This document shows, piece by piece, positions 1-64,000 of a stretch of DNA of 64,000 bases. Position 1 is the first letter of the stretch, and each line of letters starts with the position of its first letter. The stretch is from a virus (lineage: Duplodnaviria; Heunggongvirae; Uroviricota; Caudoviricetes), in the IMG/VR virus record IMGVR_UViG_2706794662_000007. One strand, 5' to 3'. A model generated the notes under the pieces. The model searched no databases. It had not been told where the DNA came from and saw only the letters and a list, made by a program, of their open reading frames with translations. Both the position numbers and the translations under genes were made by a program.

Positions 1-17
1 GCTGGCTTTGGTTGGGC

Positions 18-365
18 TTACGCGAATATCGCAAGGAAGTCCTGAACGTCCCAATGCTGGACGAGGTGAAGATAGACCTTAGAAATCACGTCATTTTCGC
101 TATCGCATGTGAAGTAGTACTTCTGGCTGCGGTTGTATGTGTCCACACAAAATTCGCTCATATCCATAAAGTCAGCATCTTCACCCATGTCGCAAATCAT
201 CAAAGCAGGTGCGTCATCACGAGTCATCAGCTCCAGCACCCATCTTGAATTAATCAGAGTGGAAGACCAACCTTCCAGCTCATAAAACTGGTCAAACTCT
301 TTTTGAGTCAATTTCTTAATTTGGTTGATGTCGATATTTGCAAACATAAAGCAATCCTTAAACAT
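18..365 (-). CDS. hypothetical acidic protein (start uncertain: ATG at 365 or 347)
   Basis: ORF track 18..413 begins at TTG; in-frame ATGs at 365 and 347, the latter with AAGGA 9 nt upstream; D/E-rich, no recognisable motif. Confidence 0.35.
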   Translation of the reverse strand: MFKDCFMFANIDINQIKKLTQKEFDQFYELEGWSSTLINSRWVLELMTRDDAPALMICDMGEDADFMDMSEFCVDTYNRSQKYYFTCDSENDVISKVYLHLVQHWDVQDFLAIFA

Positions 366-485
366 GTTGTTTTCTGAATTACGTAAACAATACCAGTAAG
401 AAAACGGCCACAAAGTATATCGTTACGGTGCTGCGCTGCCCCGAGGTTAATAGCGACAAAAGCCACCGTGCTGGTGGCCTCACTC

Positions 486-704
486 TTAATCTTGGTCGTC
501 CGGGAACTCGCTGTGTACCGCGCCCACCAGCTCCCGCTTTTCATCTTCACTCAGCAGGTGCCAGATATCCTTCCCTTTGGGCGATTCCCCTTCTGCCGGG
601 ACGAACGACCACAACTTGCGGTACAACTCCGGCCCCACTGCATCCAGACACTCAGCCAGGGAATCCACGCCCCACACCTCAACCGTCACAGGCATCTTAA
701 TCAT
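486..704 (-). CDS. hypothetical small protein
   Basis: 72-aa ORF, ATG start preceded by GAGGA. Confidence 0.35.
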   Translation of the reverse strand: MIKMPVTVEVWGVDSLAECLDAVGPELYRKLWSFVPAEGESPKGKDIWHLLSEDEKRELVGAVHSEFPDDQD

Positions 705-1019
705 CTCTTCATCCTCACTTCGTTTCTATAACGTCTAAATATGCTGTTTACTTGTTGGTGTTATTATCGCAATAAGATAAAGGCGAAAAAGGATTTTATG
801 TCGGGAAAGCCAGGCTGGGCAGTGAATATCCGGGAACGACACGAGAGCCAGTATTTACGATATTCTGCTCTACGCGCGCCGCGGGGCTGGTGGGTAGAAT
901 AATCCTCTCCCCGAAAACCTACTGAAATCGATTGTGACCCGCTGGCTGTCTGGCACAATTACGCTGTATCTGGCATTCAGAGGGAATCCAGCGGTAAGCA
1001 AGTCAGCCTGCACGTGAGC

Positions 1020-2270
1020 GCCTCTCTTCTTCCCGCACATTACAGGTGGGTAGCTGCAACTCTCTCTCTCTCGCTATACCGGTACGCCGCCGTTCCAGAA
1101 CCGGCATCGAGCCTTTTCCCGAAATCCACACAGGCAACTCGACCGTTTCCCTGAAAATCCCCAGCCGTTCCCCCGAAGGCAACCCAGCCGTTTCTGTAGC
1201 TGGATGCAACCTTTTCCCTGTATGGACCGAAGGCTGACCGTAGGGGGTGTTACGGGGGATAAAATCAGGAGTTGAATAAATACGAAAAAGGAGGCGACCC
1301 CCCTCCTTCCCTCTCCACTTATACATACCTGGCTTCTTCGCTATACATGTTGTGTTTTATCTGTCTCAACCTCTCTATAGGCGTTAATGCTCACTCCTTC
1401 CAGAATGTTCTATACGGCGACTATTTCTGTTGGTGAATTGGGTGTGTTGTTTTCTCTGTCGGTGTATGTGGTTTCGTTAGTTTTGCGGTGGTTCTTCTAT
1501 GGGGGTGTTCTCGTCGTTTTGGTGATTGTTCTTCTCCGTGTATGGAGTAATGGCAGGTGGGCGATTGCTTTCGTTATTGTGTTTGAGTTGTTTGTCTGGA
1601 GTGTGTGAAGGCTTTTGTAGTTATTCGTGTATTGGGTAATGGCGTTTCCCGTGATTGTTATGTTTCGTGTCTTTTGGGATTGAGAGAAACCTTGCGGTTA
1701 CAGGCTTCGTTAGGGTTTCAGCGGTTCAGGTGTTTCTTCGCTGTTTGGGTAATGGCGTGTCGTGGGTATCGCGCGTATGAATGTTTTCGGATTGCCTGTG
1801 AAAGTTAGGTTGGTTGTCCGGTAGCCTGGGGAGAAGAGGTGGGTCTTTTCGGTAGCCTGCCATAAAGAGGTTGGTTGTTTTGGGTAATGGCATATGTGTT
1901 ATTTGGTTGTTTTGTTATGCCTGAAAATAAGTTGTTTATATGGTTGTGTAACGCAACGGGAGCGATTTTGAGCGTGTGTTTTTGTTGGTAGTGTGTTGAG
2001 TCGTCTGTGGTGAAATTTGGACGCTGTGGCGCTATCTGCTGCGTAGAATTACGGGTATAAGAAGTGATGTGTGATAACGTCAATTTTTTAGACCAAATCG
2101 GGAGAAAGCGTTGATGTTTCGTTGATCTGTTATTTAGTTGTTTTCTTATTGGTATAAACAACCATAACCTATTGATATTTAATGATGTGATTGCTGGTAT
2201 GGGAGGGTAGTAGTGGCGATCAACGGGTTCTTATAGAAAAGAATCAAATTGTGACCGCCATTATCAACGG
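1020..2270. other. ORF-poor, strand-skewed non-coding region with direct repeats (candidate packaging site, origin or ncRNA locus)
   Basis: no convincing ORF; top strand almost A-free (G+T rich) across ~1380-2100; TGGGTAATGGC-like 11-mer at 1544, 1633, 1746, 1881; CCGTT(T)CC motif at 1088, 1142, 1164, 1186. Confidence 0.5.
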
Positions 2271-2275
2271 TTTGA

Positions 2276-2461
2276 TTAGATGAGATGGTCTAATTCATCA
2301 TCTATCATGGCTTTGACGCTGGAGTCGTTCACTCCATATTTATTTATGAGCTGTTTCAGCTCTGTCGAAAACTGAAGGTAGATATCGTGAGCGTTTTTCA
2401 CTGTAGGTTCAACGCCACTCATTTCAAGCGCCTTTAGTAGATATGAGTCTTCTTTAAGCAT
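2276..2461 (-). CDS. hypothetical small protein
   Basis: 61-aa ORF in phage-like context. Confidence 0.3.
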   Translation of the reverse strand: MLKEDSYLLKALEMSGVEPTVKNAHDIYLQFSTELKQLINKYGVNDSSVKAMIDDELDHLI

Positions 2462-2497
2462 AAATTCTCCGTTATCTAGTATGAAGCGATTGCCGGA

Positions 2498-2797
2498 TTA
2501 CCATTGCCAGCACTCAAGCCCTTCAACGACCGGTGCGCCACAATCAAAATGTACAGAGTTAAAGCCTACATCAAGTACTTTCTGAATGTTCGCAATCGCA
2601 CCCTCGGATATACCATATCGACGCAACTCATCTTTCCAGTCATCGTCCTGTAACCCGGCGTGGACAATGCAACCGTACTCAATTTGTGAAACCCAATCCA
2701 GCTCATTGCTTGCGATCATGAATCGGCGAGCATCTTCCTCTGATGTATGAGATGAACTGATCAATGCCACCTGGTAGGCTTGGGTAATGTTCAACAT
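2498..2797 (-). CDS. hypothetical protein
   Basis: 99-aa ORF, ATG at 2797, palindromic motif AAAACAAGTTGTTTT 13 nt upstream. Confidence 0.45.
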   Translation of the reverse strand: MLNITQAYQVALISSSHTSEEDARRFMIASNELDWVSQIEYGCIVHAGLQDDDWKDELRRYGISEGAIANIQKVLDVGFNSVHFDCGAPVVEGLECWQW

Positions 2798-2809
2798 TTC
2801 AACTACTCC

Positions 2810-2875
2810 AAAACAAGTTGTTTTCTTATGTGGCTTATTATCTCAATCAACAAAAGGTAGAAAACAAATTGTTTT
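2810..2875 (-). promoter_or_regulatory. two copies of palindromic motif AAAACAA-N1-TTGTTTT (2810-2824 and 2861-2875), candidate operator/promoter
   Basis: perfect 7-bp inverted arms; same motif recurs upstream of many minus-strand genes. Confidence 0.5.
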
Positions 2876-2909
2876 AGGGCTTGTGTAAATCAGGAGGGAT
2901 TGTGTCTAT

Positions 2910-2938
2910 ATGAAAATGCCCGGCGTGTTGCCGGGCAT
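2910..2938 (-). terminator. rho-independent terminator downstream of metG
   Basis: GC hairpin ATGCCCGGC/GCCGGGCAT followed by T-run in minus sense. Confidence 0.7.
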
Positions 2939-2958
2939 TGCGAAGAGAGGTTGTTTAA

Positions 2959-4897
2959 TTACTTAACCTGGTGGCCAGGTTTAGCACCAGCATCCGGGCT
3001 TAACAGGAAGATATCTTTCCCGCCAGGACCGGCAGCCATCACCATGCCTTCAGAGATACCGAAGCGCATTTTACGTGGTGCCAGGTTAGCCACCATAATG
3101 GTGTGACGACCAATCAGTGCCTGTGGATCTGGATAAGCGGAACGGATGCCTGAGAAGACATTACGCTTTTCACCACCGAGATCCAGCGTCAGGCGAAGCA
3201 GTTTGTCAGAACCTTCGACAAACTCCGCGTTTTCAATCAGCGCCACACGCAGGTCAACTTTGGCGAAGTCGTCAAAGGTGATGGTTTCCTGAATCGGTTC
3301 GTCAGCCAGTGGGCCAGTTACCGGTGCAGCTGTGGCTTTCACTTCTTCTTTGGATGCTTCCACCAGTGCTTCCACCTGTTTCATATCGATACGGTTATAC
3401 AGTGCCTTGAACGGATTCACTTTATGGCCCAGAAGCGGTTGCTGGATACCATCCCAGGTCAGTTCTGTATTCAGGAATGCTTCTGCACGTTCAGTCAGTT
3501 TCGGCAGTACCGGTTTCAGGTACGTCATCAGCACGCGGAACAGGTTAATGCCCATAGAGCAAATCGCCTGCAGATCTGCATCGCGACCTTCCTGCTTCGC
3601 CACCACCCACGGAGCCTGTTCATCGACATAGCGATTAGCCAGGTCAGCCAATGCCATGATTTCACGGATAGCTTTACCAAATTCGCGGCTTTCCCATGCT
3701 TCGCCAATCACTTCAGCGGCATCAGTAAAGGTTTTGTACAGTTGCGGGTCAGCCAGTTCGCTTGTCAGCACGCCGTCAAAACGCTTGTTGATAAAGCCTG
3801 CATTACGGGAGGCCAGGTTAACCACTTTGTTCACGATATCGGCATTCACGCGCTGAACGAAATCTTCCAGGTTGAGATCGATATCATCAATGCGCGAAGA
3901 GAGTTTCGCAGTGTAGTAGTAACGCAGGCTGTCAGCGTCAAAATGATTCAGCCAGGTGCTGGCTTTAATAAAGGTGCCGCGAGACTTGGACATCTTCGCG
4001 CCGTTCACCGTCACATAGCCGTGAACAAACAGGTTGGTCGGCTTGCGGAAGTTGCTGCCTTCCAGCATGGCAGGCCAGAACAGACTGTGGAAGTAAACGA
4101 TATCTTTGCCGATGAAGTGGTACAGCTCGGCGGTGGAGTCTTTCTTCCAGTATTCGTCGAAGCTTACGCTGTCGCCGCGCTTGTCGCACAGATTCTTGAA
4201 AGAACCCATGTAGCCAATCGGCGCGTCCAGCCAGACGTAGAAATATTTGCCCGGCGCGTTCGNNNNNNNNNNNNNNNNNNNNNNNNNNNNNNNNNNNNNN
4301 NNNNNNNNNNNNNNNNNNNNNNNNNNNNNNNNNNNNNNNNNNNNNNNNNNNNNNNNNNNNNNNNNNNNNNNNNNNNNNNNNNNNNNNNNNNNNNNNNNNN
4401 NNNNNNNNNNNNNNNNNNNNNNNNNNNNNNNNNNNNNNNNNNNNNNNNNNNNNNNNNNNNNNNNNNNNNNNNNNNNNNNNNNNNNNNNNNNNNNNNNNNN
4501 NNNNNNNNNNNNNNNNNNNNNNNNNNNNNNNNNNNNNNNNNNNNNNNNNNNNNNNNNNNNNNNNNNNNNNNNNNNNNNNNNNNNNNNNNNNCTCTTCGCT
4601 GTGCGTCGAGTGATAGTTGTCATAGCTGATGTTAAAGCCTGCGAAATCAGTCTGATGTTCCTGACTCATTTCGCCAATCATCTGTTCCGGTGTGATACCA
4701 AGCTGCTGTGCTTTCAGCATGATTGGCGTACCGTGGGCATCGTCGGCACAGATGAAATTAACCTCGTGGCCGCGCATTCGCTGGTAACGAACCCAGACAT
4801 CAGCCTGGATGTGCTCCAGCATATGGCCGAGGTGGATTGAGCCGTTAGCGTACGGCAGCGCGCACGTCACCAGAATTTTCTTCGCGACTTGGGTCAT
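2959..4897 (-). CDS. metG: methionyl-tRNA synthetase (interrupted by N-run 4263-4591)
   Basis: N-terminus [29 protein letters not shown] (HIGH motif) and C-terminus ...GAKPGHQVK match enterobacterial MetG as recalled; KMSKS present; ~140 residues hidden in the gap. Confidence 0.95.
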
Positions 4898-5054
4898 AGT
4901 AGGCATTACTTCTTTGTAGTGAAAAGGGGCTTGATAGTAACAAAATGGCCTTATGTCTGCCATGTGATAACAGCATTTCTCATAAATGATTAAATGTCGT
5001 AGCTGGAGTACACTACAAGGCGACAATTGCGCAAATTAAAATAAAGGAGACGGG

Positions 5055-6155
5055 ATGAGCGAGTCCAAATCGCCGGATGCCCTGAGAGCAATGGTAGCCG
5101 GTACGCTGGCTAATTTTCAGCACCCAACCCTGAAACACAACTTGACTACGCTTAAAGCGTTACACCATGTTGCGTTGATGGATGACACACTGCATGTCGA
5201 ACTAATCATGCCTTTCGTGTGGAATAAGCCTTTTGAAGACCTGAAAGAGCAATGTAGTGGTGATCTGCTCCGTATCACTGGCGCAAAGGCTATTGACTGG
5301 AAGCTGTCGTACAACATTGCCACGCTTAAGCGCGTCAAAAACCAACCAGGCATTAATGGCGTTAAGAACATTATCGCCGTCAGCTCAGGCAAGGGCGGCG
5401 TGGGTAAATCCTCCACAGCAGTAAACTTGGCACTGGCTTTGGCTGCTGAAGGTGCGAAAGTTGGTATTTTGGATGCCGATATCTATGGTCCATCAATTCC
5501 AACCATGCTGGGCGCGGAAAACCAACGTCCAACCTCACCGGACGGTACTCACATGGCACCTATCATGTCTCATGGCCTGGCAACCAACTCTATTGGTTAT
5601 CTGGTCACCGATGACAATGCAATGGTGTGGCGTGGACCGATGGCGAGCAAGGCGCTGATGCAGATGTTGCAGGAAACACTGTGGCCTGATCTGGACTATC
5701 TCGTTCTCGATATGCCACCGGGCACTGGTGATATTCAATTGACGCTGGCGCAGAACATTCCTGTAACTGGTGCGGTTGTGGTAACTACGCCGCAAGACAT
5801 CGCGCTGATCGATGCGAAGAAAGGCATTGTGATGTTCGAAAAAGTCGAAGTGCCGGTACTGGGTATCGTTGAAAACATGAGTGTGCATATTTGCAGTAAC
5901 TGCGGTCATCACGAGCCAATTTTTGGCACCGGTGGAGCACAGAAACTGGCCGAGAAATACAACACGCAGTTGTTAGGCCAAATGCCACTTCATATCTCTC
6001 TTCGTGAAGATCTGGATAACGGAACACCAACCGTTATTAGTCGTCCAGATAGCGAATTTACGGCTATTTATCGTGACCTCGCAGATCGCGTTGCTGCCCA
6101 AATGTATTGGCAAGGTGAAGTAATACCTGGCGAAATCGCATTCCGCGCAGTGTGA
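5055..6155 (+). CDS. apbC: Fe-S cluster carrier ATPase ApbC/Mrp
   Basis: 366 aa, P-loop GKGGVGKSS, CxxC near C-terminus, near-identical to E. coli Mrp as recalled; divergent from metG as on the chromosome. Confidence 0.95.
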   Translation: MSESKSPDALRAMVAGTLANFQHPTLKHNLTTLKALHHVALMDDTLHVELIMPFVWNKPFEDLKEQCSGDLLRITGAKAIDWKLSYNIATLKRVKNQPGINGVKNIIAVSSGKGGVGKSSTAVNLALALAAEGAKVGILDADIYGPSIPTMLGAENQRPTSPDGTHMAPIMSHGLATNSIGYLVTDDNAMVWRGPMASKALMQMLQETLWPDLDYLVLDMPPGTGDIQLTLAQNIPVTGAVVVTTPQDIALIDAKKGIVMFEKVEVPVLGIVENMSVHICSNCGHHEPIFGTGGAQKLAEKYNTQLLGQMPLHISLREDLDNGTPTVISRPDSEFTAIYRDLADRVAAQMYWQGEVIPGEIAFRAV

Positions 6156-6180
6156 TAAAAAGGCGGTGCATTGCACCGCC
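6156..6180 (-). terminator. terminator of the UmuD'-like gene, abutting the apbC stop codon
   Basis: hairpin GGCGGTGCA/TGCACCGCC followed by T-run in minus sense. Confidence 0.6.
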
Positions 6181-6192
6181 TAATCAGTTCTC

Positions 6193-6582
6193 CTACATCA
6201 CAGGACAATCATCAAACTCGCCACTTCTTGCGTCGTTGATAATGTGAGTGATCACACCAAACACGGCATTGCTGCCCGTGCATCCATCGTCATCCTTTGG
6301 CAATGCTTCCTTCTTACCGGTTCTTAAATCCTCCAGATGCTGACGTGGAGACTTCCGGTATCTTTTTACGCGATATTCCCCATCCAGAGCGCATACAAGC
6401 AGAGAACCATCAACCGGGGTAAGTGAGGAATCAACCACCAGCAATGCACCCTGTAATATTCCCTCACGATGATGACTATCAGCTGCTCTCATGAAGTAGG
6501 TCGCTGAAGGATGTCTAATTATCTGCTGATCAAGAGAAATACGGCTCTCAGCATAATCCGCCGCAGGAGAAGGGAAGCCCAT
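6193..6582 (-). CDS. UmuD'-like S24 peptidase-family protein (P1 HumD-like, natively lacking the UmuD N-terminal arm)
   Basis: starts MGFPSPAADYAESRISLDQQIIRHPSATYF, matching the UmuD region just after its RecA-mediated cleavage site; Ser and Lys positions retained; in-frame stop 4 codons upstream of ATG. Confidence 0.8.
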   Translation of the reverse strand: MGFPSPAADYAESRISLDQQIIRHPSATYFMRAADSHHREGILQGALLVVDSSLTPVDGSLLVCALDGEYRVKRYRKSPRQHLEDLRTGKKEALPKDDDGCTGSNAVFGVITHIINDARSGEFDDCPVM

Positions 6583-6767
6583 AGCGTTTTGCCCTCAATA
6601 CTGTTCATTTACACAGTATACATGAAAGAAGCTCACTCAGTGCAACTGATCGGTACATAGCACCAGACAAAGGAACGTTATTTTCTCGAACAAGAAAAGG
6701 TAGAAAACAAATTGTTTAAGGCCACAACTAGTGGCCTTAATGGAGAAGGGATGCTTATTGGCTATGG

Positions 6768-7286
6768 CTAAAAATCAAANNNNNNNNNNNNNNNNNNNNN
6801 NNNNNNNNNNNNNNNNNNNNNNNNNNNNNNNNNNNNNNNNNNNNNNNNNNNNNNNNNNNNNNNNNNNNNNNNNNNNNNNNNNNNNNNNNNNNNNNNNNNN
6901 NNNNNNNNNNNNNNNNNNNNNNNNNNNNNNNNNNNNNNNNNNNNNNNNNNNNNNNNNNNNNNNNNNNNNNNNNNNNNNNNNNNNNNNNNNNNNNNNNNNN
7001 NNNNNNNNNNNNNNNNNNNNNNNNNNNNNNNNTTTAAAGGAAGATAGGTTCCCCATAGTAGCTGTCTGCCGTGCGCTCGTGTGAAATACCGGGCCATCTT
7101 CGGATTGCTATGCTGCTTAGGAGCGCCTGGTCTGTATGTCTGATACCCGGCCAACATCCCATCAAACCTGTATAGAGGGAATGTAACAACTCCTTCGCTT
7201 TCATCGATCCACTGTCTATATGGATGCACATCATAGCGGTAGTTACGAGTTAGCAAATGAGCTTCCAGCTTTCCAAATTTAGTCAT
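6768..7286 (-). CDS. hypothetical protein, C-terminal part masked by N-run
   Basis: ATG at 7286 with GAGGGA SD; ORF runs into N-run 6780-7032, so the end is unreliable. Confidence 0.3.
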   Translation of the reverse strand: MTKFGKLEAHLLTRNYRYDVHPYRQWIDESEGVVTFPLYRFDGMLAGYQTYRPGAPKQHSNPKMARYFTRAHGRQLLWGTYLPLXXXXXXXXXXXXXXXXXXXXXXXXXXXXXXXXXXXXXXXXXXXXXXXXXXXXXXXXXXXXXXXXXXXXXXXXXXXXXXXXXXXXXFDF

Positions 7287-7299
7287 AACTTCGCATCCC

Positions 7300-8154
7300 T
7301 CATAACACTTCCCATTTATCACCATATTTCTCCATAGCTCTTAGCCAATAAACATGGCCACTAGGCATAGTGATGTGAGGCTCGCCAAACTCTTCTCCAT
7401 GTACATCAAAGATGTCCCCAACAGAAAATTGGGGGATTTCTGTTCCGTTTTCACCTATATGTGTAATTCGTATACGTTTCGGTTGGGATTGTCCACCTTT
7501 GAGCGAGTTGTTCACTGCTCTGGCAATTTTCTCCCGCAATTGCTGCGTTCCGTGATACGTAACCGCAATATCCCGCAACTCATTCACTAGTTCTCGAATT
7601 TGGTGATCTTTAAGCTCATTATTTGGGTGATTGGTAACAACTCTGGTTAATTCCCCATTGTCTTTTGCTCTTACGTATGCAGCTCTTGTGCATTCGCCCC
7701 ATGTATTACCGCCTACATTAACTTCGTAGATTAGGCTGGACTTATCTGTCAATTCGGAACAAATACGGGCCGTGGTCTGGCAACTAGAGCATTCGCAGTT
7801 ATCGCGGAAACCGTGGTCTACTGGCTTCGGTTTAACATCATCAACTTTTTCTACCCTATTGGAATTTAAATACTTCGAAGCCTTGCTATGCCAATCGCTG
7901 GTTTTAGGATCTTGTCCATCCATCAAACGCCAGGCTTCAGCTATTAACTCATAACTAGTGACTGTAGCTTCCTGCGCATCACCAATAAGTCGTGTAATCT
8001 CTCTTTCAAGCCGACCGCCTAACTCCGTTTTAGTGCAATGTTCTGACCAATCGCCAGTCTCAAGAAGCGCGAGAATGCTTAAAATATCGTCCAATAGAAC
8101 GGTAGTATTATCGACTTCCTTCTGAAACTCACCGGCTACTGATTTATGCATCAT
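7300..8154 (-). CDS. hypothetical protein
   Basis: 284-aa ORF, ATG start, Cys cluster CECSSC, no family recognised. Confidence 0.5.
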   Translation of the reverse strand: MMHKSVAGEFQKEVDNTTVLLDDILSILALLETGDWSEHCTKTELGGRLEREITRLIGDAQEATVTSYELIAEAWRLMDGQDPKTSDWHSKASKYLNSNRVEKVDDVKPKPVDHGFRDNCECSSCQTTARICSELTDKSSLIYEVNVGGNTWGECTRAAYVRAKDNGELTRVVTNHPNNELKDHQIRELVNELRDIAVTYHGTQQLREKIARAVNNSLKGGQSQPKRIRITHIGENGTEIPQFSVGDIFDVHGEEFGEPHITMPSGHVYWLRAMEKYGDKWEVL

Positions 8155-8432
8155 TCGTCATCCTCATCCGAGTCATCCTCATCACAGGATGAGAGTAGTG
8201 GGTTAGTCATTCGCCCTACTTGAGTGGCGTAGCAACGCCGACAGAGATTGCGCAGCACACTGTATATTTCGAACATCTCGGTTCGTTCATCGCCAACATC
8301 AAGCTCAGATGCTATAGCGTGGCATTCAGTCGCGAGAGCCGATATTTTCTGAAATAACTCTGCTTTATTCACTCTTCGACTCCTGCGGAGGTTCTGGTAG
8401 CGGCATCCAGTGAGTTGCTTGCTCAATACCAT
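8151..8432 (-). CDS. hypothetical protein
   Basis: 93-aa ORF, ATGA overlap with downstream gene. Confidence 0.4.
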   Translation of the reverse strand: MVLSKQLTGCRYQNLRRSRRVNKAELFQKISALATECHAIASELDVGDERTEMFEIYSVLRNLCRRCYATQVGRMTNPLLSSCDEDDSDEDDE

Positions 8433-8940
8433 TACCCGGCTTAATCGTTACATCTCCGCGCCGAAAGGTGATTCCGGTATAGCGTGCGGAGCATATTAGC
8501 GGTTCAACCAGAGAGCTATCGAAATTCACCGAAATAAGCACGTTCTGGCCCTTTTCAGGCATTCGCTCACTACAGCTTATCCAACCATCCGGAGTTACCG
8601 GATGGGGTCCAGCGAACTCGGGAATGTCAGGACCTTTTCTGATAGCTTTAGCCAGATCCAGCGGGTCATCGTAAAGCCAGTCGCCAGTTTGTGGGTGATT
8701 TGCTTCTGCAAGCTGCGCAGCCCATTCAAGACCATCTTTTTGACCTTGGAGATAATCAAGCGGCAACTCTTCATGATTACTTGCAGGTTCTGCACTATCA
8801 GCTTCGCGCCGCTTCTGTAGCTCTGCTGCCATCGCTCTCACGACTTCAACTGGTGCCCTTGCAGCAAACTCTATGTTGGTGATCAGCTCATTAAGATATT
8901 GCTCGCCTGGATACTGTTTCTTATCGGTTATAGTGGTCAT
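8365..8940 (-). CDS. DUF551-like phage protein
   Basis: start MTTITDKK with AGGAGAG SD; C-terminal ATHWMPLPEPP signature common in enterobacterial prophage proteins. Confidence 0.55.
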   Translation of the reverse strand: MTTITDKKQYPGEQYLNELITNIEFAARAPVEVVRAMAAELQKRREADSAEPASNHEELPLDYLQGQKDGLEWAAQLAEANHPQTGDWLYDDPLDLAKAIRKGPDIPEFAGPHPVTPDGWISCSERMPEKGQNVLISVNFDSSLVEPLICSARYTGITFRRGDVTIKPGNGIEQATHWMPLPEPPQESKSE

Positions 8941-8941
8941 A

Positions 8942-9328
8942 TCACTCTCCTTTTCCCTGAAGCATAGCAGCGCGGCAGGCATTCCAGCCTCTCACCTCTG
9001 CAATAGCGGCAACAGCATCAACCGCGTACATGCTAAGAGGATTAGGCATTGGTTTTTCTTCCGGTACTACTGGAACGGGTGGAGCGGCGTAGACCTCAAT
9101 AATTCCATTATCAATAGGCCATTCTCCATCCTTGAGGTAGTCACTTGTGCCGTCAACTTGCTGTTCTGCAATGTGGAATGCACCTATTGGTTTTGCTTCC
9201 AGCGATGCCAGAGCAATTCGTGCCAGTTCTTCCGCTTCTTCTGCTGGCAGTACAACGTTGCTACCAGGTCCGTATGTTTCGCGCCACTGTTTGATTGTCA
9301 GTAGTCGCTCTTTGGTAATAGTGGTCAT
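8942..9328 (-). CDS. hypothetical phage protein
   Basis: 128 aa, MTTITKERL start with AAGGAG SD. Confidence 0.5.
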   Translation of the reverse strand: MTTITKERLLTIKQWRETYGPGSNVVLPAEEAEELARIALASLEAKPIGAFHIAEQQVDGTSDYLKDGEWPIDNGIIEVYAAPPVPVVPEEKPMPNPLSMYAVDAVAAIAEVRGWNACRAAMLQGKGE

Positions 9329-9338
9329 GTGTTACTCC

Positions 9339-9611
9339 TTAACCCGCAGTGCNNNNNNNNNNNNNNNNNNNNNNNNNNNNNNNNNNNNNNNNNNNNNNNN
9401 NNNNNNNNNNNNNNNNNNNNNNNNNNNNNNNNNNNNNNNNNNNNNNNNNNNNNNNNNNNNNNNNNNNNNNNNNNNNNNNNNNNNNNNNNNNNNNNNNNNN
9501 NNNNNNNNNNNNNNNNNNNNNNNNNNNNNNNNNNNNNNNNNNNNNNNNNNNNNNNNNNNNNNNNNNNNNNNNNNNNNNNNNNNNNNNNNNNNNNNNNNNN
9601 NNAGTTGCCAT
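9339..9611 (-). CDS. hypothetical protein almost fully masked by N-run
   Basis: ATG at 9611 (MAT...) behind conserved junction GGAGAGTGATATG; body is N. Confidence 0.25.
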   Translation of the reverse strand: MATXXXXXXXXXXXXXXXXXXXXXXXXXXXXXXXXXXXXXXXXXXXXXXXXXXXXXXXXXXXXXXXXXXXXXXXXXXXXXXXXXXXXTAG

Positions 9612-9612
9612 A

Positions 9613-10134
9613 TCACTCTCCTTTGATGCGAATGCCTGCTGCAATGCTGTTTATGATGCTGTCAGTGCATGGAGTAGAAAGCTGGGCATCTCCAGCAATT
9701 TTCATGACCTCAACATCCGCATATCGAATACCGAGGTGTATCAGACCGGCTATACCTGACTTAAGTCGAACATTTTCCATAAACAGATCTTTTTCCCGCT
9801 GTTTAGCGGCTTCCAACTCCATCGACAATTTTTCCAACTGCTCTTTATGCTTCTTGTATTCCTGATACGCGTGCCAAGACTGACCTTTGCGCACACTATC
9901 AGTGATATCAGCAACCTGCTCCGGTGTTAGCGTGGTCAGTGGCTGTGCTGGAAAAATCATCACTTTCCCGGCATCCCAATCAAAACCCGCCTGAATTGAC
10001 TGAACCTCAACTGATGGTGTTGAACCGATGCGACCAGGCGAATGAACAACGATCGTTACATCCATATCGCGACGATGGCTGTGGTTGTTGGACAAAATAC
10101 GATTCACCAACTCAGAAAATTTGGAAAATTTCAT
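9613..10134 (-). CDS. hypothetical phage protein
   Basis: [10 protein letters not shown] start; C-terminus AAGIRIKGE shared with gene 10456..10986 because of a repeated junction sequence. Confidence 0.5.
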
Positions 10135-19444: not shown

Positions 19445-19631
19445 GTTGGTTTCCTTAAAGTGGTTCATAAAATCGATTTTAAAGCGTCTGGGAAGGGGGT
19501 CTAGTGGATTCTGTAGTGATGTTCAGGTCTGGAGTCTCTGATACAAAACAGCCTGCTTCCGTATATTAATAATTAATATGTAGTTATTTATATATATACA
19601 GAAGCAGGCTAATTACAGACGCCAGAACAAA

Positions 19632-20225
19632 CTAAGCAGCCTTCTTTGATGGTCTTTTTTTCCTGATCACATTCGCAGGATCATACCCTCCCAGACTTTT
19701 CATGACGTCCAAAGGGATCTTGCTTATAGAGTGCCCAGCGTCCTGACAGAATCCTCGAAAAACAACGAGCATACTGCCACCGGGGTTGATGTTTACTTCT
19801 ACCTGACCCAAATTGACGTCAGGCTCGACAAACGCTACGCGGCCACCAGACAGAATAATCGTCTCATTCGCATACTCTGTTGCACGCTCATACCACTTTG
19901 TATCGAGGGATTGAGGAATTAGCATCACTGTAGTAACTCCGCGAGCCTGCTCACGTATAGCAGCATCAATCCAGGGGGAGATTTTGGAGTAGGGTGGATT
20001 GAGGAAGGCAATTGTACCTGGCTGTCCCCATTCAGATTTCAAAGCATCACGCTCAATGCCTATGAAATTAGGCAGCTTTGCGTTGTCCTTGTTGCAGGCA
20101 ACGTCAACATCAAATGTCACTCCAAGATAACGTTGAATGGCAGAAAACAGCCAATCAGGTGTTCTCCAGAGGTCACGAAGAGAGTTGTCGCGCTTTCGCT
20201 GTTTGATTTTTTCGGCTGCAATCAT
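19632..20225 (-). CDS. dam: phage-type DNA N6-adenine methyltransferase (Dam-like)
   Basis: 197 aa with AFLNPPYS (NPPY catalytic motif). Confidence 0.8.
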   Translation of the reverse strand: MIAAEKIKQRKRDNSLRDLWRTPDWLFSAIQRYLGVTFDVDVACNKDNAKLPNFIGIERDALKSEWGQPGTIAFLNPPYSKISPWIDAAIREQARGVTTVMLIPQSLDTKWYERATEYANETIILSGGRVAFVEPDVNLGQVEVNINPGGSMLVVFRGFCQDAGHSISKIPLDVMKSLGGYDPANVIRKKRPSKKAA

Positions 20226-20283
20226 CTTCTTTCTCGATAGGTAAGTAAATACCTATTTTTGCATTTGATTTTATGTATGGCAA

Positions 20284-20326
20284 TCAAATAAAACGCGCCA
20301 GAAATGCGAACAAGAAGCTCTCTGGC
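20284..20326. terminator. bidirectional hairpin terminator
   Basis: CGCGCCAG...CTGGCGCG stem flanked by A-run and T-run. Confidence 0.5.
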
Positions 20327-20407
20327 GCGTTTTTTTGGTGCTGGGTATGGGTTATCTTACCCAGCACTATAAAGCTCTCTATGGGCTTTATTTTCAGTAG
20401 GGGAACG

Positions 20408-21217
20408 TCATCCAATAGTGTACTCCGCGACAAACTTCTTAACGATCGGTGATTCTTCGTTCAATGTTAGATTTCCACCGTCTCTAACGGCAATTCCTGT
20501 AGCTGGAAATACAGCCATCATTTGCCCAGCCTGAGTTGACGCAGTGTTAAGCGGATACGGTTTTTCTGGATTGCTCATTAAAGCAATCTTAATACTATTA
20601 CTTGTAGCCTTCTTTTCTGTAAGAAGGTGTCTCATGGAAATTACCGTGTAAACACTAATATCTGGACCTCCGCTAAACCAATTAAGAAGGTTTAATATCT
20701 TATCCTTCGCTTTGACAGGCGCGTTTTCGTAAGCGTCTAAGAAAATATCTTTTTCTAAGCCTGCTTTATTGAAAAACGAATCATCTTTATCACTTAAAGT
20801 AAAACTAGGACCTCTTGCAGCACGAGTTTTTTTATTTGTATTGCTATCATTTGACTGTTGAACTTTTAATTCATCATTAACCTCAACACAATCTTCAACC
20901 TCAATGATCCCCAACTGTTCTGGCTCATTTTCGGCAGCTTCACCACTTTCAGCGTTAATTACGTTTATAGGCTCATGCGCTAACTCCAACTCATTTAAAG
21001 CAGAGCTGAAATCACCTGCTTTTTCTTCATTGAACAGTTCTTCGGCAACATCATCAGAACTCATGGCTACGCCAGCATCGAGGCCGAGAAGCAGATCGTC
21101 AATATCATCAGTATTTTCAACCTGTGCAGCTTTTTTTACTGGTTCATCAAGTGATTGCAACATGGCTGTCAGCTCATCCAGATCATCATTTGTCATTACA
21201 TTTTCAACCGAACTCAT
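20408..21217 (-). CDS. hypothetical protein with strongly acidic N-terminal half
   Basis: 269 aa, first ~120 residues D/E-rich. Confidence 0.5.
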   Translation of the reverse strand: MSSVENVMTNDDLDELTAMLQSLDEPVKKAAQVENTDDIDDLLLGLDAGVAMSSDDVAEELFNEEKAGDFSSALNELELAHEPINVINAESGEAAENEPEQLGIIEVEDCVEVNDELKVQQSNDSNTNKKTRAARGPSFTLSDKDDSFFNKAGLEKDIFLDAYENAPVKAKDKILNLLNWFSGGPDISVYTVISMRHLLTEKKATSNSIKIALMSNPEKPYPLNTASTQAGQMMAVFPATGIAVRDGGNLTLNEESPIVKKFVAEYTIG

Positions 21218-21377
21218 GTAAGTCTCCTTCTGTTTAGTTGCATTTGCGTTTCGATGGCTACATTTTGACTAAACCTATCAGGCGGAAAAGTATTAAATAC
21301 AGGCAGGAAATGATTGAAAGGCGACTGTTCTTTAAAAGAAAGCCTGCTTCAAACTCTCTTTAAAGCAGGCTTTTGTT

Positions 21378-21935
21378 TTACACAATTTCAGAGGGTAATT
21401 TAAAAAATCCGTATTTATTACGTGCCTTAAAGAAGCATTGCATCATTAAGTTTGTGTCATATAAGGCACTATGTGCTTTGGCATGATCGTATATAAAGCC
21501 AAGAGAGAAGGCCAATTCTTCAAGGCGAGGACGTTTACCGTCTTCTGTGGCCCACAATCCCGATAACATAGTATCTATAACGGGAACGTCTGGCAGTCTT
21601 ACTCCATACCCTGAAAACTCGTGTCTAATAAATGGTATATCAAACGCTTCGCCGTTATGAGCAACCCACGCACTACATGCCTCCATATAAGCGCCAATTT
21701 CGCTAGCATGATTTGACAACAAAGGTTCAGCTGCGAGCTGTTCTAATGAAATGCCATGAACGGCTTGAGCTTTCGGATCTATGTTTCTGCGAGGGTTAAA
21801 ACGCATCTCCAGACTATCAATATGTCTCTGTGTCTCCAGTTCATAGCGGGTAATTGCGATTTCAATAATTTTATGACCAGCAAGGAAATCCAGTCCCGTA
21901 GACTCGATATCGATGCCTGCAACAATCGTTGTCAT
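21378..21935 (-). CDS. DnaQ-like 3-prime to 5-prime exonuclease (DNA polymerase III epsilon-like)
   Basis: GIDIESTGLD (Exo I), HNGEAFD (Exo II), HSALYD (Exo III). Confidence 0.8.
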   Translation of the reverse strand: MTTIVAGIDIESTGLDFLAGHKIIEIAITRYELETQRHIDSLEMRFNPRRNIDPKAQAVHGISLEQLAAEPLLSNHASEIGAYMEACSAWVAHNGEAFDIPFIRHEFSGYGVRLPDVPVIDTMLSGLWATEDGKRPRLEELAFSLGFIYDHAKAHSALYDTNLMMQCFFKARNKYGFFKLPSEIV

Positions 21936-21944
21936 CAGAACTCC

Positions 21945-22364
21945 TTACAACTTCTTAGCGCCCTTAAGTAGTGCGCTACGTACAAATTGAGCCGCTTTTT
22001 TCAAAGTTTCTTCACTGGTTTCACAGACAATCGGATCTTTCCACTTACCTGACGCAGTGTTGAGAATATTGATTTGGTTGCTATCCAGACAAACAGAGAT
22101 ATAAAGCACCGTGCCACCAGCCAGCATCAAATGCATAGGAAACAGAGGCTTTTTACTGTCTTCACTGAACTGAGACATGGCGATGTTAATGGCTTCACCT
22201 ACTTGTGCGCCAACAAGCCCCTGCGCAGTTTCGAATATGGCACGAATAGCCAGACGAGCCTCTCGATCGCTCATAAGCGACCGGGAATGTTCGTCCGCTA
22301 CACGAATCAAAGCCTCTGTTGTTTTCCGATCCAGTTCATCTTCAAGCAACATTTCACTAAACAT
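21945..22364 (-). CDS. hypothetical protein
   Basis: 139-aa ORF. Confidence 0.4.
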   Translation of the reverse strand: MFSEMLLEDELDRKTTEALIRVADEHSRSLMSDREARLAIRAIFETAQGLVGAQVGEAINIAMSQFSEDSKKPLFPMHLMLAGGTVLYISVCLDSNQINILNTASGKWKDPIVCETSEETLKKAAQFVRSALLKGAKKL

Positions 22365-22425
22365 TTTTTATCCTTAACCCATTTTGAGAGTTTTATTGTC
22401 GCAATGTCGAAGAGGCGAACAATTT

Positions 22426-23070
22426 CTAATGAACGGTCACTCGACCACAGAACCGGTTTTCTATCTTTTCTACAGCGTTATCTAGCATTCTCATCACTGA
22501 TCTGGCTCTTGCTTCAACCGTGCGATATCGGTTGGAAACGACGAAGGTTTGCAGATCCCCCCTTTGCGGATGCAGGTGAATTTTTGTCAGTTCCCCGCAC
22601 ATCAACGCATCAATACGAGCGACATACAGACGGTCTAATGATGCTCGTTGTGATCGCAAGTAATCTCGCTCTGAGAGAGCGACTCCCGGGCGTAGGCCAG
22701 CAATGGCGTTAAAGTTTGAAATAGCAGTTTTGTGGCAAAACTTTTCGATATCGAGGGCTAACTCAATACATCGATCTTCATTGGTATGGCCGACCAAATC
22801 CAACGTGTAGGCCATAACATCAGCAGGTGTGCGATCGATAACAAAGCCTTCAACACCACGCGTAAGTAGCTCTATATGCTTTGCGATTTCCATTTGAATC
22901 TGAAGCCGCTCATATAGAGGCATAGACTCACCTACTCGAACACCGAGTCGGCTCATCAAACTTCCGACACCAGCATCCACGTAAGGGATTCCGTAATGTT
23001 TGTCGATATATTTTGCCAGGGTTGTTTTCCCACTGCCCTGAGCACCAGTGATCCCAATCCGGTAATCCAT
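22426..23070 (-). CDS. P-loop nucleotide kinase (dNMP/thymidylate kinase-like)
   Basis: Walker A GAQGSGKTT near N-terminus, 214 aa, inside nucleotide-metabolism operon. Confidence 0.5.
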   Translation of the reverse strand: MDYRIGITGAQGSGKTTLAKYIDKHYGIPYVDAGVGSLMSRLGVRVGESMPLYERLQIQMEIAKHIELLTRGVEGFVIDRTPADVMAYTLDLVGHTNEDRCIELALDIEKFCHKTAISNFNAIAGLRPGVALSERDYLRSQRASLDRLYVARIDALMCGELTKIHLHPQRGDLQTFVVSNRYRTVEARARSVMRMLDNAVEKIENRFCGRVTVH

Positions 23071-23546
23071 TACGACCTTCTGTATACGATCTGCGAAAAG
23101 CCAGGCTCTTCCTCGCTGGCTCGTTGGGTAAAAACTGTTTCAACAGGCACAAAGCCTAAATTACGCATCATGCTTGCCGGGAAGAATGCATCGGCGTTTG
23201 GCACATCAACGCCGATGTGGGAGAGCCAAATCTCTTCAACATGCGGCATGAATAGCGAGTAAATTTGTTCCCCGCCAATCACCCACACAGGCTCTGGTAA
23301 TCGCAACACATCATCCACACCAGCAGGGTAGAATCCATTTGGTACAAAGCCATGAGAGCGCGTCAAAACGAGGTTATGACGCTCTGGAAGAGGGCGTTTG
23401 AGACTTTCCATCGTTTTACGCCCCATAACGACAGTGGCGTTTTTGGTGAGTCTCTTAAATAGCTTCAGATCGGTAGAACAACGCCAGGGCAGTTCGTTCG
23501 CTATGCCGATCTCATAGTTACGGCCAACAGCAGCTATCATCTTCAT
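23070..23546 (-). CDS. folA: dihydrofolate reductase
   Basis: 158 aa; MIAAVGRNYEIG...LPW...VVMGRKT pattern typical of DHFR. Confidence 0.8.
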   Translation of the reverse strand: MKMIAAVGRNYEIGIANELPWRCSTDLKLFKRLTKNATVVMGRKTMESLKRPLPERHNLVLTRSHGFVPNGFYPAGVDDVLRLPEPVWVIGGEQIYSLFMPHVEEIWLSHIGVDVPNADAFFPASMMRNLGFVPVETVFTQRASEEEPGFSQIVYRRS

Positions 23547-23956
23547 TTGCTCACCTCATAGATGACCGGTCTATGATGAGAGTCAGCTAAAGCGGCACGG
23601 AGTCGAGGATCGTGCACCAGCGCAGCGATAAGCAGATCGCCTTTATGCTCCGCTAATGTGCGCTTAATATGCTTCTCATAACTGGTGCCATTCGGTACGA
23701 GATGAAGCCAGTCGTAATCAACGCCAAAATCTTTCAGCCATCGTTTAGTGGGCGCTTCAAGAGTTTCAGAGCGGCTACTGATAAGCACCACTTCAGCCCC
23801 TGAGCGAGCAAAACCACGCAACATACGGCTGGTGGGGAAAATGAGTTCATCACCGGCAATGAGCTGGCCTGCATCCGTGTCAGGTACAGATTTACGATGG
23901 CTGGTATTTGCCAGCACACCTTCAATTTCGCATAAGACATACATACCTCTTGCCAT
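23543..23956 (-). CDS. hypothetical protein, possible HAD-like phosphatase
   Basis: ORF track 23543..24004 starts at TTG; internal ATG MARGMYVLCEIEGV resembles a degenerate HAD motif I. Confidence 0.3.
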   Translation of the reverse strand: MARGMYVLCEIEGVLANTSHRKSVPDTDAGQLIAGDELIFPTSRMLRGFARSGAEVVLISSRSETLEAPTKRWLKDFGVDYDWLHLVPNGTSYEKHIKRTLAEHKGDLLIAALVHDPRLRAALADSHHRPVIYEVSK

Positions 23957-23957
23957 A

Positions 23958-25061
23958 TCACACCGCCACTGGAACCTTGATCCACGGTAGAGGGTCATAG
24001 CCAAGAATCAGAATATCGTCCCATTTGAAATCATCCAGCTCAGACCATTCATGAGGGAAAATAACGACCGGATCTGAATGCTCTGGAGCCTGTCGTTTCA
24101 TTAGCTCACACACACCTTCCATGTGGTTGTTGTACAAATGCACGTCAAAGCCAAAATGCACAAATGCACCGGCCATGTGACCCGTAATCTTCGCGAGAAA
24201 ATGAGTGAGAATGCCATAGCCAGCAATATTGAATGGCATACCAACAAAAGTGTCTACGCTACGCTGTACGAGGCAGGAGTTGAGGATGCGTTTGGGGATT
24301 CCAAGTTCATCCAGTTCAGTTTCAGTAACACTGCCGTCCATCTCCAGATCGTATAGCATCTTGGTGTAGATAGACTCATAACCGAAGCGACTGTGTTGAA
24401 GACCAATGTCAGTTGCCATCGTTAAACGGGTTTCAAAATCAAGCTCACGACTCCACAAAGAGAAGACAAAGTGGCAAGGTGGCAGTTTCATATCCTCAAG
24501 CTCGCCTACGTTCCATGCGTTAAGCATGATGCGACGATCGGTAGGGTTCGTGCGCAGTGTGTCGACAATACGCTGTAGCTGATCGATTTCACGGGACAGC
24601 ACTACGCGATCTTCACTGATACCCAGGTATCCCTCGACTTTGTACCCGCGTTCACGGAAAGTAGCGATCTTGCTCAGATATTCACTATGGCTCACGATGC
24701 GGGTATCTTCCCATCGACGCCACTGCTTACCGTAAACCGGCCCCAAATCGCCATTCTCATCGGCCCATGCATCCCAAATCTTAACGCCGTTATCCTTAAG
24801 AAATTGGATGTTGCCCGTGCCTTTCAGATACCACTCAAGTTCGACAAGCAGTGGCTTAAGATTTACCGCCTTTCCAGAAATAAGCGGCACAGTCCCACCA
24901 GTAAGCATGTAGTAAGAGGGAACGTAGCAGGTGCTTAAAGTACCAGTGCCTGTGCGATCATCAGTCTGCACGCCGCTTTTAAGCACCGTCTCAATAACTT
25001 TTGCATACGATGCGTTTGTTACCTGACCGTTCGTATGCTCACGATTCAAAAGGAGTGACAT
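23958..25061 (-). CDS. thyA: thymidylate synthase (ThyA family) with two insertions
   Basis: DRTGTGTLS, IWDAWADENGDLGPVYGKQWR, active-site PCH, QRSVDTFVGMPFNIAGY; 367 aa vs ~264 for E. coli ThyA. Confidence 0.85.
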   Translation of the reverse strand: MSLLLNREHTNGQVTNASYAKVIETVLKSGVQTDDRTGTGTLSTCYVPSYYMLTGGTVPLISGKAVNLKPLLVELEWYLKGTGNIQFLKDNGVKIWDAWADENGDLGPVYGKQWRRWEDTRIVSHSEYLSKIATFRERGYKVEGYLGISEDRVVLSREIDQLQRIVDTLRTNPTDRRIMLNAWNVGELEDMKLPPCHFVFSLWSRELDFETRLTMATDIGLQHSRFGYESIYTKMLYDLEMDGSVTETELDELGIPKRILNSCLVQRSVDTFVGMPFNIAGYGILTHFLAKITGHMAGAFVHFGFDVHLYNNHMEGVCELMKRQAPEHSDPVVIFPHEWSELDDFKWDDILILGYDPLPWIKVPVAV

Positions 25062-25144
25062 AAAACCTCACGAAGATAAGTAATCAATTATTTATCACGT
25101 GAGTTTACATTCATTGATAAAACAAGACCAGATAGATAAAAAAT

Positions 25145-25161
25145 GGTGGCCATAGGCCACC
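25145..25161 (-). terminator. hairpin terminator (minus sense)
   Basis: GGTGGCC-ATA-GGCCACC followed by T-run in minus sense. Confidence 0.5.
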
Positions 25162-25228
25162 AAAAAGAATAGTCGTTCCAGAGTTTTATACGCAAATCAA
25201 ATATACATTAGTAGATAATCACCTACAA

Positions 25229-26098
25229 TTATTTTTTGATCATTCCGTACATTGCTGAGGCTTTAGCTTGCTCAACAAAGGAGGATAAATCGACATCACT
25301 ATAGGTTGGAGACTTCAGAATCTTTCCATCGGAAATTCGAAAACCGATCATCTTATCGGTGCCATCAGCATGGCGAAATCCCAGGTCTGAAGAGTCGTAT
25401 TTGCAGTTGGCCACAGCCTGGCGACGTTCCTCTACATCAGCAGGCCATAATTTTGTCATGTTAGACCGATGAATTTCGCCAACCAGCTCGACTACATTGA
25501 TACCGAGGAAATCAGCCAGTCGATAGGTCATCATGCACGCCACATAGATTTTGTTCATGACACGGCGCAGTTCCTGAATCAGCTCAGAATCCTTAACAGT
25601 CTTGTTCTCAAGTTTATCTGCCAGCTCTTCGAGCATACATGACGCCTCACGAGCTTCCTGAAATGGCATTGCCATATCATCGAAAACAGTGTTACCGGGC
25701 ACAAAAATTGTCTGCATAAAGCGATCAATGCTCTGTTCCTGCGTGTAATAGGTCATGCCGGTAGAAATACCACCTTTGATGGCGACCATCGTACCAACAC
25801 CAACGTATAAAAAGTCGGCCATTGCATCCAGCAGTTGCTCAATATCCCCATTCATTGCAGCTGGAATACCTTCCACTACAGCTTCTTCATGAATCAGGCT
25901 TGCACGGAGACGAAGCAGCTCTGGTGTCGGCATAACGCGTCTCGGATGCTGGAAGAGTTCATGAAACTGATCGACCATCTTGTAAATACTTTCAGTAGCT
26001 ACACCATGACCTTCATGCAACTCATATGGTTCTGGCTTAAATCCAATGAGACGATCGGTGGCAAGTTTCAGGTGGTCAGTCAGTTTGGTAAAGTTCAT
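25229..26098 (-). CDS. MazG-like nucleotide pyrophosphohydrolase (putative)
   Basis: ATG at 26098 with AAGGAA SD; two EExxE...D-type MazG-like motifs. Confidence 0.4.
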   Translation of the reverse strand: MNFTKLTDHLKLATDRLIGFKPEPYELHEGHGVATESIYKMVDQFHELFQHPRRVMPTPELLRLRASLIHEEAVVEGIPAAMNGDIEQLLDAMADFLYVGVGTMVAIKGGISTGMTYYTQEQSIDRFMQTIFVPGNTVFDDMAMPFQEAREASCMLEELADKLENKTVKDSELIQELRRVMNKIYVACMMTYRLADFLGINVVELVGEIHRSNMTKLWPADVEERRQAVANCKYDSSDLGFRHADGTDKMIGFRISDGKILKSPTYSDVDLSSFVEQAKASAMYGMIKK

Positions 26099-26175
26099 GC
26101 TAGTTTTGTTCCTTCTTAATTCTTGTGATCCATTGTGGCCCAGCGTTGCCAGGTTACATAATGCTTTGTATCGGT

Positions 26176-27318
26176 TCACAGGTCTGCAAACTGGCTTAGA
26201 GAAGCCTTGTCCACGGTAGAATCGATCTGACCTACCAGATATGTGCTTTGCTCTGCCTCTTGTGGTGCAATTTGCAGTGTGTCGGTTAACAACCACTTGT
26301 TCATCCAGACCAGCGGATCGGTGGTAACCTCTGGAAATAAAGCCTTCAGGCCAAGACGATTCATAGCCAGATTGGTGCGGTATTTTACATAGGTCTTCAA
26401 AATATCCGCGTTTAAACCAATCATCGAACCGTCTTTGAAGAGATACTCGGCCCAGTTCATTTCTTGTTCGGCGACTGATTTCATGGTGTCGTAAATGACG
26501 TTTTCTTCATCAGCAGCAATCTCTTTCCACAATAAACCTTCGCGACCGGTACGCATGAAGCGGATCATGCGTTCAGTTCCTTCGCAATGCAGAGCTTCAT
26601 CACGGGCAATAAAGCGCATAATTTTGGTGTTACCCTCAAGCAACTTCCGTTCGCCAAAGGCAAACGTACATGCAAAACTTACATAGAAACGGATCGCCTC
26701 AAGCGCATTAATGGACACCAACGTGCGGAAAAGCTGACGGTGCAAAGGATATGGCTCCCAGCCATATTCATTTACGTACAGACGCTCAAATTCCTTCTCG
26801 CCTAACGACTGGCGCTCGCAGGTCATCCCATAAAGCCTGTCATATTCAGCAGAGATACTGATCGCTCGGTTGATGATTTCTTCATCCGTAACAATACCGT
26901 CAAAAACAATGCTCGGATCGTCCACCATGCCACGAATAATGTGGGTGTAGCTGCGGCTATGGATAGTCTCAGAGAAAGACCATGTTTCAACCCACGTTTC
27001 CAGTTCAGGAATAGAGATAAGCGGCAGCAGCGTTGCATTTGGGCTACGTCCCTGAACTGAATCGAGTAACGTTTGATAACGGAGATTGCTCAGAAAAATG
27101 TGACGTTCGTGGTCCCGCAGCTTCGTGTTGAAGTCGATACGATCGCTCGAAATATCAACTTCTTCCGGCCGCCAGAAGAAAGACAATTGACGTTCAATCA
27201 ACTTTTCAAAATCACGGTATTTTTGCTGATCGTAACGTGCCACGTTGACAGATTGTCCGAGGAACATAGGCTCTTTGGTTGCATCATTAGCACCCAAACG
27301 GAACGTTGAATATGACAT
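26176..27318 (-). CDS. nrdB: ribonucleotide reductase class Ia beta subunit
   Basis: MSYSTF...[20 protein letters not shown]...[32 protein letters not shown] closely parallels E. coli NrdB. Confidence 0.9.
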
Positions 27319-27346
27319 GTGTTTTTCCTTTTGCTTTTTGATGTGT

Positions 27347-27380
27347 TTAAACAAGTTGTTATCCTATTTGTTTAAACAAG
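27347..27380 (-). promoter_or_regulatory. palindromic motifs (TAAACAAGTTGTTA and TTGTTTAAACAA) upstream of nrdB
   Basis: two inverted-repeat elements within 35-60 nt upstream of nrdB ATG. Confidence 0.45.
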
Positions 27381-27423
27381 GCTTACAAATCAAAGAGAAG
27401 GTGGGGATACACCCCACCATATG

Positions 27424-29739
27424 TCAGATTTTGCAGGCTCCGTCGCACTCATCTTCTGGCTCGACGGCTACAGCTTGCGTCAGTGGATTCTGCGGTTCGT
27501 CGTCATCACGCTTTCCTGCCCCATCTCTGGTGTTGTGGTAGTAAAGCGTTTTAACTCCCATCTTGTAGGCGAGAAGCAAATCTGACAGTAGCGTCATCAT
27601 TGGGACTTTATCGCCTTCAAAGCGAGAAGGGTCATAGTTGGTATTGGCCGAAATAGCCTGGTCAAAGAACTTCTGGATGATCGCCACCTTTGTCAGATAG
27701 CCGCGGTTGTCCGGCATATCCCACAGGTATTCATACTGTTCCTTCAGTTTTTCAATCTCAGGCACGACCATCTTAACGATGCCGTCCTTAGAAGATTTCA
27801 CCGACACCGGTCCACGAGGCGGTTCGATGCCGTTTGTGGAATTAGTGATCTGGCTGGAAGTCTCGCATGGCATTTGTGCCGTCAGTGTGGAGTTGCGAAG
27901 ACCGTATTTTGCAATACGTTCACGCAGTTCTTCCCACGGCATCTTTAACTCAAAGTTGGTTTCGCCACTTTCGTCTAATGAAGAACGGTAATGGTCGATC
28001 GGCAACTGACCAATTGCGTACTTGGTCTGCTCAAACCAGTCACACTCACCTTTTGCTTCAGCAAGTTGGCAGCTGGCATCAAGAAGGTAATACTGGATAG
28101 CTTCGAACGTTTCATGCACCAGTTTATTACCAGCGGTATCAGAATAACGAATGCCATTCTTTGCCAGGTAATAAGCAAAGTTGGTTACACCGATCCCCAG
28201 GCTACGACGAGCTTTGGCAGGCACTTCGGCTGCCTCCATCGGATAGTCTTGATAATCCAGTAACGAATCCAGTGCAGCAACGGCATAGAACGCCACCTCT
28301 TTAAGAGACTCCAGTGAACGGATGGCTCCGAGGTTAAAAGCGGATAAAGTGCATAGCGCGATCTCACCGTTCGGGTCGTCGGTAAATGCCAGTGGACGGG
28401 TAGGTAGGGTGATCTCCATACACAGGTTTGACTGGCGGACAGGTGCAAGAGCAGGAATGAAAGCGCCATGCTCATTAATATGATCGACGTTCGCAATATA
28501 AATTCGGCCCGTGGACGCTCGTTCCTGCATCAGAGATGAGAACAGCTCAATGGCAGGTACTGACTTCTTGCGAATTGAATCATCGGCTTCGTATTTATGG
28601 TACAGCTTTTCAAACAGCTCCTGGTCTGTGAAGAAGGCTTCGTACATATCAGGCACATCATGCGGGCTGAACAGAGTGATGTTCTCGCTTCTGACGAGTC
28701 GACGGTACATTAGACGGTTACTCATGACGCCGTAATCAAGATGGCGAACGCGGTTTTCATCAATACCACGGTTATTTTTCACCACCAGCAGACTTTCAAC
28801 TTCAAGATGCCAGATCGGGTAAAACGCTGTTGCTGCGCCACCACGAACACCACCTTGCGAACAAGATTTAACAGCCGTCTGGAAATGCTTCAGGAATGGA
28901 ATAACTCCGGTATGGGTGGCTTCACCATTGCGGATCTCGCTGCCCAGCGCACGGATACGGCCAAAACCAATACCAATTCCAGCACGACGTGAAACGTAGT
29001 CGATAATTGCGGCTGAAGCTGCACTAATCCCTTTCAGACTATCGCCAGACTCAATCAGCACACAACTGGAGAACTGACGGGTTGGAGTACGGACGCCGGC
29101 CATGATTGGTGTGGGCAGAGACAGTTTGAACGTACTTGTAACGTCATAGAAACCTTTGACCATCTCCATACGTGTTTTGCCAGCGCAGTCGTCTTCCCAA
29201 TTCTGGAACAGACACATGCCTACCAGCATATAGATATGTTGCGGCCCCTCATGAATCTCACCAGTAACACGGTTTTGAACGAGGTATTTGCTTTGCAACT
29301 GCACCGTAGCTGCATAGCCAAAAAGATCGTCACGTTTCGGCTTAATGTAATTACCGAGTTCTTCGATCTCTTCAAACGAATAATGTGTCAGCAAATCCTT
29401 GTCATAAACGCCCTTGTTAACGTTCTTGACAATGTGTTGGTAGAAGTTCGGATAGTCGTAACGACCGAAGGCATCTTTGCGGATTTTAAAAATGTTCAGG
29501 CGGGCAGCCACCTGTGAGTAATTTGGTGCTTCTGGTGAGATCAAATCAGCGGCAGATTTAACCAAAGCCTCATGCAACTGGCTGGTGGTCATCCCATCAA
29601 AAATGCTGGCCGCAGCTCCCATTGCTACAGCGGATGCGCTTACACCACGAATGCCTTCTACGCCATACATTACGACGCGGTTGTATTTTTCTTCGGATAA
29701 CGGCTCTGTTTGGCCGTTACGTTTTACGATGCTTATCAT
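27424..29739 (-). CDS. nrdA: ribonucleotide reductase class Ia alpha subunit
   Basis: 771 aa; LPTPIM, TRQFSSCVLIE, SCSQGGVRGGAAT, RVRHLDYGV, terminal DECDGACKI; divergent from E. coli NrdA as recalled. Confidence 0.95.
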   Translation of the reverse strand: MISIVKRNGQTEPLSEEKYNRVVMYGVEGIRGVSASAVAMGAAASIFDGMTTSQLHEALVKSAADLISPEAPNYSQVAARLNIFKIRKDAFGRYDYPNFYQHIVKNVNKGVYDKDLLTHYSFEEIEELGNYIKPKRDDLFGYAATVQLQSKYLVQNRVTGEIHEGPQHIYMLVGMCLFQNWEDDCAGKTRMEMVKGFYDVTSTFKLSLPTPIMAGVRTPTRQFSSCVLIESGDSLKGISAASAAIIDYVSRRAGIGIGFGRIRALGSEIRNGEATHTGVIPFLKHFQTAVKSCSQGGVRGGAATAFYPIWHLEVESLLVVKNNRGIDENRVRHLDYGVMSNRLMYRRLVRSENITLFSPHDVPDMYEAFFTDQELFEKLYHKYEADDSIRKKSVPAIELFSSLMQERASTGRIYIANVDHINEHGAFIPALAPVRQSNLCMEITLPTRPLAFTDDPNGEIALCTLSAFNLGAIRSLESLKEVAFYAVAALDSLLDYQDYPMEAAEVPAKARRSLGIGVTNFAYYLAKNGIRYSDTAGNKLVHETFEAIQYYLLDASCQLAEAKGECDWFEQTKYAIGQLPIDHYRSSLDESGETNFELKMPWEELRERIAKYGLRNSTLTAQMPCETSSQITNSTNGIEPPRGPVSVKSSKDGIVKMVVPEIEKLKEQYEYLWDMPDNRGYLTKVAIIQKFFDQAISANTNYDPSRFEGDKVPMMTLLSDLLLAYKMGVKTLYYHNTRDGAGKRDDDEPQNPLTQAVAVEPEDECDGACKI

Positions 29740-29755
29740 GTATCACCAAATAAAG

Positions 29756-29778
29756 AGGGCCACTAAATATAGTGGCCC
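29756..29778 (-). terminator. hairpin terminator downstream of RuvC-like gene
   Basis: GGGCCACTA...TAGTGGCCC stem. Confidence 0.5.
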
Positions 29779-29812
29779 ATGTTAATAGATAAGCACTTAC
29801 CTATCAATGAAA

Positions 29813-30382
29813 TCAAATGAGAGACTTAAGAACATCGCGCACCTGGCGGAACTGATCTGTTTGCATACCGGTATGGATGGCAGCCACCGCATCAGCCAAA
29901 TGTTCGTTTTTGTTCACGAGAACATCCTGTCCAGATTGCTTACGACGCAGCCACGGTGCTTTAGAGTGTTTTTTCGTAGCCCACTGGATAATCTCTTCTT
30001 TCGATGTAGTAAGTTTATTGCCGACAAAATGCTTGATTTCGTTTGGAGTAACCTGGATCAATGGCTTATCCACACACGCAAGTACACCGATACAAATACC
30101 GTAAGACGTCTGCGAACGAGAGTTTTGGCTCCCAACCGGTAGCTCACAAAAAACCATATTTGCCTTATCAATGATTGGCTTCGCAACACGCCATATTTCA
30201 CTGGCTCGGCGCAGATCGTCACTGTTCACACGAACGGTCTTTTTGTTACTCCCCGCTTTAGTCTCAACAAGAGTAAGGTCGTGAATCTCAAGTTCGTCCG
30301 TTTCAAGGTCTAAAGTGCCCACAGCAAGCCCAAAGTTGCTCATTGAGGGATCAACACCAACTACGCTGATTTTTTTACTCAT
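29813..30382 (-). CDS. RuvC-like Holliday junction resolvase
   Basis: N-terminal VVGVDPSMSNFGLAVG, FCELPVG and HLADAVAAIH resemble RuvC catalytic motifs. Confidence 0.6.
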   Translation of the reverse strand: MSKKISVVGVDPSMSNFGLAVGTLDLETDELEIHDLTLVETKAGSNKKTVRVNSDDLRRASEIWRVAKPIIDKANMVFCELPVGSQNSRSQTSYGICIGVLACVDKPLIQVTPNEIKHFVGNKLTTSKEEIIQWATKKHSKAPWLRRKQSGQDVLVNKNEHLADAVAAIHTGMQTDQFRQVRDVLKSLI

Positions 30383-30391
30383 ATAGTCTCC

Positions 30392-31135
30392 TTACCATGT
30401 TCCCCATATAGGGTTTTCCAATAATCTCGCCTCCAACGAATTGGTTACTATTGCCGTTTGCAACGTTGGTTGGGGAGAGTTTGCAAAGTCTGAATACTCA
30501 TTTTCCTGCGTGACACGTTTATCTACGGCATGTTTAACGCCACTTGCTATGAAATGACGCATGATGCCCAACAGCCTCCGACTGTCTGCACTATCGTTTG
30601 CTAAAACATGCGGGAGCTGAAGTTCGATTTCTACCATTTCTCCATACTTACCAACAAACTGTAGTTTGTCCGCACTGTACTTTTTATCCCTCCTTTGGAT
30701 AAGGAAACCAGTAAAAGCATCACCTGGCGATGCCAAACTATCCACCCGCTTATTGGCAAGTCGAATAAGGTTGGTGAAAGCCATACAGTGATGCGCACCC
30801 ATTCCCCCAAAGAACCCTTCGCTATTAATGTTAAGATCTTCATTTTCATGGGATGCAATAAACCCAGGCCCGACGTTGGGAAGATATCCCCCCTCAACAA
30901 AAGGATTAATCAGGATCGGCGCAATACATCCAGGTGGTAGTGATTTCAAACTTTGCATCAATGGCGTCTCGGATATTAGACCAAGCAACGCGGCAAATTG
31001 TACTCCGTCAATATTGTTGCTGCCCCACAGAATACGTGGAGCCGCACCATTGGAAGTATGCCCATTGATCAGTTTTATCGACTGCATCACTGCAAATACC
31101 TGCAAAAACTGCGAGCGGCTTAATTTAAACGACAT
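30392..31135 (-). CDS. hypothetical protein
   Basis: 247-aa ORF. Confidence 0.45.
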   Translation of the reverse strand: MSFKLSRSQFLQVFAVMQSIKLINGHTSNGAAPRILWGSNNIDGVQFAALLGLISETPLMQSLKSLPPGCIAPILINPFVEGGYLPNVGPGFIASHENEDLNINSEGFFGGMGAHHCMAFTNLIRLANKRVDSLASPGDAFTGFLIQRRDKKYSADKLQFVGKYGEMVEIELQLPHVLANDSADSRRLLGIMRHFIASGVKHAVDKRVTQENEYSDFANSPQPTLQTAIVTNSLEARLLENPIWGTW

Positions 31136-33058
31136 AGCTGCGCCCCTCTTTAACTTCCAGCGTAATAGTTTCCCGGAACCATGACTTCATCTCTTTATGG
31201 GAGATAATCAGCACAGTACCTCGCTCGCGAGCTTTGGACTCCAGAATACCCATGAGGCGTTCAAGACCGGCTGTATCGAGTGCATCGTCAATTTCGTCGC
31301 CGATAAACAAATCGATGTTTTTACTCGCCCGGTTACTAACCAGATCCTGCAATGCCAAAGAACACGCAATGCGAACCTTCCGCTTCTCACCACCAGAGAG
31401 GGTCTGGAACGACTTACTTGAACCTTTCTTCTGCACACTAATGTTGAATTTGTCGCGATACTCACCTTTTTTGGTGACATCCATCGTCGACCACTCAGCA
31501 GTAATATTCCCGTCAGACAACGTATTGAGATACTCGGCAGTGCGTGTATTCAGGAAAGGCGTAACAGACGTCAAAATATGAGAACGCACCCCGGCAGGAG
31601 AGTAGACCTGACGAGCTTTTTCCAATAGCAACGTTTGTTCCTGAATAGCCTTCAACTCATCTTTTAAGGACTTGAAGGTAGACTTACTGGATACCAGGTT
31701 ATCTTCGTGTCTGGCGATAAGAGCAATAAACGGATTAATCTCTTTTGATATACGATCGACCTCAGTACGAGCACGAGTCACAAGAGACTCAATAGCAACA
31801 ATCTCCTTCTCACGATGACGCAAAGATGAGAGTTGTTTCGTAAGCTCTTCAATCCGGGCAATGATAGCCGTTACATCAGGTGTCGTTTTAACAAGGGCAG
31901 ACTCAATGCTTAACGCTTTCTCAAGATTCGTTTTGTGTTTAGCCATTGCCTCTGCAAGTGTCTTCGCCTGACCAATTTCCTGACGTGCTTGTTCAATGAA
32001 ATTCTCCTTCACCGTTGATAGATCTTCTTCGCAGTAGGCTTTGCCACAAGTAGGGCATGGTGATCCCACTTTAGTACCAACCTCTTCTGCTTTGGTCTTA
32101 AAATTACGCGCGCGGTTCATTGCATCAGCCTGACTATTTTCTGTAGCTTTGATGCTTGCCCGAATATCAGTTATCGCACCACGAACNNNNNNNNNNNNNN
32201 NNNNNNNNNNNNNNNNNNNNNNNNNNNNNNNNNNNNNNNNNNNNNNNNNNNNNNNNNNNNNNNNNNNNNNNNNNNNNNNNNNNNNNNNNNNNNNNNNNNN
32301 NNNNNNNNNNNNNNNNNNNNNNNNNNNNNNNNNNNNNNNNNNNNNNNNNNNNNNNNNNNNNNNNNNNNNNNNNNNNNNNNNNNNNNNNNNNNNNNNNNNN
32401 NNNNNNNNNNNNNNNNNNNNNNNNNNNNNNNNNNNNNNNNNNNNNNNNNGATTGTCGACTCCAATTTGGTTTTAACCACATCCATACGTGCGGCAGCTGC
32501 ATTAGCTCGCTCACGAGCAATAGCGTAGGCGCGTGTCAGTCTGTCAACGCCAGCGGCTTCTTCTACGATGGTTTTGAGGTTTTTGTCGGACATTCCAGGT
32601 AAATCTGGCATAGCTTCTTGGCTCGCATAGATGGAAGCCATGAAAACCTCTTTAGATGCACCGATCAGACGCTCGACGAACTCTTGCGTCAGCGCATCTT
32701 TGCCTTTCGTCATATCGCCGTCTTCACCACGAACGATAAGCCGATTTTTGAACTCTTTGTGTTTACGGTGACGAATGATCGCATATCTCTTGCCTTCATC
32801 CTCGATGGTTACTGCAACACGACAGTTCTTTTCATGGTCGGTAGACAACACATCGTCACCCTTCACACCATGAGCTGTTTCGCCATAAAGACACCACATC
32901 AGGCTATTCATTAGCGTTGACTTTCCAGAGCCATTACTTGATGCGGAACTATCATCACTATTAACACCCTGAATGAGCACTAAACCACGCTGATCTAACT
33001 CGACCTCCGCGCTGGCGATAGCCATAAAATTCTCAACCTGGAGCTTTAAAAACTTCAT
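31125..33058 (-). CDS. sbcC: SbcC/Rad50-like ATPase (interrupted by N-run 32187-32449)
   Basis: N-terminal Walker A GSGKST; C-terminal signature LSGGE and Walker B DEIDDALD; coiled-coil middle. Confidence 0.75.
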
Positions 33059-33333
33059 ATAACACCTTTGATACCGTGTGTTAGCTTTTGACCTTCTTTC
33101 AATCTGAACTCCGTATGCGCCGGGAAGGATCTGCGCCTCAATACGCCTTTTCTGGTTAACCTTCCAAGATAAAACGCTACGGGATTTCCTTGTGGCGGGT
33201 AGGGCTTGTGAAACATCACCGTCTGGCCTCGTTCAAGTCTTTTCATCGTGATGGCAAAGTCTCGAAAGCTCCCATAACGACTTTGTCTCACACAGCCTCC
33301 GAACTCTCCGCTTCGGTGAGGATTTCCTGACAC
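33055..33333 (-). CDS. hypothetical small ORF overlapping SbcD end
   Basis: 92-aa ORF, weak support. Confidence 0.2.
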   Translation of the reverse strand: MSGNPHRSGEFGGCVRQSRYGSFRDFAITMKRLERGQTVMFHKPYPPQGNPVAFYLGRLTRKGVLRRRSFPAHTEFRLKEGQKLTHGIKGVI

Positions 33334-34373
33334 AAAATATCCAACTTGCTCAGATCAAATCCGCCGTCAGTATCGTGGACAATCTTGCAATAAGCAGATA
33401 CCGACTCTCCCAGGCTATCGATTTTGCTGGTTTCAGTTGTGCTGGCTGTCCCTTCCATCATTGATGACTTACGGATGAAGTTGCACACGACACCTTTTGC
33501 GCCCATTGTTTTGAGGATGTTCTGGTACTTAATGCCTTCTTCATCGTTCTCAATTACGGCGCGGAAACGCACGTAGTTGCCGCGAATTTGGTCATCAGCA
33601 ACATCATCTTCCAGGTTAATGAATTTAGGCGCACTGGTTTCGTAGTGACTGAAACTGCCGTCCGGGTTTACGATCATGTAACCAGCCAGAGATCCAACAT
33701 CTCCCCAATTTTGATGGGTCAGTGCACCGACACTGATAACTCCAGGAATGACCTCTTTGTGGTTGTGGTAATGCCCACTAAGCACGAGACGAAAGCCGAT
33801 ATCCTTTAACTCCTGCGCATCGATACCGACGTCAGGCATTGTTGGAATGGCTTTGTTAATGGATGTATGGATAACAACGTCATGATTATCACCTTCTACG
33901 CTCTTACGTAATGCTTTCAGATCGCTGATAAGCTCCGCATGATTGTTACGCCAGCTAATCAGGTGGACAGTCACATCACCAATTTTTATTGAGTGTGGGC
34001 GTTTGCCACATACGATTACCACGCCGATAGAACTCAGCGATGCTGCTGCGTTGGCGCTATATACTGAATCGTTGGTTTCAAGATCGTGATTACCGGCCAG
34101 CATTACTACTGTCAGATCAAGCTCGTTGATAATCCACTTGTACGTTTCAGTTACGTAATGCAAAACAGAAGGGGACACAGTTCCTCGGACGTGAAATGTA
34201 TCACCGGCAACCAACATGTACTTACAACCGGCCTTCTTCATGGCGATGGCTGCTTCTTTCGTTGCTTCCAACTGTATTTCAAGTCTGGAGTTAAGCCCCT
34301 CTGCGTTCGTCGTGGAGAACGCATCCCATTTGTGGTAGTGGCAGTCAGAAATGACGCCGTATGGCAAAGTCAT
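33288..34373 (-). CDS. sbcD: SbcD/Mre11-like metallophosphoesterase nuclease
   Basis: calcineurin-like motifs ISDCHYH, GDTFH, GNHD, GHYH. Confidence 0.8.
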   Translation of the reverse strand: MTLPYGVISDCHYHKWDAFSTTNAEGLNSRLEIQLEATKEAAIAMKKAGCKYMLVAGDTFHVRGTVSPSVLHYVTETYKWIINELDLTVVMLAGNHDLETNDSVYSANAAASLSSIGVVIVCGKRPHSIKIGDVTVHLISWRNNHAELISDLKALRKSVEGDNHDVVIHTSINKAIPTMPDVGIDAQELKDIGFRLVLSGHYHNHKEVIPGVISVGALTHQNWGDVGSLAGYMIVNPDGSFSHYETSAPKFINLEDDVADDQIRGNYVRFRAVIENDEEGIKYQNILKTMGAKGVVCNFIRKSSMMEGTASTTETSKIDSLGESVSAYCKIVHDTDGGFDLSKLDILCQEILTEAESSEAV

Positions 34374-34627
34374 GTGTTTTTCCTTTGTGGTTATTTTGAT
34401 ACAAATTTTAAGAGCAATGAGAAGGTAAACAACTATGCATAACGGTATGTTAGGAATGAAACGAGCGTCTTAATATACAAAATTTATAAGTAAGTATATA
34501 CCTATTTGTTGTGGCGCAACTTTGCTTGTCTGTATGACTAAAAATAAGACAGGATCACTGTAGAACGCTATGAGAGCTATTTTGAGGAGGCGTAGATTCT
34601 ATCTACGCCAATATACGATCTGGAGGG

Positions 34628-35272
34628 TTACAGCGCGTCAGTGGGCTTTTTACGCGCTGCGTTTATGCTTATGACGCCAGCTTTTGGACGTGGGTCAACA
34701 AGGTTAAGCTCTTCTTCGCTGTGGTATTCGAGGTCGAACTCACGTTTTACATGTCTGATGTAGATTGCGGTGAGCAGGCTATCTTTGGTCAGAAAGTGTC
34801 CGTAGGATTTGCGGATCACTTCTTCTACCTTCTCGATTTTCTCACCACCCATACAGAGATGATTAAACCGGCTGTGTTTCCGCAACATTTCGTCTACTGG
34901 GCCTGAGTAAACCTTGTCTACTTTCCCAAAACGGATGATTTTTCCTGTGTCTGCGGATACGAGGCAAATCAGCTTGTCTGGTGATAAACGATCTCGCCAC
35001 GTCACACCTGAACGGAGTGTGTTGAAGTAGGGGGCATCCAATCCGATGATCGGTTTACGAAATGCGAGTAATGGAACGTACCTGATGCAACTGTTTAAAT
35101 GAAAATTCACACCAGCCTTATCAAGTTTAATTCTGGTTTCGTAGATCGGGCACTTCGCCGCTATACCGCAGATGTCACAAAGCAACTTCTGCTTATTCAG
35201 GTTGGAATTTGATTCGATAGTGTAGGAGCCGTCTTCAAGACGACGAACCCAGCGCGTGCGTTTTAGATCCAT
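34628..35272 (-). CDS. hypothetical protein divergent from repA
   Basis: 214-aa ORF. Confidence 0.45.
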   Translation of the reverse strand: MDLKRTRWVRRLEDGSYTIESNSNLNKQKLLCDICGIAAKCPIYETRIKLDKAGVNFHLNSCIRYVPLLAFRKPIIGLDAPYFNTLRSGVTWRDRLSPDKLICLVSADTGKIIRFGKVDKVYSGPVDEMLRKHSRFNHLCMGGEKIEKVEEVIRKSYGHFLTKDSLLTAIYIRHVKREFDLEYHSEEELNLVDPRPKAGVISINAARKKPTDAL

Positions 35273-35350
35273 ATGTCATTTTTCTGTGATTGTTAGCCGA
35301 GGCAACGATAACCCACCAGGTGCGCCGAAGGTAGTAAATGCCTGTTTTAA

Positions 35351-35367
35351 TTATTCACATATCCACA
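35351..35367 (+). promoter_or_regulatory. two tandem DnaA boxes (TTATTCACA, ATATCCACA)
   Basis: match TTWTNCACA consensus immediately left of GATC repeats and iterons. Confidence 0.6.
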
Positions 35368-35371
35368 GGAT

Positions 35372-35431
35372 AGATCCTAATAAAGAGATCCATAGATAGA
35401 TCCTTATATAGATCAAATAAGATCCCCGATC
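35372..35431. repeat. cluster of six GATC sites in five heptamer-like repeats ((T/A/G)AGATC(C/A))
   Basis: GATC at 35373, 35387, 35399, 35411, 35421, 35428; arrangement resembles P1 oriR as recalled. Confidence 0.6.
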
Positions 35432-35472
35432 GCTGTAAGCCGCGCCACGACTGGTCTGAAGTCATGTTCATG

Positions 35473-35573
35473 TATGCTGTCAGCGGTAATTGATAGTCTG
35501 TCAGCGGTTCACCGTATGCTGCCAACTGTTTTTGGTATTCTGTCAGCGGCAAATCAAGTATGCTGTCAGCGGT
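35473..35573. repeat. upstream iteron array: five 15-bp repeats TATGCTGTCAGCGGT at 21-22 bp spacing
   Basis: copies at 35473, 35494, 35515 (degenerate), 35537, 35559; overlaps repA promoter region. Confidence 0.8.
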
Positions 35574-35593
35574 TGAATGACAAAGGTGTCCAC

Positions 35594-36688
35594 ATGTCCA
35601 CAAAAAATAAAAAAGGTAAAAATAACAAAGAAGTAGAAGATAACATCGACAACTTTGAAGAAGGTTCCCTTGAATTGTACACAGGGGAACTTGTCCCTAA
35701 TAGCAACAATACAGTCCAACCAATTGCGTTGATGCGACTGGGGTTGTTCGTCCCCACGCTTAAGGGAACAAAATACAGTAAACGTAACAAGCCAAATGAG
35801 ATCGATGCTTCAAAGGAGCTTGTCCAGCTCGAAGTAGCCCGTTCTGAAGGCTATTCCGATATCAAGATAACCGGTCCTCGTCTCGACATGGATCATGATT
35901 TCAAAACGTGGGTGGGCGTTGTGCGTTCGCTGGCAGAATACGGCGAACCTAACGGTCGTGTCGAGTTAAGCATCACGAAATTTGCTAAGTTTTGTGGCTA
36001 TCCATCGTCACAGATCCGCAAAACACTCCGCGACCGGCTTACAAACAGTCTTTTGAAGATCATGCGTACAACTCTGTCTTTCCAGAGAACGTATGAAGAA
36101 AAGAACGTCGACGGCTCTAACAAGATCTCGCTTCTGATGGTGCACCTCATCAATAGCGTGGACTACAACGAGCAGAAAGATACGGTGGTGTTCTATGCAG
36201 AACCGAAGCTGGCCGAACTATATCGCTTTGACCATAAGGTTCTTTTGCAGTTAAAGGTTATCAATAAGCTACCACGCAAAGAAACAGCACAGGCTCTGTA
36301 CACCTTCATCGAAAGTCTTCCAACCAAGCCTGCGCCGGTATCGCTTGCTCGATTGCGTGCGCGACTCAATTTGAGTAGCAGGAATGTCAGCTCGCAGAAT
36401 CAGACTATACGTAACGGCTTAAAAGCTCTCCAAGATTTGGGCTATCTCGAATACAGCGAGATTAAGCGTGGGCGGTCGATCTATATCCAGATTCACAGCC
36501 GCAATCCAAAACTCAAAGTCGCACCGCCAAAACCTGAAGACATCGAACCCAAAAAACCAGATGAGAAAGCTGGGGAAATTGATGCCAAACAGAACATTAT
36601 CAACAAGATAACCGAACTTTCGCAGAATTTGACGCCTGAAAATATCAAGATGATTGAGATCCTTTCCAATAGTCTCAAACTGCTTTGA
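35594..36688 (+). CDS. repA: plasmid replication initiator RepA (P1 RepA-like)
   Basis: MSTKNKKG start; NSNNTVQPIALMRLGLFVP, DIKITGPRLDMD, ALYTFIESLP, HSRNPKLK resemble P1 RepA as recalled; flanked by iterons on both sides. Confidence 0.8.
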   Translation: MSTKNKKGKNNKEVEDNIDNFEEGSLELYTGELVPNSNNTVQPIALMRLGLFVPTLKGTKYSKRNKPNEIDASKELVQLEVARSEGYSDIKITGPRLDMDHDFKTWVGVVRSLAEYGEPNGRVELSITKFAKFCGYPSSQIRKTLRDRLTNSLLKIMRTTLSFQRTYEEKNVDGSNKISLLMVHLINSVDYNEQKDTVVFYAEPKLAELYRFDHKVLLQLKVINKLPRKETAQALYTFIESLPTKPAPVSLARLRARLNLSSRNVSSQNQTIRNGLKALQDLGYLEYSEIKRGRSIYIQIHSRNPKLKVAPPKPEDIEPKKPDEKAGEIDAKQNIINKITELSQNLTPENIKMIEILSNSLKLL

Positions 36689-37220
36689 TATGCTGTCAGC
36701 GGTGAAATGTATGCTATCAGCGGCTATTTTTCTGAAAAGTATGCTGTGAACGGTTAAAGATATGCTACCAGCGGTATAGTGAGATGAACGTATGCTGTGA
36801 GCGGTAAATCATCTATCACCACTCAATGCTCTGTCATACCTCCCCAGTGGTTACTAACCTCGAAGAGTGCATTCCATATAGGTTTGCGCTCACTAACATT
36901 CTATTGCTATTGCGCTGATTGCTTGTAGTGAAAGGCATTTATTGCCTGCTACTCCCTGATAGAACGTATGCTGTCAGCGGTGTTTTATTGAGGAATTTTT
37001 GTTTGGATATGCTATCAGCGGTAATTAATGGCATATGTCAGACATTCGTATGCTGCCAGCGGTAATTTTGTTCTGGTTATACCCATACCGGTACACATTA
37101 TTCATGCAATGTCTTAAGTATGCTGTCAGCGGTAAAAAATCGAGTAAAGTATGCTGTGAGCGGTGAGATAGACTCTCGATATGCTATCAGCGGTAGTTGA
37201 TTGTGTATGCTGTCAGCGGT
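36689..37220. repeat. downstream iteron arrays: 12 copies of TATGCT(G/A)(T/C)(C/G)AGCGG(T/C) in two clusters (incA-like)
   Basis: copies at 36689, 36710, 36740, 36761, 36791, 36967, 37008, 37049, 37119, 37150, 37180, 37206. Confidence 0.8.
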
Positions 37221-37267
37221 GACGACTATGAAATATGACTGCGGAACGTGCCGCAGTCAGTTTGCAT

Positions 37268-37480
37268 TTAGTGTATTTTCTTTAACAGACCCCAAAGTGT
37301 ACCGGCTTTTGTAGTCAGTTTTCCTGTTTCTGGATCGTACATACGCCATTCACGCCGCTGGTGGACGATATACCCATCTTCACGTTCCAGACGCTCAAGA
37401 ATGCCAGGCTGCTTGAAACCCTTAGCACGCCAGTAGCCGCTTGTTTTCTCGATTTCCAGACCTGCCAGTGTTAATGCCAT
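37268..37480 (-). CDS. hypothetical small protein
   Basis: 70-aa ORF. Confidence 0.35.
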   Translation of the reverse strand: MALTLAGLEIEKTSGYWRAKGFKQPGILERLEREDGYIVHQRREWRMYDPETGKLTTKAGTLWGLLKKIH

Positions 37481-37815
37481 TACCCAACCTCCTTGCAGTC
37501 ATCGAAAAGGTAGCTTTGCTGAGAAGCGTGAACGCCATAGAAGCCCTTGTATTTGTTGTATACGAAGTGGTCTTCTCCGACGCCGGTTAATTTGCCATTA
37601 CGATTTGTGAGATATGGGGATGACAACACTCGATCGTCACGCACAACATAGAACTGGTCGCCGCTGTCTACGACCATCGCTCCATATGGTGCTTTTATGA
37701 CGTCGGTAAGAGCGCCATTCTTAACGTCGGCTACAGACATTTCACACTGATAAACAGTGGTGTCGGCCACAACGATCGAAGAAAGAAACAACAGCGCGAA
37801 TGGGATGGTCTTCAT
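37480..37815 (-). CDS. hypothetical secreted protein
   Basis: 111 aa with N-terminal signal-like segment MKTIPFALLFLSSIVVA. Confidence 0.4.
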   Translation of the reverse strand: MKTIPFALLFLSSIVVADTTVYQCEMSVADVKNGALTDVIKAPYGAMVVDSGDQFYVVRDDRVLSSPYLTNRNGKLTGVGEDHFVYNKYKGFYGVHASQQSYLFDDCKEVG

Positions 37816-37991
37816 GCTGCCACCTCTTTGATTACATCAAATGCTGAATTAAATACGAGCACGATAGCCAAAGCGTTTATGACTACGTCGTGCACCGGGG
37901 AAAAGACTTTACGAATGACACCAGTGAAAATGCAGTCGATGACAAAAGCTATTGAAACGATGAGTAACAAGTATTCAATAAAAATCTTCAT
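37812..37991 (-). CDS. small membrane protein (59 aa), translationally coupled
   Basis: below ORF-track cutoff; ATGA overlap with downstream gene; hydrophobic. Confidence 0.3.
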   Translation of the reverse strand: MKIFIEYLLLIVSIAFVIDCIFTGVIRKVFSPVHDVVINALAIVLVFNSAFDVIKEVAA

Positions 37992-38030
37992 GATAGGTAG
38001 ATACTAACTTATATAAACTTTACTGTAAAC

Positions 38031-38306
38031 TCACTCAAAAGTGCTGATGCTTAAAATACGCTCAAGATGTTCAGCATCTTCATTACTGATTTGTTGAGTC
38101 TCTTCTACGTACCAACAGTTGCCGTTATGCCAACAAACACCATCATCATCAACCATCACTGAATCAGCGTCATGACCTGTATATTCAACAAGAGTACGCT
38201 GGATCAGCGCGTCAGTTTCTTCATCGTTAAGGCCATCGACTTTGACCATAAAAAGCGGAAACACGTCATAGACAGTGCTGGTAACGATTCGAACTAAAAC
38301 TCTCAT
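38031..38306 (-). CDS. hypothetical protein
   Basis: 91-aa ORF with conserved start region. Confidence 0.4.
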   Translation of the reverse strand: MRVLVRIVTSTVYDVFPLFMVKVDGLNDEETDALIQRTLVEYTGHDADSVMVDDDGVCWHNGNCWYVEETQQISNEDAEHLERILSISTFE

Positions 38307-38361
38307 GTGTTTTTCCTTTTGTGGTTAGTGTTTACTTATTTTGTTAGTTATGAATAGGCGA

Positions 38362-38787
38362 TCAATCTTCTTGGTTAGGGAAAAACTGTTCAATAACTCT
38401 GTCAACGGCTGTGTCTATATGGAGTAGATGCCACACAACCATATCTTTGCTTCCCATGCCTTGTGTGAATATCACGTCATACTTACGCCATGCGCAGTGG
38501 AACCAATATGCTGAGTCATCAATTGGTAAATCCTCTCCCGCCTCTTTGAAGTATTTCAGCAGCATTGCCTGCTCTGCCGTTGGCGTTGGACCTATTTCCT
38601 GAGCGTACATACGGATGAATCGCTGCCAGTCTGTCTCGTCGGGGGTTGGATCTGGTGGGGTCATTTCTGCGATAGCGTTTCGTAGCTGATGCGCCCAATC
38701 AGGTTCAGGAAAGCCTTTTGCTACTTCATCATCAATAACATCCAGAGCCACGTTTGCGGCATCGTAGAGTTTCTTAATTGCTGCCAT
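38362..38787 (-). CDS. hypothetical protein
   Basis: 141-aa ORF. Confidence 0.45.
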   Translation of the reverse strand: MAAIKKLYDAANVALDVIDDEVAKGFPEPDWAHQLRNAIAEMTPPDPTPDETDWQRFIRMYAQEIGPTPTAEQAMLLKYFKEAGEDLPIDDSAYWFHCAWRKYDVIFTQGMGSKDMVVWHLLHIDTAVDRVIEQFFPNQED

Positions 38788-38848
38788 GTTTACTTCTCCT
38801 TATAAATAGGAAAATAATCACCTTTGAAAAAATAAAGCAAAGATATAT

Positions 38849-39238
38849 TCACTCCGATACAAGACGTTTATATGCTTCGATGTCTCGACGTGCTTCACCG
38901 AGTTTTCTTCTTAGGTCCATATTTTCTGATTCAAGTTTTTCAATGTTTTTTTGGTATCGGCCACGATGTTCTTCCCAGGCATCCTGATATGCCTTCATAT
39001 ATGTCGTATTAGCCTTTCTTTTTGCCTGACGAACCGCGTGGTGATTTTCTACAAACCAGTCAGGGTCGTTAAATGCTGCTCTTGCGCATTTATACCAATA
39101 ATCGGTTGACTCTCTGTTTAACCAATGAATGGTGATAAATGGTAATCGAATAGACAGAATTTTTCGTTTGGAATCTCGCTCACCAAACATATGCCCTTTT
39201 TTTATCTTTAAACCGAACCCAGGTTGAATTAAAAGCAT
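38849..39238 (-). CDS. hypothetical protein (low-GC block)
   Basis: 129-aa ORF. Confidence 0.4.
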   Translation of the reverse strand: MLLIQPGFGLKIKKGHMFGERDSKRKILSIRLPFITIHWLNRESTDYWYKCARAAFNDPDWFVENHHAVRQAKRKANTTYMKAYQDAWEEHRGRYQKNIEKLESENMDLRRKLGEARRDIEAYKRLVSE

Positions 39239-39258
39239 TGTCAGTACCTCAGATGCAT

Positions 39259-39999
39259 TTATGGCAGTAATTCTTTACCGCTTTCCATTTTGGTGATAGA
39301 GACAGTAGGATCATCGTTAATGCATGATTCTGTGCCTAATGCTGCTAACCCTTTACGCATAACCGTGCCCGCAACATACGCCTCAATCTCCGCCTTTCCA
39401 GATGAGACAATTTCATCCATTTGTTCCTGCATTAATTCGGTAGCAAAGCACAGATTTTCAGGAAGGTTAGCTACAGCAGATGCTAGTTTTCTATATAGTT
39501 CTTCAAGGTCACGTTTTCCAGCTCTTCCTTTTTTCACAAGTTCACCTAGCTCTGAAACTTGCTGATTAAGTCGATCAATCTCACTATTCGTAGCGGCCTT
39601 TATTTGATCGTTGAATTTTTGCCGAATACTTTTTTGCTCGGCAATATCATGAACTCTAATTGAGTCTCCAATGGTTTTATATGAAATAGTGCATGGCACA
39701 CCTTCGCCCACTCCAAAACTGCTAACCATAGCAGCCCATTGTGCCTGGCTAAGTCTAATTTCAACTAAAGGCCGTCTATTGCAACTTCTTTGTGGGCGGG
39801 TTCGTTCATTGTCTAAGGACAGTTCCGCCTCGTAAACGCCTATTTCAATATAGTCTCTATGTTCCAGTTCTGAATCAAATAGGCGAATGCCAGTTGTGCT
39901 AACACGGCTTGTTTTCACAAGACCGAACGCTGGATGTGTTTGAATTTTTTCCCCATGTTTATTAAGGGTCGTTTTTGGTTCTTCAATTTTTCTTTTCAT
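39259..39999 (-). CDS. hypothetical protein (low-GC block)
   Basis: 246-aa ORF. Confidence 0.45.
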   Translation of the reverse strand: MKRKIEEPKTTLNKHGEKIQTHPAFGLVKTSRVSTTGIRLFDSELEHRDYIEIGVYEAELSLDNERTRPQRSCNRRPLVEIRLSQAQWAAMVSSFGVGEGVPCTISYKTIGDSIRVHDIAEQKSIRQKFNDQIKAATNSEIDRLNQQVSELGELVKKGRAGKRDLEELYRKLASAVANLPENLCFATELMQEQMDEIVSSGKAEIEAYVAGTVMRKGLAALGTESCINDDPTVSITKMESGKELLP

Positions 40000-40046
40000 C
40001 TTATTAACCTCTATGCTTCATGCGTAAAGCTAAATGACAATTTTTT

Positions 40047-40871
40047 TTAATATCCGGCGTATTCGTATTCTTCATTTAGACCGTATTCTTGTGGAGTGAT
40101 ACCAGGACAACATAACTCAAAGGCGAACTTGCGCCATTTGATTTTTTCTTCTGACGATTGTTTGTTATTCGCCGGTGCAATGTAGTCATATTCCCATTTG
40201 CCGTTGCGAAGTAAAATGAATCCGCAGTTATTGCCGAAGTCTTCGTCTGCATAACGTATTACAAACTCAAGGTGCGGGAACTTTCTAGCCATCGCTTGAT
40301 AAATTGGTTTTGGCATAGACCAGGCTGTTTCAAAGCGAATCACCAACTCACCACCAGTTGCGGCATGTCTTGCAAGACGTTTTTTATAGATTCGTTTTGC
40401 ATATGCTCGAACGTGTGTATGGCGGAAATTATGGCCGTACTTAATACGTGTAGGGATACGTTTTACGGGCATTTCGATGTTGTAGGCATTCCATTTTGTT
40501 CCCCAATTAGCTCGCGACCAGTCAAACCATGAGTAATAGCCATAGCGACGATAATTCTCAAGCCGCATAAGAGCCTGCTCTTTGATTTTGCGAATTTCCT
40601 TGCGTGTCATTCCTGATTCACGCATAGCTAATTCGACCTGTTCTGGAGTCTTTAATTCACCGAACATGTGGTCGTAAACTGTTTCGCCCGCCATTGCAGA
40701 GGCCATGCGCCTGATATGATTGTTTTCTTCCATTTCTATACTTTTCGGACGTCTGCAAATGGTATTAAAGTCAATTAGACCTTTTTTGTTAGTTATGGCA
40801 CGTATGAAATCTAAGCGTTGTTTATTTGTACCACCTATGACTCGGATTTCGTTTGTAATGTGGTTGGGCAT
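40047..40871 (-). CDS. hypothetical protein (low-GC block)
   Basis: 274 aa; contains His-hydrophobic-His (HTHV) and nearby YAKRIY, weak and non-canonical resemblance to HUH-type nucleases. Confidence 0.45.
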   Translation of the reverse strand: MPNHITNEIRVIGGTNKQRLDFIRAITNKKGLIDFNTICRRPKSIEMEENNHIRRMASAMAGETVYDHMFGELKTPEQVELAMRESGMTRKEIRKIKEQALMRLENYRRYGYYSWFDWSRANWGTKWNAYNIEMPVKRIPTRIKYGHNFRHTHVRAYAKRIYKKRLARHAATGGELVIRFETAWSMPKPIYQAMARKFPHLEFVIRYADEDFGNNCGFILLRNGKWEYDYIAPANNKQSSEEKIKWRKFAFELCCPGITPQEYGLNEEYEYAGY

Positions 40872-40878
40872 AATTAAC

Positions 40879-40892
40879 TTAACCTTTTAACA
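40879..40892 (-). promoter_or_regulatory. palindromic motif AACAAATTGTTTT upstream of gene 40047..40871
   Basis: same motif family as at 2810, 16403, 17131. Confidence 0.45.
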
Positions 40893-40966
40893 AATTGTTT
40901 TCTTGTGTGTGATAATAACGAGAATAAAACGGCGTCCAACTGGACGCCTGATCTTCTTAATGAGAG

Positions 40967-41797
40967 TTATTTCACTGTAATGAAAGGAGTGTTAGCCCCT
41001 TGAGTCATGTACTGCGGTAACTGGCCATTCCATTTATTGATGGCTTCCAGTTCCATAACGTTCGGGTTTTGACGCAGAGCTTCACCGCGCAGACGAATGG
41101 CGTCTGCTTCTGCTTGCGCACGAGCACGGATAGCATCAGCTTCACCATTAGCCTGTTCACGTAGCATATTCGCCTCAGCTTTACGTTGTTCAACTTCCTG
41201 CTGACGTTGCAGAGTACGCTGGTTAGCCGTTACTTTGGCGTTGATAGATTCAATGACGGTTTTTGGGTAATCAGGCTTTCCAACCCATGACAGGCTCAGT
41301 ACCTCAATACCAACCGGAGACATCTCTTTCTGAATATCTTTCAGTGCGTTGTCCAGCAATTGCGCCTTACCACCGTCGATAAATGAGTCAGTGGTCATAC
41401 GGCTGGCCAAACGGTTTAGAGAGTCGGCAATTTTCTGACGCAGATCTGATTCGGTGATATCGTCTACGCCTTTGCGATAGGTCTGGAACACCGTCGTTAC
41501 CTTGTCACGATTAACCAGATACGCAACGCCAATTTTGTGACCAATAGCAGTACCGTCACTCATCTGGAATGTGAACGGTTCGTCGTAGGTCTTCATTTGT
41601 TTGAAGGTCGGGAATACGTAAAGTTCGGTGTTAAGACCTGTCCATTGGCGACCAACGCCAACCACTTCACCGATCCCTTTGTCTTCACCTAATTTGTTTA
41701 CTTTGATGCCAACGTATCCAGGCTCCACGCGATCACAGCCAGTAAGACCCATTGTGCAAATAGCCGCCAGAGCAACTGCAAGTAAACCTTTCTTCAT
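40967..41797 (-). CDS. SPFH/band-7 family lipoprotein
   Basis: 276 aa, lipobox LTGC after signal peptide, prohibitin-like core and C-terminal coiled coil. Confidence 0.65.
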   Translation of the reverse strand: MKKGLLAVALAAICTMGLTGCDRVEPGYVGIKVNKLGEDKGIGEVVGVGRQWTGLNTELYVFPTFKQMKTYDEPFTFQMSDGTAIGHKIGVAYLVNRDKVTTVFQTYRKGVDDITESDLRQKIADSLNRLASRMTTDSFIDGGKAQLLDNALKDIQKEMSPVGIEVLSLSWVGKPDYPKTVIESINAKVTANQRTLQRQQEVEQRKAEANMLREQANGEADAIRARAQAEADAIRLRGEALRQNPNVMELEAINKWNGQLPQYMTQGANTPFITVK

Positions 41798-41800
41798 TAC

Positions 41801-42001
41801 TTATTTCCCCTTTGCTTTGATTAATGAGTTGATAAACTTACGACCAGCAATAAGACCGATTACAGGAGCACCAAAACCAACGATAACTCCAAACATGACG
41901 GCTAAATCACTCTTGGTAGAAATCAGCGACGGAACCAGTAAACCGTAGATGAGAGCCACTGAAACGCCTGTGGCTACTGCCAATAGATAGATTTTGATCA
42001 T
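41801..42001 (-). CDS. small membrane protein, likely partner of SPFH protein
   Basis: 66 aa, two hydrophobic segments, immediately upstream of the SPFH gene. Confidence 0.4.
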   Translation of the reverse strand: MIKIYLLAVATGVSVALIYGLLVPSLISTKSDLAVMFGVIVGFGAPVIGLIAGRKFINSLIKAKGK

Positions 42002-42093
42002 GTGTTTTCCTATGTGGTTGTTATGCGAAAATAATAAGTAAGTACTTATATATTTTCAAGAGATAAAAAAGGCGTCCTGTGGACGCCTTGTGT

Positions 42094-43184
42094 TTACTCT
42101 TCTACTGACTCGGTGGGGTTGTCTTTTGCTCTTCGGTCGTCGATTGCCTGCAAAGCCGCAATGATTTCAGCCAGTGGCTTCTCCCGATACATCTCGACGA
42201 TCTGCGATTTGGTGTATTTCTTGTCACCAATTTCAACTCGCCCGCTGGCGTTCTTTGGCAGGTATCCTTCTTCCAGCATGTACTCGACGAGCGATTCGAT
42301 AACGTCGAGGCCACGAGTAGGATCGAAGTAGAATTTCCAGGTGCATTTGCCATACGGTGGTGCAACTTTGTTTTTGATGCATTCTGCGCCTACGTCCTGG
42401 CCGATCTTCTCTTTACCATCCTTCATCACCGATGCACCAAGACGGATACGTACAGAAGCGTAGAACTTCGGTGAATCTCCACCTGGAGACGTAGTAGGGT
42501 CGCCAAACATTACACCGATTTTTGTGCGAACCTGATTCAAGAAGATGATGCAGGCGTTGTATTTGCGTGCCCACAAAGCCAGAGTAGGGAAGTTCGCACT
42601 TGTCGCACGAGCCAGTGCCGTATTGTCGTTCATGTTTAGCTGATCTTTGTCTTTGGCAGTGCCTTCAGCCATCTTTTCGAACTTCTCGGCTTTGGAGTTC
42701 GGAACCATAGACGCAAGTGAGTCAGCCACGATACAGATAGGTGCTGATTCAGGAATAAGCTCTTCATCACGTACCAATTTAAGAATTGTGCCGATCAACT
42801 CTACAGAGTCTTCGAAGGTATCAGGCTGCTTGTATACCCACTGACCGTCATCCTCATCTGCATTCAAACCATTGGCTACAGCCAGGCCAACGTCAAAACT
42901 GTTCTCATGATCGAGGANNNNNNNNNNNNNNNNNNNNNNNNNNNNNNNNNNNNNNNNNNNNNNNNNNNNNNNNNNNNNNNNNNNNNNNNNNNNNNNNNNN
43001 NNNNNNNNNNNNNNNNNNNNNNNNNNNNNNNNNNNNNNNNNNNNNNNNNNNNNNNNNNNNNNNNNNNNNNNNNNNNNNNNNNNNNNNNNNNNNNNNNNNN
43101 NNNNNNNNNNNNNNNNNNNNNNNNNNNNNNNNNNNNNNNNNNNNNNNNNNNNNNNNNNNNNNNNNNNNNNNNNNNTTTTGCCAT
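42094..43184 (-). CDS. RecA-like recombinase (interrupted by N-run 42918-43175)
   Basis: IIFLNQVRTKIGVMFGDPTTSPGG...FYASVRIRL matches the RecA core; ATG at 43184 with AAGGAG SD. Confidence 0.75.
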
Positions 43185-43186
43185 GA

Positions 43187-43459
43187 TCAGGCTCCTTTTG
43201 TTTCGTTGATTCGTTTTAAAGCGGCGGATTCGTCGAATACAATCGCATCGTGGTTAAGGAGTCTGGATACACGAGCGAGGATTTTTACGACCTGCTCGCT
43301 GACTAATCCAAACTCGCGATCTGTCGCTTTCATTCCGGCAGCGCCTAGAATTGACGGCAGTGCGATGACAGCGTACTCACCGTGATAAAAGACAATCTCT
43401 TTTGCCAGTTGGGTAGGGGTGGTTGTAGCGCCATTAATAATCGATTTAAGCATTAGCAA
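43187..43459 (-). CDS. hypothetical protein
   Basis: 90-aa ORF upstream of RecA-like gene. Confidence 0.35.
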   Translation of the reverse strand: MLMLKSIINGATTTPTQLAKEIVFYHGEYAVIALPSILGAAGMKATDREFGLVSEQVVKILARVSRLLNHDAIVFDESAALKRINETKGA

Positions 43460-44448
43460 TACCTTTCGAATGGAAGAACAAACACTTCAAGGTCTTCAAG
43501 GAACGAACGGAAATTCAGCTCGTAGCACAGTTGCTCGAATGCTTTCACGTCACGATTGCCTTTGATTGTTTCGATTTCGGTAGGCGGAAACTTCGTCTCA
43601 ATCAGGTTCATTAGCGTGATGTTTCTCTTGAACGCTTCGAGCATTCGACAGCCTGTTTTCTCGTTGAAGGCATTCTTCGCTAGTTTGTTGAAGGCGGTCT
43701 TATGGCGTCCTTTGTCAACCACGATTGAGCCGTCGTTGATGCCGCGTACCATCGTTGCGACACTTCCCCATTCATGCAGCAGCTCTTTCGCACCGCCAGC
43801 ACCAATGCCACCAACACCGCTAATGTTGTCCGATTTATCGCCTTGTAATGCTTTTGCTTCCAAAAATGCGCGAGGAGTAGCGAATCCTGTCAGCTCCGCA
43901 AATTGCTCAAAATTAACCTGCTTGTTTTTGGCGTCTTCGCGCAGGCTTACCCAGCTTACGTTTTCGCGAACTAACTGAAGCCAGTCGCTATCGCCTGTTA
44001 ACAGATAGATGTGTTCAACAATTGGCTGCGGTGCAATGCTGGCTACCAGCAGCCCGGCCAGATCATCCGCTTCTGCATCTTTTGCAATGAGTTGGGTAAC
44101 TCCAAGCGCGGTCATCATTTTGAGGATGTATGGCTTCTGGATAGCAAAGCCTTCCTTCATCTTTTTCATATCAGGATCGTCGTCGCGATTTGCTTTGTAG
44201 TCCGGGTAAAAGTCGCGACGCTTGTCACTAAATCCATCCCAAAGAATCATAGGTCGGGCATGGAGGATGGAGGCATAACGACGGACGTTCTTAACAAAGC
44301 CGAAAGCAGCCTGTACTTCCATTTCGCCGTTGTGCAATTTGTCAGATTGTTGGTGGTAATAACCCAGGCTATTGCCATCTACGAAGAGATAATTCACCGG
44401 TACATTCCTTCCAAAAAGTAAGGCGTCCGTAGACGCCTTACTGGTCAC
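43453..44448 (-). CDS. 5-prime to 3-prime exonuclease / flap endonuclease
   Basis: DGNSL, AKDAEADDLAG, LLTGDSDWLQL, GDKSDNISGVGGIG motifs of Pol I-type 5-prime nuclease domain. Confidence 0.8.
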   Translation of the reverse strand: MTSKASTDALLFGRNVPVNYLFVDGNSLGYYHQQSDKLHNGEMEVQAAFGFVKNVRRYASILHARPMILWDGFSDKRRDFYPDYKANRDDDPDMKKMKEGFAIQKPYILKMMTALGVTQLIAKDAEADDLAGLLVASIAPQPIVEHIYLLTGDSDWLQLVRENVSWVSLREDAKNKQVNFEQFAELTGFATPRAFLEAKALQGDKSDNISGVGGIGAGGAKELLHEWGSVATMVRGINDGSIVVDKGRHKTAFNKLAKNAFNEKTGCRMLEAFKRNITLMNLIETKFPPTEIETIKGNRDVKAFEQLCYELNFRSFLEDLEVFVLPFERYC

Positions 44449-44457
44449 GTAATGGGA

Positions 44458-45486
44458 TTACAGAGAGTCCAGCTCTCTCAGTAGGTCATCCAGACCTTCA
44501 TCTTCCGTCGCAGATGCGGCTGCTACAGATGTCGCTGCGACTGCTTCAGACTCTTTGACTGATACGGCAACGGCAGCGGAACTTGCCTCTGGTTTAAATT
44601 CAGTTTCAACGGCACGGAGGATTTCTTCATCAACCAGACTGGTTGGTTCAGAAGCCGGTGTGTGCGCGGTTGCTACAGCCGTCGCTCCTTCTGTATGACC
44701 AGTGACAGAGCCAAATCCAGGTAGTGCCGCAGCCGATGTTTTCGCGGTTGAGGAAATTGCTGGTGCAGATGCTGCGGCAGTTGGTGCAGCGATGCCAATC
44801 AGACGACCCATAGTGCGAACTGTCGACAGAAGACGAGTTTCATCAGCCTGATTTGCGTATGCGATCAGATCATGCTGGGTGTTCCAGAATTTATCTTCGA
44901 TATCGCCTTTGTAGACTTTACGCTTAGGCGAGACGTCATATTTGGTATCGCGACCAGAGCCAGTACGTTTAATCAGGAATGCGTAGCCTTCCTCTTTGCT
45001 CAGTGGATTGCCGATATCATCAGCGATGTCTTCGGTGATTGCTTTGCAGATATCATCGAATACAGTAGACGGCAGCTCGATTAATTGGCATTTCTCAGCA
45101 TCTGCGAAATCCTCACGAGCAGAAAGAATGCCGTTGACCAGGTAGCGAGGAGTGGCACGCATTTGACCGATGCGTTCTTCCATTGCTTTGTTACCCTTGT
45201 GACGAGCGCGACCTTCCATCACCATTTCGCATAGCTGACAAGCGCGACCGTGAGTATGTTGCTCACAAATATAAGCGTTGGTTGCTTCTTTACCTTCCTC
45301 GTTCTGATACTTAACGTAGTGCATACCGAAAGTCTGGAAGAACTTACCGTTTGGGTCGTCTTTATTCGGGAAGATGCGGATATAGTTGACGCCGTCTTTT
45401 AAGCGAGTCAGATCAACGTTGTTGCCACGTTTGGCGGCAATGTCTTCACGAGTTTTGTTAAGCAAATCAAGTAATGTCTTAGACAT
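44458..45486 (-). CDS. single-stranded DNA-binding protein, T4 gp32-like
   Basis: IRIFPNKDDPNG and Zn-site-like YICEQHTHGRACQLC resemble gp32 as recalled; acidic C-terminal tail. Confidence 0.6.
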   Translation of the reverse strand: MSKTLLDLLNKTREDIAAKRGNNVDLTRLKDGVNYIRIFPNKDDPNGKFFQTFGMHYVKYQNEEGKEATNAYICEQHTHGRACQLCEMVMEGRARHKGNKAMEERIGQMRATPRYLVNGILSAREDFADAEKCQLIELPSTVFDDICKAITEDIADDIGNPLSKEEGYAFLIKRTGSGRDTKYDVSPKRKVYKGDIEDKFWNTQHDLIAYANQADETRLLSTVRTMGRLIGIAAPTAAASAPAISSTAKTSAAALPGFGSVTGHTEGATAVATAHTPASEPTSLVDEEILRAVETEFKPEASSAAVAVSVKESEAVAATSVAAASATEDEGLDDLLRELDSL

Positions 45487-45603
45487 GTGTTTCTCCTTGT
45501 TGTGATTTGGCCGATGGCGCTATGCGCGTTGGGCTTTCGTTCATTCGTGGCTCTTTCGAGCTGTTAAATGATAGATCAGTACTTACTTATTATCTATCAA
45601 AAA

Positions 45604-46035
45604 TCAACGGGGAGTAATAAAGCGTTCAGAGCCTAATCGCTCTAATTCAACGATGGCCATCTTTGACGCCTGAACGATCATGTCTCGGCGATGCGAAAAG
45701 GCGGCGACAGCATGTTTGTATATGTCTGCTATGTGCCGTGCGTCATCCAACTTCTGACGTTTAGATAGATACTGTGGGTTCGTTTTAACCTTAGCGTCCA
45801 GTACAGACTCGTTGAACTTAATGCCGTTCATACTCAAGTTCTTACGCTCTGTGTCGTATAGCTTTGCTTCAACAGCTTCAAGGTTAAGTTTTGCCTCTGC
45901 GACACTTCTTTCTGCATGAGCGAGTTTTGAGCCATACTCCATTAAAAGGCGGGGTTGTCTACGCCAGACTTCCTCCAGATTGTCTCGGTCAAACTCGAGA
46001 TCAGACATTATTTTCTCGTAAATATCGGTGATCAT
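45604..46035 (-). CDS. hypothetical protein (possible recombination mediator)
   Basis: 143-aa ORF between SSB and polymerase; weak resemblance to UvsY-like proteins. Confidence 0.3.
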   Translation of the reverse strand: MITDIYEKIMSDLEFDRDNLEEVWRRQPRLLMEYGSKLAHAERSVAEAKLNLEAVEAKLYDTERKNLSMNGIKFNESVLDAKVKTNPQYLSKRQKLDDARHIADIYKHAVAAFSHRRDMIVQASKMAIVELERLGSERFITPR

Positions 46036-46132
46036 GTGCTTTCCTTTTTACTTATCATCTTATATTGATTATATCATTGTGATGATAAGGCAAGGAGTTC
46101 GAGGATAGGGGATATGAGGGGATAAGAGAAAA

Positions 46133-46151
46133 CATGGCCATAGAGGCCATG
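46133..46151 (-). terminator. hairpin terminator downstream of polymerase gene
   Basis: CATGGCC-ATAGA-GGCCATG followed by T-rich tract in minus sense. Confidence 0.5.
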
Positions 46152-46160
46152 TTTATTGGA

Positions 46161-49100
46161 TCACGACTTAATAGTTTCTGCTACGTCGGCTAATATCGCT
46201 TCTAGTCGTTCTCCCTCTTCAGGTCTGAAGTAAAGAATGTTGGGGTTAAACCCGTAAAAGACTGTAACGTCAAGGTCTGGAAGATACTCCTTCCTACCGA
46301 CTAAATCGGATGGCTTGTTTTTGTTGTTAAACAATGCCGTTGCCCGACTGCCACACGTCAGCACATAGGTCGGACGTACCAGATTGATCTCTTCACGCAT
46401 AAAGTCGGTGAACTGGCCGATCTCGTCTTTGGTGTAGTCCTTTTCTTTGTCTTTCACCTTTTTGCAAACGCCTGTGACATAGAGATCGCCCATGCGCAAA
46501 TCTCCAGCCGTCAACAGCTTGGCCTTAAAATCGTCGTATCCGTTCTCCATGAAGTAACCGGTTCGAGCATCATTGCCGTTTGCATTGTCCAGAATGATCA
46601 TGATTTTCGGCTTAATACCAATGCTGGGGCGGATTAGTTCATCACCTAAGCCCATTTCAGCCGCCATCCGCGTCATAAGTACGTTAATTTCAGCCGAACG
46701 TTTGGAGTTCATCTCAAACGGACGTGAGGCTTTAACTGCGTCTATGACAAGATTTCCCATCAATTCCGCTTGGTCGCGGAGACGTTCTGGATCAGTTGCT
46801 GGCAGACTGCCTGGCTCGATGGATGCAAACGCCCCTACTTTTTGCAGTGATTCGCGCACTCGACTATTACAGGCACGTTTCTCGACAGCTTCTTCGAATT
46901 GCGCCAGTGACTCGAATTTGCCGCCAACTTTTTCTCGCGCTCTCATGATGGCCTGGCAGCCATTCTCAGAACAACCTTTCACAGCAGAGAAGGGCGCATA
47001 CAGCACCTGGCTGCCATCTTCAAGCGTGCGGATCTCAATTCGGTTAGATGACACGTTAACGTCTGGTGGCAATACGCGAATACCATAGGTCAGCGCATCT
47101 TTAACCAGCCCCTGGTGTTTATCTTCGCCAAGAATAGTGAGAGCAGCAGCGAAAAACTCTGCGGGATAATGAGTTTTCAACCACATAGATTGATAACTGA
47201 TTAAGGAGTAAGCAACAGAGTGTGATTTGTTGAACTGGTAGGCACCATTCTTTTCGAATGCGGTCCAGATCTCCTTCGCTTTCATCTCTGATAGCCCTGG
47301 ATGTGACGCTGTAACGCGTACTGCGTTTATAGGTAGTTTTGCGCCGTACTCAAGTGCCTCTTCGACAGTTTTCATAGTTCCGTCTTCGCATTTAAAATGT
47401 TCCGCACGGTGAATGCGCTGTGTAGTGCCATCTTCCAGCTCAACGTCTATCCAGCCAGCTTGAGCCTGAACGATGAACTTCTCGCCCATGCTCTTCATTT
47501 TTTCCATGTCTTTTTTGCCTATCGCTTTACGAACGCCGTCAGCTTCAGCCATTGTGAAGCCAGCAAGCAATCGAGTCGCGTTCATCGTCTGTTCCTGATA
47601 GAGAATCACGCCATTTGTTTCTGCGGTAAGTTCATCAAGAACGGGGTGTAATGATTCCGGCGTCATAAAGCCTTTGGCGACAGAAACATAATCATCCAAC
47701 ATGCCTGACTGAATTGGTCCCGGCCGGAAGAGCGCAGTCGTGGCGACAACGGTTTTAAAGCTCATTGGCTCAATGCCACCGCCCAGATCTTTAAGCAGCT
47801 TGCGCATTGGGCCTGATTCAAGCTGGAAAACACCTTGAGTGTACCCAGCAGCAAAACCATCCAGCACCTTGCGATCTTCAAGAGAAATGGTATCAAGATT
47901 GATATCTTCACCTGTGTTCTCTTTAATGTAGCGTTTTGCACTATCGAGCAAATCGAGAGTTGCCAGGCCAAGCACGTCCAGCTTAATTAGGCCCATAGCC
48001 TCGCAGTAACGCTTGTCAAATGCGATACAACGCGCGTCACCACGGCGCTCAACCGGTGTACGTTCTGTCAGAGGAACACCTGCTACGATCATCCCTGCCG
48101 CATGTCTACCAAAGCCACGCATAAGGCTTTGTAACTTGCAGGCTGCATTGAATGCATCAGGATATTTTGTTGCGTATTTGTCGAGACTTGCCAGTTGTTC
48201 GCGCAGCTCTTCCAATGGAAGGCTATCATCCTCGACGTTCTTCAGTTCTTTTGATACCGCCATATCTGCGGACTCCACACCATAAATACGAGCGGTATCA
48301 CGTAGTGCAGAGGCTGCGCCCAGGTAGGTGAAGTTCGGAATGCCTGCAACGTAATCTTCGCCGTAGCGTTCATTCAGATACTCGATCACTTCATGGCGAC
48401 GTGCCTGGCTGAAGTCCAAATCCGCATCCGGCAAGTCGAGACGCTCAGGGTTGATGAAACGTTCAAACAGAAGACCGTGACGGATTGGGTCGACGTTGGT
48501 TATGCCTATGCACCATGCCACCAGAGATCCAGCGGAGGAACCACGACCAGGCCCGACAGGAATGCCAGTTTCACGACTATGATTCATCAGATCGCGCACC
48601 ATCAGGAAGTAACCACAGAATCCCAGGCGAGTCAGCGTGTCCATTTCGTACTTTAGCCGCTCAACATAAACCCTGTTCTCAGAAGCAGGTGGTGTGTATC
48701 CAAACTCTTTTGTGGTAAGACGTTTACGCAGCCCTGCAACAGCCAGTTTCATCAGCGTTGCAGGTTCGTCGTCTGCCATCTTGGGCAGTGCTGGTGGCAA
48801 TTCATGCCAGCGCCATGTGCAGGCATCGATAATGGTATCCTGCGTTGTTGAGGCCATTGCAGCTGTTACCGGCACATCCATGCGAACGGAGAAGGCTTTA
48901 AGCGCCTCAAGGAGATGGCGGCGACCATTGACGGCGTTATCTCGCTGGTGGGGGATACGCAGACGATGCGGCTGGTCGATTTTTATGTTGTTCGTAACCA
49001 TGTGCGCAATGTCTTTAATGTCTGCATCGTCGATCGATTCGTAATAAGCGGGATAGAACGCCACTGGCTCTATTTTCAATGCGCTGGCGACTTTCATCGC

Positions 49101-49679
49101 CCGGACGTTAATCTGGTCGTAGAATGGGGTAGGGTGCGGATAAACCACACTATAGAAGTTGTCTTTTCCACCCGGTGTAATCAGTGTGCTTATGATTTTT
49201 GCAAAATCGTTGCGTTGGAACACGCTACCGATGTCGGAAGTGAGCAGGATGATGTTGCCTTTGGCATATGTAGAAACCAACTGTTCGAGCGAGAGACGCG
49301 GTACAAAGTAGAACTGTTCTCGTGTGTTGGCCACCGTCATTAGTTCGCAGATGTCGCGATATCCTTGCTCATTTTTAATTAGAGCGGTAAACGAGTAGTT
49401 ACGTCCTCGCTCTAATGATTCCATACATCCCTTAGATTCTTTAGCAAGTTTATCCCGGTGCTCGTATGTGGGATCATCAACGATGTTTAGTTTCACACCA
49501 CAAATAACCGCCATGTCGTCACCAGCGGCACGTTGTAGTGGAATAACACTCGCAATATTCATGCTATCTGCTGAAATTACAGCGGTGTAGCCAGCTTCTC
49601 TGGCAATCTTCACCGCGTTTTCTGCTTTTAGAGCCGACTCCCCAAGTGAGAAGTCAGTTCGAACCATCAGTGCCTTCAT
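46161..49679 (-). CDS. dnaE: DNA polymerase III alpha-like (DnaE-family) replicative polymerase
   Basis: 1172 aa; N-terminal PHP domain; GFCGYFLMVRDLMNHSRETGIPVGPGRGSSAGSLVAWCIGITNVDPIRHGLLFERFINPER matches the DnaE palm region. Confidence 0.9.
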   Translation of the reverse strand: MKALMVRTDFSLGESALKAENAVKIAREAGYTAVISADSMNIASVIPLQRAAGDDMAVICGVKLNIVDDPTYEHRDKLAKESKGCMESLERGRNYSFTALIKNEQGYRDICELMTVANTREQFYFVPRLSLEQLVSTYAKGNIILLTSDIGSVFQRNDFAKIISTLITPGGKDNFYSVVYPHPTPFYDQINVRAMKVASALKIEPVAFYPAYYESIDDADIKDIAHMVTNNIKIDQPHRLRIPHQRDNAVNGRRHLLEALKAFSVRMDVPVTAAMASTTQDTIIDACTWRWHELPPALPKMADDEPATLMKLAVAGLRKRLTTKEFGYTPPASENRVYVERLKYEMDTLTRLGFCGYFLMVRDLMNHSRETGIPVGPGRGSSAGSLVAWCIGITNVDPIRHGLLFERFINPERLDLPDADLDFSQARRHEVIEYLNERYGEDYVAGIPNFTYLGAASALRDTARIYGVESADMAVSKELKNVEDDSLPLEELREQLASLDKYATKYPDAFNAACKLQSLMRGFGRHAAGMIVAGVPLTERTPVERRGDARCIAFDKRYCEAMGLIKLDVLGLATLDLLDSAKRYIKENTGEDINLDTISLEDRKVLDGFAAGYTQGVFQLESGPMRKLLKDLGGGIEPMSFKTVVATTALFRPGPIQSGMLDDYVSVAKGFMTPESLHPVLDELTAETNGVILYQEQTMNATRLLAGFTMAEADGVRKAIGKKDMEKMKSMGEKFIVQAQAGWIDVELEDGTTQRIHRAEHFKCEDGTMKTVEEALEYGAKLPINAVRVTASHPGLSEMKAKEIWTAFEKNGAYQFNKSHSVAYSLISYQSMWLKTHYPAEFFAAALTILGEDKHQGLVKDALTYGIRVLPPDVNVSSNRIEIRTLEDGSQVLYAPFSAVKGCSENGCQAIMRAREKVGGKFESLAQFEEAVEKRACNSRVRESLQKVGAFASIEPGSLPATDPERLRDQAELMGNLVIDAVKASRPFEMNSKRSAEINVLMTRMAAEMGLGDELIRPSIGIKPKIMIILDNANGNDARTGYFMENGYDDFKAKLLTAGDLRMGDLYVTGVCKKVKDKEKDYTKDEIGQFTDFMREEINLVRPTYVLTCGSRATALFNNKNKPSDLVGRKEYLPDLDVTVFYGFNPNILYFRPEEGERLEAILADVAETIKS

Positions 49680-49863
49680 GTGTTTTTACCTTTCTGGTTT
49701 TTTTGATTTTGTCATTTGGGAAGCCTACGAACTTCCCATGCATCGAAATCGCAACTTCTTTTGCTGATTGGTGACAATAAGGCTTGTCTGGACACTCCAG
49801 ACAAGCCTTACCAGTTTCAGAAGCAGCGATAAGAGAGCCGAAACATCCTTTACGCACGATCAA
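49654..49863 (-). CDS. hypothetical small Cys-rich protein
   Basis: 69-aa ORF overlapping the polymerase start. Confidence 0.25.
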   Translation of the reverse strand: MIVRKGCFGSLIAASETGKACLECPDKPYCHQSAKEVAISMHGKFVGFPNDKIKKTRKVKTHEGTDGSN

Positions 49864-51095
49864 CCAAATATTTTTTGAACAACTTCACGAGCCGCTTGTG
49901 CAGAAGCTGAAGGGAGTTTGTTAATGAAAGAACGCTCAATACCTGTCACAAAATCGCCTCGCATCATTCCAATCTTGGCCGACAACAAAAGCTCACGAGG
50001 CCCAATCGGTTGGCTGATATTGTGTTCTTCGTATCCATCGCGAACGATACCGGCAAACTTAACCATCTTTTCAGCGTATTCATCCACGATGCCTGCATTT
50101 GTCAACATGTTGATCTCTGCGTCTTTGCTCATGTATTTCACATTCGAAACGATGCCAAAACGCGAAAAGTTCGCGGCGTTCTGGATGTTTGTACCCTGGT
50201 ACAAGCCGGTTTCATCACCAGATCCGTTCGTGTTGCCAGTGCCAATGAAAGCAAACCGTTCATGCGGAGTAATGCGACGCCATTCTGGAGTTGCCTCTTT
50301 GATGACCAACGCTTCACCTTCCAGCACTGGCTGATACACGCCAAGAATTTGTGGAAACGCAAAGTCGTATTCATCCGCGAGGTAAACCCAGCCATGCTTC
50401 ATTGCGAGCGCAAGCAAGCCAGGTTCGAAATACGTAGAGCCATCACGCGCCAGAATTTGCCCCGTAACATGTGCCTCTTCCATTGATGCTGTATGTTGGG
50501 CACGGATCAACGGACGATTGAGCAAAGCACATAGCTGTGTAGGCAATGACGATTTGCCTGTTCCTGCATGACCCCACAAATAGCCAGGTATGCCAAGTTC
50601 AAGCATCATGAAAATATCTTTGATCAGTTCGAAGTCGCCATATACGTAGCCTTTCTTCACTTCGGGAACGAACTCTGGATACGGCGTATTGACGTTGACG
50701 CTAACCATGAGCGGCGTCCCACGTTTTGTTCCGAGTTCTTCCACCGTTACGTTTAGCAGTTCGTGAGCTGCGACCAGATCTGTCTTGTACTCAACTGTGC
50801 CTGTGTAGCCAGGGCTACTGGTCAAGCCAGAAGATTTGGCCATTTCGCTTTTTTGCTCGGCACGTTTAGCTTGAATTGCATCAAGTGCCTTTTTCGATAG
50901 CGTTGGCTCATCTGGAAACTGTGTTGTGTACATTTTCAGTACGGTGTCAGGATCGGCATCTTTTACTGACTCAGGAATGCCCTCGCAATTACCATTGGCT
51001 ACATGGGACTTAAAATAGTGAAATGATTTTCCGCACCACTTGCAAACAAGGTAATCAGAAGGATTTTTTTCATTTTGCAGTGCAGTAGTAGTCAT
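49860..51095 (-). CDS. cobS: CobS-like (MoxR-type) AAA+ ATPase
   Basis: Walker A GHAGTGKS, Walker B-like YLADEYD; N-terminal Zn-ribbon-like CKWCGK. Confidence 0.65.
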   Translation of the reverse strand: MTTTALQNEKNPSDYLVCKWCGKSFHYFKSHVANGNCEGIPESVKDADPDTVLKMYTTQFPDEPTLSKKALDAIQAKRAEQKSEMAKSSGLTSSPGYTGTVEYKTDLVAAHELLNVTVEELGTKRGTPLMVSVNVNTPYPEFVPEVKKGYVYGDFELIKDIFMMLELGIPGYLWGHAGTGKSSLPTQLCALLNRPLIRAQHTASMEEAHVTGQILARDGSTYFEPGLLALAMKHGWVYLADEYDFAFPQILGVYQPVLEGEALVIKEATPEWRRITPHERFAFIGTGNTNGSGDETGLYQGTNIQNAANFSRFGIVSNVKYMSKDAEINMLTNAGIVDEYAEKMVKFAGIVRDGYEEHNISQPIGPRELLLSAKIGMMRGDFVTGIERSFINKLPSASAQAAREVVQKIFG

Positions 51096-51190
51096 GCGTT
51101 TTTCCTTTGTTTTCTAATGAGCTTTCAACTTCTTATATAAATATACCATCAAATATCGTAAGTGATTACTTATCATTAAGGCTATTCTAA

Positions 51191-53299
51191 TCACTTCAAA
51201 ATGATACGAGATAGTTCAGTAACTACAGATGAACCAAGACTATCAACGCTCGTTACCAGGGCATGATTTGAGTAAAATCTCTCCGGTGCGTCAGTCATGA
51301 TGCCAATTGCCATCAAATCAATGTCAGTCTGCGTTTCAATTTGCTTCGCAACCGAACGCAAATGAGCGTCAAAACCTCTCCCAACAGCCCACGGCGCGCC
51401 ATCACTCAGAACAAGCATGATCTTCCTGTCCTCCATGCGACCGGAAAATAACGATGCAAGGCTGGCTATGCTTTCACCATCCACGTTATTAAGAAGTGGG
51501 AATGTGTAGCCTACGCACCCCATACGTGAGCGAACTTCGCGAGAACTTACCTTTTCATTCCAATTTTTGATGATAGGTAGCATTAAAGATTCAAAGCGAG
51601 AGAACTCATACTTGACAGCCTTAAGTTCTCCTGCCGCCATATGACTACCAAATGTAGTGAAGCCGGTGATAATGTTGGGAACATTTATTCGATCAAGGGC
51701 ATCGGCGATGGTATATGAACTTGCAAGAGCCAATTGTATCGTTATACCACTCATTGAACCTGATAAATCAATCACTTGTTGAACACAGGCGTTAACGGCT
51801 TTAGATTCTTCTTTTTTACGAAACACGCGATCATCATTCATTGCTAATCTGTAGATACTAGAACCATGAATGCGCCCCCGACGCTGGCCCGGTATAAACT
51901 GAACTCTGTTTCTGCTTGCTATTGCTCGCTCCAGGTCTTTTGCCAGCGTCGACGAAACACCTGACGAAAGATGCTTTTCAATATATTTGTCGAAGAGCTG
52001 GTTGCCTTCAGGAACGATGCGATAGCGGCTGATTGGATATCCTCCTAAATCAATATCGGAGAATGTTTTAATAAGCCGTTTGATATGGGCTTCTGCCTGA
52101 TCAATCGAGCCGATGAAGTCGTATGAGCGATTGTATGGCCTGTATTCGCTTTTCGAGCTTTCTGTTAACTCGCTTTTAATCGTTTCGGATAGAGCATCTT
52201 CTGTCATGCCTCCGACTTCATCTTCTATGCTATCCAGCTCCTCTAAAGCCTCTTCCAGACTCATTTTTGACGGAGTTGGAATATCTGAAGAGCCGTCTTC
52301 TGTCGTTTTTCTTTTTTCGTGGTCAGCGGTTAATGATTCTGACGCCGCGTTATCAGAAGCATCAGAATCTGATACCTCTTTATCATTTTCTGTATCATCG
52401 AATATTGTTTCTGATGATTCAGAATTATCTGAATCATCACTGTCGTTATTATCATGTTTGTGCTTACTGTGTGATTCTGATTCGATAGATTTGTGATTAT
52501 CTAACGCTGAGGGTGTCTCATGATCTTCGTTGTCTTCATTGTTTTCTCCAGAGGCATCCGTCTGGTCAGCGTCTGAAGGATCGGAAGTTTTTCCCGGAGC
52601 TGACTCCTTACCTTTGCTTTCACTTTCAGTGTCTTTGAGGATCTTAGCTATGGTCGCAGCCACCTTTACACAATCCTCGGTGCAAGACATGTTACGCACG
52701 GCCACATCGATACCATGTTCTTTTAATAATGAAATTGGTTTCTCAATGACAGGCCAGTATTCATCCATGAAATCTACGAACGGTGCTTGGCCATCCCAGG
52801 CTCTTACAACCGGACAGAGAAAGAAGTTTAGAAAAAGCGCGCGCTGATCTTTGCCACAATAAGCAATAGCCTCTGAAGCCTTTGGTTTAAAGACTTTTTC
52901 GATTATAAGGCGCTGAGTTGCCATCAGATTACGTCTCGTTCCGTTAAAGACCTGCCCCATTTTTCGCTCGATGAACACGTCTTCTAATGCATTCCATAGT
53001 GACCGGGAAGGAACGCGTCCTTTTTCTCTCATTTTGTTGGAGACACGAATATCGGTAAACAAAATGTGAGCAACCTCATGATCGAGAAATCCGCGCACAG
53101 CATTCATCAATGCCGGTGTTGCGTTATCCGGAATTGATGGGATGTTTACGAGAATTGGCTCTCCATCATCGTTATAGCGTACATAAGCGTCGTCTCCTCG
53201 TTCTGCAACAGGGATGTTTTTACCTGAAAGGAGAGCGACTACTCGTTTTACACTGTCACGGAAGTCCTGAACCTCTTTGATGGAACGTTTTTTAGACAT
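51191..53299 (-). CDS. cobT: CobT-like von Willebrand factor A domain protein
   Basis: 702 aa; MIDAS motif DLSGSMSG; long acidic D/S/E-rich linker; adjacent to AAA+ partner. Confidence 0.6.
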   Translation of the reverse strand: MSKKRSIKEVQDFRDSVKRVVALLSGKNIPVAERGDDAYVRYNDDGEPILVNIPSIPDNATPALMNAVRGFLDHEVAHILFTDIRVSNKMREKGRVPSRSLWNALEDVFIERKMGQVFNGTRRNLMATQRLIIEKVFKPKASEAIAYCGKDQRALFLNFFLCPVVRAWDGQAPFVDFMDEYWPVIEKPISLLKEHGIDVAVRNMSCTEDCVKVAATIAKILKDTESESKGKESAPGKTSDPSDADQTDASGENNEDNEDHETPSALDNHKSIESESHSKHKHDNNDSDDSDNSESSETIFDDTENDKEVSDSDASDNAASESLTADHEKRKTTEDGSSDIPTPSKMSLEEALEELDSIEDEVGGMTEDALSETIKSELTESSKSEYRPYNRSYDFIGSIDQAEAHIKRLIKTFSDIDLGGYPISRYRIVPEGNQLFDKYIEKHLSSGVSSTLAKDLERAIASRNRVQFIPGQRRGRIHGSSIYRLAMNDDRVFRKKEESKAVNACVQQVIDLSGSMSGITIQLALASSYTIADALDRINVPNIITGFTTFGSHMAAGELKAVKYEFSRFESLMLPIIKNWNEKVSSREVRSRMGCVGYTFPLLNNVDGESIASLASLFSGRMEDRKIMLVLSDGAPWAVGRGFDAHLRSVAKQIETQTDIDLMAIGIMTDAPERFYSNHALVTSVDSLGSSVVTELSRIILK

Positions 53300-53397
53300 G
53301 GCTAATCCTTTGTTATGAAAACAAATTATTTACTAGTGTGTTTAATGTAGCACTGCGCGAACAGGGAACTAAGCCATTCGCGCAGGTAGCAGAGGGG

Positions 53398-53610
53398 TTA
53401 ACAGGTTCTGACGGCTAAAGAGCCAGAGCCGGTATTGATAAGCGTGAAGCGTTTGTTATTAAGTAGGAATATAAAGGCTGTTGCGTCATGCATACCAACC
53501 TGAATCTGCTCATTTGGTAATTCGGTGAGAATGTCAGCTACACATTCATCAGCTAATTTTTCAACGTGTCCGATCTCAAGAGTGATTAGGCTGGAAATAG
53601 TTGTTTTCAT
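53398..53610 (-). CDS. hypothetical small protein
   Basis: 70-aa ORF divergent from XRE regulator across an AT-rich 250-bp region. Confidence 0.35.
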   Translation of the reverse strand: MKTTISSLITLEIGHVEKLADECVADILTELPNEQIQVGMHDATAFIFLLNNKRFTLINTGSGSLAVRTC

Positions 53611-53857
53611 TCAATCAATCCATTCTAACTTAAAATATGGTAGGGAGTACTATTAAATCTTATATCATAATTGAACTTATCTATATCATATCTGAGTTAG
53701 TTTTGTTACATGTTATTAGTCGTTTTTCTCCATTAATGAATGCTGATTGGTTAATATTTGTGCCTGTAGAAAAAATGATTATATCTTTACAACCCTAACC
53801 TTTGATGTAATATCGGTAAGCACTTACCAGAGAGTTTAACGCGCAAAGGTCGCAATA

Positions 53858-54244
53858 ATGTCTGACAAAAACATTGAATTTATAGAAAGTCGCTATGCTG
53901 CTTTTATCGCAGGGCTGATTGAATCCTCACCTATGAGTCAGGCCCAAATAGCCAGACTTATTGGTTATAAAAATGCCAACAACCTTTCTTTAATTAAAAG
54001 TGGTAAAATTCCTTTGCCTATCGATAAGGTTCGTCCGCTGGCGTTGGCGCTGGGTATTGAGCCAAGTCGTCTTATGATGATGGTGCTGGAAGAACGCCAA
54101 CCTGAACTCGCAGCATTTTTATACAAAGAAGGTACCGCTCCTCTTAACGAGGACGAAAAACAGGTTCTTGCTGCATATAACGAGCGATTCGGTAAAGAGA
54201 AAGGCGCATCACAAAAGGTTGTTGAGGCCATAAAGTCTCTATGA
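53858..54244 (+). CDS. XRE-family helix-turn-helix transcriptional regulator
   Basis: MSQAQIARLIGYKNANNLSLIKSGKIPLP resembles HTH_XRE; only clear plus-strand gene in this region. Confidence 0.6.
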   Translation: MSDKNIEFIESRYAAFIAGLIESSPMSQAQIARLIGYKNANNLSLIKSGKIPLPIDKVRPLALALGIEPSRLMMMVLEERQPELAAFLYKEGTAPLNEDEKQVLAAYNERFGKEKGASQKVVEAIKSL

Positions 54245-55342
54245 AAAATTTAGACGAATAAGCTCTGTTGATAGACGATCTCCCTTGAATTTGTGGTCAA
54301 TTTCGTCTAAATCCGGTTGCTCTACGATTGATGCGATGTACGTTGAGAAACTTTCTAAGGCGTCTCGCATCTCGTCCATATAATCGTGCCGGTCGTAGAC
54401 CCGATCTATCCCCTCAAGACTGTGGTTCATTATTTTGCGTGATACCTCCTGGCTTATGCCTAATGCTGGGAAGTAACTACGCGCAGTACGGCGCAAATCT
54501 CGGGGTGTAAATGGCGCAAGCTCCATCAGTTCTGGTCGTTCCAGAATACGACGTAATGCCTGGGCTATTGCCACTTTAGACATAGGAAGGTCTTTCCCGA
54601 TTTTTTTATTCGAAGGCACGAGCCACTGGCTGTCTTTACCGTATTCGAACAACTCTTCAATGCATGTGCGCATTAATGTGCTTAAAGGTAGCGAATGCTC
54701 ACGTGCTGACTTGTTTCTCTTGCCTTGATTCCAAACTCCACGCTTAAGATTGAACTCACTTTTTTTAGCCCTCAGTACTTCGTCAGGTCGTCTTGCTGAT
54801 ACAAGACATAGCCTGGCCGCCCATTTTGTACCAGCGCACACATTGAAGTAGTCCCATATATTCCAGAACACCCATACCTCTGCGTCGGTCAGCTTCCGCT
54901 CGCGAGGTGTGGGCTTTGCGCCACCGGCAACTTTGTTTAGTGACATATCGTTTAACGGTGACACGTCTATCATCCCCTGGAAGGCGCACCAGCTAAGGAA
55001 CTGCTTCATCAGAGAGAAAACGCGGCGGCCCATAACAATTTTGCCATCCAATATTAGAGGGTTGACCAGTTGGTTAACCATGAACCTATTAATGTCACTT
55101 ACTTTTACATCAGCAATGTGCGGCAAAACATGTATCAAAATACAATGAACAGCGATCTCTGGCCGACGTCTGGTTATCAGCAGAGATAAGCGAGTGAATA
55201 ACATGAATGCGTCCGAGAATATCATGTTATTGTTGATCTGTGAGATCATAATGGCCTGCATTTGAGATGCTCTTTCGAGATACTCAATTGCCTCTTTTGA
55301 GGTGTTTTCTGCTGCGCGTGCTCTGTCAAAGCTATTTTTCAT
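54239..55342 (-). CDS. tyrosine recombinase (integrase or dimer-resolution recombinase)
   Basis: C-terminal RDLRRTARSY...MNHS...RVYDRHDY consistent with R-H-R-Y catalytic arrangement; box-I-like SARRPDEV. Confidence 0.6.
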   Translation of the reverse strand: MKNSFDRARAAENTSKEAIEYLERASQMQAIMISQINNNMIFSDAFMLFTRLSLLITRRRPEIAVHCILIHVLPHIADVKVSDINRFMVNQLVNPLILDGKIVMGRRVFSLMKQFLSWCAFQGMIDVSPLNDMSLNKVAGGAKPTPRERKLTDAEVWVFWNIWDYFNVCAGTKWAARLCLVSARRPDEVLRAKKSEFNLKRGVWNQGKRNKSAREHSLPLSTLMRTCIEELFEYGKDSQWLVPSNKKIGKDLPMSKVAIAQALRRILERPELMELAPFTPRDLRRTARSYFPALGISQEVSRKIMNHSLEGIDRVYDRHDYMDEMRDALESFSTYIASIVEQPDLDEIDHKFKGDRLSTELIRLNFS

Positions 55343-55549
55343 TTATTGGCATTCACCTAGTTACGCTGATCACCTGTATAAGTAACCAGTATATTAGGCA
55401 TTGATTCTTTTGGAATCAAGCTAAAATCTTTCATGCGGAAAATGATTCCATACCTAAAGAGTATGGAATCATTTTTTTCTGTAGAGCTAGTTTTAAATAT
55501 TTGATTCGATATGAAGCCAGGCAATTTCATGCCTGGCTGTTACTTTGTG

Positions 55550-57463
55550 TTAGGTTGGGTTGTTGATGCTAATGGTAAGTGTTTCGATAGCAAGATCATG
55601 AGTTTGGTTGTTTGTTATATCTGTTAAAACAAAAGCCTCATCACCAAGAGCAATATTGTCTTTAACCAGCTTGAATTTACTCCCCGCCTTGCCATCGAGA
55701 ACGGGAATTACAGTTCCTGTGCCTTTCTCATATTGCAACTCAAGAGTGTGCCAATTGTTGTCGTAGTCACCATATGAGTCTATCTGAACATTTCGATTAT
55801 TGCCTGTCCTGTGCATCATAATGTTCAACTTGCCTCCAATTGTTTGAAGGAAGAAGTTAGCCAGAAACAGGCTCCCAGTACCGTCGAATGATATATCGTC
55901 AGCAACAGGTTTACTGGTTTTGTAATATATACCAAAGCCAAACTTAGCTTTTTTTGGATCAGGGTTTCCAGATAATTTAAACTTACAAAGTAATTTACCT
56001 CCATTCTCAAGAAGAGCCTGTGCTATGTCAGTAGCTTTACTGATCGTCCAAGTTTCGTTGGAAACCGCTTTAGTTAAAGCAATTGCTTTTCCGTTTTCAA
56101 CTGACTGAATATTTGCACCAGTTACAGTCCATCCTTGTTCAGTAGCGACATCACCACCAGCTCCAGTTAAGGAAATAACCGTTCGCGGGGTTGGAGTTGT
56201 GACAATGTTGTCATTTTTAGGTTGAGTAGGTTGTTCTTGTTTAATAATCTCACCTGTAACGCCATTCACAAAAGCAGATGATTTCGCTGAATGTGCAAGC
56301 AGCGCAGTTGCGAGACGATCAGATATTATTCCGCGTCGCTGCCATGAACCAAAATGACTCTCTCTACTCTCGGAAGTCCATGTTTTATTATCCTTGCGAT
56401 GACCGGAACCATAATAGCCAATAGATGTGATGTCTGGATCATCTGTAGGGCTATTGGTTAATACGTTATTATCATTCTCATCTTTCATGAATGGAACGAA
56501 ATAAATTGCTTGTGAGGTTTTTCCCTTATAACCACCATAAACAATTTCGTACTGTTTTGGATATTTGTTTTTCCACCAGTGGGTCGTATCGCCACAAATC
56601 CAGGGTACATTTGCAGCACTTCCGAAAACACATTGTGCGTCGTATTGAGATAGCTCTTTTCTGAAACCTTCGACCATCTTGAGGAACAGTTCGTTATGCT
56701 GCGAGTACTTGCCAGTTGCCAAATCAGCTTCGCCTTGCATCCAGACAACACCAAGAAATACATTCTTTTTGTTTTTACTTAAGGCCGCTTTTGTTCTGGC
56801 TACAATATCCTTATACAAAGGAGTATTTAATCCCCATTTTAAAGATGATTCGATTGCACCTGACTCTTCATAATATTGGCCTTCAGAGCCTGTAACAGTG
56901 AAACCAGAACCACCTCTTCCGCAAGGAACGAGCAAAATACCTGCGTTTGCTGGAATGAATGGTAATAGTTTTTTGCCAATGTGTAGTCCCTGACCAACAC
57001 ATCCATATTCAGAGTCGTTTGCTTTTGGATGCTTGAATTTAGTCATGTCTTGTACATCATGAAGACAGTGATCAGCGGGAATTATTTCATTGTACTTACA
57101 GGCAAAACCACCTGGTTTAATATTGCTGCGTCGAGCTAACTGTTTTACGCGAGGATGTGGCCGATCAAAAGTTTTTGGCATAGGCAGTCCTTCGCCGTAT
57201 GACATTGAGTTGGATTGACCTGCGATAGTAACTACATAATAATAGTCAGGCTCTTCATCTTCATTTGATACCGGTGTGGGCAATTGTGATAAATCACCAG
57301 ATCGCACAATTGCTTGATTGTACGCATTTGGTCCGCCCTTACTTGGTTCAACAATGTTTGGTGACTCGAAAGGTTGCCAACCCTCTGCGATTTTCTCCGC
57401 AAGTTTTTCTCTAAGCTCTTTGCTTGATGATGCTGACAAAATATCATAGTCAATGAATGACAT
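55550..57463 (-). CDS. NanS-p-like sialate O-acetylesterase (DUF1737 N-terminus, SGNH esterase, C-terminal beta-rich domain)
   Basis: YYYVVTIAGQSNSMSYGEG (GQSN block); N-terminus MSFIDYDILSASSSKELREKL resembles prophage NanS-p family as recalled. Confidence 0.6.
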   Translation of the reverse strand: MSFIDYDILSASSSKELREKLAEKIAEGWQPFESPNIVEPSKGGPNAYNQAIVRSGDLSQLPTPVSNEDEEPDYYYVVTIAGQSNSMSYGEGLPMPKTFDRPHPRVKQLARRSNIKPGGFACKYNEIIPADHCLHDVQDMTKFKHPKANDSEYGCVGQGLHIGKKLLPFIPANAGILLVPCGRGGSGFTVTGSEGQYYEESGAIESSLKWGLNTPLYKDIVARTKAALSKNKKNVFLGVVWMQGEADLATGKYSQHNELFLKMVEGFRKELSQYDAQCVFGSAANVPWICGDTTHWWKNKYPKQYEIVYGGYKGKTSQAIYFVPFMKDENDNNVLTNSPTDDPDITSIGYYGSGHRKDNKTWTSESRESHFGSWQRRGIISDRLATALLAHSAKSSAFVNGVTGEIIKQEQPTQPKNDNIVTTPTPRTVISLTGAGGDVATEQGWTVTGANIQSVENGKAIALTKAVSNETWTISKATDIAQALLENGGKLLCKFKLSGNPDPKKAKFGFGIYYKTSKPVADDISFDGTGSLFLANFFLQTIGGKLNIMMHRTGNNRNVQIDSYGDYDNNWHTLELQYEKGTGTVIPVLDGKAGSKFKLVKDNIALGDEAFVLTDITNNQTHDLAIETLTISINNPT

Positions 57464-57607
57464 AATCGTTACTCCTTTAACGATAAACTTTAGCTAAAAT
57501 CGTATCGATTTTAGCAGTTAAAAAACGACAATAAAATATAAGAGTAATGTATGAAAGAACAATAAAAATTGCGTAAATGGATATGTGTAAAATATGTGGA
57601 ATTTCAC

Positions 57608-57687
57608 ACACAGCGTTGAGCGGTCTGGTTTATGTTAGCGGAGTCTTAATCGAGTTGATTAAAAGGCCAAACCGCTCAACGCTGTGT
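57608..57687. repeat. 17-bp perfect inverted repeat (ACACAGCGTTGAGCGGT) with 46-bp spacer, abutting tRNA-Ser
   Basis: arms 57608-57624 and 57671-57687. Confidence 0.8.
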
Positions 57688-57688
57688 C

Positions 57689-57775
57689 TGGCGGAGAGTA
57701 ATGGAATCGAACCATCATCGCTTGCGCAATGGGACGGTTTTCAAGACCGCTTGAGCACCATGCTCCCTACTCTCC
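57689..57775 (-). tRNA. tRNA-Ser (anticodon UGA), type II with long variable arm
   Basis: 7-bp acceptor stem GGAGAGT/ACTCTCC, anticodon loop CTTGAAA, T-loop TTCGATT, encoded CCA; short D-loop. Confidence 0.65.
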
Positions 57776-57939
57776 AGTCGTTGTGGTTACCGGTACTGAT
57801 CTCCGGCTTAGCGACCCCGGCTACTGACTGCATTGCAGTGTGTGAACTCGCCTCGTGTGTCGCTGGGGCATTTCTTTCCGCGCATCAGTCTGCGCATCAA
57901 CCACAACGGAAAGAGCATTCACGTCTCGCGTGCCACCAC

Positions 57940-58035
57940 GAATGGCAACTCAGAGAGTCGAACTCTGAAAATGTTCTTACCTGTTGTGCGCTCCGTTTCG
58001 TGGAGCTAACGGCGGGTGAACAGGCCGCACCAGGT
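57940..58035 (-). pseudogene. tRNA-like remnant (T-arm intact, no pairing acceptor stem)
   Basis: perfect T-arm CAGAG-TTCGACT-CTCTG but no complementary acceptor stem found. Confidence 0.3.
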
Positions 58036-58265
58036 TGGACATATTTCAGCGTTATGCTGTTGCAAGAGAGCCAAATTGTGATGGTCGGCGCTGATCTCCG
58101 ACACAGGGTTGTAGCAAGCCCCGCAAAGCGCGCACTACTGTAGTTGCGGCACATCAGCCTGTGCATTCACCACAATGTTGAGAACACTGGTTGTCACGCG
58201 GCAACGCAACATTTATTCATAGATTGGGATATGACCCCGTTACGCCAATGTTCTCAATATTATGT

Positions 58266-58341
58266 TGGTGCCGATTAACGGGATCGAACCGATGACCATT
58301 CGCTTACAAAGCGACTGCTCTACCAACTGAGCTAAATCGGC
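58266..58341 (-). tRNA. tRNA-Thr (anticodon UGU)
   Basis: acceptor GCCGATT/AATCGGC, D-arm TAGCTCAGTTGGTAGAGCA, anticodon loop TTTGTAA, T-loop TTCGATC, encoded CCA. Confidence 0.8.
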
Positions 58342-58345
58342 AATT

Positions 58346-58432
58346 TGGTGGGGAGTGATAGAGTCGAACCACCCGAGTCGCAATGACAGTAGATTTACAG
58401 TCTACCCCGCTACCTCTACGGACTAACTCCCC
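58346..58432 (-). tRNA. tRNA-Tyr (anticodon GUA), type II
   Basis: acceptor GGGGAGT/ACTCCCC, anticodon arm GTAGA-CTGTAAA-TCTAC, long variable arm, encoded CCA. Confidence 0.8.
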
Positions 58433-58437
58433 TAAAT

Positions 58438-58512
58438 TGGCGATGGTGGGTGGATTCGAACCACCGACCAATTGGTTAACAGCCAACTGCTCTACCGCTG
58501 AGCTACACCATC
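58438..58512 (-). tRNA. tRNA-Asn (anticodon GUU)
   Basis: perfect 7-bp acceptor GATGGTG/CACCATC, anticodon loop CTGTTAA, T-arm GGTGG-TTCGAAT-CCACC, encoded CCA; differs from E. coli tRNA-Asn as recalled. Confidence 0.85.
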
Positions 58513-58760
58513 AATTCGGCACTGCCAGTATTTATTACTCAACAGTGCCAATCGCGGCGGTGTTAGTTTCTGCCAGGAAACGCACCGCTACTTGCACTTT
58601 TCGTTAGTGTCAGACGCTTTCGACTTCTCTCAATAGAAGGCAAAATCTTTAAGTAGATGATGTTTCTGAGGACAGCACCTACTTTGTAATTTATACAATG
58701 TGATGTATGGAATCATTTGTTGTGGAAAAGTGGTTAAACCTACACAACAATCCTGTCTTC

Positions 58761-58880
58761 ACAACGTTGAGGCCACTACTCCGATTGAATGTTTGCCCAA
58801 CATGTTACATATCAACGCTCGCCGGTATCTCTGTGAATAGAACCTTAGAATTGATAAAAATGTAATGGCCTCAACGTTGT
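58761..58880. repeat. 15-bp perfect inverted repeat (ACAACGTTGAGGCCA) with ~90-bp spacer, related to the repeat at 57608
   Basis: arms 58761-58775 and 58866-58880; shares core CACARCGTTGAG with 57608-57687. Confidence 0.8.
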
Positions 58881-58958
58881 GTGCTGGCTAACCATACCAG
58901 CCGGGCTACGTCGCCGCTTTTTAACCCAGTATAAACGACATAATTGAACAAAATGACG

Positions 58959-59066
58959 TAACAGAATGGGCGGTCAGTGGCTAAGAATCCGGGAGTCATA
59001 TGGAGTTGAAAATATACCGACCGCCCATTCTGTTACTTCATCGGAGGGAACATGAGTGTTCCCTCC
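58959..59066. repeat. two further perfect inverted repeats (17-bp arms with 43-bp spacer; 10-bp arms with 4-nt loop)
   Basis: arms 58959-58975/59019-59035 and 59043-59052/59057-59066. Confidence 0.8.
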
Positions 59067-59271
59067 TGCGTTCTGCAATCACACTCGCTCAGTGTGTCCC
59101 ATTTCGGTAACGAGGCTGGAAACTGACCTCGCTGGTGTTTGGCTTATTAGGCTACTGCCAGATAGACTTCTTCGTTTGCACTTGTATTTAAGTTCAAACA
59201 GTCGCATCTCAACGAAAACAAAGTCATCTTATACACAAAGGATAAGTAAGTAAATACTTATCGATATGTTT

Positions 59272-59562
59272 TTATTCGGTTGTGACTTTTTTGATCAAGG
59301 CCACTCTACGACTAGGTGTTCTTGTGATGGTGGCAGTGAATCGTTTCGCTTGGATAGTAATGGTTTCGTTCTCCTTAAGTTGCCCGTAGCGAGTTTCCAC
59401 CAGGGTGCCAAGACGCCACAGACCATCATCGATACGTTTATGACTAGCAAATTTAATCAGCAACAGTTTTACGACTAACTGACCTACGTAAAAGGCGAAT
59501 GCGACTCCGACCGCTAAGAAATAGGTGGCCAACCACCAGTCCCAAGAAGTTAAATTGCTCAT
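59272..59562 (-). CDS. hypothetical membrane protein
   Basis: 96 aa with N-terminal hydrophobic segment. Confidence 0.4.
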   Translation of the reverse strand: MSNLTSWDWWLATYFLAVGVAFAFYVGQLVVKLLLIKFASHKRIDDGLWRLGTLVETRYGQLKENETITIQAKRFTATITRTPSRRVALIKKVTTE

Positions 59563-59712
59563 TTTCTAACCTTTGTTTCATGAACTACCCGATACACACG
59601 CTTTCCGATGCACAGTGTTTTGGTTTTAAGTTCCTGCTTAATTAAATCACGACAGATGCCGAAGCCGATAAGGAAGCCACCAATAAAAGCTAATGAGATG
59701 TATGGAATCATT
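59560..59712 (-). CDS. small membrane protein (50 aa), translationally coupled
   Basis: below ORF-track cutoff; ATGA overlap with downstream gene. Confidence 0.3.
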
Positions 59713-59923
59713 TTAACACTCCTGATTCTACTAATTGCTGTAGCAATACTTTCCCTTTATCAGTTAACTGGTAGTTGGCTGAGCACCACGTTTCCGAAAT
59801 GTTTGCAACCAACCCTAAACGCTCTAAATTAGCTCGCGTTTTAGGCTTCCAGTACTGAGGGAACTCCGGCCACTTACTTATTTCATGAAGCGTTTCTTTC
59901 TCCCGTTTACTTAATACGATCAT
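59708..59923 (-). CDS. hypothetical small protein
   Basis: 71-aa ORF overlapping neighbours by 4 nt. Confidence 0.4.
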   Translation of the reverse strand: MIVLSKREKETLHEISKWPEFPQYWKPKTRANLERLGLVANISETWCSANYQLTDKGKVLLQQLVESGVLK

Positions 59924-61242
59924 TCTTTATCTCCGATTCGATCTTCGGTATCGCGTAAGCAACGCGGCCATTTCAGTCGTGGGTGGCGTAAGCTGCCATC
60001 AGGTGTTTTCTCGTGACAATGAACCTCGACAATACGACCACGGTACTTCTCTTTGTTGTTCCAGATCTCGTCCAGATATTTATGCTTAATGCCGCTCGCA
60101 CGAACGATGACGCCGTTTTCAAGACGAATAACTATTTTTCCAAGCGTGTTGGCAAAACCAGAGTCCGGGTCGCCCGGCTCAAAATCGATAATTTCACCAT
60201 CTTCTGAATCTTCGTCTTTTAACTTCCACCAGCTGCGGGTACGTTTAAACTCGTAAACAGAGTTCGGATCTTTGCCCATCTCCCCTTCTTCGTTATCGTC
60301 CAGGCGTTTCATGAAGCGTTCGATGAAGTCTTCGTGGCTATGGATGATATAGAACGGATGCAGGTGAATGTCTTGTGTGTAGCCTTCACTGCGATCGTTT
60401 TTAAACAACGCCACCAGCATAGCCAGGCGCTCTTTCAGCTTCATACCTGTCTTTGCATACTCTTTGGATTTAGCCTGTGCTCGCCATTCCGGTAGGAAGA
60501 AGTCGAAAACATGATAAATAGCGCCAATTGCCTGCACGTTCTTTTTGCGCAATGCAGATACGGACTGGTTAAATGAACCGGCAGTTCCTTCACCATCGAA
60601 GAAGATGTGTTTGTGGCCTGAAAGTTTGCCTAATTCTAGCATTGCTGGCTTTAGGTGATCGAGAGACGTGATTGGATTACCAGTACGAGAAAGGAAGTTA
60701 ACCTCTTCCTCGTCAACAATAACCTCGCAAATTACTCGCAAACCATCGAGCTTAAGACTGCCAATCATCGGCCATTTTGCTTTAGGATTTGGCTTGAAGG
60801 GGTATTTGTCGCCTTTTTCTTTATACGGTGACGCCAGCTGCACCTCGAATTTCGGAATGGGATTTTCAAAAACCTTGTTGCATAGGCTAATCCCAACACC
60901 TGCTTTCGGGTCTTTTAAGAGGAAACGACGGAACACGTCCTGCCCATCGGCGCACATTGACGCCACGATAGACTCAACAGCTGCTATTGCTGCGTTCCCC
61001 GTTAGCTCGCGAGAGGCCAGCTTATTCAGTACATCAATGGCTTTTTCGTCACTTGGGATGGACTCACTAAGCGGCTCTGCCACTTTGTATTTCTTTACCC
61101 CAAAACGGATGAAAGGGTTGAGCATCAATGAAACCATGCTTTGCTCGAAGTCATCCATGTTGGCCAATGCCTCTTTTTTTGCATTGGTTCCCATAGCTTT
61201 CATTTCGTCCAGCTTATGCTTAAGTGCGATCAACTTTTTCAT
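59920..61242 (-). CDS. ATP-dependent DNA ligase
   Basis: nucleotidyltransferase motif I KLDGLR (K-x-D-G-x-R), motif III-like FFDGEG, 440 aa. Confidence 0.8.
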   Translation of the reverse strand: MKKLIALKHKLDEMKAMGTNAKKEALANMDDFEQSMVSLMLNPFIRFGVKKYKVAEPLSESIPSDEKAIDVLNKLASRELTGNAAIAAVESIVASMCADGQDVFRRFLLKDPKAGVGISLCNKVFENPIPKFEVQLASPYKEKGDKYPFKPNPKAKWPMIGSLKLDGLRVICEVIVDEEEVNFLSRTGNPITSLDHLKPAMLELGKLSGHKHIFFDGEGTAGSFNQSVSALRKKNVQAIGAIYHVFDFFLPEWRAQAKSKEYAKTGMKLKERLAMLVALFKNDRSEGYTQDIHLHPFYIIHSHEDFIERFMKRLDDNEEGEMGKDPNSVYEFKRTRSWWKLKDEDSEDGEIIDFEPGDPDSGFANTLGKIVIRLENGVIVRASGIKHKYLDEIWNNKEKYRGRIVEVHCHEKTPDGSLRHPRLKWPRCLRDTEDRIGDKE

Positions 61243-62539
61243 TGTTGTTTTACCTCCATATGTTGATCGATTTGCTCATGTGTTTCTTTTGTTGTTTCTT
61301 CAAGCAACGCCGCATACACGTCAGTGATCGCTGTTTGTGATGTGGTGCTCTTCTTAACCATGCTATTAATCGTTACACTGTCACGTTTTCGTTTTAAAGT
61401 TCTGGCTTGTTTATTCCGTTCTTCAACCTCCTTAATGAGCGCGGTCATATCTTCGAAATACAGAGATTCTCCTTTACGAATCTCTTCAACCATCATTTTT
61501 AACGCCTTGCATTTGCCTGCTTTGATAGCGGTTGCGCACGACTGGAATGAAGTTCGAGGAAGACGGTTTTCTTTGAAGGCAAGAATGGTGTGCTGGCAAA
61601 CGGAGTAGCTGCAATATGCCGACTCACCGTTTATNNNNNNNNNNNNNNNNNNNNNNNNNNNNNNNNNNNNNNNNNNNNNNNNNNNNNNNNNNNNNNNNNN
61701 NNNNNNNNNNNNNNNNNNNNNNNNNNNNNNNNNNNNNNNNNNNNNNNNNNNNNNNNNNNNNNNNNNNNNNNNNNNNNNNNNNNNNNNNNNNNNNNNNNNN
61801 NNNNNNNNNNNNNNNNNNNNNNNNNNNNNNNNNNNNNNNNNNNNNNNNNNNNNNNNNNNNNNNNNNNNNNNNNNNNNNNNNNNNTAGCAATCCTGACCAC
61901 CTTCCAAGCAAATTCCGCCATTACGCCATCACATGCCTTCCCAGCATCAATAACGATATGCACCAGATCCAACTGGCTTTTGCACATGTCGCAAAGAGAC
62001 GCATACTCACTCTCTCTGATTACATTTACGGCATCATTAGCCCCTTTATTAAGCAAGACTTCCAACAGATTTTTCGGGGTAACGAAATCTGCTTTCAGAG
62101 ATAATGTCTTTTCACCACTTATCGAACGCAAGTACTCTTCGTAGTTATTCTTCATCAAACCGCTGCTGCGCATTGCTAGAACTGCTTCTTGAATGGCCGC
62201 TTCAATAGTTTCGTCGTTTGAAAGACAAAAAACGGTATTTGTGTAGATCACTCTGCCATCAAGCCATGCTCCAACCTGCACTTTAAGACTGAGCGGGTTT
62301 TCTTTGCTAATAAAAACAACTAATGCAGAACGTCGTGCACAAGAAGGTTCACCCCATACGTGTAACTTAACCTTCAGATAAGGTAGCCCCGGTAGCGGGA
62401 TCTCGACCAAACGAGTGGCGATATGATCCATTGCTGTTTTTACCGCTTTTTCAATGATGTCTAGTCGATTGCTCTCGCTGATTTCTAAACCAGTTTTATC
62501 AATGATGTCGCAGGCTAATTTCTGAATTTCGTCTTTCAT
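61239..62539 (-). CDS. hypothetical replication-associated protein (interrupted by N-run 61635-61884)
   Basis: two ORF pieces either side of the gap, between primase and ligase; frame continuity cannot be verified. Confidence 0.35.
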
Positions 62540-62614
62540 ACCAACTCCTAGCTAACAGATGAAAGTATTCTCACAGAAAGATAAGTAATCATCTACTTAT
62601 TTTAAAGGTGATTG

Positions 62615-63796
62615 TTATGATAGAGCCTTAATGCCCAAAACCTTGCTTTGCAACTCCAACTGTTTGGTATACGGTTTTGCCCGATAATAGGCTTTGATAA
62701 TTTGTTCTGGCGTTGCACCGCCCGGGTCGAGTCCTTCCTCACCCAAACACGCAACTTTGACATTAAGACCGATACTGGTCAGTCGCCTGGCTGCGGCCAT
62801 CGTGTTGCGTATAGCTTGCTTTTCACTATCCCACATCATGATCACATTACGTAATCCACGCGCCTTGAGCGTCAGGAACGCGCCCAACTGATCTTCTGCA
62901 TCCTGAGTGGTGTTGCCAGATAGATGCATCCCGAACGTTCCTATTGGCTCCACGTAATCACGTAATGTTTCTTCGTCGAAAATAGCTCGTTTGACCCCCA
63001 TAACATCGAACGCACCCTCACAGACAACTACAGTCTGTTTGCCGACTGCATTATGGCCGTTGTAGAGAAATTTACCTGAAGCTGGAAGCTGCATAGGAAA
63101 GAGGTAGCGGCGTTCTGCTGTACCGGTAATGTCTCGTCCCTGAAATGTCTTCATTACCCCATCCAGATCGTAAACCGGTATCAGTATTCGCATATCGAAT
63201 ATCTGCCCTTTTACCTGATCTGTATACGGATCTACATAAGCGTGCTTGCCTTCGACGCAGTATCGTAGGTCAAAATACTTTGCCATTTCAGGTGATATGT
63301 TTCGTTCAACCAGATAATCTGGAAGACGGCCATCTATAGGAAGCTCGTAATGACGAGGGAGTGCAACTGGCCCCTCTAACTCGACTGTGCTTGCAAGCAC
63401 TAGCTCTTCTTTCTTTGGTGCCCACCCCTGGGAAAGAAGAGCGTTCTGCACATATTCCTCGAACTGTCGTCGTGATTTACCGCTGTAGTGCTTGAGGAAG
63501 ACCAGCTTATTGAACTGAATCTCTTCGGGATGATCACCAGCGAAGCATTTGCCGACGCCACTGGTCAGATTGAAATATACCTTCCAGTTGGAGCTGCCGC
63601 ATACCGGACACTCCTTGATATTCACTTCACGACCGCGAGTACTCACGCCTCCACGTCGATAAACGATACCTTCAGTATCCAACCATTGTTCAAAATCTAA
63701 TTCGGCAATTAGCTCTTTCAGCTCGCTCACGATAATTCCACTTTTAACAGGCAATATTGTGACCAATCTAAATGTTGATATAACATAAAGGCTCAT
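62615..63796 (-). CDS. DnaG-type DNA primase (zinc-binding plus TOPRIM)
   Basis: zinc ribbon CPVCGSSNWKVYFNLTSGVGKCF, TOPRIM VVVCEGAFD and DxD-like MMWDSE; ATG at 63796 with conserved start region. Confidence 0.75.
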   Translation of the reverse strand: MSLYVISTFRLVTILPVKSGIIVSELKELIAELDFEQWLDTEGIVYRRGGVSTRGREVNIKECPVCGSSNWKVYFNLTSGVGKCFAGDHPEEIQFNKLVFLKHYSGKSRRQFEEYVQNALLSQGWAPKKEELVLASTVELEGPVALPRHYELPIDGRLPDYLVERNISPEMAKYFDLRYCVEGKHAYVDPYTDQVKGQIFDMRILIPVYDLDGVMKTFQGRDITGTAERRYLFPMQLPASGKFLYNGHNAVGKQTVVVCEGAFDVMGVKRAIFDEETLRDYVEPIGTFGMHLSGNTTQDAEDQLGAFLTLKARGLRNVIMMWDSEKQAIRNTMAAARRLTSIGLNVKVACLGEEGLDPGGATPEQIIKAYYRAKPYTKQLELQSKVLGIKALS

Positions 63797-64000
63797 GTGT
63801 TTTTCTTTTGTGGTTTGGCAAAAGAAAAGTTGTTTCACCAATGAATCAAGCGTGGAGGTGTTCTCCACGCTTATTTTTTAGGTAACGTCTAAGATTCGCT
63901 CAATGAAGCGCATTTGTTCGAGGTTTTGTTTAACGCGAATGCTGATCCCTCCCTGCTGGTTACGTGAACCAGCAAAGTAGAGACGAGCCTCTCCTTTCGC

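Follow-up and report, generated by a model that had tools for sequence, protein, structure and literature searches.

The window, meaning the whole 64,000-nt stretch of viral DNA analysed, comes from an SSU5-type phage-plasmid (E. coli/Shigella) and encodes a CobS-like AAA+ ATPase and a CobT-like vWA protein. Both proteins share ancestry with CobS and CobT of cobaltochelatase, yet neither is a true chelatase subunit. As judged by domain content, motifs, fold, scores against chelatase models, synteny and purifying selection, the pair is, with a probability of roughly 55%, an early-expressed machine of the MoxR/vWA type that remodels or cleaves proteins in connection with replication, and not a cobalt chelatase.

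Gene arrangement and distribution

The two ORFs lie on the minus strand exactly where an earlier note on this DNA had placed them. That note described the ATPase gene as followed by the vWA gene, which is the order along the plus strand; in the direction of transcription the order is reversed, with the CobT-like gene (702 aa, 51191..53299) first and the CobS-like gene (411 aa, 49860..51095) second. The gene for a DnaE-type DNA polymerase III alpha subunit (1172 aa, 46161..49679, minus strand; Pfam PHP, DNA_pol3_alpha, finger and HHH_6), which the same note had named as a neighbour, is indeed found 180 nt downstream of the ATPase gene. A 69-aa ORF (49654..49863, minus strand; PHROG 6337, E 1e-44, no Pfam match) occupies the gap and runs into the genes on both sides, overlapping by 4 nt at the CobS stop and by 26 nt at the dnaE start. 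Upstream of the CobT-like gene, a 70-aa ORF (53398..53610, minus strand; PHROG 2627, E 3e-39) is the first gene of this leftward operon. A 247 bp AT-rich intergenic region (53611-53857) separates the operon from a divergent helix-turn-helix regulator gene that adjoins an integrase gene (53858..54244, plus strand; named from the annotation of a plasmid identical over 49600-53700), and this regulator may be linked to control of the CobT operon. None of the PADLOC defence models matched the ATPase or the two small ORFs, and the sole PADLOC match was a 14-bit DrmE hit within the low-complexity linker of the CobT-like protein. Metalloenzymes encoded nearby include the PHP-domain DnaE, nrdAB and a metallophosphoesterase.

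In the closest annotated plasmid (121 CDS), the pair is part of the replication operon and neighbours the integrase/regulator genes, and the structural block (terminase, portal, capsid and tail genes) stands apart, at ~19 to 44 kb from the pair. The pair was found in 219 of 5426 complete E. coli genomes, always on plasmids, and both genes are under purifying selection, with dN/dS of 0.24 for the CobT-like gene and 0.04-0.11 for the CobS-like gene.

The CobS/CobT-like pairing is retained in all relatives examined. The order CobT, CobS, DnaE is present in 53/53 environmental loci, which all belong to one viral lineage and therefore count as one observation, and relatives of 31-46% identity, namely phages nickie and RHEph10 and contigs of ~100 kb, show the same order. 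Outside the lineage of the window, replisome neighbours occur in two lineages only, namely in the T4-like cyanophage P-RSM4, with the order gp47, gp46, peptidase-vWA, cobS, gp45, gp44, and in Vibrio phage ICP2, with the order CobT, CobS, primase, helicase, DNA polymerase. The replicative polymerases beside the pair differ, being DnaE, the T4-like replisome and, in ICP2, a polymerase whose annotation likens it to the one of Ralstonia phage RSB1. In Roseobacter phage CRP-810 and Gordonia phage Woes, the pair is present without replisome neighbours. The replication context proposed in the earlier note is deeply conserved in the lineage and recurs in the cyanophage and ICP2. The cobS gene of cyanophage P-SSM2 serves as an early-gene marker (PMC6628666), and early timing common to the pair and the replication genes could alone explain their clustering.

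The CobT-like protein

Profile searches (Pfam, PHROG) recovered the AAA+ and vWA domains of the two proteins with E-values well beyond chance, in agreement with the earlier description of a MoxR-type AAA+ ATPase with Walker A and B motifs and a 702-aa vWA protein with a MIDAS motif and a long acidic linker. The CobT-like protein matched CobT_C over residues 492-701 (E 3e-81), CobT over residues 9-294 (E 1.5e-26) and PHROG 1576 (E 6e-300).

The N-domain (aa 1-225, 52625..53299, minus strand) has an M48/gluzincin-like fold and carries the gluzincin signature, in which an HExxH motif is joined by a downstream Glu on a later helix of the zincin fold. The HExxH zinc-site motif is HEVAH (aa 74-78, 53066..53080), with E106, D107 and E111 at about 52967-52984, and D73, H74, E75, H78, E106, D107 and E111 are invariant in an alignment (A1) of CobT-like relatives. 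The motif is present in 144/150 cluster representatives, equal to 144/147 full-length ones, and in 72 of the 74 environmental copies. Its loss in a few lineages, namely in Pseudomonas phage nickie and in 3/147 full-length representatives, means that proteolysis is not indispensable to the family. At the aligned position, canonical CobT has DSMALR (Rhizobium) or DAFALR (Cereibacter), the site being degenerate in both proteins examined. The N-domain profile also matches the anti-CRISPR AcrIIA26 weakly (E 0.006), and similarity to ArdC is likewise weak and may be generic or due to chance.

The N-domain is followed by an acidic, serine-rich low-complexity linker (aa 226-400, 52100..52624) with 15% D, 15% E, 19% S and a net charge of -37; the linker of canonical CobT is disordered and comprises ~90 residues (bioRxiv 10.64898/2026.07.21.739949). 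The pre-vWA segment (aa 401-500, 51800..52099) aligns with the shaft-containing part of Brucella CobT, residues 440-697 being aligned by phmmer to residues 347-616 of 9uka_G. In Brucella CobT, the 'shaft' is Q373-R413 and is inserted into the CobS pore (bioRxiv 10.64898/2026.07.21.739949), and the phage segment may function in the same way. The vWA domain (aa 501-702, 51194..51799) contains the MIDAS residues D511-x-S513-x-S515 (nt 51755-51769), which align with Brucella D422/S424/S426, and S632-D633-G. All 146 of 146 full-length representatives have DxSxS and SDGxP. Linker, segment and domain are all encoded on the minus strand.

The CobS-like ATPase and its predicted zinc finger

The ATPase matched Pfam AAA_5 over residues 173-293 (E 2e-15) and PHROG 249 (E 7e-107). 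Its AAA+ core (aa 141-411, 49863..50675, minus strand) includes Walker A GHAGTGKS at 175-182 (nt 50550-50573) and Walker B VYLADE at 237-242 (D241-E242; nt 50370-50384), and sensor-1 N288/N290, the Arg finger R312 and sensor-2 R367 do not vary across 28 homologues. These residues align with G71-S78, D141-E142, N186, R210 and R271 of Brucella CobS, which is also a match in the PDB (9ujv, E 2.4e-26, residues 142-411), as are CbbQ (E 2.8e-7) and NorQ (E 1e-3).

The core is preceded by a 140-residue extension containing a predicted Ros/MucR-type zinc finger (aa ~14-75, 50871..51056, minus strand), which the earlier note had overlooked. The motif occurs in 68/72 environmental CobS-like ORFs. The C-x2-C-x9-H-x3-4-H spacing, like the 'HL...H...[ST].eeY' helix after it, aligns with the prokaryotic Cys2His2 DNA-binding finger of Ros/MucR (PDB 2jsp, Pfam PF05443). 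In the lineage of the window, the putative ligands are C18, C21 and H31 followed by C37; there is an insertion relative to Ros/MucR, and the Cys is the likely fourth ligand. In some CobS-like homologues Asp replaces the second Cys, a variation known in the Ros/MucR family. In Ros/MucR the finger is part of a small transcription regulator, whereas the predicted finger of the window forms the N-terminal part of an AAA+ ATPase. The CxxC finger is absent from the ATPases of the cyanophage, ICP2 and CRP-810. The finger may place the machine on DNA.

Relationship to cobaltochelatase and to other MoxR/vWA systems

The closest solved homologues of the pair are CobS and CobT of Brucella melitensis (9ujv and 9uka; CobT match E 2e-16). 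The phage ATPase shares with canonical CobS the positions of Walker A/B, sensor-1, Arg finger and sensor-2, and thus the full catalytic set of the AAA+ core. CobT and the phage CobT-like protein have the same layout: an N-domain of M48-like fold, an acidic linker that is disordered, a segment with the shaft region and, at the C-terminus, a vWA domain with a MIDAS. The motor-adaptor mechanics are probably common to the phage pair and CobST. In the two canonical CobTs examined, the M48-like N-domain lacks HExxH; the phage domain has the same fold but retains HEVAH.

Neither protein reached the NCBIfam equivalog cut-offs. The ATPase scored 88.9 bits against CobS TIGR01650 (cut-off 558.55 bits), over residues 141-411 only, and the CobT-like protein 67.8 bits against CobT TIGR01651 (cut-off 759.05 bits), over residues 295-697 only, the N-domain being unmatched. 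Rhizobium CobS (651.9 bits) and CobT (1110.7 bits, full length), used as controls, were above the cut-offs, of which the phage pair attains roughly a tenth. In four further lineages, the phage versions gave 68-168 bits for CobS and 0-179 bits for CobT. The N-terminal extension of the ATPase with its predicted finger is a further difference from canonical CobS. The phage genes are in the order T then S, as opposed to S then T in the two canonical cobS-cobT loci examined, and they sit in a replication operon, unlike canonical cobS and cobT. The 121 CDS annotated in the closest plasmid include no CobN-like product, and the ribonucleotide reductase encoded there, nrdAB, belongs to class Ia and is independent of B12. 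E. coli and Shigella are known to lack de novo corrin ring synthesis and CobN. The view of the earlier note that cobalamin synthesis is unlikely is consistent with all of this. Given that the pair looks like an ATP-driven motor with a protease-like adaptor within a replication operon, the database label of both genes as B12 (cobalt chelatase) genes is probably wrong.

As in NorQ/NorD, CbbQ/CbbO, CoxD/CoxE and RavA/ViaA, where an AAA_5/CbbQ_C-type ATPase is encoded beside a vWA-MIDAS partner, the AAA_5 ATPase gene of the window adjoins a vWA-MIDAS gene on the same strand. Pairs of the NorQ/NorD type follow a general motor-adaptor-client logic, with clients that are metabolic enzymes (bioRxiv 10.64898/2026.07.21.739949). 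Their adaptors are not known to carry a peptidase domain, nor is any of these pairs known from a viral replication operon.

Among viruses, cobS and the neighbouring 'peptidase' gene, both core genes of T4-like cyanophages (T4-GC150, T4-GC146), and gp41/gp42 of ICP2 are homologous to the pair and also in the order T then S, and they are annotated as B12 or porphyrin biosynthesis genes. The large proteins carry HEVGH/HECYH and DxSxS; the N-domain of P-RSM4 is matched by the family HMM (E 9e-10) and by pairwise BLASTP to the window protein (E 3e-4). The ATPases are about 26-30% identical to that of the window and have different N-terminal extensions. Group 2.2 jumbo phages encode a MoxR AAA+ ATPase and a metallopeptidase-fused vWA protein for which virion assembly has been proposed (Iyer et al. 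2021, PMC7824862). By the description in that paper alone, which does not mention a zinc finger, this pair (ASV44729.1/ASV44728.2) resembles that of the window in architecture, the latter differing in its replication/early-gene context.

Proposed function of the pair

The pair would form a two-part ATP-driven motor of the MoxR-AAA+/vWA kind. On the model of the CobST complex, whose structure is solved, six CobS-like subunits would assemble into a ring, and the CobT-like protein would serve as the adaptor, with the segment before its vWA domain entering the ring pore and its N-domain docking on the small subdomain of the ATPase. A client protein would be held at the MIDAS face of the vWA domain and would be pulled on or remodelled through ATP hydrolysis. 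Because the HExxH...ED..E zinc site is intact, the M48-like N-domain probably also cleaves the client or itself. The Ros/MucR-type finger may tether the machine to DNA. The pair is transcribed together with replication genes, at the start of the leftward operon beside the integrase/regulator region. Its action most likely comes early, the target being a protein involved in replication of the phage DNA or in takeover of the host. The 'chaperone-like function' of the earlier note may understate the role, as the metallopeptidase motif had been missed. Its statement that no role is established for such pairs in phages holds: published proposals are hypotheses only (PMC8651126, PMC7824862, PMC2984593), and no experiments on phage CobS/CobT were found in the literature.

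In the standard reading, the genes form an auxiliary metabolic module, in which viral CobS and CobT together with host CobN raise cobalamin, for example for a B12-dependent ribonucleotide reductase, as published for archaeal/bacterial viruses (PMC8651126) and cyanophages (PMC2984593). Such a module is conceivable in hosts with CobN but without CobS and CobT, and cobaltochelatase supplies both the closest characterised relatives (E 2.4e-26 for CobS, E 2e-16 for CobT) and the arrangement of AAA+ motor and M48-like/linker/shaft/vWA-MIDAS adaptor. Nevertheless, it is made very improbable by the scores far under cut-offs that the controls exceeded, the N-domain unmatched by the CobT model, a peptidase site missing from the two genuine CobTs examined, the reversed gene order, a predicted zinc finger without chelatase rationale, the class Ia reductase of the closest plasmid and its lack of an annotated CobN, and the purifying selection that acts on the genes across hundreds of enterobacterial plasmids, although E. 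coli and Shigella, as is established, have no CobN. The virion assembly suggested in the earlier note, in which the pair would fold or process structural proteins, has the jumbo-phage proposal for the same architecture and the tail development of Acidianus two-tailed virus as precedents (PMC7824862), and an intact HExxH would fit maturation cleavage. This role is nonetheless unlikely for a pair that the closest plasmid places ~19 to 44 kb from the structural block, that throughout the lineage belongs to the replication operon next to integrase/regulator genes, that in T4-like cyanophage stands between gp46/47 and gp45/44, outside the late genes, and whose P-SSM2 cobS relative is treated as early (PMC6628666).

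Characterised MoxR/vWA pairs mostly mature metal sites or remodel enzymes (bioRxiv 10.64898/2026.07.21.739949), and the phage pair could act as a metal-centre maturation chaperone in the manner of NorQ/NorD, CoxD/CoxE or CbbQ/CbbO, with HExxH binding or delivering metal and not cutting. The PHP domain of DnaE, di-iron NrdB and an Mre11-like nuclease are possible clients; DnaE with PHP, nrdAB and a metallophosphoesterase are encoded nearby, and the cyanophage pair comes after the SbcD/SbcC-like gp47/gp46. However, the three lineages share no neighbouring candidate client, the polymerase types differ, and HExxH with a downstream Glu in an M48-like fold is a peptidase signature, which leaves this reading unlikely. 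An early host-takeover or counter-defence protease that destroys a host protein (a defence factor or nucleoid-bound silencer), unrelated to the replisome, would differ from the preferred reading in the client only. The position adjoining lysogeny-switch genes, the early timing in cyanophage (PMC6628666) and the AcrIIA26 match (E 0.006) point this way. Against it, neither a PADLOC match nor any other defence-related one was obtained, the ArdC/AcrIIA26 similarities may be generic or due to chance, and counter-defence genes are usually variable accessory genes, whereas the pair is invariant core at a fixed position; such a role is unlikely.

The preferred reading of an early MoxR/vWA machine linked to replication admits a more specific form, speculative and put forward with considerable reserve, in which a DNA-tethered, AAA+-driven metalloprotease would strip or cut DNA-bound proteins so that the phage replisome can start or proceed. 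Nucleoid silencers, stalled complexes and protein-DNA adducts are candidate targets. The annotation of the pair and the peptidase-fused vWA partner in jumbo phages are already known; no paper was found on the predicted zinc finger of the ATPase or on the HExxH contrast with canonical CobT. If true, this form would make the pair a viral counterpart of eukaryotic p97/Cdc48 with SPRTN/Wss1. Canonical CobT would then be a relative that has lost its peptidase site and been reused as a CobN adaptor, and the 'B12 auxiliary metabolic gene' label that cobS bears in virome surveys and in several hundred genomes of cyanophages would be an error.

Organisation and spread of the CobS/CobT-like gene pair

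The ORFs at 51191-53299 (702 aa) and 49860-51095 (411 aa), both on the minus strand, lie where the earlier note placed them. Its order of ATPase then vWA protein holds along the plus strand, but not for transcription, where the 702-aa gene precedes the 411-aa gene. Profile searches recovered the AAA+ domain with Walker motifs in the CobS-like 411-aa protein (AAA_5, E 2e-15; PHROG 249, E 7e-107), in which Walker A is GHAGTGKS at residues 175-182 and Walker B is VYLADE at 237-242, and each sensor-1, Arg-finger and sensor-2 residue known from Brucella CobS is kept. The vWA domain with a MIDAS motif was likewise found in the CobT-like 702-aa protein (Pfam CobT_C, E 3e-81; Pfam CobT, E 1.5e-26; MIDAS residues D511, S513, S515 and S632-D633-G), and the long acidic linker proved to be an Asp/Glu/Ser-rich stretch of 175 residues with a net charge of -37.

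In order of transcription, a 70-aa ORF (53398-53610, minus) is followed by the CobT-like gene, the CobS-like gene, a 69-aa ORF (49654-49863, minus) that shares 4 nt with the end of the CobS-like gene and 26 nt with the beginning of dnaE, and DnaE (46161-49679, minus). Next come genes for a 143-aa protein weakly matching a UvsY-like PHROG (E 2.6e-4), for a single-strand DNA-binding protein of the gp32 type and for a 5'-3' exonuclease. A gap of 247 bp separates the start of the operon from a divergently oriented helix-turn-helix regulator gene, itself beside an integrase gene. Operon boundaries were not defined by a promoter and terminator scan, which returned fewer sites than in shuffled controls. 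The AT-rich stretch that separates the CobT operon from the regulator gene (53611-53857) includes repeated GATATGATATA / TTATGATATA elements, which resemble operator sites and may be such.

Over positions 49600-53700, identity is 100% with ~108-kb Shigella sonnei plasmids, 97-99% with E. coli plasmids as well as phages PhiR41_1, CMS-2020a and Cyrano, and about 75% with Salmonella phage SSU5, which identifies the window as an SSU5-type phage-plasmid. The pair was found in 219 of 5426 complete E. coli genomes (about 4%), plasmid-borne every time, and in 455 plasmid records, SSU5-type plasmids among them, whose hosts include Escherichia, Enterobacter, Yersinia, Salmonella and Citrobacter. Single-protein and alignment scans of viral contigs led by the window proteins, as well as the first homologue search, yielded close SSU5-type relatives only; diverse relatives were obtained by a 50%-cluster search, by tblastn against phage records, and by a scan with a distant sequence as the lead query.

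Other features of the element were also recorded. Four tRNA genes (Ser-TGA, Thr-TGT, Tyr-GTA and Asn-GTT; 57689-58512, minus) lie between a DUF6645/SASA esterase gene and the ligase gene and, together with the integrase and regulator genes, break up the replication gene block. In the closest plasmid, NZ_CP045933, positions 75423-79141 (window about 2959-6582) are annotated as metG (methionine-tRNA ligase), the Fe-S carrier gene apbC and an S24 (LexA-like) peptidase gene, and look like host-derived cargo. The metG region in the window consists of two overlapping ORFs (2959-4623 and 3965-5026), and the gene may be disrupted or different from that in the plasmid record. Masked N runs at about 42.9-43.2 kb and 61.6-61.9 kb break ORF translations on both strands, and genes there are incompletely readable.

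Relationship to cobaltochelatase subunits

Among proteins of solved structure, Brucella CobS (E 2.4e-26) and Brucella CobT (E 2e-16, C-terminal part only) are the nearest relatives, but the pair fails as a member of the cobaltochelatase subunits. Against the NCBIfam equivalog models, the window proteins scored 88.9 bits for CobS (cut-off 558.6) and 67.8 bits for CobT (cut-off 759), in the latter case with the N-domain wholly unmatched, whereas controls from a Rhizobium cobS-cobT locus scored 651.9 and 1110.7 bits, respectively. The versions in Pseudomonas phage nickie, T4-like cyanophage P-RSM4, Vibrio phage ICP2 and Roseobacter phage CRP-810 reached 68-168 bits for CobS and 0-179 bits for CobT.

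In the record of phage Cyrano (OV696614), the gene at 43137-45242 and its neighbour are annotated 'dimethylbenzimidazole phosphoribosyltransferase' and 'cobalamin synthetase'. The enzymes called CobT and CobS in the Salmonella nomenclature are unrelated, and the labels appear to be an annotation error arising from the clash with the Pseudomonas names. A true role in the late pathway was rejected, as the two genes encode an AAA+ ATPase and a vWA protein.

An intact peptidase motif in the CobT-like protein

Residues 74-78 of the CobT-like protein, overlooked in the earlier note, read HEVAH. A cluster-representative search (search space 1.84 billion) gave 5055 relatives at E up to 1e-3, and among the best 150 of these, HExxH is present at about residue 70 in 144 of the 147 full-length sequences. 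Invariant positions in a 31-sequence alignment are D73, H74, E75, H78, E106, D107, E111, G120, N124 and R166. The AlphaFold2 model of the N-domain (mean pLDDT 92.3) combines a single helix with a sheet of three strands and a helical bundle, and the same topology is reported for the crystal structure of Brucella CobT_N, likened by its authors to peptidase family M48C (bioRxiv 10.64898/2026.07.21.739949). Canonical CobT lacks HExxH, with DSMALR (Rhizobium) and DAFALR (Cereibacter) at the aligned position. As judged by these two sequences, the canonical adaptor has a degenerate peptidase domain, whereas the phage family retains the full signature of the zinc site.

The N-domain profile did not recover Brucella CobT_N from the PDB sequence set, even at E 10. 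Kinship with canonical CobT_N is hence drawn from the Pfam CobT match, from a local HMM match that is weak (E 2.8e-5, in a search set of four sequences), and from the common topology and fold. The best PDB sequence match of the profile was anti-CRISPR AcrIIA26 (9zq6_B, E 0.006), covering CobT-like residues ~94-138 (window about 52886-53020), a conserved N-x-x-E-D-x-F-I-E helix with a putative third zinc ligand; this may be a chance match, or AcrIIA26 may be derived from such a domain.

HExxH is lost in nickie (DSEISK), and similar changes were seen in 3 of the 147 representatives. Given that a few phage lineages are without the motif, catalysis is probably not indispensable everywhere in the phage family. 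Cyanophage cobT has been described as 'mistakenly annotated as a peptidase' (PMC8651126). However, the P-RSM4 'peptidase' has HEVGH at 57, an LEDARIEK helix and DWSGS at 417, which suggests that the annotation mirrors a genuine motif.

A putative zinc finger in the N-terminal part of the ATPase

A second feature overlooked earlier is a zinc-finger motif in the CobS-like ATPase. Canonical CobS has about 330 residues, and in the window protein the part that aligns with it begins at residue ~141. The pattern C18-x2-C21-x9-H31-x3-6-[H/C] lies within the N-terminal ~75 residues of this protein and of its homologues. Of eight N-terminal fragments taken from homologues, six had Pfam ROS_MUCR as their top match (E 4e-6 to 0.02), in two cases above the 25.4-bit gathering score, and a profile of the finger domain matched the Ros zinc finger structure 2jsp at E 3.8e-5, the next match being at 0.08. 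The motif was found in 68 of 72 environmental ATPases, 10 with Asp replacing the second Cys, a variation known within the Ros/MucR family. The finger of the window protein would be a divergent member of that family, with an insertion, a likely Cys as fourth ligand and no direct Pfam match. Ros/MucR fingers are DNA-binding, and the ATPase finger may bind DNA as well.

A DNA-binding extension as a general trait of these ATPases was considered and found unsupported: the cyanophage, ICP2 and CRP-810 proteins have other N-terminal extensions, in which Pfam detected no domain. The CRP-810 'CobS' (1827-3680 of its locus) is 617 aa long, with an extension of ~350 residues.

Genetic context in related phages

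In contigs with a 45-48% identical ATPase, the order is a ~690-744-aa protein, the ATPase, one or more small ORFs, DnaE, gp32, exonuclease and RecA. Nickie and Rhizobium phage RHEph10 share this module, with 31-36% identity in CobT and with helicase, primase and ligase genes upstream. A viral-contig scan led by a distant family member gave 53 loci with at least 9 kb downstream of CobT; CobT, CobS and DnaE are on one strand within 9 kb in all 53, and the 143-aa UvsY-like gene is next in 45. This order is deep conservation within one lineage of ~100-117-kb phages, not 53 independent cases.

Replisome genes also accompany the pair in two phages outside this lineage. The P-RSM4 order is gp47, gp46, peptidase-vWA, small ORF, cobS, small ORF, gp45, and further on gp44 and gp62, and in the podophage ICP2, primase, helicase and DNA polymerase follow a few genes downstream of CobT-like gp41 and CobS-like gp42. 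In contrast, CRP-810 and Gordonia phage Woes have the pair in the order S then T among early or unknown genes, without replisome neighbours; in CRP-810 it adjoins an endonuclease V gene.

Several distant relatives have a gene for a sigma-70 region-2-like sigma factor directly between the CobS-like gene and DnaE (11182-11856 in one locus, L075; 12819-13454 in the RHEph10 locus), whereas the window has only the 69-aa ORF there. The ~145 C-terminal residues of the window DnaE (about aa 1027-1171) are matched by phrog_13175 (E 2e-95), a distinct PHROG with no assigned function, and a uracil-DNA-glycosylase-like domain (PF03167) was found on DnaE of related contigs and RHEph10. Such a fusion in a phage polymerase may be of interest in itself.

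Proposed function

In the cryo-EM structures of CobSTN, a shaft segment of CobT is gripped inside the pore of the CobS hexamer, CobT_N is docked on the small AAA+ subdomain, and the effector CobN is held by the vWA/MIDAS face and CobT_N (bioRxiv 10.64898/2026.07.21.739949). Since the window proteins retain the ATPase residues, the MIDAS residues and the shaft-aligned region, we infer that similar motor-adaptor mechanics would operate on a client other than CobN. As the N-domain retains the zincin site, the client or the adaptor itself would probably be cleaved besides being pulled. The cobS gene of cyanophage P-SSM2 has been used as an early-gene marker (PMC6628666), and this timing, the fixed place in a replication operon and the DNA-binding type of finger point to a client that would be tied to phage DNA replication or host takeover. 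This reading, a motor and adaptor with probable cleavage and a replication- or takeover-linked client, is given a probability of about 0.55.

It has been proposed that viral CobST hijacks host CobN (PMC8651126). No CobN-like product was found among the 121 annotated CDS of the closest plasmid, whose ribonucleotide reductase is the class Ia nrdAB. Class Ia enzymes are independent of B12, and E. coli and Shigella are not known to synthesise the corrin ring or to have CobN. Yet the ATPase gene has dN/dS values of 0.04-0.11 and the gene of the large protein has 0.24, which indicates purifying selection on both; for distant pairs, dS was saturated, so that dN/dS was not computable, and dN was about 0.25. 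The hijack cannot account for this element, and a B12 auxiliary module working with host CobN is very improbable despite the kinship with CobS and CobT.

A chaperone for the maturation of a metal centre is considered unlikely. A protease for takeover or counter-defence would fit early expression but is considered similarly unlikely; the PADLOC defence models gave no defence-system assignment for the pair. A virion-assembly role was proposed for the jumbo-phage pair by Iyer et al. (PMC7824862), and a chaperone or protease of this kind is quite unlikely here, the structural genes of the closest plasmid forming a block apart from the pair. The genes of the pair are outside the list of those expressed during lysogeny of strain LF82, a weak indication, and the phage-plasmid papers PMC7969092, PMC9928086 and bioRxiv 2026.08.19.745698 include no functional data on the pair.

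Significance

The existence of the pair has long been known, the NCBI name of the large protein being 'cobaltochelatase CobT-related protein'. The metallopeptidase-vWA and MoxR architecture has been noted in jumbo phages (PMC7824862), and earlier work has covered how cobST is distributed among tailed viruses (PMC8651126). Cyanophages account for 434 of 494 matching records in the phage collection; cobS is a core gene of T4-like cyanophages and is regularly listed among putative vitamin-B12 'auxiliary metabolic genes' (PMC2984593). As far as the literature found shows, the explicit contrast between an intact HExxH in the phage family and a degenerate site in canonical CobT, the Ros/MucR-type finger fused to the ATPase, and the linkage, put in numbers, with DnaE and, in unrelated phages, with replisome genes appear to be new.

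If the pair is an early, replication-linked AAA+/protease machine, the widespread annotation and the ecological inferences resting on it need revision. Four point mutants would then make it possible to test a core function in a large clade of phages and phage-plasmids that encode DnaE, and there would be a concrete model of how the cobaltochelatase adaptor CobT arose, either from an active peptidase-vWA protein or alongside one.

Follow-up and report, generated by a model that had tools for sequence, protein, structure and literature searches.

Gene, domains and surroundings of the nanS-p locus

The window (the whole stretch of DNA that was analysed, 64,000 nucleotides) carries on its minus strand a gene of the nanS-p type, located between a tyrosine recombinase gene and tRNA genes, where the initial annotation had placed it. 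The gene shares its direction with both neighbours, and the locus comprises the following features, listed by window position:

54239-55342, minus strand: tyrosine recombinase, 367 aa, with a Phage_integrase match; same direction as nanS-p and downstream of it
55439-55475, no strand assigned: invariant palindrome AAAATGATTCCATAC-N7-GTATGGAATCATTTT at the left junction, ~100 bp upstream of the integrase start
55474-57608, no strand assigned: swapped cargo cassette, ~2.1 kb, relative to grxA-type variants (pairwise and multiple junction alignments)
55515-55538, no strand assigned: G+C-rich hairpin with a 9-bp stem directly after the stop codon; terminator-like, with a weak T tract on the coding strand
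55550-57463, minus strand: nanS-p-like gene, 637 aa, stop codon at 55550-55552 (ORF, PHROG, three Pfam domains)
55553-56143, minus strand: C-terminal DUF6645 lectin-like jelly-roll domain, aa 441-637 (6yp6, Foldseek)
56297-57265, minus strand: NanS-like SGNH/SASA esterase domain, aa 67-389 (3pt5, Foldseek, signature blocks, dN/dS)
57299-57463, minus strand: N-terminal DUF1737 domain, aa 1-55 (Pfam PF08410, AF2 secondary structure, dN/dS)
57472-57478, minus strand: Shine-Dalgarno sequence AAAGGAG, 8 nt ahead of the ATG
57493-57515, no strand assigned: perfect 10-bp palindrome GCTAAAATCG-TAT-CGATTTTAGC in the AT-rich leader
57605-57690, minus strand: hairpin with a 24-bp stem abutting the tRNA-Ser 3′ end (dG -46.6 kcal/mol, z -8.6); its foot is the right junction
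57689-58512, minus strand: tRNA cluster Ser-TGA, Thr-TGT, Tyr-GTA, Asn-GTT; same direction as nanS-p and upstream of it

An ATG-started open reading frame encoding 637 aa fits the minus strand of 55550-57463 exactly (ORF call), and its product aligns end to end with PHROG 143 (E=4e-270). Pfam matches were counted only above gathering cut-offs, and all three domains pass: DUF1737 (PF08410) at aa 6-54 with 28.6 bits against a cut-off of 24, SASA (PF03629) at aa 80-285 with 43.6 bits against 24.8, and DUF6645 (PF20350) at aa 485-600 with 56.2 bits against 27. A comparison of the esterase with NCBIfam matched no model. In a sequence search of the PDB, NanS/YjhS (3pt5) matches aa 67-389 (E=6e-116, 55% identity) and the NanS-p C-terminal domain (6yp6) matches aa 441-634 (E=1.5e-26); Foldseek pairs the same two domains with 3pt5 (TM 0.86) and 6yp6 (TM 0.88), the next-ranked hits of the C-terminal domain being lectin and toxin-HCN folds. 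The AF2 model is of moderate quality (pLDDT 70) and served for domain layout only; in it, DUF1737 is predicted to have a beta-alpha-beta-beta arrangement (E5-11, H14-26, E30-38, E47-54) followed by a disordered linker. The initial call of an SGNH/SASA esterase with the N-terminal domain of prophage NanS-p proteins is thus upheld by the Pfam, PHROG and PDB matches.

The residues on which catalysis is expected to depend are likewise in place. AGQS84N, R183-G-G-S186, W241-M-Q-G-E245-x-D247 and R367-x-S-H370-F are invariant when the protein is aligned with NanS and ten NanS-p proteins, so all four SGNH blocks are intact, and the loss of catalytic residues that would have refuted the initial annotation is not seen; the predicted catalytic dyad Ser84/His370 is present, as are the oxyanion and block motifs known from NanS. 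Block IV, which elsewhere reads RSSH or RASH (PMC10462455), is RESH here. The proposed carbohydrate-site residues Y510, Y515, Y540 and F611 of the phi24B protein vb_24B_21 correspond to F508, Y513, F538 and L606; three of the four positions are therefore aromatic, and because the fourth has become Leu606, specificity may differ. These data confirm that the 637-aa protein is a genuine, intact member of the NanS-p family with the full three-domain architecture.

The gene has a strong ribosome-binding site, but a promoter scan found no convincing sigma-70-like promoter upstream of it on the coding strand. Transcription of nanS-p may therefore rely on the tRNA operon, by read-through of the very stable hairpin that abuts tRNA-Ser. 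The palindrome in the leader is a possible operator or attenuator, judging by its sequence, and an Rfam scan of 55300-59400 returned the tRNAs and nothing else.

The cassette consists of the open reading frame with ~145 bp upstream and ~75 bp downstream, and its cargo contains no transposon, integron or IS. The integrase-to-tRNA interval in which it lies is a hypervariable hotspot, where no fewer than six alternative cargo sets occur. In several variants the break falls exactly at the outer edge of the left-junction palindrome. Exchange of the cassette by the neighbouring recombinase at this palindrome is nevertheless not established, because the junctions differ in a second allele of the gene (89% aa identity), whose left junction retains the grxA-type terminator. 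The palindrome half-sites also lie upstream of promoter-like sequences, which an operator fits equally well; we therefore treat the ATGATTCCATAC-N7-GTATGGAATCAT site as either a putative operator or a putative recombination site.

Carrier element and origin of the cassette

The window is 100% identical to Shigella sonnei plasmids over 6 kb, and plasmids of both S. sonnei and E. coli encode a 100% identical protein. Exact copies of the protein are indexed in 2,650 blocks and lie on at least 1,000 contigs, none of them longer than 200 kb. The identical plasmid NZ_CP053753.1 encodes a RepB initiator, ParB, CobT/CobS-like proteins, DnaE and NrdAB, together with terminase, portal, capsid and tail genes; replication and partition genes, a siphovirus structural module and the CobT/CobS-like, DnaE, ligase and primase set are thus all present, and phage SSU5 as well as SSU5-like phages match the sequence. 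This identifies the replicon as an SSU5-like phage-plasmid, hosted by S. sonnei and E. coli, in agreement with the phage-plasmid backbone named in the initial annotation. On this element nanS-p belongs to the replication/early region, and over 30 kb separate it from the structural module. Its carriage is sparse: by megablast the cassette occurs in 4 of 5,426 complete E. coli genomes, always on a plasmid and in no chromosome, and 8 of 1,319 matching plasmid records have the gene. Clinical S. sonnei very commonly carries SSU5-like phage-plasmids, and E. coli O104:H4 has them too. The work of Saile 2018 reportedly concerns a plasmid-borne copy in O104:H4.

The initial annotation had gone further and read nanS-p, the Ea22-like genes and the DUF551 genes as joint evidence of recombination between a lambdoid prophage and a phage-plasmid. 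Part of this interpretation stands: lambdoid and Stx phages hold almost all NanS-p homologues (346 of the 347 homologue-bearing phage records), the typical lambdoid accessory genes Ea22-like and DUF551 do occur in the window, and shared ancestry with lambdoid NanS-p at the level of the family is certain. As the source of this gene, however, a recent recombinant of an E. coli lambdoid (Stx-type) prophage is highly improbable, and we reject it on identity, GC content, flanks and distribution. The best lambdoid or Stx-phage copies reach 46-50% amino acid identity, and DNA identity is ~64-66% over part of the esterase domain, covering at most 50% of the gene. GC content is 41% (GC3 33%) against 55% for the phi24B copy, a gap of 14 points. 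The lambdoid neighbours Q, stx and S are absent from the cassette, where the gene stands alone inside the junctions, so that flanks were not transferred with it, and the chromosomes of the 5,426 genomes are devoid of the allele. The Ea22-like genes (window ~10.5-11.0 kb) and DUF551 (~7.1-7.7 kb) lie ~45 kb from nanS-p, and pieces of their region occur in 656 plasmids, nearly all without nanS-p; they are common backbone accessories, and the linkage drawn between them and nanS-p falls away.

A search of 5.8 billion proteins for a closer donor found nothing between 89% and ~57% identity, and phage and plasmid collections gave no relative closer than the 89% allele, which is the sole close relative and lies at the same locus on another SSU5-like element. 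The allele is a distinct, distant, AT-rich lineage found only on phage-plasmids, and, as far as the sequences tell, a known E. coli lambdoid prophage is not the source of the cassette. We suggest that recombination within the gene pool of phage-plasmids brought the cassette to this site, from an unsampled donor of lower GC content.

Comparison of the two phage-plasmid alleles gives a dS of 0.73 and an overall dN/dS of 0.078, with values of 0.10 for the N-terminus, 0.04 for the esterase and 0.09 for the C-terminus. Every domain of the phage-plasmid NanS-p is therefore under strong purifying selection.

Proposed function and competing explanations

We consider it likely that the gene encodes a functional sialate O-acetylesterase of the NanS-p family and that the SSU5-like phage-plasmid bears it in its integrase-to-tRNA hotspot as an accessory (‘moron’) cassette. 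By analogy with experimentally studied homologues, which are 46-50% identical overall and ~66% identical in the catalytic domain, the protein most likely de-O-acetylates 9-O-acetylated sialic acids in gut mucus. The NanS-p alleles of EDL933 and O104:H4 have been shown to be active esterases and to support growth on Neu5,9Ac2, and NanS-p has been shown to de-O-acetylate mucin glycans (reviewed in PMC8065619); according to Franke 2020, the NanS-p C-terminal domain is a lectin-like jelly roll. The enzyme encoded here would strip Neu5,9Ac2, whether free or bound in mucin glycans, of its 9-O-acetyl and other O-acetyl groups, and the lectin-like C-terminal module would direct it to glycans. Since the DUF1737 fold forms the N-terminus, a signal peptide is absent; the protein would accordingly act once phage-induced lysis of part of the population has released it, or while it is bound to virions. 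Lysogens that survive in gut mucus would then take the freed Neu5Ac into their Nan pathway. Because nanS-p is in the replication/early region, unlike the Stx-phage genes of the late lysis operon, lysis-coupled release is proposed by analogy only.

A rival explanation is a primarily structural role, which we regard as unlikely. DUF1737 would bind the hexon centres of the phage-plasmid capsid as phi24B gp84 does, the esterase and lectin domains would be displayed on the capsid or released after self-cleavage, and virions would bind or penetrate mucus. In a preprint on phi24B, cryo-EM and proteomics identify the NanS-p DUF1737 as a hexamer that decorates the capsid (bioRxiv 10.64898/2026.04.10.717836); here, purifying selection acts on the N-terminal domain (dN/dS 0.10), and the modelled beta-alpha-beta-beta layout with its disordered linker appears to be the same as in phi24B. 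However, Lys42 stands where phi24B has its Tyr42 ‘tooth’, the anchor loop is two residues longer, and the SSP-type processing motifs (SISSP, PSSP) are missing. The capsid proteins themselves show no significant sequence similarity (306 aa in the phage-plasmid against 404 aa in phi24B, E=0.34) and match different Pfam families, the phage-plasmid major capsid protein being weakly GP7/SU10-like and that of phi24B Phage_capsid_3. The gene is also remote from the structural module, and carriage by only 8 of 1,319 matching plasmid records indicates that nanS-p is dispensable for virion assembly. A broader proposal, in our judgement unlikely, is that the esterase is the main accessory function of a highly conserved SSU5-like phage-plasmid present in thousands of S. 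sonnei and E. coli isolates, with a DUF1737 re-tuned for decorating an unrelated siphovirus capsid; virions and lysates would bind colonic mucus and de-O-acetylate it, aiding colonisation. Were the re-tuning real, it would mean help with colonisation for a pathogen otherwise without phage-borne NanS-p. A 2025 survey describes a dominant S. sonnei phage-plasmid clade without resistance or defence genes; the window may or may not belong to it.

The remaining explanations concern the substrate and whether the gene functions at all. That the enzyme instead targets O-acetylated bacterial surface polysaccharides (O-antigen or polysialic capsule), aiding adsorption or altering the lysogen surface, seems very unlikely to us. 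The literature raises such targets as possible for NanS-p enzymes generally (PMC8065619), bacterial glycans could be ligands of the lectin-like C-terminal module, and one aromatic of the binding site is changed (Leu606), but no NanS-p is known to act on bacterial polysaccharides; moreover, identity of the catalytic domain is 55% to NanS and ~66% to NanS-p enzymes active on Neu5,9Ac2, and the protein has neither an export signal nor an association with tail fibres. We give practically no credence to a decaying passenger gene without current function. Although nanS-p is rare among distinct plasmid types, is without a clear promoter and can be exchanged for unrelated cargo, the dN/dS contradicts a pseudogene or passenger; no catalytic residue has been lost, and thousands of assemblies contain identical copies of full length.

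Comparison with known NanS-p enzymes and phage-plasmid cargo

To our knowledge, work on NanS-p enzymes has concerned only those carried by integrated Stx/lambdoid prophages of EHEC, and the phage-plasmid literature that we searched does not report NanS-p-type cargo. A separate, deeply diverged and selectively maintained NanS-p lineage travels on extrachromosomal SSU5-like phage-plasmids, elements usually labelled ‘cryptic’, and may plausibly contribute to colonisation or nutrition. It also offers a natural test case for whether or not DUF1737 is a portable capsid-binding module. Beyond the lineage and the DUF1737 question, this is a routine family assignment, the NanS-p family itself being already known.

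The phage-plasmid protein has the same order of DUF1737, SASA/NanS esterase and DUF6645 as the Stx/lambdoid NanS-p proteins (933W Z1466/L0105; phi24B vb_24B_21, which is gp84), and with the phi24B protein it is collinear over the full length at 46% identity. It also shares with them the atypical SGNH blocks GQSN, RGGS, QGExD and RxSH, the lack of a signal peptide, and a phage-borne position downstream of a phage tRNA cluster of the same orientation. Despite these similarities, identity to the Stx/lambdoid proteins is 42-45% in the N-terminus, ~66% in the esterase and 33-44% in the C-terminus, and the GC content differs from that of the phi24B copy as described above. The phi24B Tyr42 ‘tooth’, the SSP motifs and one sugar-site aromatic are not conserved here. 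The settings differ too: the phi24B-type gene belongs to a Q-stx-nanS-p-S late operon of an integrated lambdoid phage, whereas the gene described here is in the replication/recombinase region of an extrachromosomal SSU5-like phage-plasmid.

E. coli NanS (YjhS, PDB 3pt5) resembles the catalytic domain closely (55% identity, TM 0.86), its Ser19/His301 corresponding to Ser84/His370; unlike the phage-plasmid protein, however, NanS is a single-domain protein of ~326 aa encoded in the nanCMS operon, without DUF1737 and lectin-like domains. Insertions near tRNA loci in phage-plasmids were described in a 2025 survey (bioRxiv 10.1101/2025.09.12.675607). As in the hotspots of the SSU5 supergroup, for example AMR transposons near tRNA loci, the cargo here adjoins the tRNA cluster and varies among collinear elements; unlike the AMR cargo, with its mobile elements, it is a single metabolic or colonisation gene.

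The esterase gene and its product

The open reading frame at 55550-57463 on the minus strand begins with ATG and encodes 637 amino acids, exactly as in the initial annotation, and it does lie between a tyrosine recombinase gene and a tRNA cluster. A profile search agreed with the reading of its product as an SGNH/SASA esterase with a prophage-type N-terminal domain, placing three Pfam domains above their gathering thresholds.

54239-55342, minus strand, tyrosine recombinase (367 aa)
57689-58512, minus strand, four tRNA genes (Ser-TGA, Thr-TGT, Tyr-GTA, Asn-GTT)
aa 6-54, DUF1737
aa 80-285, SASA
aa 485-600, DUF6645

PHROG 143 matches the window protein over its full length (E=4e-270). In a PDB search, residues 67-389 matched E. 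coli NanS (YjhS, 3pt5; E=6e-116) and residues 441-634 matched 6yp6, the crystallised C-terminal domain of NanS-p from Stx phage phi24B (E=1.5e-26). In an AlphaFold model (mean pLDDT 70), which we consulted for layout only, the N-terminal domain is beta-alpha-beta-beta, residues 56-70 and 395-425 form disordered linkers, the esterase core superposes on NanS with a TM of 0.86, and the C-terminal beta-sandwich matches 6YP6 with a TM of 0.88, lectin-type jelly rolls ranking next. Because the N-terminus is the DUF1737 fold, there is no N-terminal signal sequence.

The SGNH catalytic residues are in place. All four NanS-type blocks are present, and A81-G-Q-S84-N85, R183-G-G-S186, W241-M-Q-G-E245-x-D247 and R367-x-S-H370-F371 are invariant in an alignment of the window protein with NanS and ten NanS-p proteins; numbered through the 3pt5 alignment, Ser19 and His301 of NanS correspond to Ser84 and His370. 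Block IV reads RESH, the same atypical type as the RSSH/RASH described in NanS and NanS-p (PMC10462455). The sugar-site residues proposed for phi24B vb_24B_21 (Y510, Y515, Y540 and F611) become F508, Y513, F538 and L606, three of the four aromatic.

Once the 90% cluster is set aside, the window protein has a single close relative, P0002, a second phage-plasmid allele (89% amino acid identity). Between the two, dN/dS is 0.078 overall (N-terminus 0.10, esterase 0.04, linker 0.23, C-terminus 0.09); because it is low in each of them, all three domains are strongly constrained. These comparisons of sequence show a NanS-p-type enzyme that is intact and under constraint, its catalytic Ser and His both present and a lectin-like module attached.

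Distance from lambdoid NanS-p, and the replicon

NanS-p esterases are indeed characteristic lambdoid cargo: by tblastn, 346 of the 347 phage records with a homologue are Stx or lambdoid phages. All 346 are less than 60% identical to the window protein. Identity to gp84 of phi24B is 46% over the full length, and most of the more than 1,500 homologues in E. coli and E. albertii fall at 47-50%. By domain, identity to NanS-p is ~42-45% in the N-terminus, ~66% in the esterase and 33-44% in the C-terminus; the esterase domain is 77% identical to that of P0004, a partial protein cluster, and 55% identical to chromosomal NanS. In a neighbour-joining tree of esterase domains rooted on NanS, the window protein, P0002 and P0004 form a small clade apart from the remaining 91 unique sequences. 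Similarity to lambdoid copies at the DNA level is 64-66% and detectable over only part of the esterase domain. The gene has a GC content of 41% (GC3 33%), against 55% for the phi24B copy and 44-49% (GC3 40-51%) for backbone genes. A megablast search of 5,426 complete E. coli genomes returned four copies of the cassette, all plasmid-borne and none chromosomal.

The initial annotation had further proposed, from the esterase together with Ea22-like and DUF551-like genes, recombination between a lambdoid prophage and a phage-plasmid backbone. Both genes are in the window (Ea22-like at ~10.5-11.0 kb, DUF551 at ~7.1-7.7 kb), but they lie ~45 kb from the esterase, and pieces of their region occur in 656 plasmids, nearly all without nanS-p. 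Because the allele is distant in amino acid and DNA sequence and in GC, plasmid-borne in each of the complete E. coli genomes that has it and remote from these two genes, a recent event of this kind is not supported. What the common three-domain architecture shows is shared ancestry with lambdoid NanS-p, and this only at the level of the family.

The S. sonnei plasmids LR213459.1, NZ_CP053753.1 (pMHMC-002), CP104415.1 and NZ_CP045933.1 share with the window, at 100% identity, a 6-kb segment that surrounds the gene; for 'Escherichia phage CMS-2020a' and the 109-kb plasmid of E. coli O104:H4 2009EL-2050 the identity is 99%. By annotation, NZ_CP053753.1 is a typical SSU5-like phage-plasmid with plasmid and replication genes (RepB initiator, ParB proteins, DnaB-like helicase, primase, ligase, DnaE, CobT and CobS-like, NrdAB, ThyA) and a siphovirus module (terminase, portal, capsid, tape measure, tail fibre). 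The exact window protein is very common in isolates: it occurs in 2,650 index blocks and was seen on at least 1,000 contigs, most of which bear the name of S. sonnei or E. coli, and no contig listed with it exceeds 200 kb. A survey described a highly conserved SSU5-like 'pWPMR2-like' phage-plasmid, free of resistance or defence genes, in XDR MSM-associated S. sonnei (bioRxiv 10.1101/2025.09.12.675607); the window element may be the same.

Elsewhere on the replicon, IS2 sits between the Ea22-like and ClpX-zinc-finger genes of the otherwise identical NZ_CP053753.1; the window appears to lack it at ~10.5-11 kb, the match being split and the NZ_CP053753.1 interval ~1.3 kb longer. The CobT-like protein (51191-53299, minus strand, 702 aa) has its CobT and VWA domains separated by a long, acidic, low-complexity insert rich in Ser, Asp and Glu (~aa 225-345). 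The extremely AT-rich stretch at ~61400-62000, just past the DNA ligase gene (GC 18-26%), may serve as a promoter or an origin, or may be of iteron type.

A cargo hotspot between the integrase and the tRNA genes

Among 1,319 plasmid records that match the 6-kb segment, the match extends over the esterase in only 8; the remainder are collinear on both sides and carry other cargo between the integrase and tRNA-Ser.

grxA and two hypothetical genes (S. sonnei p38)
grxA and a 420-432-aa protein on the opposite strand
a hypothetical gene, grxA and a Gp49-family gene (E. marmotae)
a GadW-like regulator and larger genes (phage PhiR41_1)
a longer set including PhoH (Klebsiella phage pJN2-26)

This interval (~55474-57608 in the window; related loci L002, L006, L007, L008, L009 and L011) acts as a cargo hotspot and holds one or another of at least six gene sets, nanS-p among them. 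The integrase-HTH-cargo block is wholly absent from phage SSU5, and grxA is lost in the nanS-p variants although the element encodes NrdAB. Junction alignments place the swapped segment at these coordinates and show it to consist of the ORF, a 145 bp AT-rich leader with a strong Shine-Dalgarno sequence (AAAGGAG) and a ~75 bp trailer.

55515-55538, trailer hairpin
57493-57515, perfect 10-bp palindrome in the leader

Its left junction adjoins an invariant palindrome, ATGATTCCATAC-N7-GTATGGAATCAT, and on the right it ends at the foot of a hairpin that has a 24-bp stem and lies 3' of tRNA-Ser. The window also differs from the common type in the palindrome spacer and in ~25 nt on the integrase side, and the exchanged tract may have included the palindrome itself; if so, this would point to another element of this family as donor. 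The P0002 allele occupies the same position on another SSU5-like contig (esterase, integrase, HTH, CobT, CobS-like, DnaE) but has other junctions: the grxA-type terminator is retained there, between the stop codon of the esterase and the palindrome, and divergence upstream begins ~95 bp before the ATG. For this pair, dS is 0.73 in the esterase and 0.15-0.34 in flanking backbone genes. Such an excess of divergence over the surroundings is in keeping with repeated draws on a larger gene pool and not with plain co-divergence in situ.

The perfect palindrome (AAAATGATTCCATAC-N7-GTATGGAATCATTTT, 55439-55475) lies ~100 bp upstream of the recombinase gene, and half-sites of its 12-mer occur elsewhere.

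49415-49426, plus strand, half-site
58705-58716, minus strand, half-site
59700-59711, minus strand, half-site

The 12-mer occurs five times in the window against 0.34 expected. The arms are unchanged in seven E. coli/Shigella/E. marmotae loci and in Klebsiella phage pJN2-26, whose integrase is only ~73% identical; the 7-nt spacer varies (CTAAAGA, ATAGTAG, CTACTAT, CTACCAA), and in several cargo variants homology stops 0-2 nt beyond the cargo-side arm. The palindrome could be the site of the recombinase, used to resolve dimers or to exchange cassettes; alternatively, it could be an operator. The operator reading arises because promoter-like sequences adjoin the palindrome and one half-site: TTGATT-17-TAATAT for the integrase directly downstream of the palindrome, and an extended -10-like TGTATAAAT beside the 58705 half-site, upstream of the tRNA cluster.

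Four unusually long near-perfect hairpins flank the tRNA genes.

57605-57690, kept in all cargo variants; right junction of the cassette
58168-58267
58760-58881
58953-59041

Their stems are 20-26 bp (dG -40 to -48 kcal/mol, z -3.7 to -8.6), three of the four share the motif CACA(A/G)CGTTGAG, and none matched Rfam; a role in processing or terminating the tRNA operon is conceivable, as is an origin as MITE-like inverted repeats. Between tRNA-Ser and tRNA-Thr, 288 bp (57970-58257) match the upl/plp region of P1 and related phages at 93% identity, and the Thr-Tyr-Asn cluster (match 57970-58516) matches that of phage vB_EcoM-Ro157c2YLVW at 95%; these matches suggest exchange between P1-type and SSU5-type phage-plasmids in the tRNA region. 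The Ser/Thr spacer, G+C-rich at 57776-58265 (50-55%) and 190 to 646 bp long among relatives, probably contains tRNA remnants: it holds a 3'-end-like fragment resembling the end of tRNA-Tyr (TGGCAACTCAGAGAGTCGAAC, 57943-57963) and three copies of a 25-nt repeat.

Activity and place among known systems

NanS-p proteins from EDL933 and O104:H4 remove O-acetyl groups from Neu5,9Ac2 and from mucin O-glycans, and they make growth on Neu5,9Ac2 possible (PMC8065619). By analogy with these homologues, the same reaction is the most probable activity of the window protein, and we think it quite likely; release would be through lysis or association with virions. In Stx phages nanS-p is late and inducible (PMC10462455), whereas the window gene lies in the replication region, co-directional with and downstream of the tRNA cluster. 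A promoter scan gave the gene no clear promoter of its own.

According to a 2026 preprint, phi24B gp84 decorates the capsid, its DUF1737 hexamer plugging the central hexon pore via Tyr42, and is self-processed near SSP motifs (bioRxiv 10.64898/2026.04.10.717836). A similar role for the window protein would be consistent with the conserved fold of its N-terminal domain and the selection on it, but we consider it improbable: Lys42 stands where phi24B has Tyr42, its anchor loop is longer, the SSP motifs are absent, and the major capsid proteins of the phage-plasmid and phi24B are unrelated in sequence. The decoration mechanism therefore cannot be transferred from phi24B by homology, and de-O-acetylation is the reading we prefer.

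Existing public annotation names the protein 'DUF6645/DUF1737 domain-containing protein' and once '9-O-acetyl-N-acetylneuraminic acid deacetylase', and our literature search found no paper connecting SSU5-type phage-plasmids to sialate esterases. The family assignment is routine; a modest value comes from the phage-plasmid lineage, the prevalence in S. sonnei and the question of DUF1737. The gene differs from lambdoid nanS-p in context, lying outside the late region of an integrated lambdoid prophage, and the protein differs from gp84 in the decoration features specific to phi24B, but architecture and catalytic motifs place it within the NanS-p family.

Follow-up and report, generated by a model that had tools for sequence, protein, structure and literature searches.

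The 64-kb stretch of DNA analysed here (the window) is that of an SSU5-like phage-plasmid, and every gene of the region under study is carried by its minus strand. The cluster of four tRNA genes (Ser, Thr, Tyr and Asn) reported in the initial annotation is present, as is the nearby tyrosine recombinase, an open reading frame whose product carries a Pfam Phage_integrase domain. The tRNA genes are embedded in a non-coding array of 1.65 kb that extends on the minus strand from 59254 to 57605 and includes at least six stem-loops, among them the inverted repeats that first drew attention to the locus. In the direction of the minus strand, the array consists of a putative promoter, a tmRNA-like element (RNA X), hairpins a, b and c, the genes for tRNA-Asn, tRNA-Tyr and tRNA-Thr, hairpin d, the RNA module U1, the H hairpin, the module U2, tRNA-Ser and hairpin e (Table 1). 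Hairpins of these kinds are confined to the array within the 64-kb window.

The leader of the array folds far better than shuffled sequence (z = -12.4), and the fold of the trailer (57464-57700) gives z = -7.8 relative to shuffled sequence. Rfam searches of the whole window at gathering scores, and of the region at E<=10, returned the tRNAs alone, plus chance matches of microRNA-precursor models to the long hairpins. Likewise, ARAGORN runs for extra tRNA or tmRNA genes that allowed introns, lowered thresholds or used the mitochondrial mode yielded nothing credible on the transcribed strand. A weak tRNA-Ser-like 17-mer (82%) at 59352-59368 is probably a chance match.

Table 1. Features of the non-coding array and of the neighbouring integrase gene, with positions in the window
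Feature	Position	Strand	Description
Tyrosine recombinase	54239..55342	minus	ordinary phage-integrase type; Pfam Phage_integrase
15-7-15 perfect palindrome	55439..55475		AAAATGATTCCATAC-TCTTTAG-GTATGGAATCATTTT; 97 nt upstream of integrase start codon
Hairpin e (left repeat)	57605..57690	minus	~21-bp stem, base CACAGCGUUGAG/CUCAACGCUGUG
tRNA-Ser (UGA)	57689..57775	minus	ARAGORN
U2, tRNA-shaped RNA module	57780..57907	minus	ends 4 nt before tRNA-Ser
H-type hairpin	57902..57988	minus	CACAAC-AGGUAAGAACAUU...GAAUGCUCUUUCC-GUUGUG
Structured spacer between U1 and H hairpin	57989..58074	minus
U1, paralogue of U2	58075..58176	minus	93% identical to phage P1 upl/plp region
Hairpin d, degenerate family member	58168..58264	minus	arms 58168-58190 / 58245-58267, 83% complementary; overlooked in the initial annotation
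tRNA-Thr	58266-58341	minus	tRNA gene call
tRNA-Tyr	58346-58432	minus	tRNA gene call
tRNA-Asn	58438-58512	minus	tRNA gene call
Candidate operator 14-mer	58705..58718	plus	GTATGGAATCATTT; between hairpin c and tRNA-Asn; 5 copies in window
Hairpin c (right repeat)	58760..58881	minus	20-bp stem, base CACAACGUUGAG/CUCAACGUUGUG
Small hairpin	58883..58901	minus	GCUGG-UAUGGUUA-GCCAGC
Hairpin b (third repeat)	58952..59042	minus	~26-bp stem, loop variable
Hairpin a (fourth repeat)	59043..59066	minus	10-bp stem directly after RNA X
RNA X, tmRNA-like	59069..59222	minus	internal tag frame, no start codon
Putative array promoter	59226..59260	minus	-35 TTTACT 59254-59249, -10 TAAGAT 59231-59226

Inverted repeats and their hairpins

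All four inverted repeats of the initial annotation are found where it had placed them. The 17-bp perfect core of the left repeat (57608-57624 / 57671-57687) lies inside 24-nt arms (57605-57628 / 57667-57690) that are 92% complementary, and the 15-bp perfect core of the right repeat lies within 20-nt arms (58760-58779 / 58862-58881; 95% complementary). The third repeat has 26-nt arms (58953-58978 / 59016-59041; 92% complementary), and the 10-nt arms of the fourth (59043-59052 / 59057-59066) match perfectly. The core common to the left and right repeats, CACARYGTTGAG, occurs in five exact copies in the 64-kb window, all of them in 57609-58881.

Such repeats exceed chance, as had been proposed. 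When one mismatch was allowed, shuffled sequences averaged 1.4 core matches, and none of 100 shuffles reached seven. By our own arithmetic, chance alone would give approximately 0.01 such perfect 15-bp repeats per 64 kb, and three of the six inverted repeats of at least 15 nt within 200 nt in the whole window are located at this locus. The repeats are therefore real, and what does not hold is the description of a single pair that brackets the tRNA cluster. Given that a third family member lies inside the cluster, and that a related hairpin is present at 57902-57988, the repeats are better described as periodic punctuation.

Hairpins c, d and e form one family with the pattern (C)ACAAC...stem...GUUGUG. 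The predicted stems of the longer hairpins are nearly perfect duplexes (approximately 21 bp in e, 20 bp in c, approximately 26 bp in b and 23 bp in P1-type d). Every hairpin is placed where a discrete RNA module ends, either 1-5 nt past the CCA end of a tRNA or directly past RNA X. Hairpin e begins 1-2 nt past the CCA end of tRNA-Ser in the window, and wherever a hairpin of its type occurs it is found 4-5 nt past tRNA-Ser. Hairpin d starts 1-2 nt past tRNA-Thr and shares part of its 3' arm with the 5' strand of the U1 closing stem; its orthologues of the P1 and D6 types have a near-perfect 23-bp stem. Conserved CACAGAG and AUGUUGGG motifs mark two small hairpins in the loop of hairpin c, and the loop of the H hairpin carries a T-arm-like hairpin (CAGAG-UUCGACU-CUCUG) followed by AGUUGCCA. 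A counterpart of hairpin a, in the form of a stable hairpin at the same place after RNA X, is present in HK620, Carvaje and Felix O1-like phages.

Between hairpin c and tRNA-Asn, the 14-mer GTATGGAATCATTT is followed on the minus strand by TTGTATAAAT, and a -10-like element is found there. This site, which is invariant in SSU5 and pJN2-26, may be a promoter or operator, and a consensus scan did not report a promoter at 58705..58718.

Covariation and distribution among relatives

The upper stems of the hairpins stay paired across relatives through compensatory changes. Five pairs of hairpin a exhibit such changes. Among the 19 pairs of hairpin c, two carry compensatory changes and three carry one-sided changes, all of which yield G.U on the tRNA strand; the lower 12 bp are invariant in 22 diverse sequences, and the upper stem varies. 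Relatives of hairpin b carry G.U or U.G variants on the tRNA strand at nine positions and A.C at one, with the A.C mismatch present in most relatives, and hairpin d of P1 has a C.A mismatch. A symmetric count over all stems gave 49 G.U against 25 A.C, a strand asymmetry of only about 2:1 overall; in hairpins b and c the asymmetry is clear. One-sided changes create G.U almost exclusively on the tRNA strand, which indicates an RNA structure.

The hairpin family recurs in approximately 100 SSU5-like and P1-like phage-plasmids, in prophages of Pantoea and of the HK620 type, and in a Klebsiella phage (Carvaje), and its register with the RNA genes is fixed in approximately 100 loci. In every SSU5-like locus, hairpin c precedes tRNA-Asn by 250-330 nt, P1-type hairpin d sits between tRNA-Thr and tRNA-Ser, and diverged hairpins after tRNA-Ser are also found in D6 and Carvaje. 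The arrangement of hairpin, X, hairpin and U is seen again on the transcribed strand in Carvaje and in the late leader of HK620, where the modules lie between qut and tQ. A Pantoea prophage carries a hairpin downstream of a TTGACA...CATAAT promoter, and it shares with the SSU5-like plasmids the loop motifs CACAGAG and AUGUUGGG, which are kept on the transcribed strand.

Matches in viral contigs are mostly in tRNA operons of phage-plasmids. Among 185,579 species genomes scanned for the pattern, one locus could be tied to the family, a Pantoea rwandensis prophage on the same contig as viral locus L094, with the other 55 matches, many of them from Nostoc, judged by titles alone. Dispersed chromosomal repeats of the REP, ERIC or MITE type were considered and rejected, given this one tied locus in 185,579 genomes. 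Our searches of the literature on the P1 ban operon, the RNAs of SSU5 and pHCM2, the core sequence and the tag peptide uncovered no description of these hairpins.

RNA X and the U modules

RNA X resembles tmRNA (ssrA) in having an internal tag frame that lacks a start codon and in the GCA resume codon that follows an A/U-rich context of the AUA type. The frame (59179-59144) reads GCA AAC GAA GAA GUC UAU CUG GCA GUA GCC UAA UAA, or ANEEVYLAVA. It is conserved as protein: the variants ANEEVYLAVA, ANDNQYLAVA, ANEDTYLAVA, ANEEMYLAVA and ANDNVFLAVA occur, third-position changes are synonymous, and in-frame stops and frame-shifting indels are found upstream of the tag. The consensus AN(D/E)xx(Y/F)LAVA resembles the tmRNA tag ANDENYALAA. 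As in tmRNA (compare its helix 5), the stop codons are placed in a hairpin loop, wherein consensus pairs UGGC/GCYA enclose ...GUAGCCUAAUAA....

In contrast to tmRNA, RNA X comprises only approximately 155 nt and exhibits no recognisable tRNA-like domain (acceptor stem with G3.U70, T-arm and CCA). Inspection by eye and consensus folding of the flanking hairpins, the U modules and the 5' and 3' ends gave no consistent candidate for such a domain. The U modules are not obligatory partners of X, since SSU5 has X and is devoid of U modules. ARAGORN at default settings reported no tmRNA in the window, SSU5, HK620, wV8, KMM4 or Carvaje, and Rfam scores for RNA X were 13-31 bits, below the required 47. 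For the related phage Moogle, a genome note lists ssrA as called by ARAGORN (PMC4319497). We regard the 'permuted tmRNA' calls that ARAGORN makes at low thresholds as noise, though one of them catches the ANEEVYLAVA frame. Of 5,426 complete E. coli genomes, 258 carry RNA X, in every case unannotated.

The promoter proposed at 59226..59260 falls under the scan threshold in the window. An invariant palindrome, TAAGTAnnnnnnTACTTA (59260-59243), overlaps it, and Felix O1-like phages carry TTGACA-17-TATAGT at an equal distance from RNA X. In SSU5, an ORF annotated as a 'C-type natriuretic protein' lies directly upstream of the array counterpart.

Module U2 consists of a closing stem (GUUGUGGUU/AACCACAAC), a hairpin (GCGCA-GACUGA-UGCGC), a variable centre and a second hairpin (CCGG-AGAUCAGUA-CCGG). 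All three helices are kept through compensatory changes in paralogues and orthologues, and the module is without an Rfam match. The upl and plp genes of P1, the region to which U1 corresponds, are antisense to the array. ACAAC/GUUGU is common to otherwise unrelated hairpin subfamilies and to the closing stems of the U modules, and GUUGUG is present both in the 3' arm of H and in the U closing stem.

Functional hypotheses for the hairpins

Based on these characteristics, we judge it fairly probable that the inverted repeats are minus-strand RNA stem-loops that punctuate a long, untranslated multi-gene transcript, and that they serve as processing or insulating helices. This agrees with one half of the initial annotation, which had offered either recombination sites or tRNA-operon processing structures: the latter are favoured by transcript context, fixed register, covarying stems and the strand on which G.U pairs appear. 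The hairpins exist, are conserved and covary, with a strand asymmetry and a fixed position relative to the RNA genes; we infer further that they are transcribed as one precursor and cleaved by RNase III, for which they are plausible substrates.

In the mechanism we envisage, each hairpin would fold independently and thereby keep neighbouring modules from misfolding. The near-perfect duplexes of 20-26 bp might then be cut by a double-strand-specific endonuclease, with host RNase III as the obvious candidate, after which exonucleases and RNase P would finish the ends of the tRNAs and small RNAs. RNase III requires approximately two helical turns, or at least 20 bp of near-perfect double-stranded RNA, a length reached by stems of 20-26 bp and thus by the predicted stems of e, c, b and P1-type d. 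If they act in processing, the hairpins mark where several unknown small RNAs begin and end, which makes these RNAs experimentally tractable.

Several known systems are instructive. RNase III takes part in the processing of the T4 tRNA cluster, which also holds the stable RNAs C and D, and of rRNA operons, where it acts on processing stems. As in these systems, the stable RNAs of a non-coding transcript with multiple genes have long duplexes beside or between them, and the T4 cluster is similarly interspersed with small stable RNAs having tRNA-like features. The present elements differ in that they are local hairpins rather than long-range pairings of 5' and 3' sequences, have an invariant stem base, and occur in multiple copies across unrelated phages; their cleavage is proposed by inference. 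In mitochondrial tRNA punctuation, MALAT1-mascRNA and the tRNA-like/pre-miRNA units of MHV68, tRNAs or tRNA-like structures lie beside other RNAs or hairpins, and tRNA-processing enzymes set the ends of the neighbours. The placement of hairpins 1-5 nt past CCA ends, and of U modules that stop 4 nt before a tRNA, is similar. Unlike those systems, the one described here belongs to a bacterial phage, and no small RNAs are known to derive from its hairpins.

Annotations of phage tRNA clusters usually list nothing but the tRNA genes, and the intervening DNA is ignored or given spurious ORFs. At this locus, the spacers hold a conserved and repeated grammar of structured RNAs that is common to very different enterobacterial phages and to clinically common phage-plasmids. 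A more speculative possibility, to which we assign a rather low probability, is that the hairpins join the parts of a modular set of RNA mimics related to translation, which would be carried by phages and made as one precursor that is cut at the conserved ACAAC/GUUGU stems. RNA X would provide a tmRNA-derived alternative tag (...YLAVA) for ribosome rescue, the U modules and T-arm hairpins would supply or mimic tRNA parts, and ordinary tRNAs would complete the set. These elements, which have not been described as a system, are spread in phage-plasmids of the SSU5-like and P1-like kinds, in P22-like prophages and those of Pantoea, and in phages of Klebsiella and of the Felix O1-like group. Provided that RNA X is functional, phages may interfere with the host's ribosome rescue and protein tagging.

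Some features imperfectly match the reading of the hairpins as RNase III processing helices. The overall strand asymmetry of only about 2:1 is one, together with the C.A mismatch in hairpin d of P1 and the A.C mismatch in hairpin b of most relatives, and the DNA-level behaviour described below is another. In addition, a possible internal promoter or operator at 58689-58718 would split the array into two transcripts. Finally, the invariance of the stem base ((C)ACAAC/GUUGUG; CAACGUUGAG in c, d and e) exceeds the conservation that RNase III needs. It suggests a sequence-specific partner or a constraint from alternative pairing with the U modules, the latter considered because GUUGUG is common to the H 3' arm and the U closing stem.

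We think it unlikely that the palindromes matter mainly as DNA, in the form of extruded hairpins or cruciforms that serve as recombinase-independent joints, with RNA structure as a by-product. Mosaicism at the locus agrees with such a role. Similarity to Cyrano, CMS-2020a (SCU-107 record), pJN2-26 and other relatives ends at 57609, the outer edge of hairpin e, and a P1-like segment of 290 bp (93% identical) sits between family members. The spacer between tRNA-Thr and tRNA-Ser ranges from 8 to 646 nt among relatives through gain and loss of hairpin-plus-U units, which are flanked by direct CACAAC repeats. Moreover, the loop of hairpin a occurs as both CTCA/TGAG and TTCA/TGAA, in both orientations among near-identical plasmids, and one locus (L060) carries a c-type hairpin with an inverted loop. 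However, DNA shuffling leaves unexplained the compensatory stem pairing over SSU5, Klebsiella and Escherichia lineages, the one-sided changes to G.U on the transcribed strand, the fixed distance of hairpins from tRNA ends, and the strand-specific loop motifs, whose orientation is the same in all c-type loci but one (52 distinct hairpin sequences). The mosaic junctions at the hairpin edge and the loop inversions nonetheless argue that the palindromes are also active as DNA. This activity is compatible with RNA punctuation as the main role: as short repeats common to the hairpins, the stem bases let these elements also act passively as joints for swaps of modules and cargo, with loops that occasionally flip, and no dedicated recombinase is needed.

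It is similarly improbable that the hairpins are transcription signals, whether as factor-dependent or U-tract-less terminators or pauses that set a constitutive RNA X apart from a repressed tRNA operon, as anti-Rho barriers, or as put-like antitermination RNAs. The array is long and untranslated, and such a transcript needs protection from Rho; in addition, the operator-like 14-mer and its -10-like element lie between hairpin c and tRNA-Asn. The HK620 modules are placed in the late leader (qut-tQ) and those of Pantoea right after an early promoter, as is HK022 putL, and both thus resemble put as cis-acting structured RNAs just downstream of lambdoid early or late promoters. Against this stands the lack of a U-run on the minus strand after every hairpin, such that the repeats are not simple terminators, in agreement with the initial annotation. 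A consensus scan for intrinsic terminators gave no terminator-like minus-strand site in 57300-59400, and no sigma-70 promoter from such a scan matched the hairpins. Hairpins d and e abut tRNA 3' ends, a position that fits processing better than termination. Homology to HK022 put was rejected: family motifs are absent from the HK022 immunity region that holds putL (scanned from PL to nun), there is no sequence similarity, and put RNA, which binds RNA polymerase, consists of two bulged stems of approximately 70 nt (PMC9378689), unlike the long perfect stems described here.

A further alternative takes up the invariant stem base, which could be recognised in a sequence-specific manner by an RNA-binding protein or by a nuclease distinct from RNase III, or could form one half of a switch, with GUUGUG either completing its own hairpin or closing the next U module. 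The invariant lower part of hairpin c under a variable upper stem is consistent with this idea, as are the ACAAC/GUUGU elements shared by unrelated subfamilies and U closing stems, and GUUGUG(G/A)UGAAU comes after hairpins in P1, HK620, Pantoea and the window. We nevertheless consider it quite unlikely, given that no candidate protein was identified and that the conservation could also stem from a recent common origin of the copies or from gene conversion among them.

The other half of the initial annotation, which takes the repeats for sites of recombination (attachment, resolution, inversion or attC-like) by the tyrosine recombinase at 54239-55342, is very unlikely to be correct, since the family members of SSU5, P1/D6, HK620, Carvaje and a Pantoea prophage have no integrase next to them, the orientation is uniform, and the enzyme is of an ordinary phage type with a palindrome of its own. 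An outline like that of integron attC sites prompts the comparison: the hairpins span 67-122 nt (attC, 57-141 bp), have a variable self-complementary centre, separate variable modules, and end in ACACAAC...GTTGTGR, which agrees with RYYYAAC and GTTRRRY at six of seven positions each. RNA modules between hairpins are gained and lost among near-identical plasmids, and the variable cargo slot 55476-57608 is bounded by hairpin e and by the palindrome beside the integrase gene.

However, attC sites are defined by extrahelical bases and an unpaired central spacer, both absent from these nearly perfect stems of 17-24 bp, which have at most a 1-nt mismatch or bulge above ACAAC/GUUGU in some relatives only. 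There is likewise no integron-type integrase, attI or Pc, and the cargo consists of RNA modules. The integrase matches the general Phage_integrase and Phage_int_M models alone and no NCBIfam integron-integrase model; its relatives are lambdoid and P4-type (prophage) integrases rather than those of the integron, shufflon or Cre/Xer types. Module chimeras have breakpoints inside modules too, not at their edges alone, as expected of ordinary homologous exchange, and the G.U pattern favours RNA. An invertible-segment switch of the Cin/cix, Hin/hix, shufflon or Cre/lox type was rejected as well, given that the c-e interval has one orientation in 68 of 68 public genomes; at all 68 loci, RNA X, outside the bracket, is on the tRNA-Asn strand and upstream of tRNA-Asn. 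No direct repeat of a tRNA 3' end that would mark an integrated island was found in 48000-57500.

For genome scanning, the locus illustrates that an integrase gene beside long perfect inverted repeats is not sufficient to identify them as recombination sites. The cargo slot has two edges of unrelated sequence. Its left edge is the palindrome at 55439..55475, which alone has the lox/dif format of two arms and a short spacer (6-8 bp in recombinase core sites), the tRNA-flanking repeats having 38-82 nt between their arms. This 15-7-15 palindrome is a better candidate for a recombinase or operator site than the hairpins.

Inverted repeats as probable RNA stem-loops of a non-coding array

All four inverted repeats reported in the initial annotation are present at exactly the coordinates it gave, and the four minus-strand tRNA genes (Ser, Thr, Tyr and Asn) do lie between them. 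Exact copies of the core shared by the two repeats that flank the tRNAs, CACARYGTTGAG, number five in the 64 kb and are confined to 57609-58881; shuffled sequence yields a mean of 1.4 matches even with one mismatch tolerated. The whole window has six long inverted repeats, and three of them fall at the tRNA cluster. Two relatives had been overlooked, namely hairpin d, a third family member inside the cluster, and the H-type hairpin, a CACAAC...GUUGUG stem-loop between the tRNA-shaped modules U1 and U2.

The minus strand is the coding strand of every gene around the repeats, and about 1.65 kb without credible ORFs follows the DNA ligase operon on this strand. SSU5-like phage-plasmids from Escherichia and Shigella match the region at 98-100% identity; they include Escherichia phage CMS-2020a and, at 100%, a plasmid of Shigella sonnei. 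Both the leader (z = -12.4) and the trailer (z = -7.8) of the array fold far more stably than shuffled sequence. The repeats are not intrinsic terminators, given that no U-run lies 3' of the hairpins on the minus strand and a terminator scan of that strand was also empty.

Features of the array and its neighbourhood, in minus-strand 5'-to-3' order, followed by copies of the recurrent 14-mer
Feature	Coordinates	Strand	Remarks
DNA ligase operon	59920-61242	minus	
Promoter-like element	-35, 59254-59249; -10, 59231-59226	minus	TTTACT; TAAGAT
RNA X	59222-59069	minus	tmRNA-like RNA
RNA X tag frame	59179-59144	minus	ANEEVYLAVA, then two stops
Hairpin a	59066-59043	minus	
Hairpin b	59042-58952	minus	
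Small hairpin	58901-58883	minus	
Hairpin c	58881-58760	minus	
Additional hairpin	58750-58717	minus	between hairpin c and 14-mer
Recurrent 14-mer	58718-58705	minus reading	before tRNA-Asn
tRNA-Asn, tRNA-Tyr, tRNA-Thr		minus	between 14-mer and hairpin d
Hairpin d	58264-58168	minus	
Module U1	58176-58075	minus	
Structured stretch, 86 nt		minus	between U1 and H-type hairpin
H-type hairpin	57988-57902	minus	T-arm-like loop
Module U2	57907-57780	minus	
tRNA-Ser		minus	between U2 and hairpin e
Hairpin e	57690-57605	minus	
SASA/DUF1737 gene	55550-57463	minus	after the non-coding stretch
57-codon ORF		minus	between SASA/DUF1737 and integrase genes
Phage_integrase-family gene	54239-55342	minus	tyrosine recombinase
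CobT/AAA genes		minus	beyond the integrase gene
GTATGGAATCATTT copies	49413-49426; 55440-55453; 55461-55474; 58705-58718; 59700-59713		

Taken together, the covariation of the stems, the bias of their changes towards G.U, the strand-specific loop motifs and the fixed register of the hairpins to tRNA ends support selection acting on RNA structure transcribed from the minus strand. Hairpin c is invariant in its lower 12 bp across 22 diverse sequences; two upper-stem pairs carry compensatory changes, and all three one-sided changes yield G.U on the tRNA strand. Compensatory changes affect five pairs of hairpin a, and hairpin b has G.U or U.G variants at nine positions and A.C at one. A symmetric count over all stems of about 90 loci gave 49 G.U, 25 A.C and 34 others, with overlapping families inflating all three classes. 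The loop motifs CACAGAG and AUGUUGGG are conserved and strand-specific.

Pattern scans located about 100 loci of this family in viral contigs. In every case the e type, 74-77 nt from core to core, sits 4-5 nt past tRNA-Ser. The d type (89-90 nt) lies between tRNA-Thr and tRNA-Ser in P1- and D6-like plasmids, and all SSU5-like plasmids have the c type (92-118 nt) at 250-330 nt upstream of tRNA-Asn. In SSU5 itself, hairpin c and tRNA-Asn directly adjoin cobT, and no integrase is present there. A 67-nt type occurs with no tRNA nearby in a Pantoea prophage, where the repressor gene, a terminator and a strong promoter lie upstream of it and a second family member accompanies it. The family is also present in the ban operon of phage P1, to which 290 bp of the window (57967-58257) are 93% identical. 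The P1 genes upl and plp (L001 2483-3052) run opposite to the ban-operon transcript and directly overlie this conserved array, and may be spurious ORFs above RNA genes.

A modular array headed by a tmRNA-like RNA

Comparison of the Thr/Asn-to-Ser spacers across all loci revealed a modular grammar. The only element common to all hairpins is (C)ACAAC...GUUGUG at the stem base, with upper stems diverging (GUUGAG..., AGGUAAGAGCA..., GAUAAGAUCAUUAC..., GGUAAGGGUAUUU...), and each hairpin is followed by a U module. The elements of this module are a closing stem (GUUGUGGUG/CACCACAAC), a first hairpin GCRCA-GRCUGA-UGYGC, a variable centre and a second hairpin CCGG-AGAUCAGYR-CCGG, and the module ends 4 nt ahead of the next tRNA. 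All three of its helices stay paired through compensatory changes between paralogues, and it has no match in Rfam. The loops GRCUGA and AGAUCAG are conserved, and further copies of the module occur in two other loci (L007 1715-1815; L168 ~811-912). Through unit gain, loss and chimerism, spacer length ranges from 8 to 646 nt among plasmids otherwise roughly 95% identical. The order hairpin-X-hairpin-U recurs in Klebsiella phage Carvaje and in the HK620 late leader, between qut and tQ. The HK620 module terminates in ...CACCACA-G-CCA, which resembles a tRNA 3' end. Some hairpin loops contain canonical T-arms (GGGUUCGAGUCCC in Carvaje, AGGGUUCGAAUCCCU in D6). In locus L080, the first ~135 nt past tRNA-Asn hold a tRNA-like gene, GCCGGUU...AACCGGCA-CCA, apparently split by about 60-70 extra nt in the anticodon region.

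The hairpins lie within a modular RNA array that has not been described before; its most striking component is the tmRNA-like RNA X. Upstream of hairpin a, a nearly invariant block contains GCA AAC GAA GAA GUC UAU CUG GCA GUA GCC UAA UAA, with its stop codons in a hairpin loop. RNA X as a whole is nearly invariant among SSU5-like plasmids, and across phages the frame follows AN(D/E)(E/D/N)x(Y/F)LAVA and shows synonymous changes at third codon positions. The sequence 5' of this frame has in-frame stops, frame-shifting indels and no start codon. Rfam tmRNA models align, below threshold, to precisely the tag part, and a search of RNA X for a tRNA-like domain found none. Felix O1-like phages carry homologues within their tRNA arrays, behind a TTGACA-17-TATAGT promoter; in Carvaje and Aeromonas phage pIS4-A the homologues lie upstream of tRNAs, and in HK620 in the late leader. 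With Mooglevirus included, every homologue is either in a late leader or located among or upstream of tRNA genes. For the related phage Moogle, a genome note records an ARAGORN ssrA call (PMC4319497). Of 5,426 complete E. coli genomes, 258 carry the block, nearly always on a plasmid, and in none of the 258 is it annotated. In phage wV8 (L008 ~1694-1785), an uncalled tRNA-like sequence lies ~40 nt past RNA X and its hairpin. It has an acceptor stem CGGGGCG/CGCCUCG (G3.U70), A73, CCA and a canonical T-arm, lacks a D-arm, and might point to a tRNA-like partner for RNA X or be a decayed tRNA-Arg. In the window, an invariant palindrome (TAAGTA-TTTACT-TACTTA, 59243-59260) overlaps the -35 element of the putative RNA X promoter and may be an operator.

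Proposed processing of the array, and the neighbouring recombinase

The evidence best supports a reading in which the repeats punctuate, as structural elements, a non-coding polycistronic precursor. The initial annotation had offered tRNA-operon processing structures or recombination sites; the former is the better supported, and the latter is not supported for the hairpins, which are independent of the integrase. We classify them as hairpins for processing or insulation within a phage tRNA operon. The array would be co-transcribed, and its hairpins presumably cleaved by a double-strand-specific nuclease. RNase III, known to operate in rRNA operons and the T4 tRNA cluster, would be the natural candidate because of those roles, because the stems span 20-26 bp, and because a hairpin right after CCA would otherwise obstruct 3' trimming. 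RNase III does not account for the invariant stem base; possible reasons are that this base can pair alternatively with the closing stem of U, that a sequence-specific factor is involved, or that the copies undergo gene conversion. The closest parallels to the proposed function are RNase III processing stems and tRNA-punctuation arrangements. The hairpins resemble attC sites in outline but lack their defining structural and enzymatic features. Identity with put RNAs or with a chromosomal repeat family was rejected.

Programmed inversion of the tRNA cluster, one possibility named in the initial annotation, left no sign, because RNA X, which lies outside the c-to-e interval, is upstream of tRNA-Asn and on the same strand in 68 of 68 loci. 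The loops of single hairpins do flip. The 4-nt loop of hairpin a (59053-59056) reads CTCA, TGAG, TTCA or TGAA in near-identical plasmids, with equivalents in L004, L002 and L026, and at a single locus, L060, a c-type hairpin has its 76-nt loop inverted relative to L080.

Cyrano, CMS-2020a (SCU-107 record), pJN2-26 and others are similar to the window from position 57609 onwards, where hairpin e has its outer edge, and other genes replace the 2.1-kb cargo (55476-57608) in relatives. This slot carries a SASA/DUF1737/DUF6645 gene in the window and 1.6-3.4 kb of different genes elsewhere, including a glutaredoxin gene, and its edges coincide with hairpin e and the integrase-proximal palindrome to within 1-3 bp. 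That palindrome is perfect (15-7-15; 55439-55475), precedes the integrase start codon by 97 nt, and is the likeliest candidate for the recombinase's site, or for an operator. The recombinase matches general phage-integrase models only; its close relatives (at least 80% identity) come from only nine phage records, and the remainder are ordinary prophage integrases below 60% identity.

The palindrome's half-site is the 14-mer GTATGGAATCATTT, which occurs five times in the window (four exact; 0.6 expected by chance), including three places outside the palindrome. It could be a scattered operator or a recombinase core site. Operators of the P1 C1 repressor are scattered, and the distribution of the 14-mer resembles theirs. 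Within an ORF at 59272-59562, a 17-mer (59352-59368) shares 82% identity with the 3' end of the tRNA-Ser gene; it is probably a chance match, though it could be a remnant attachment-site repeat.
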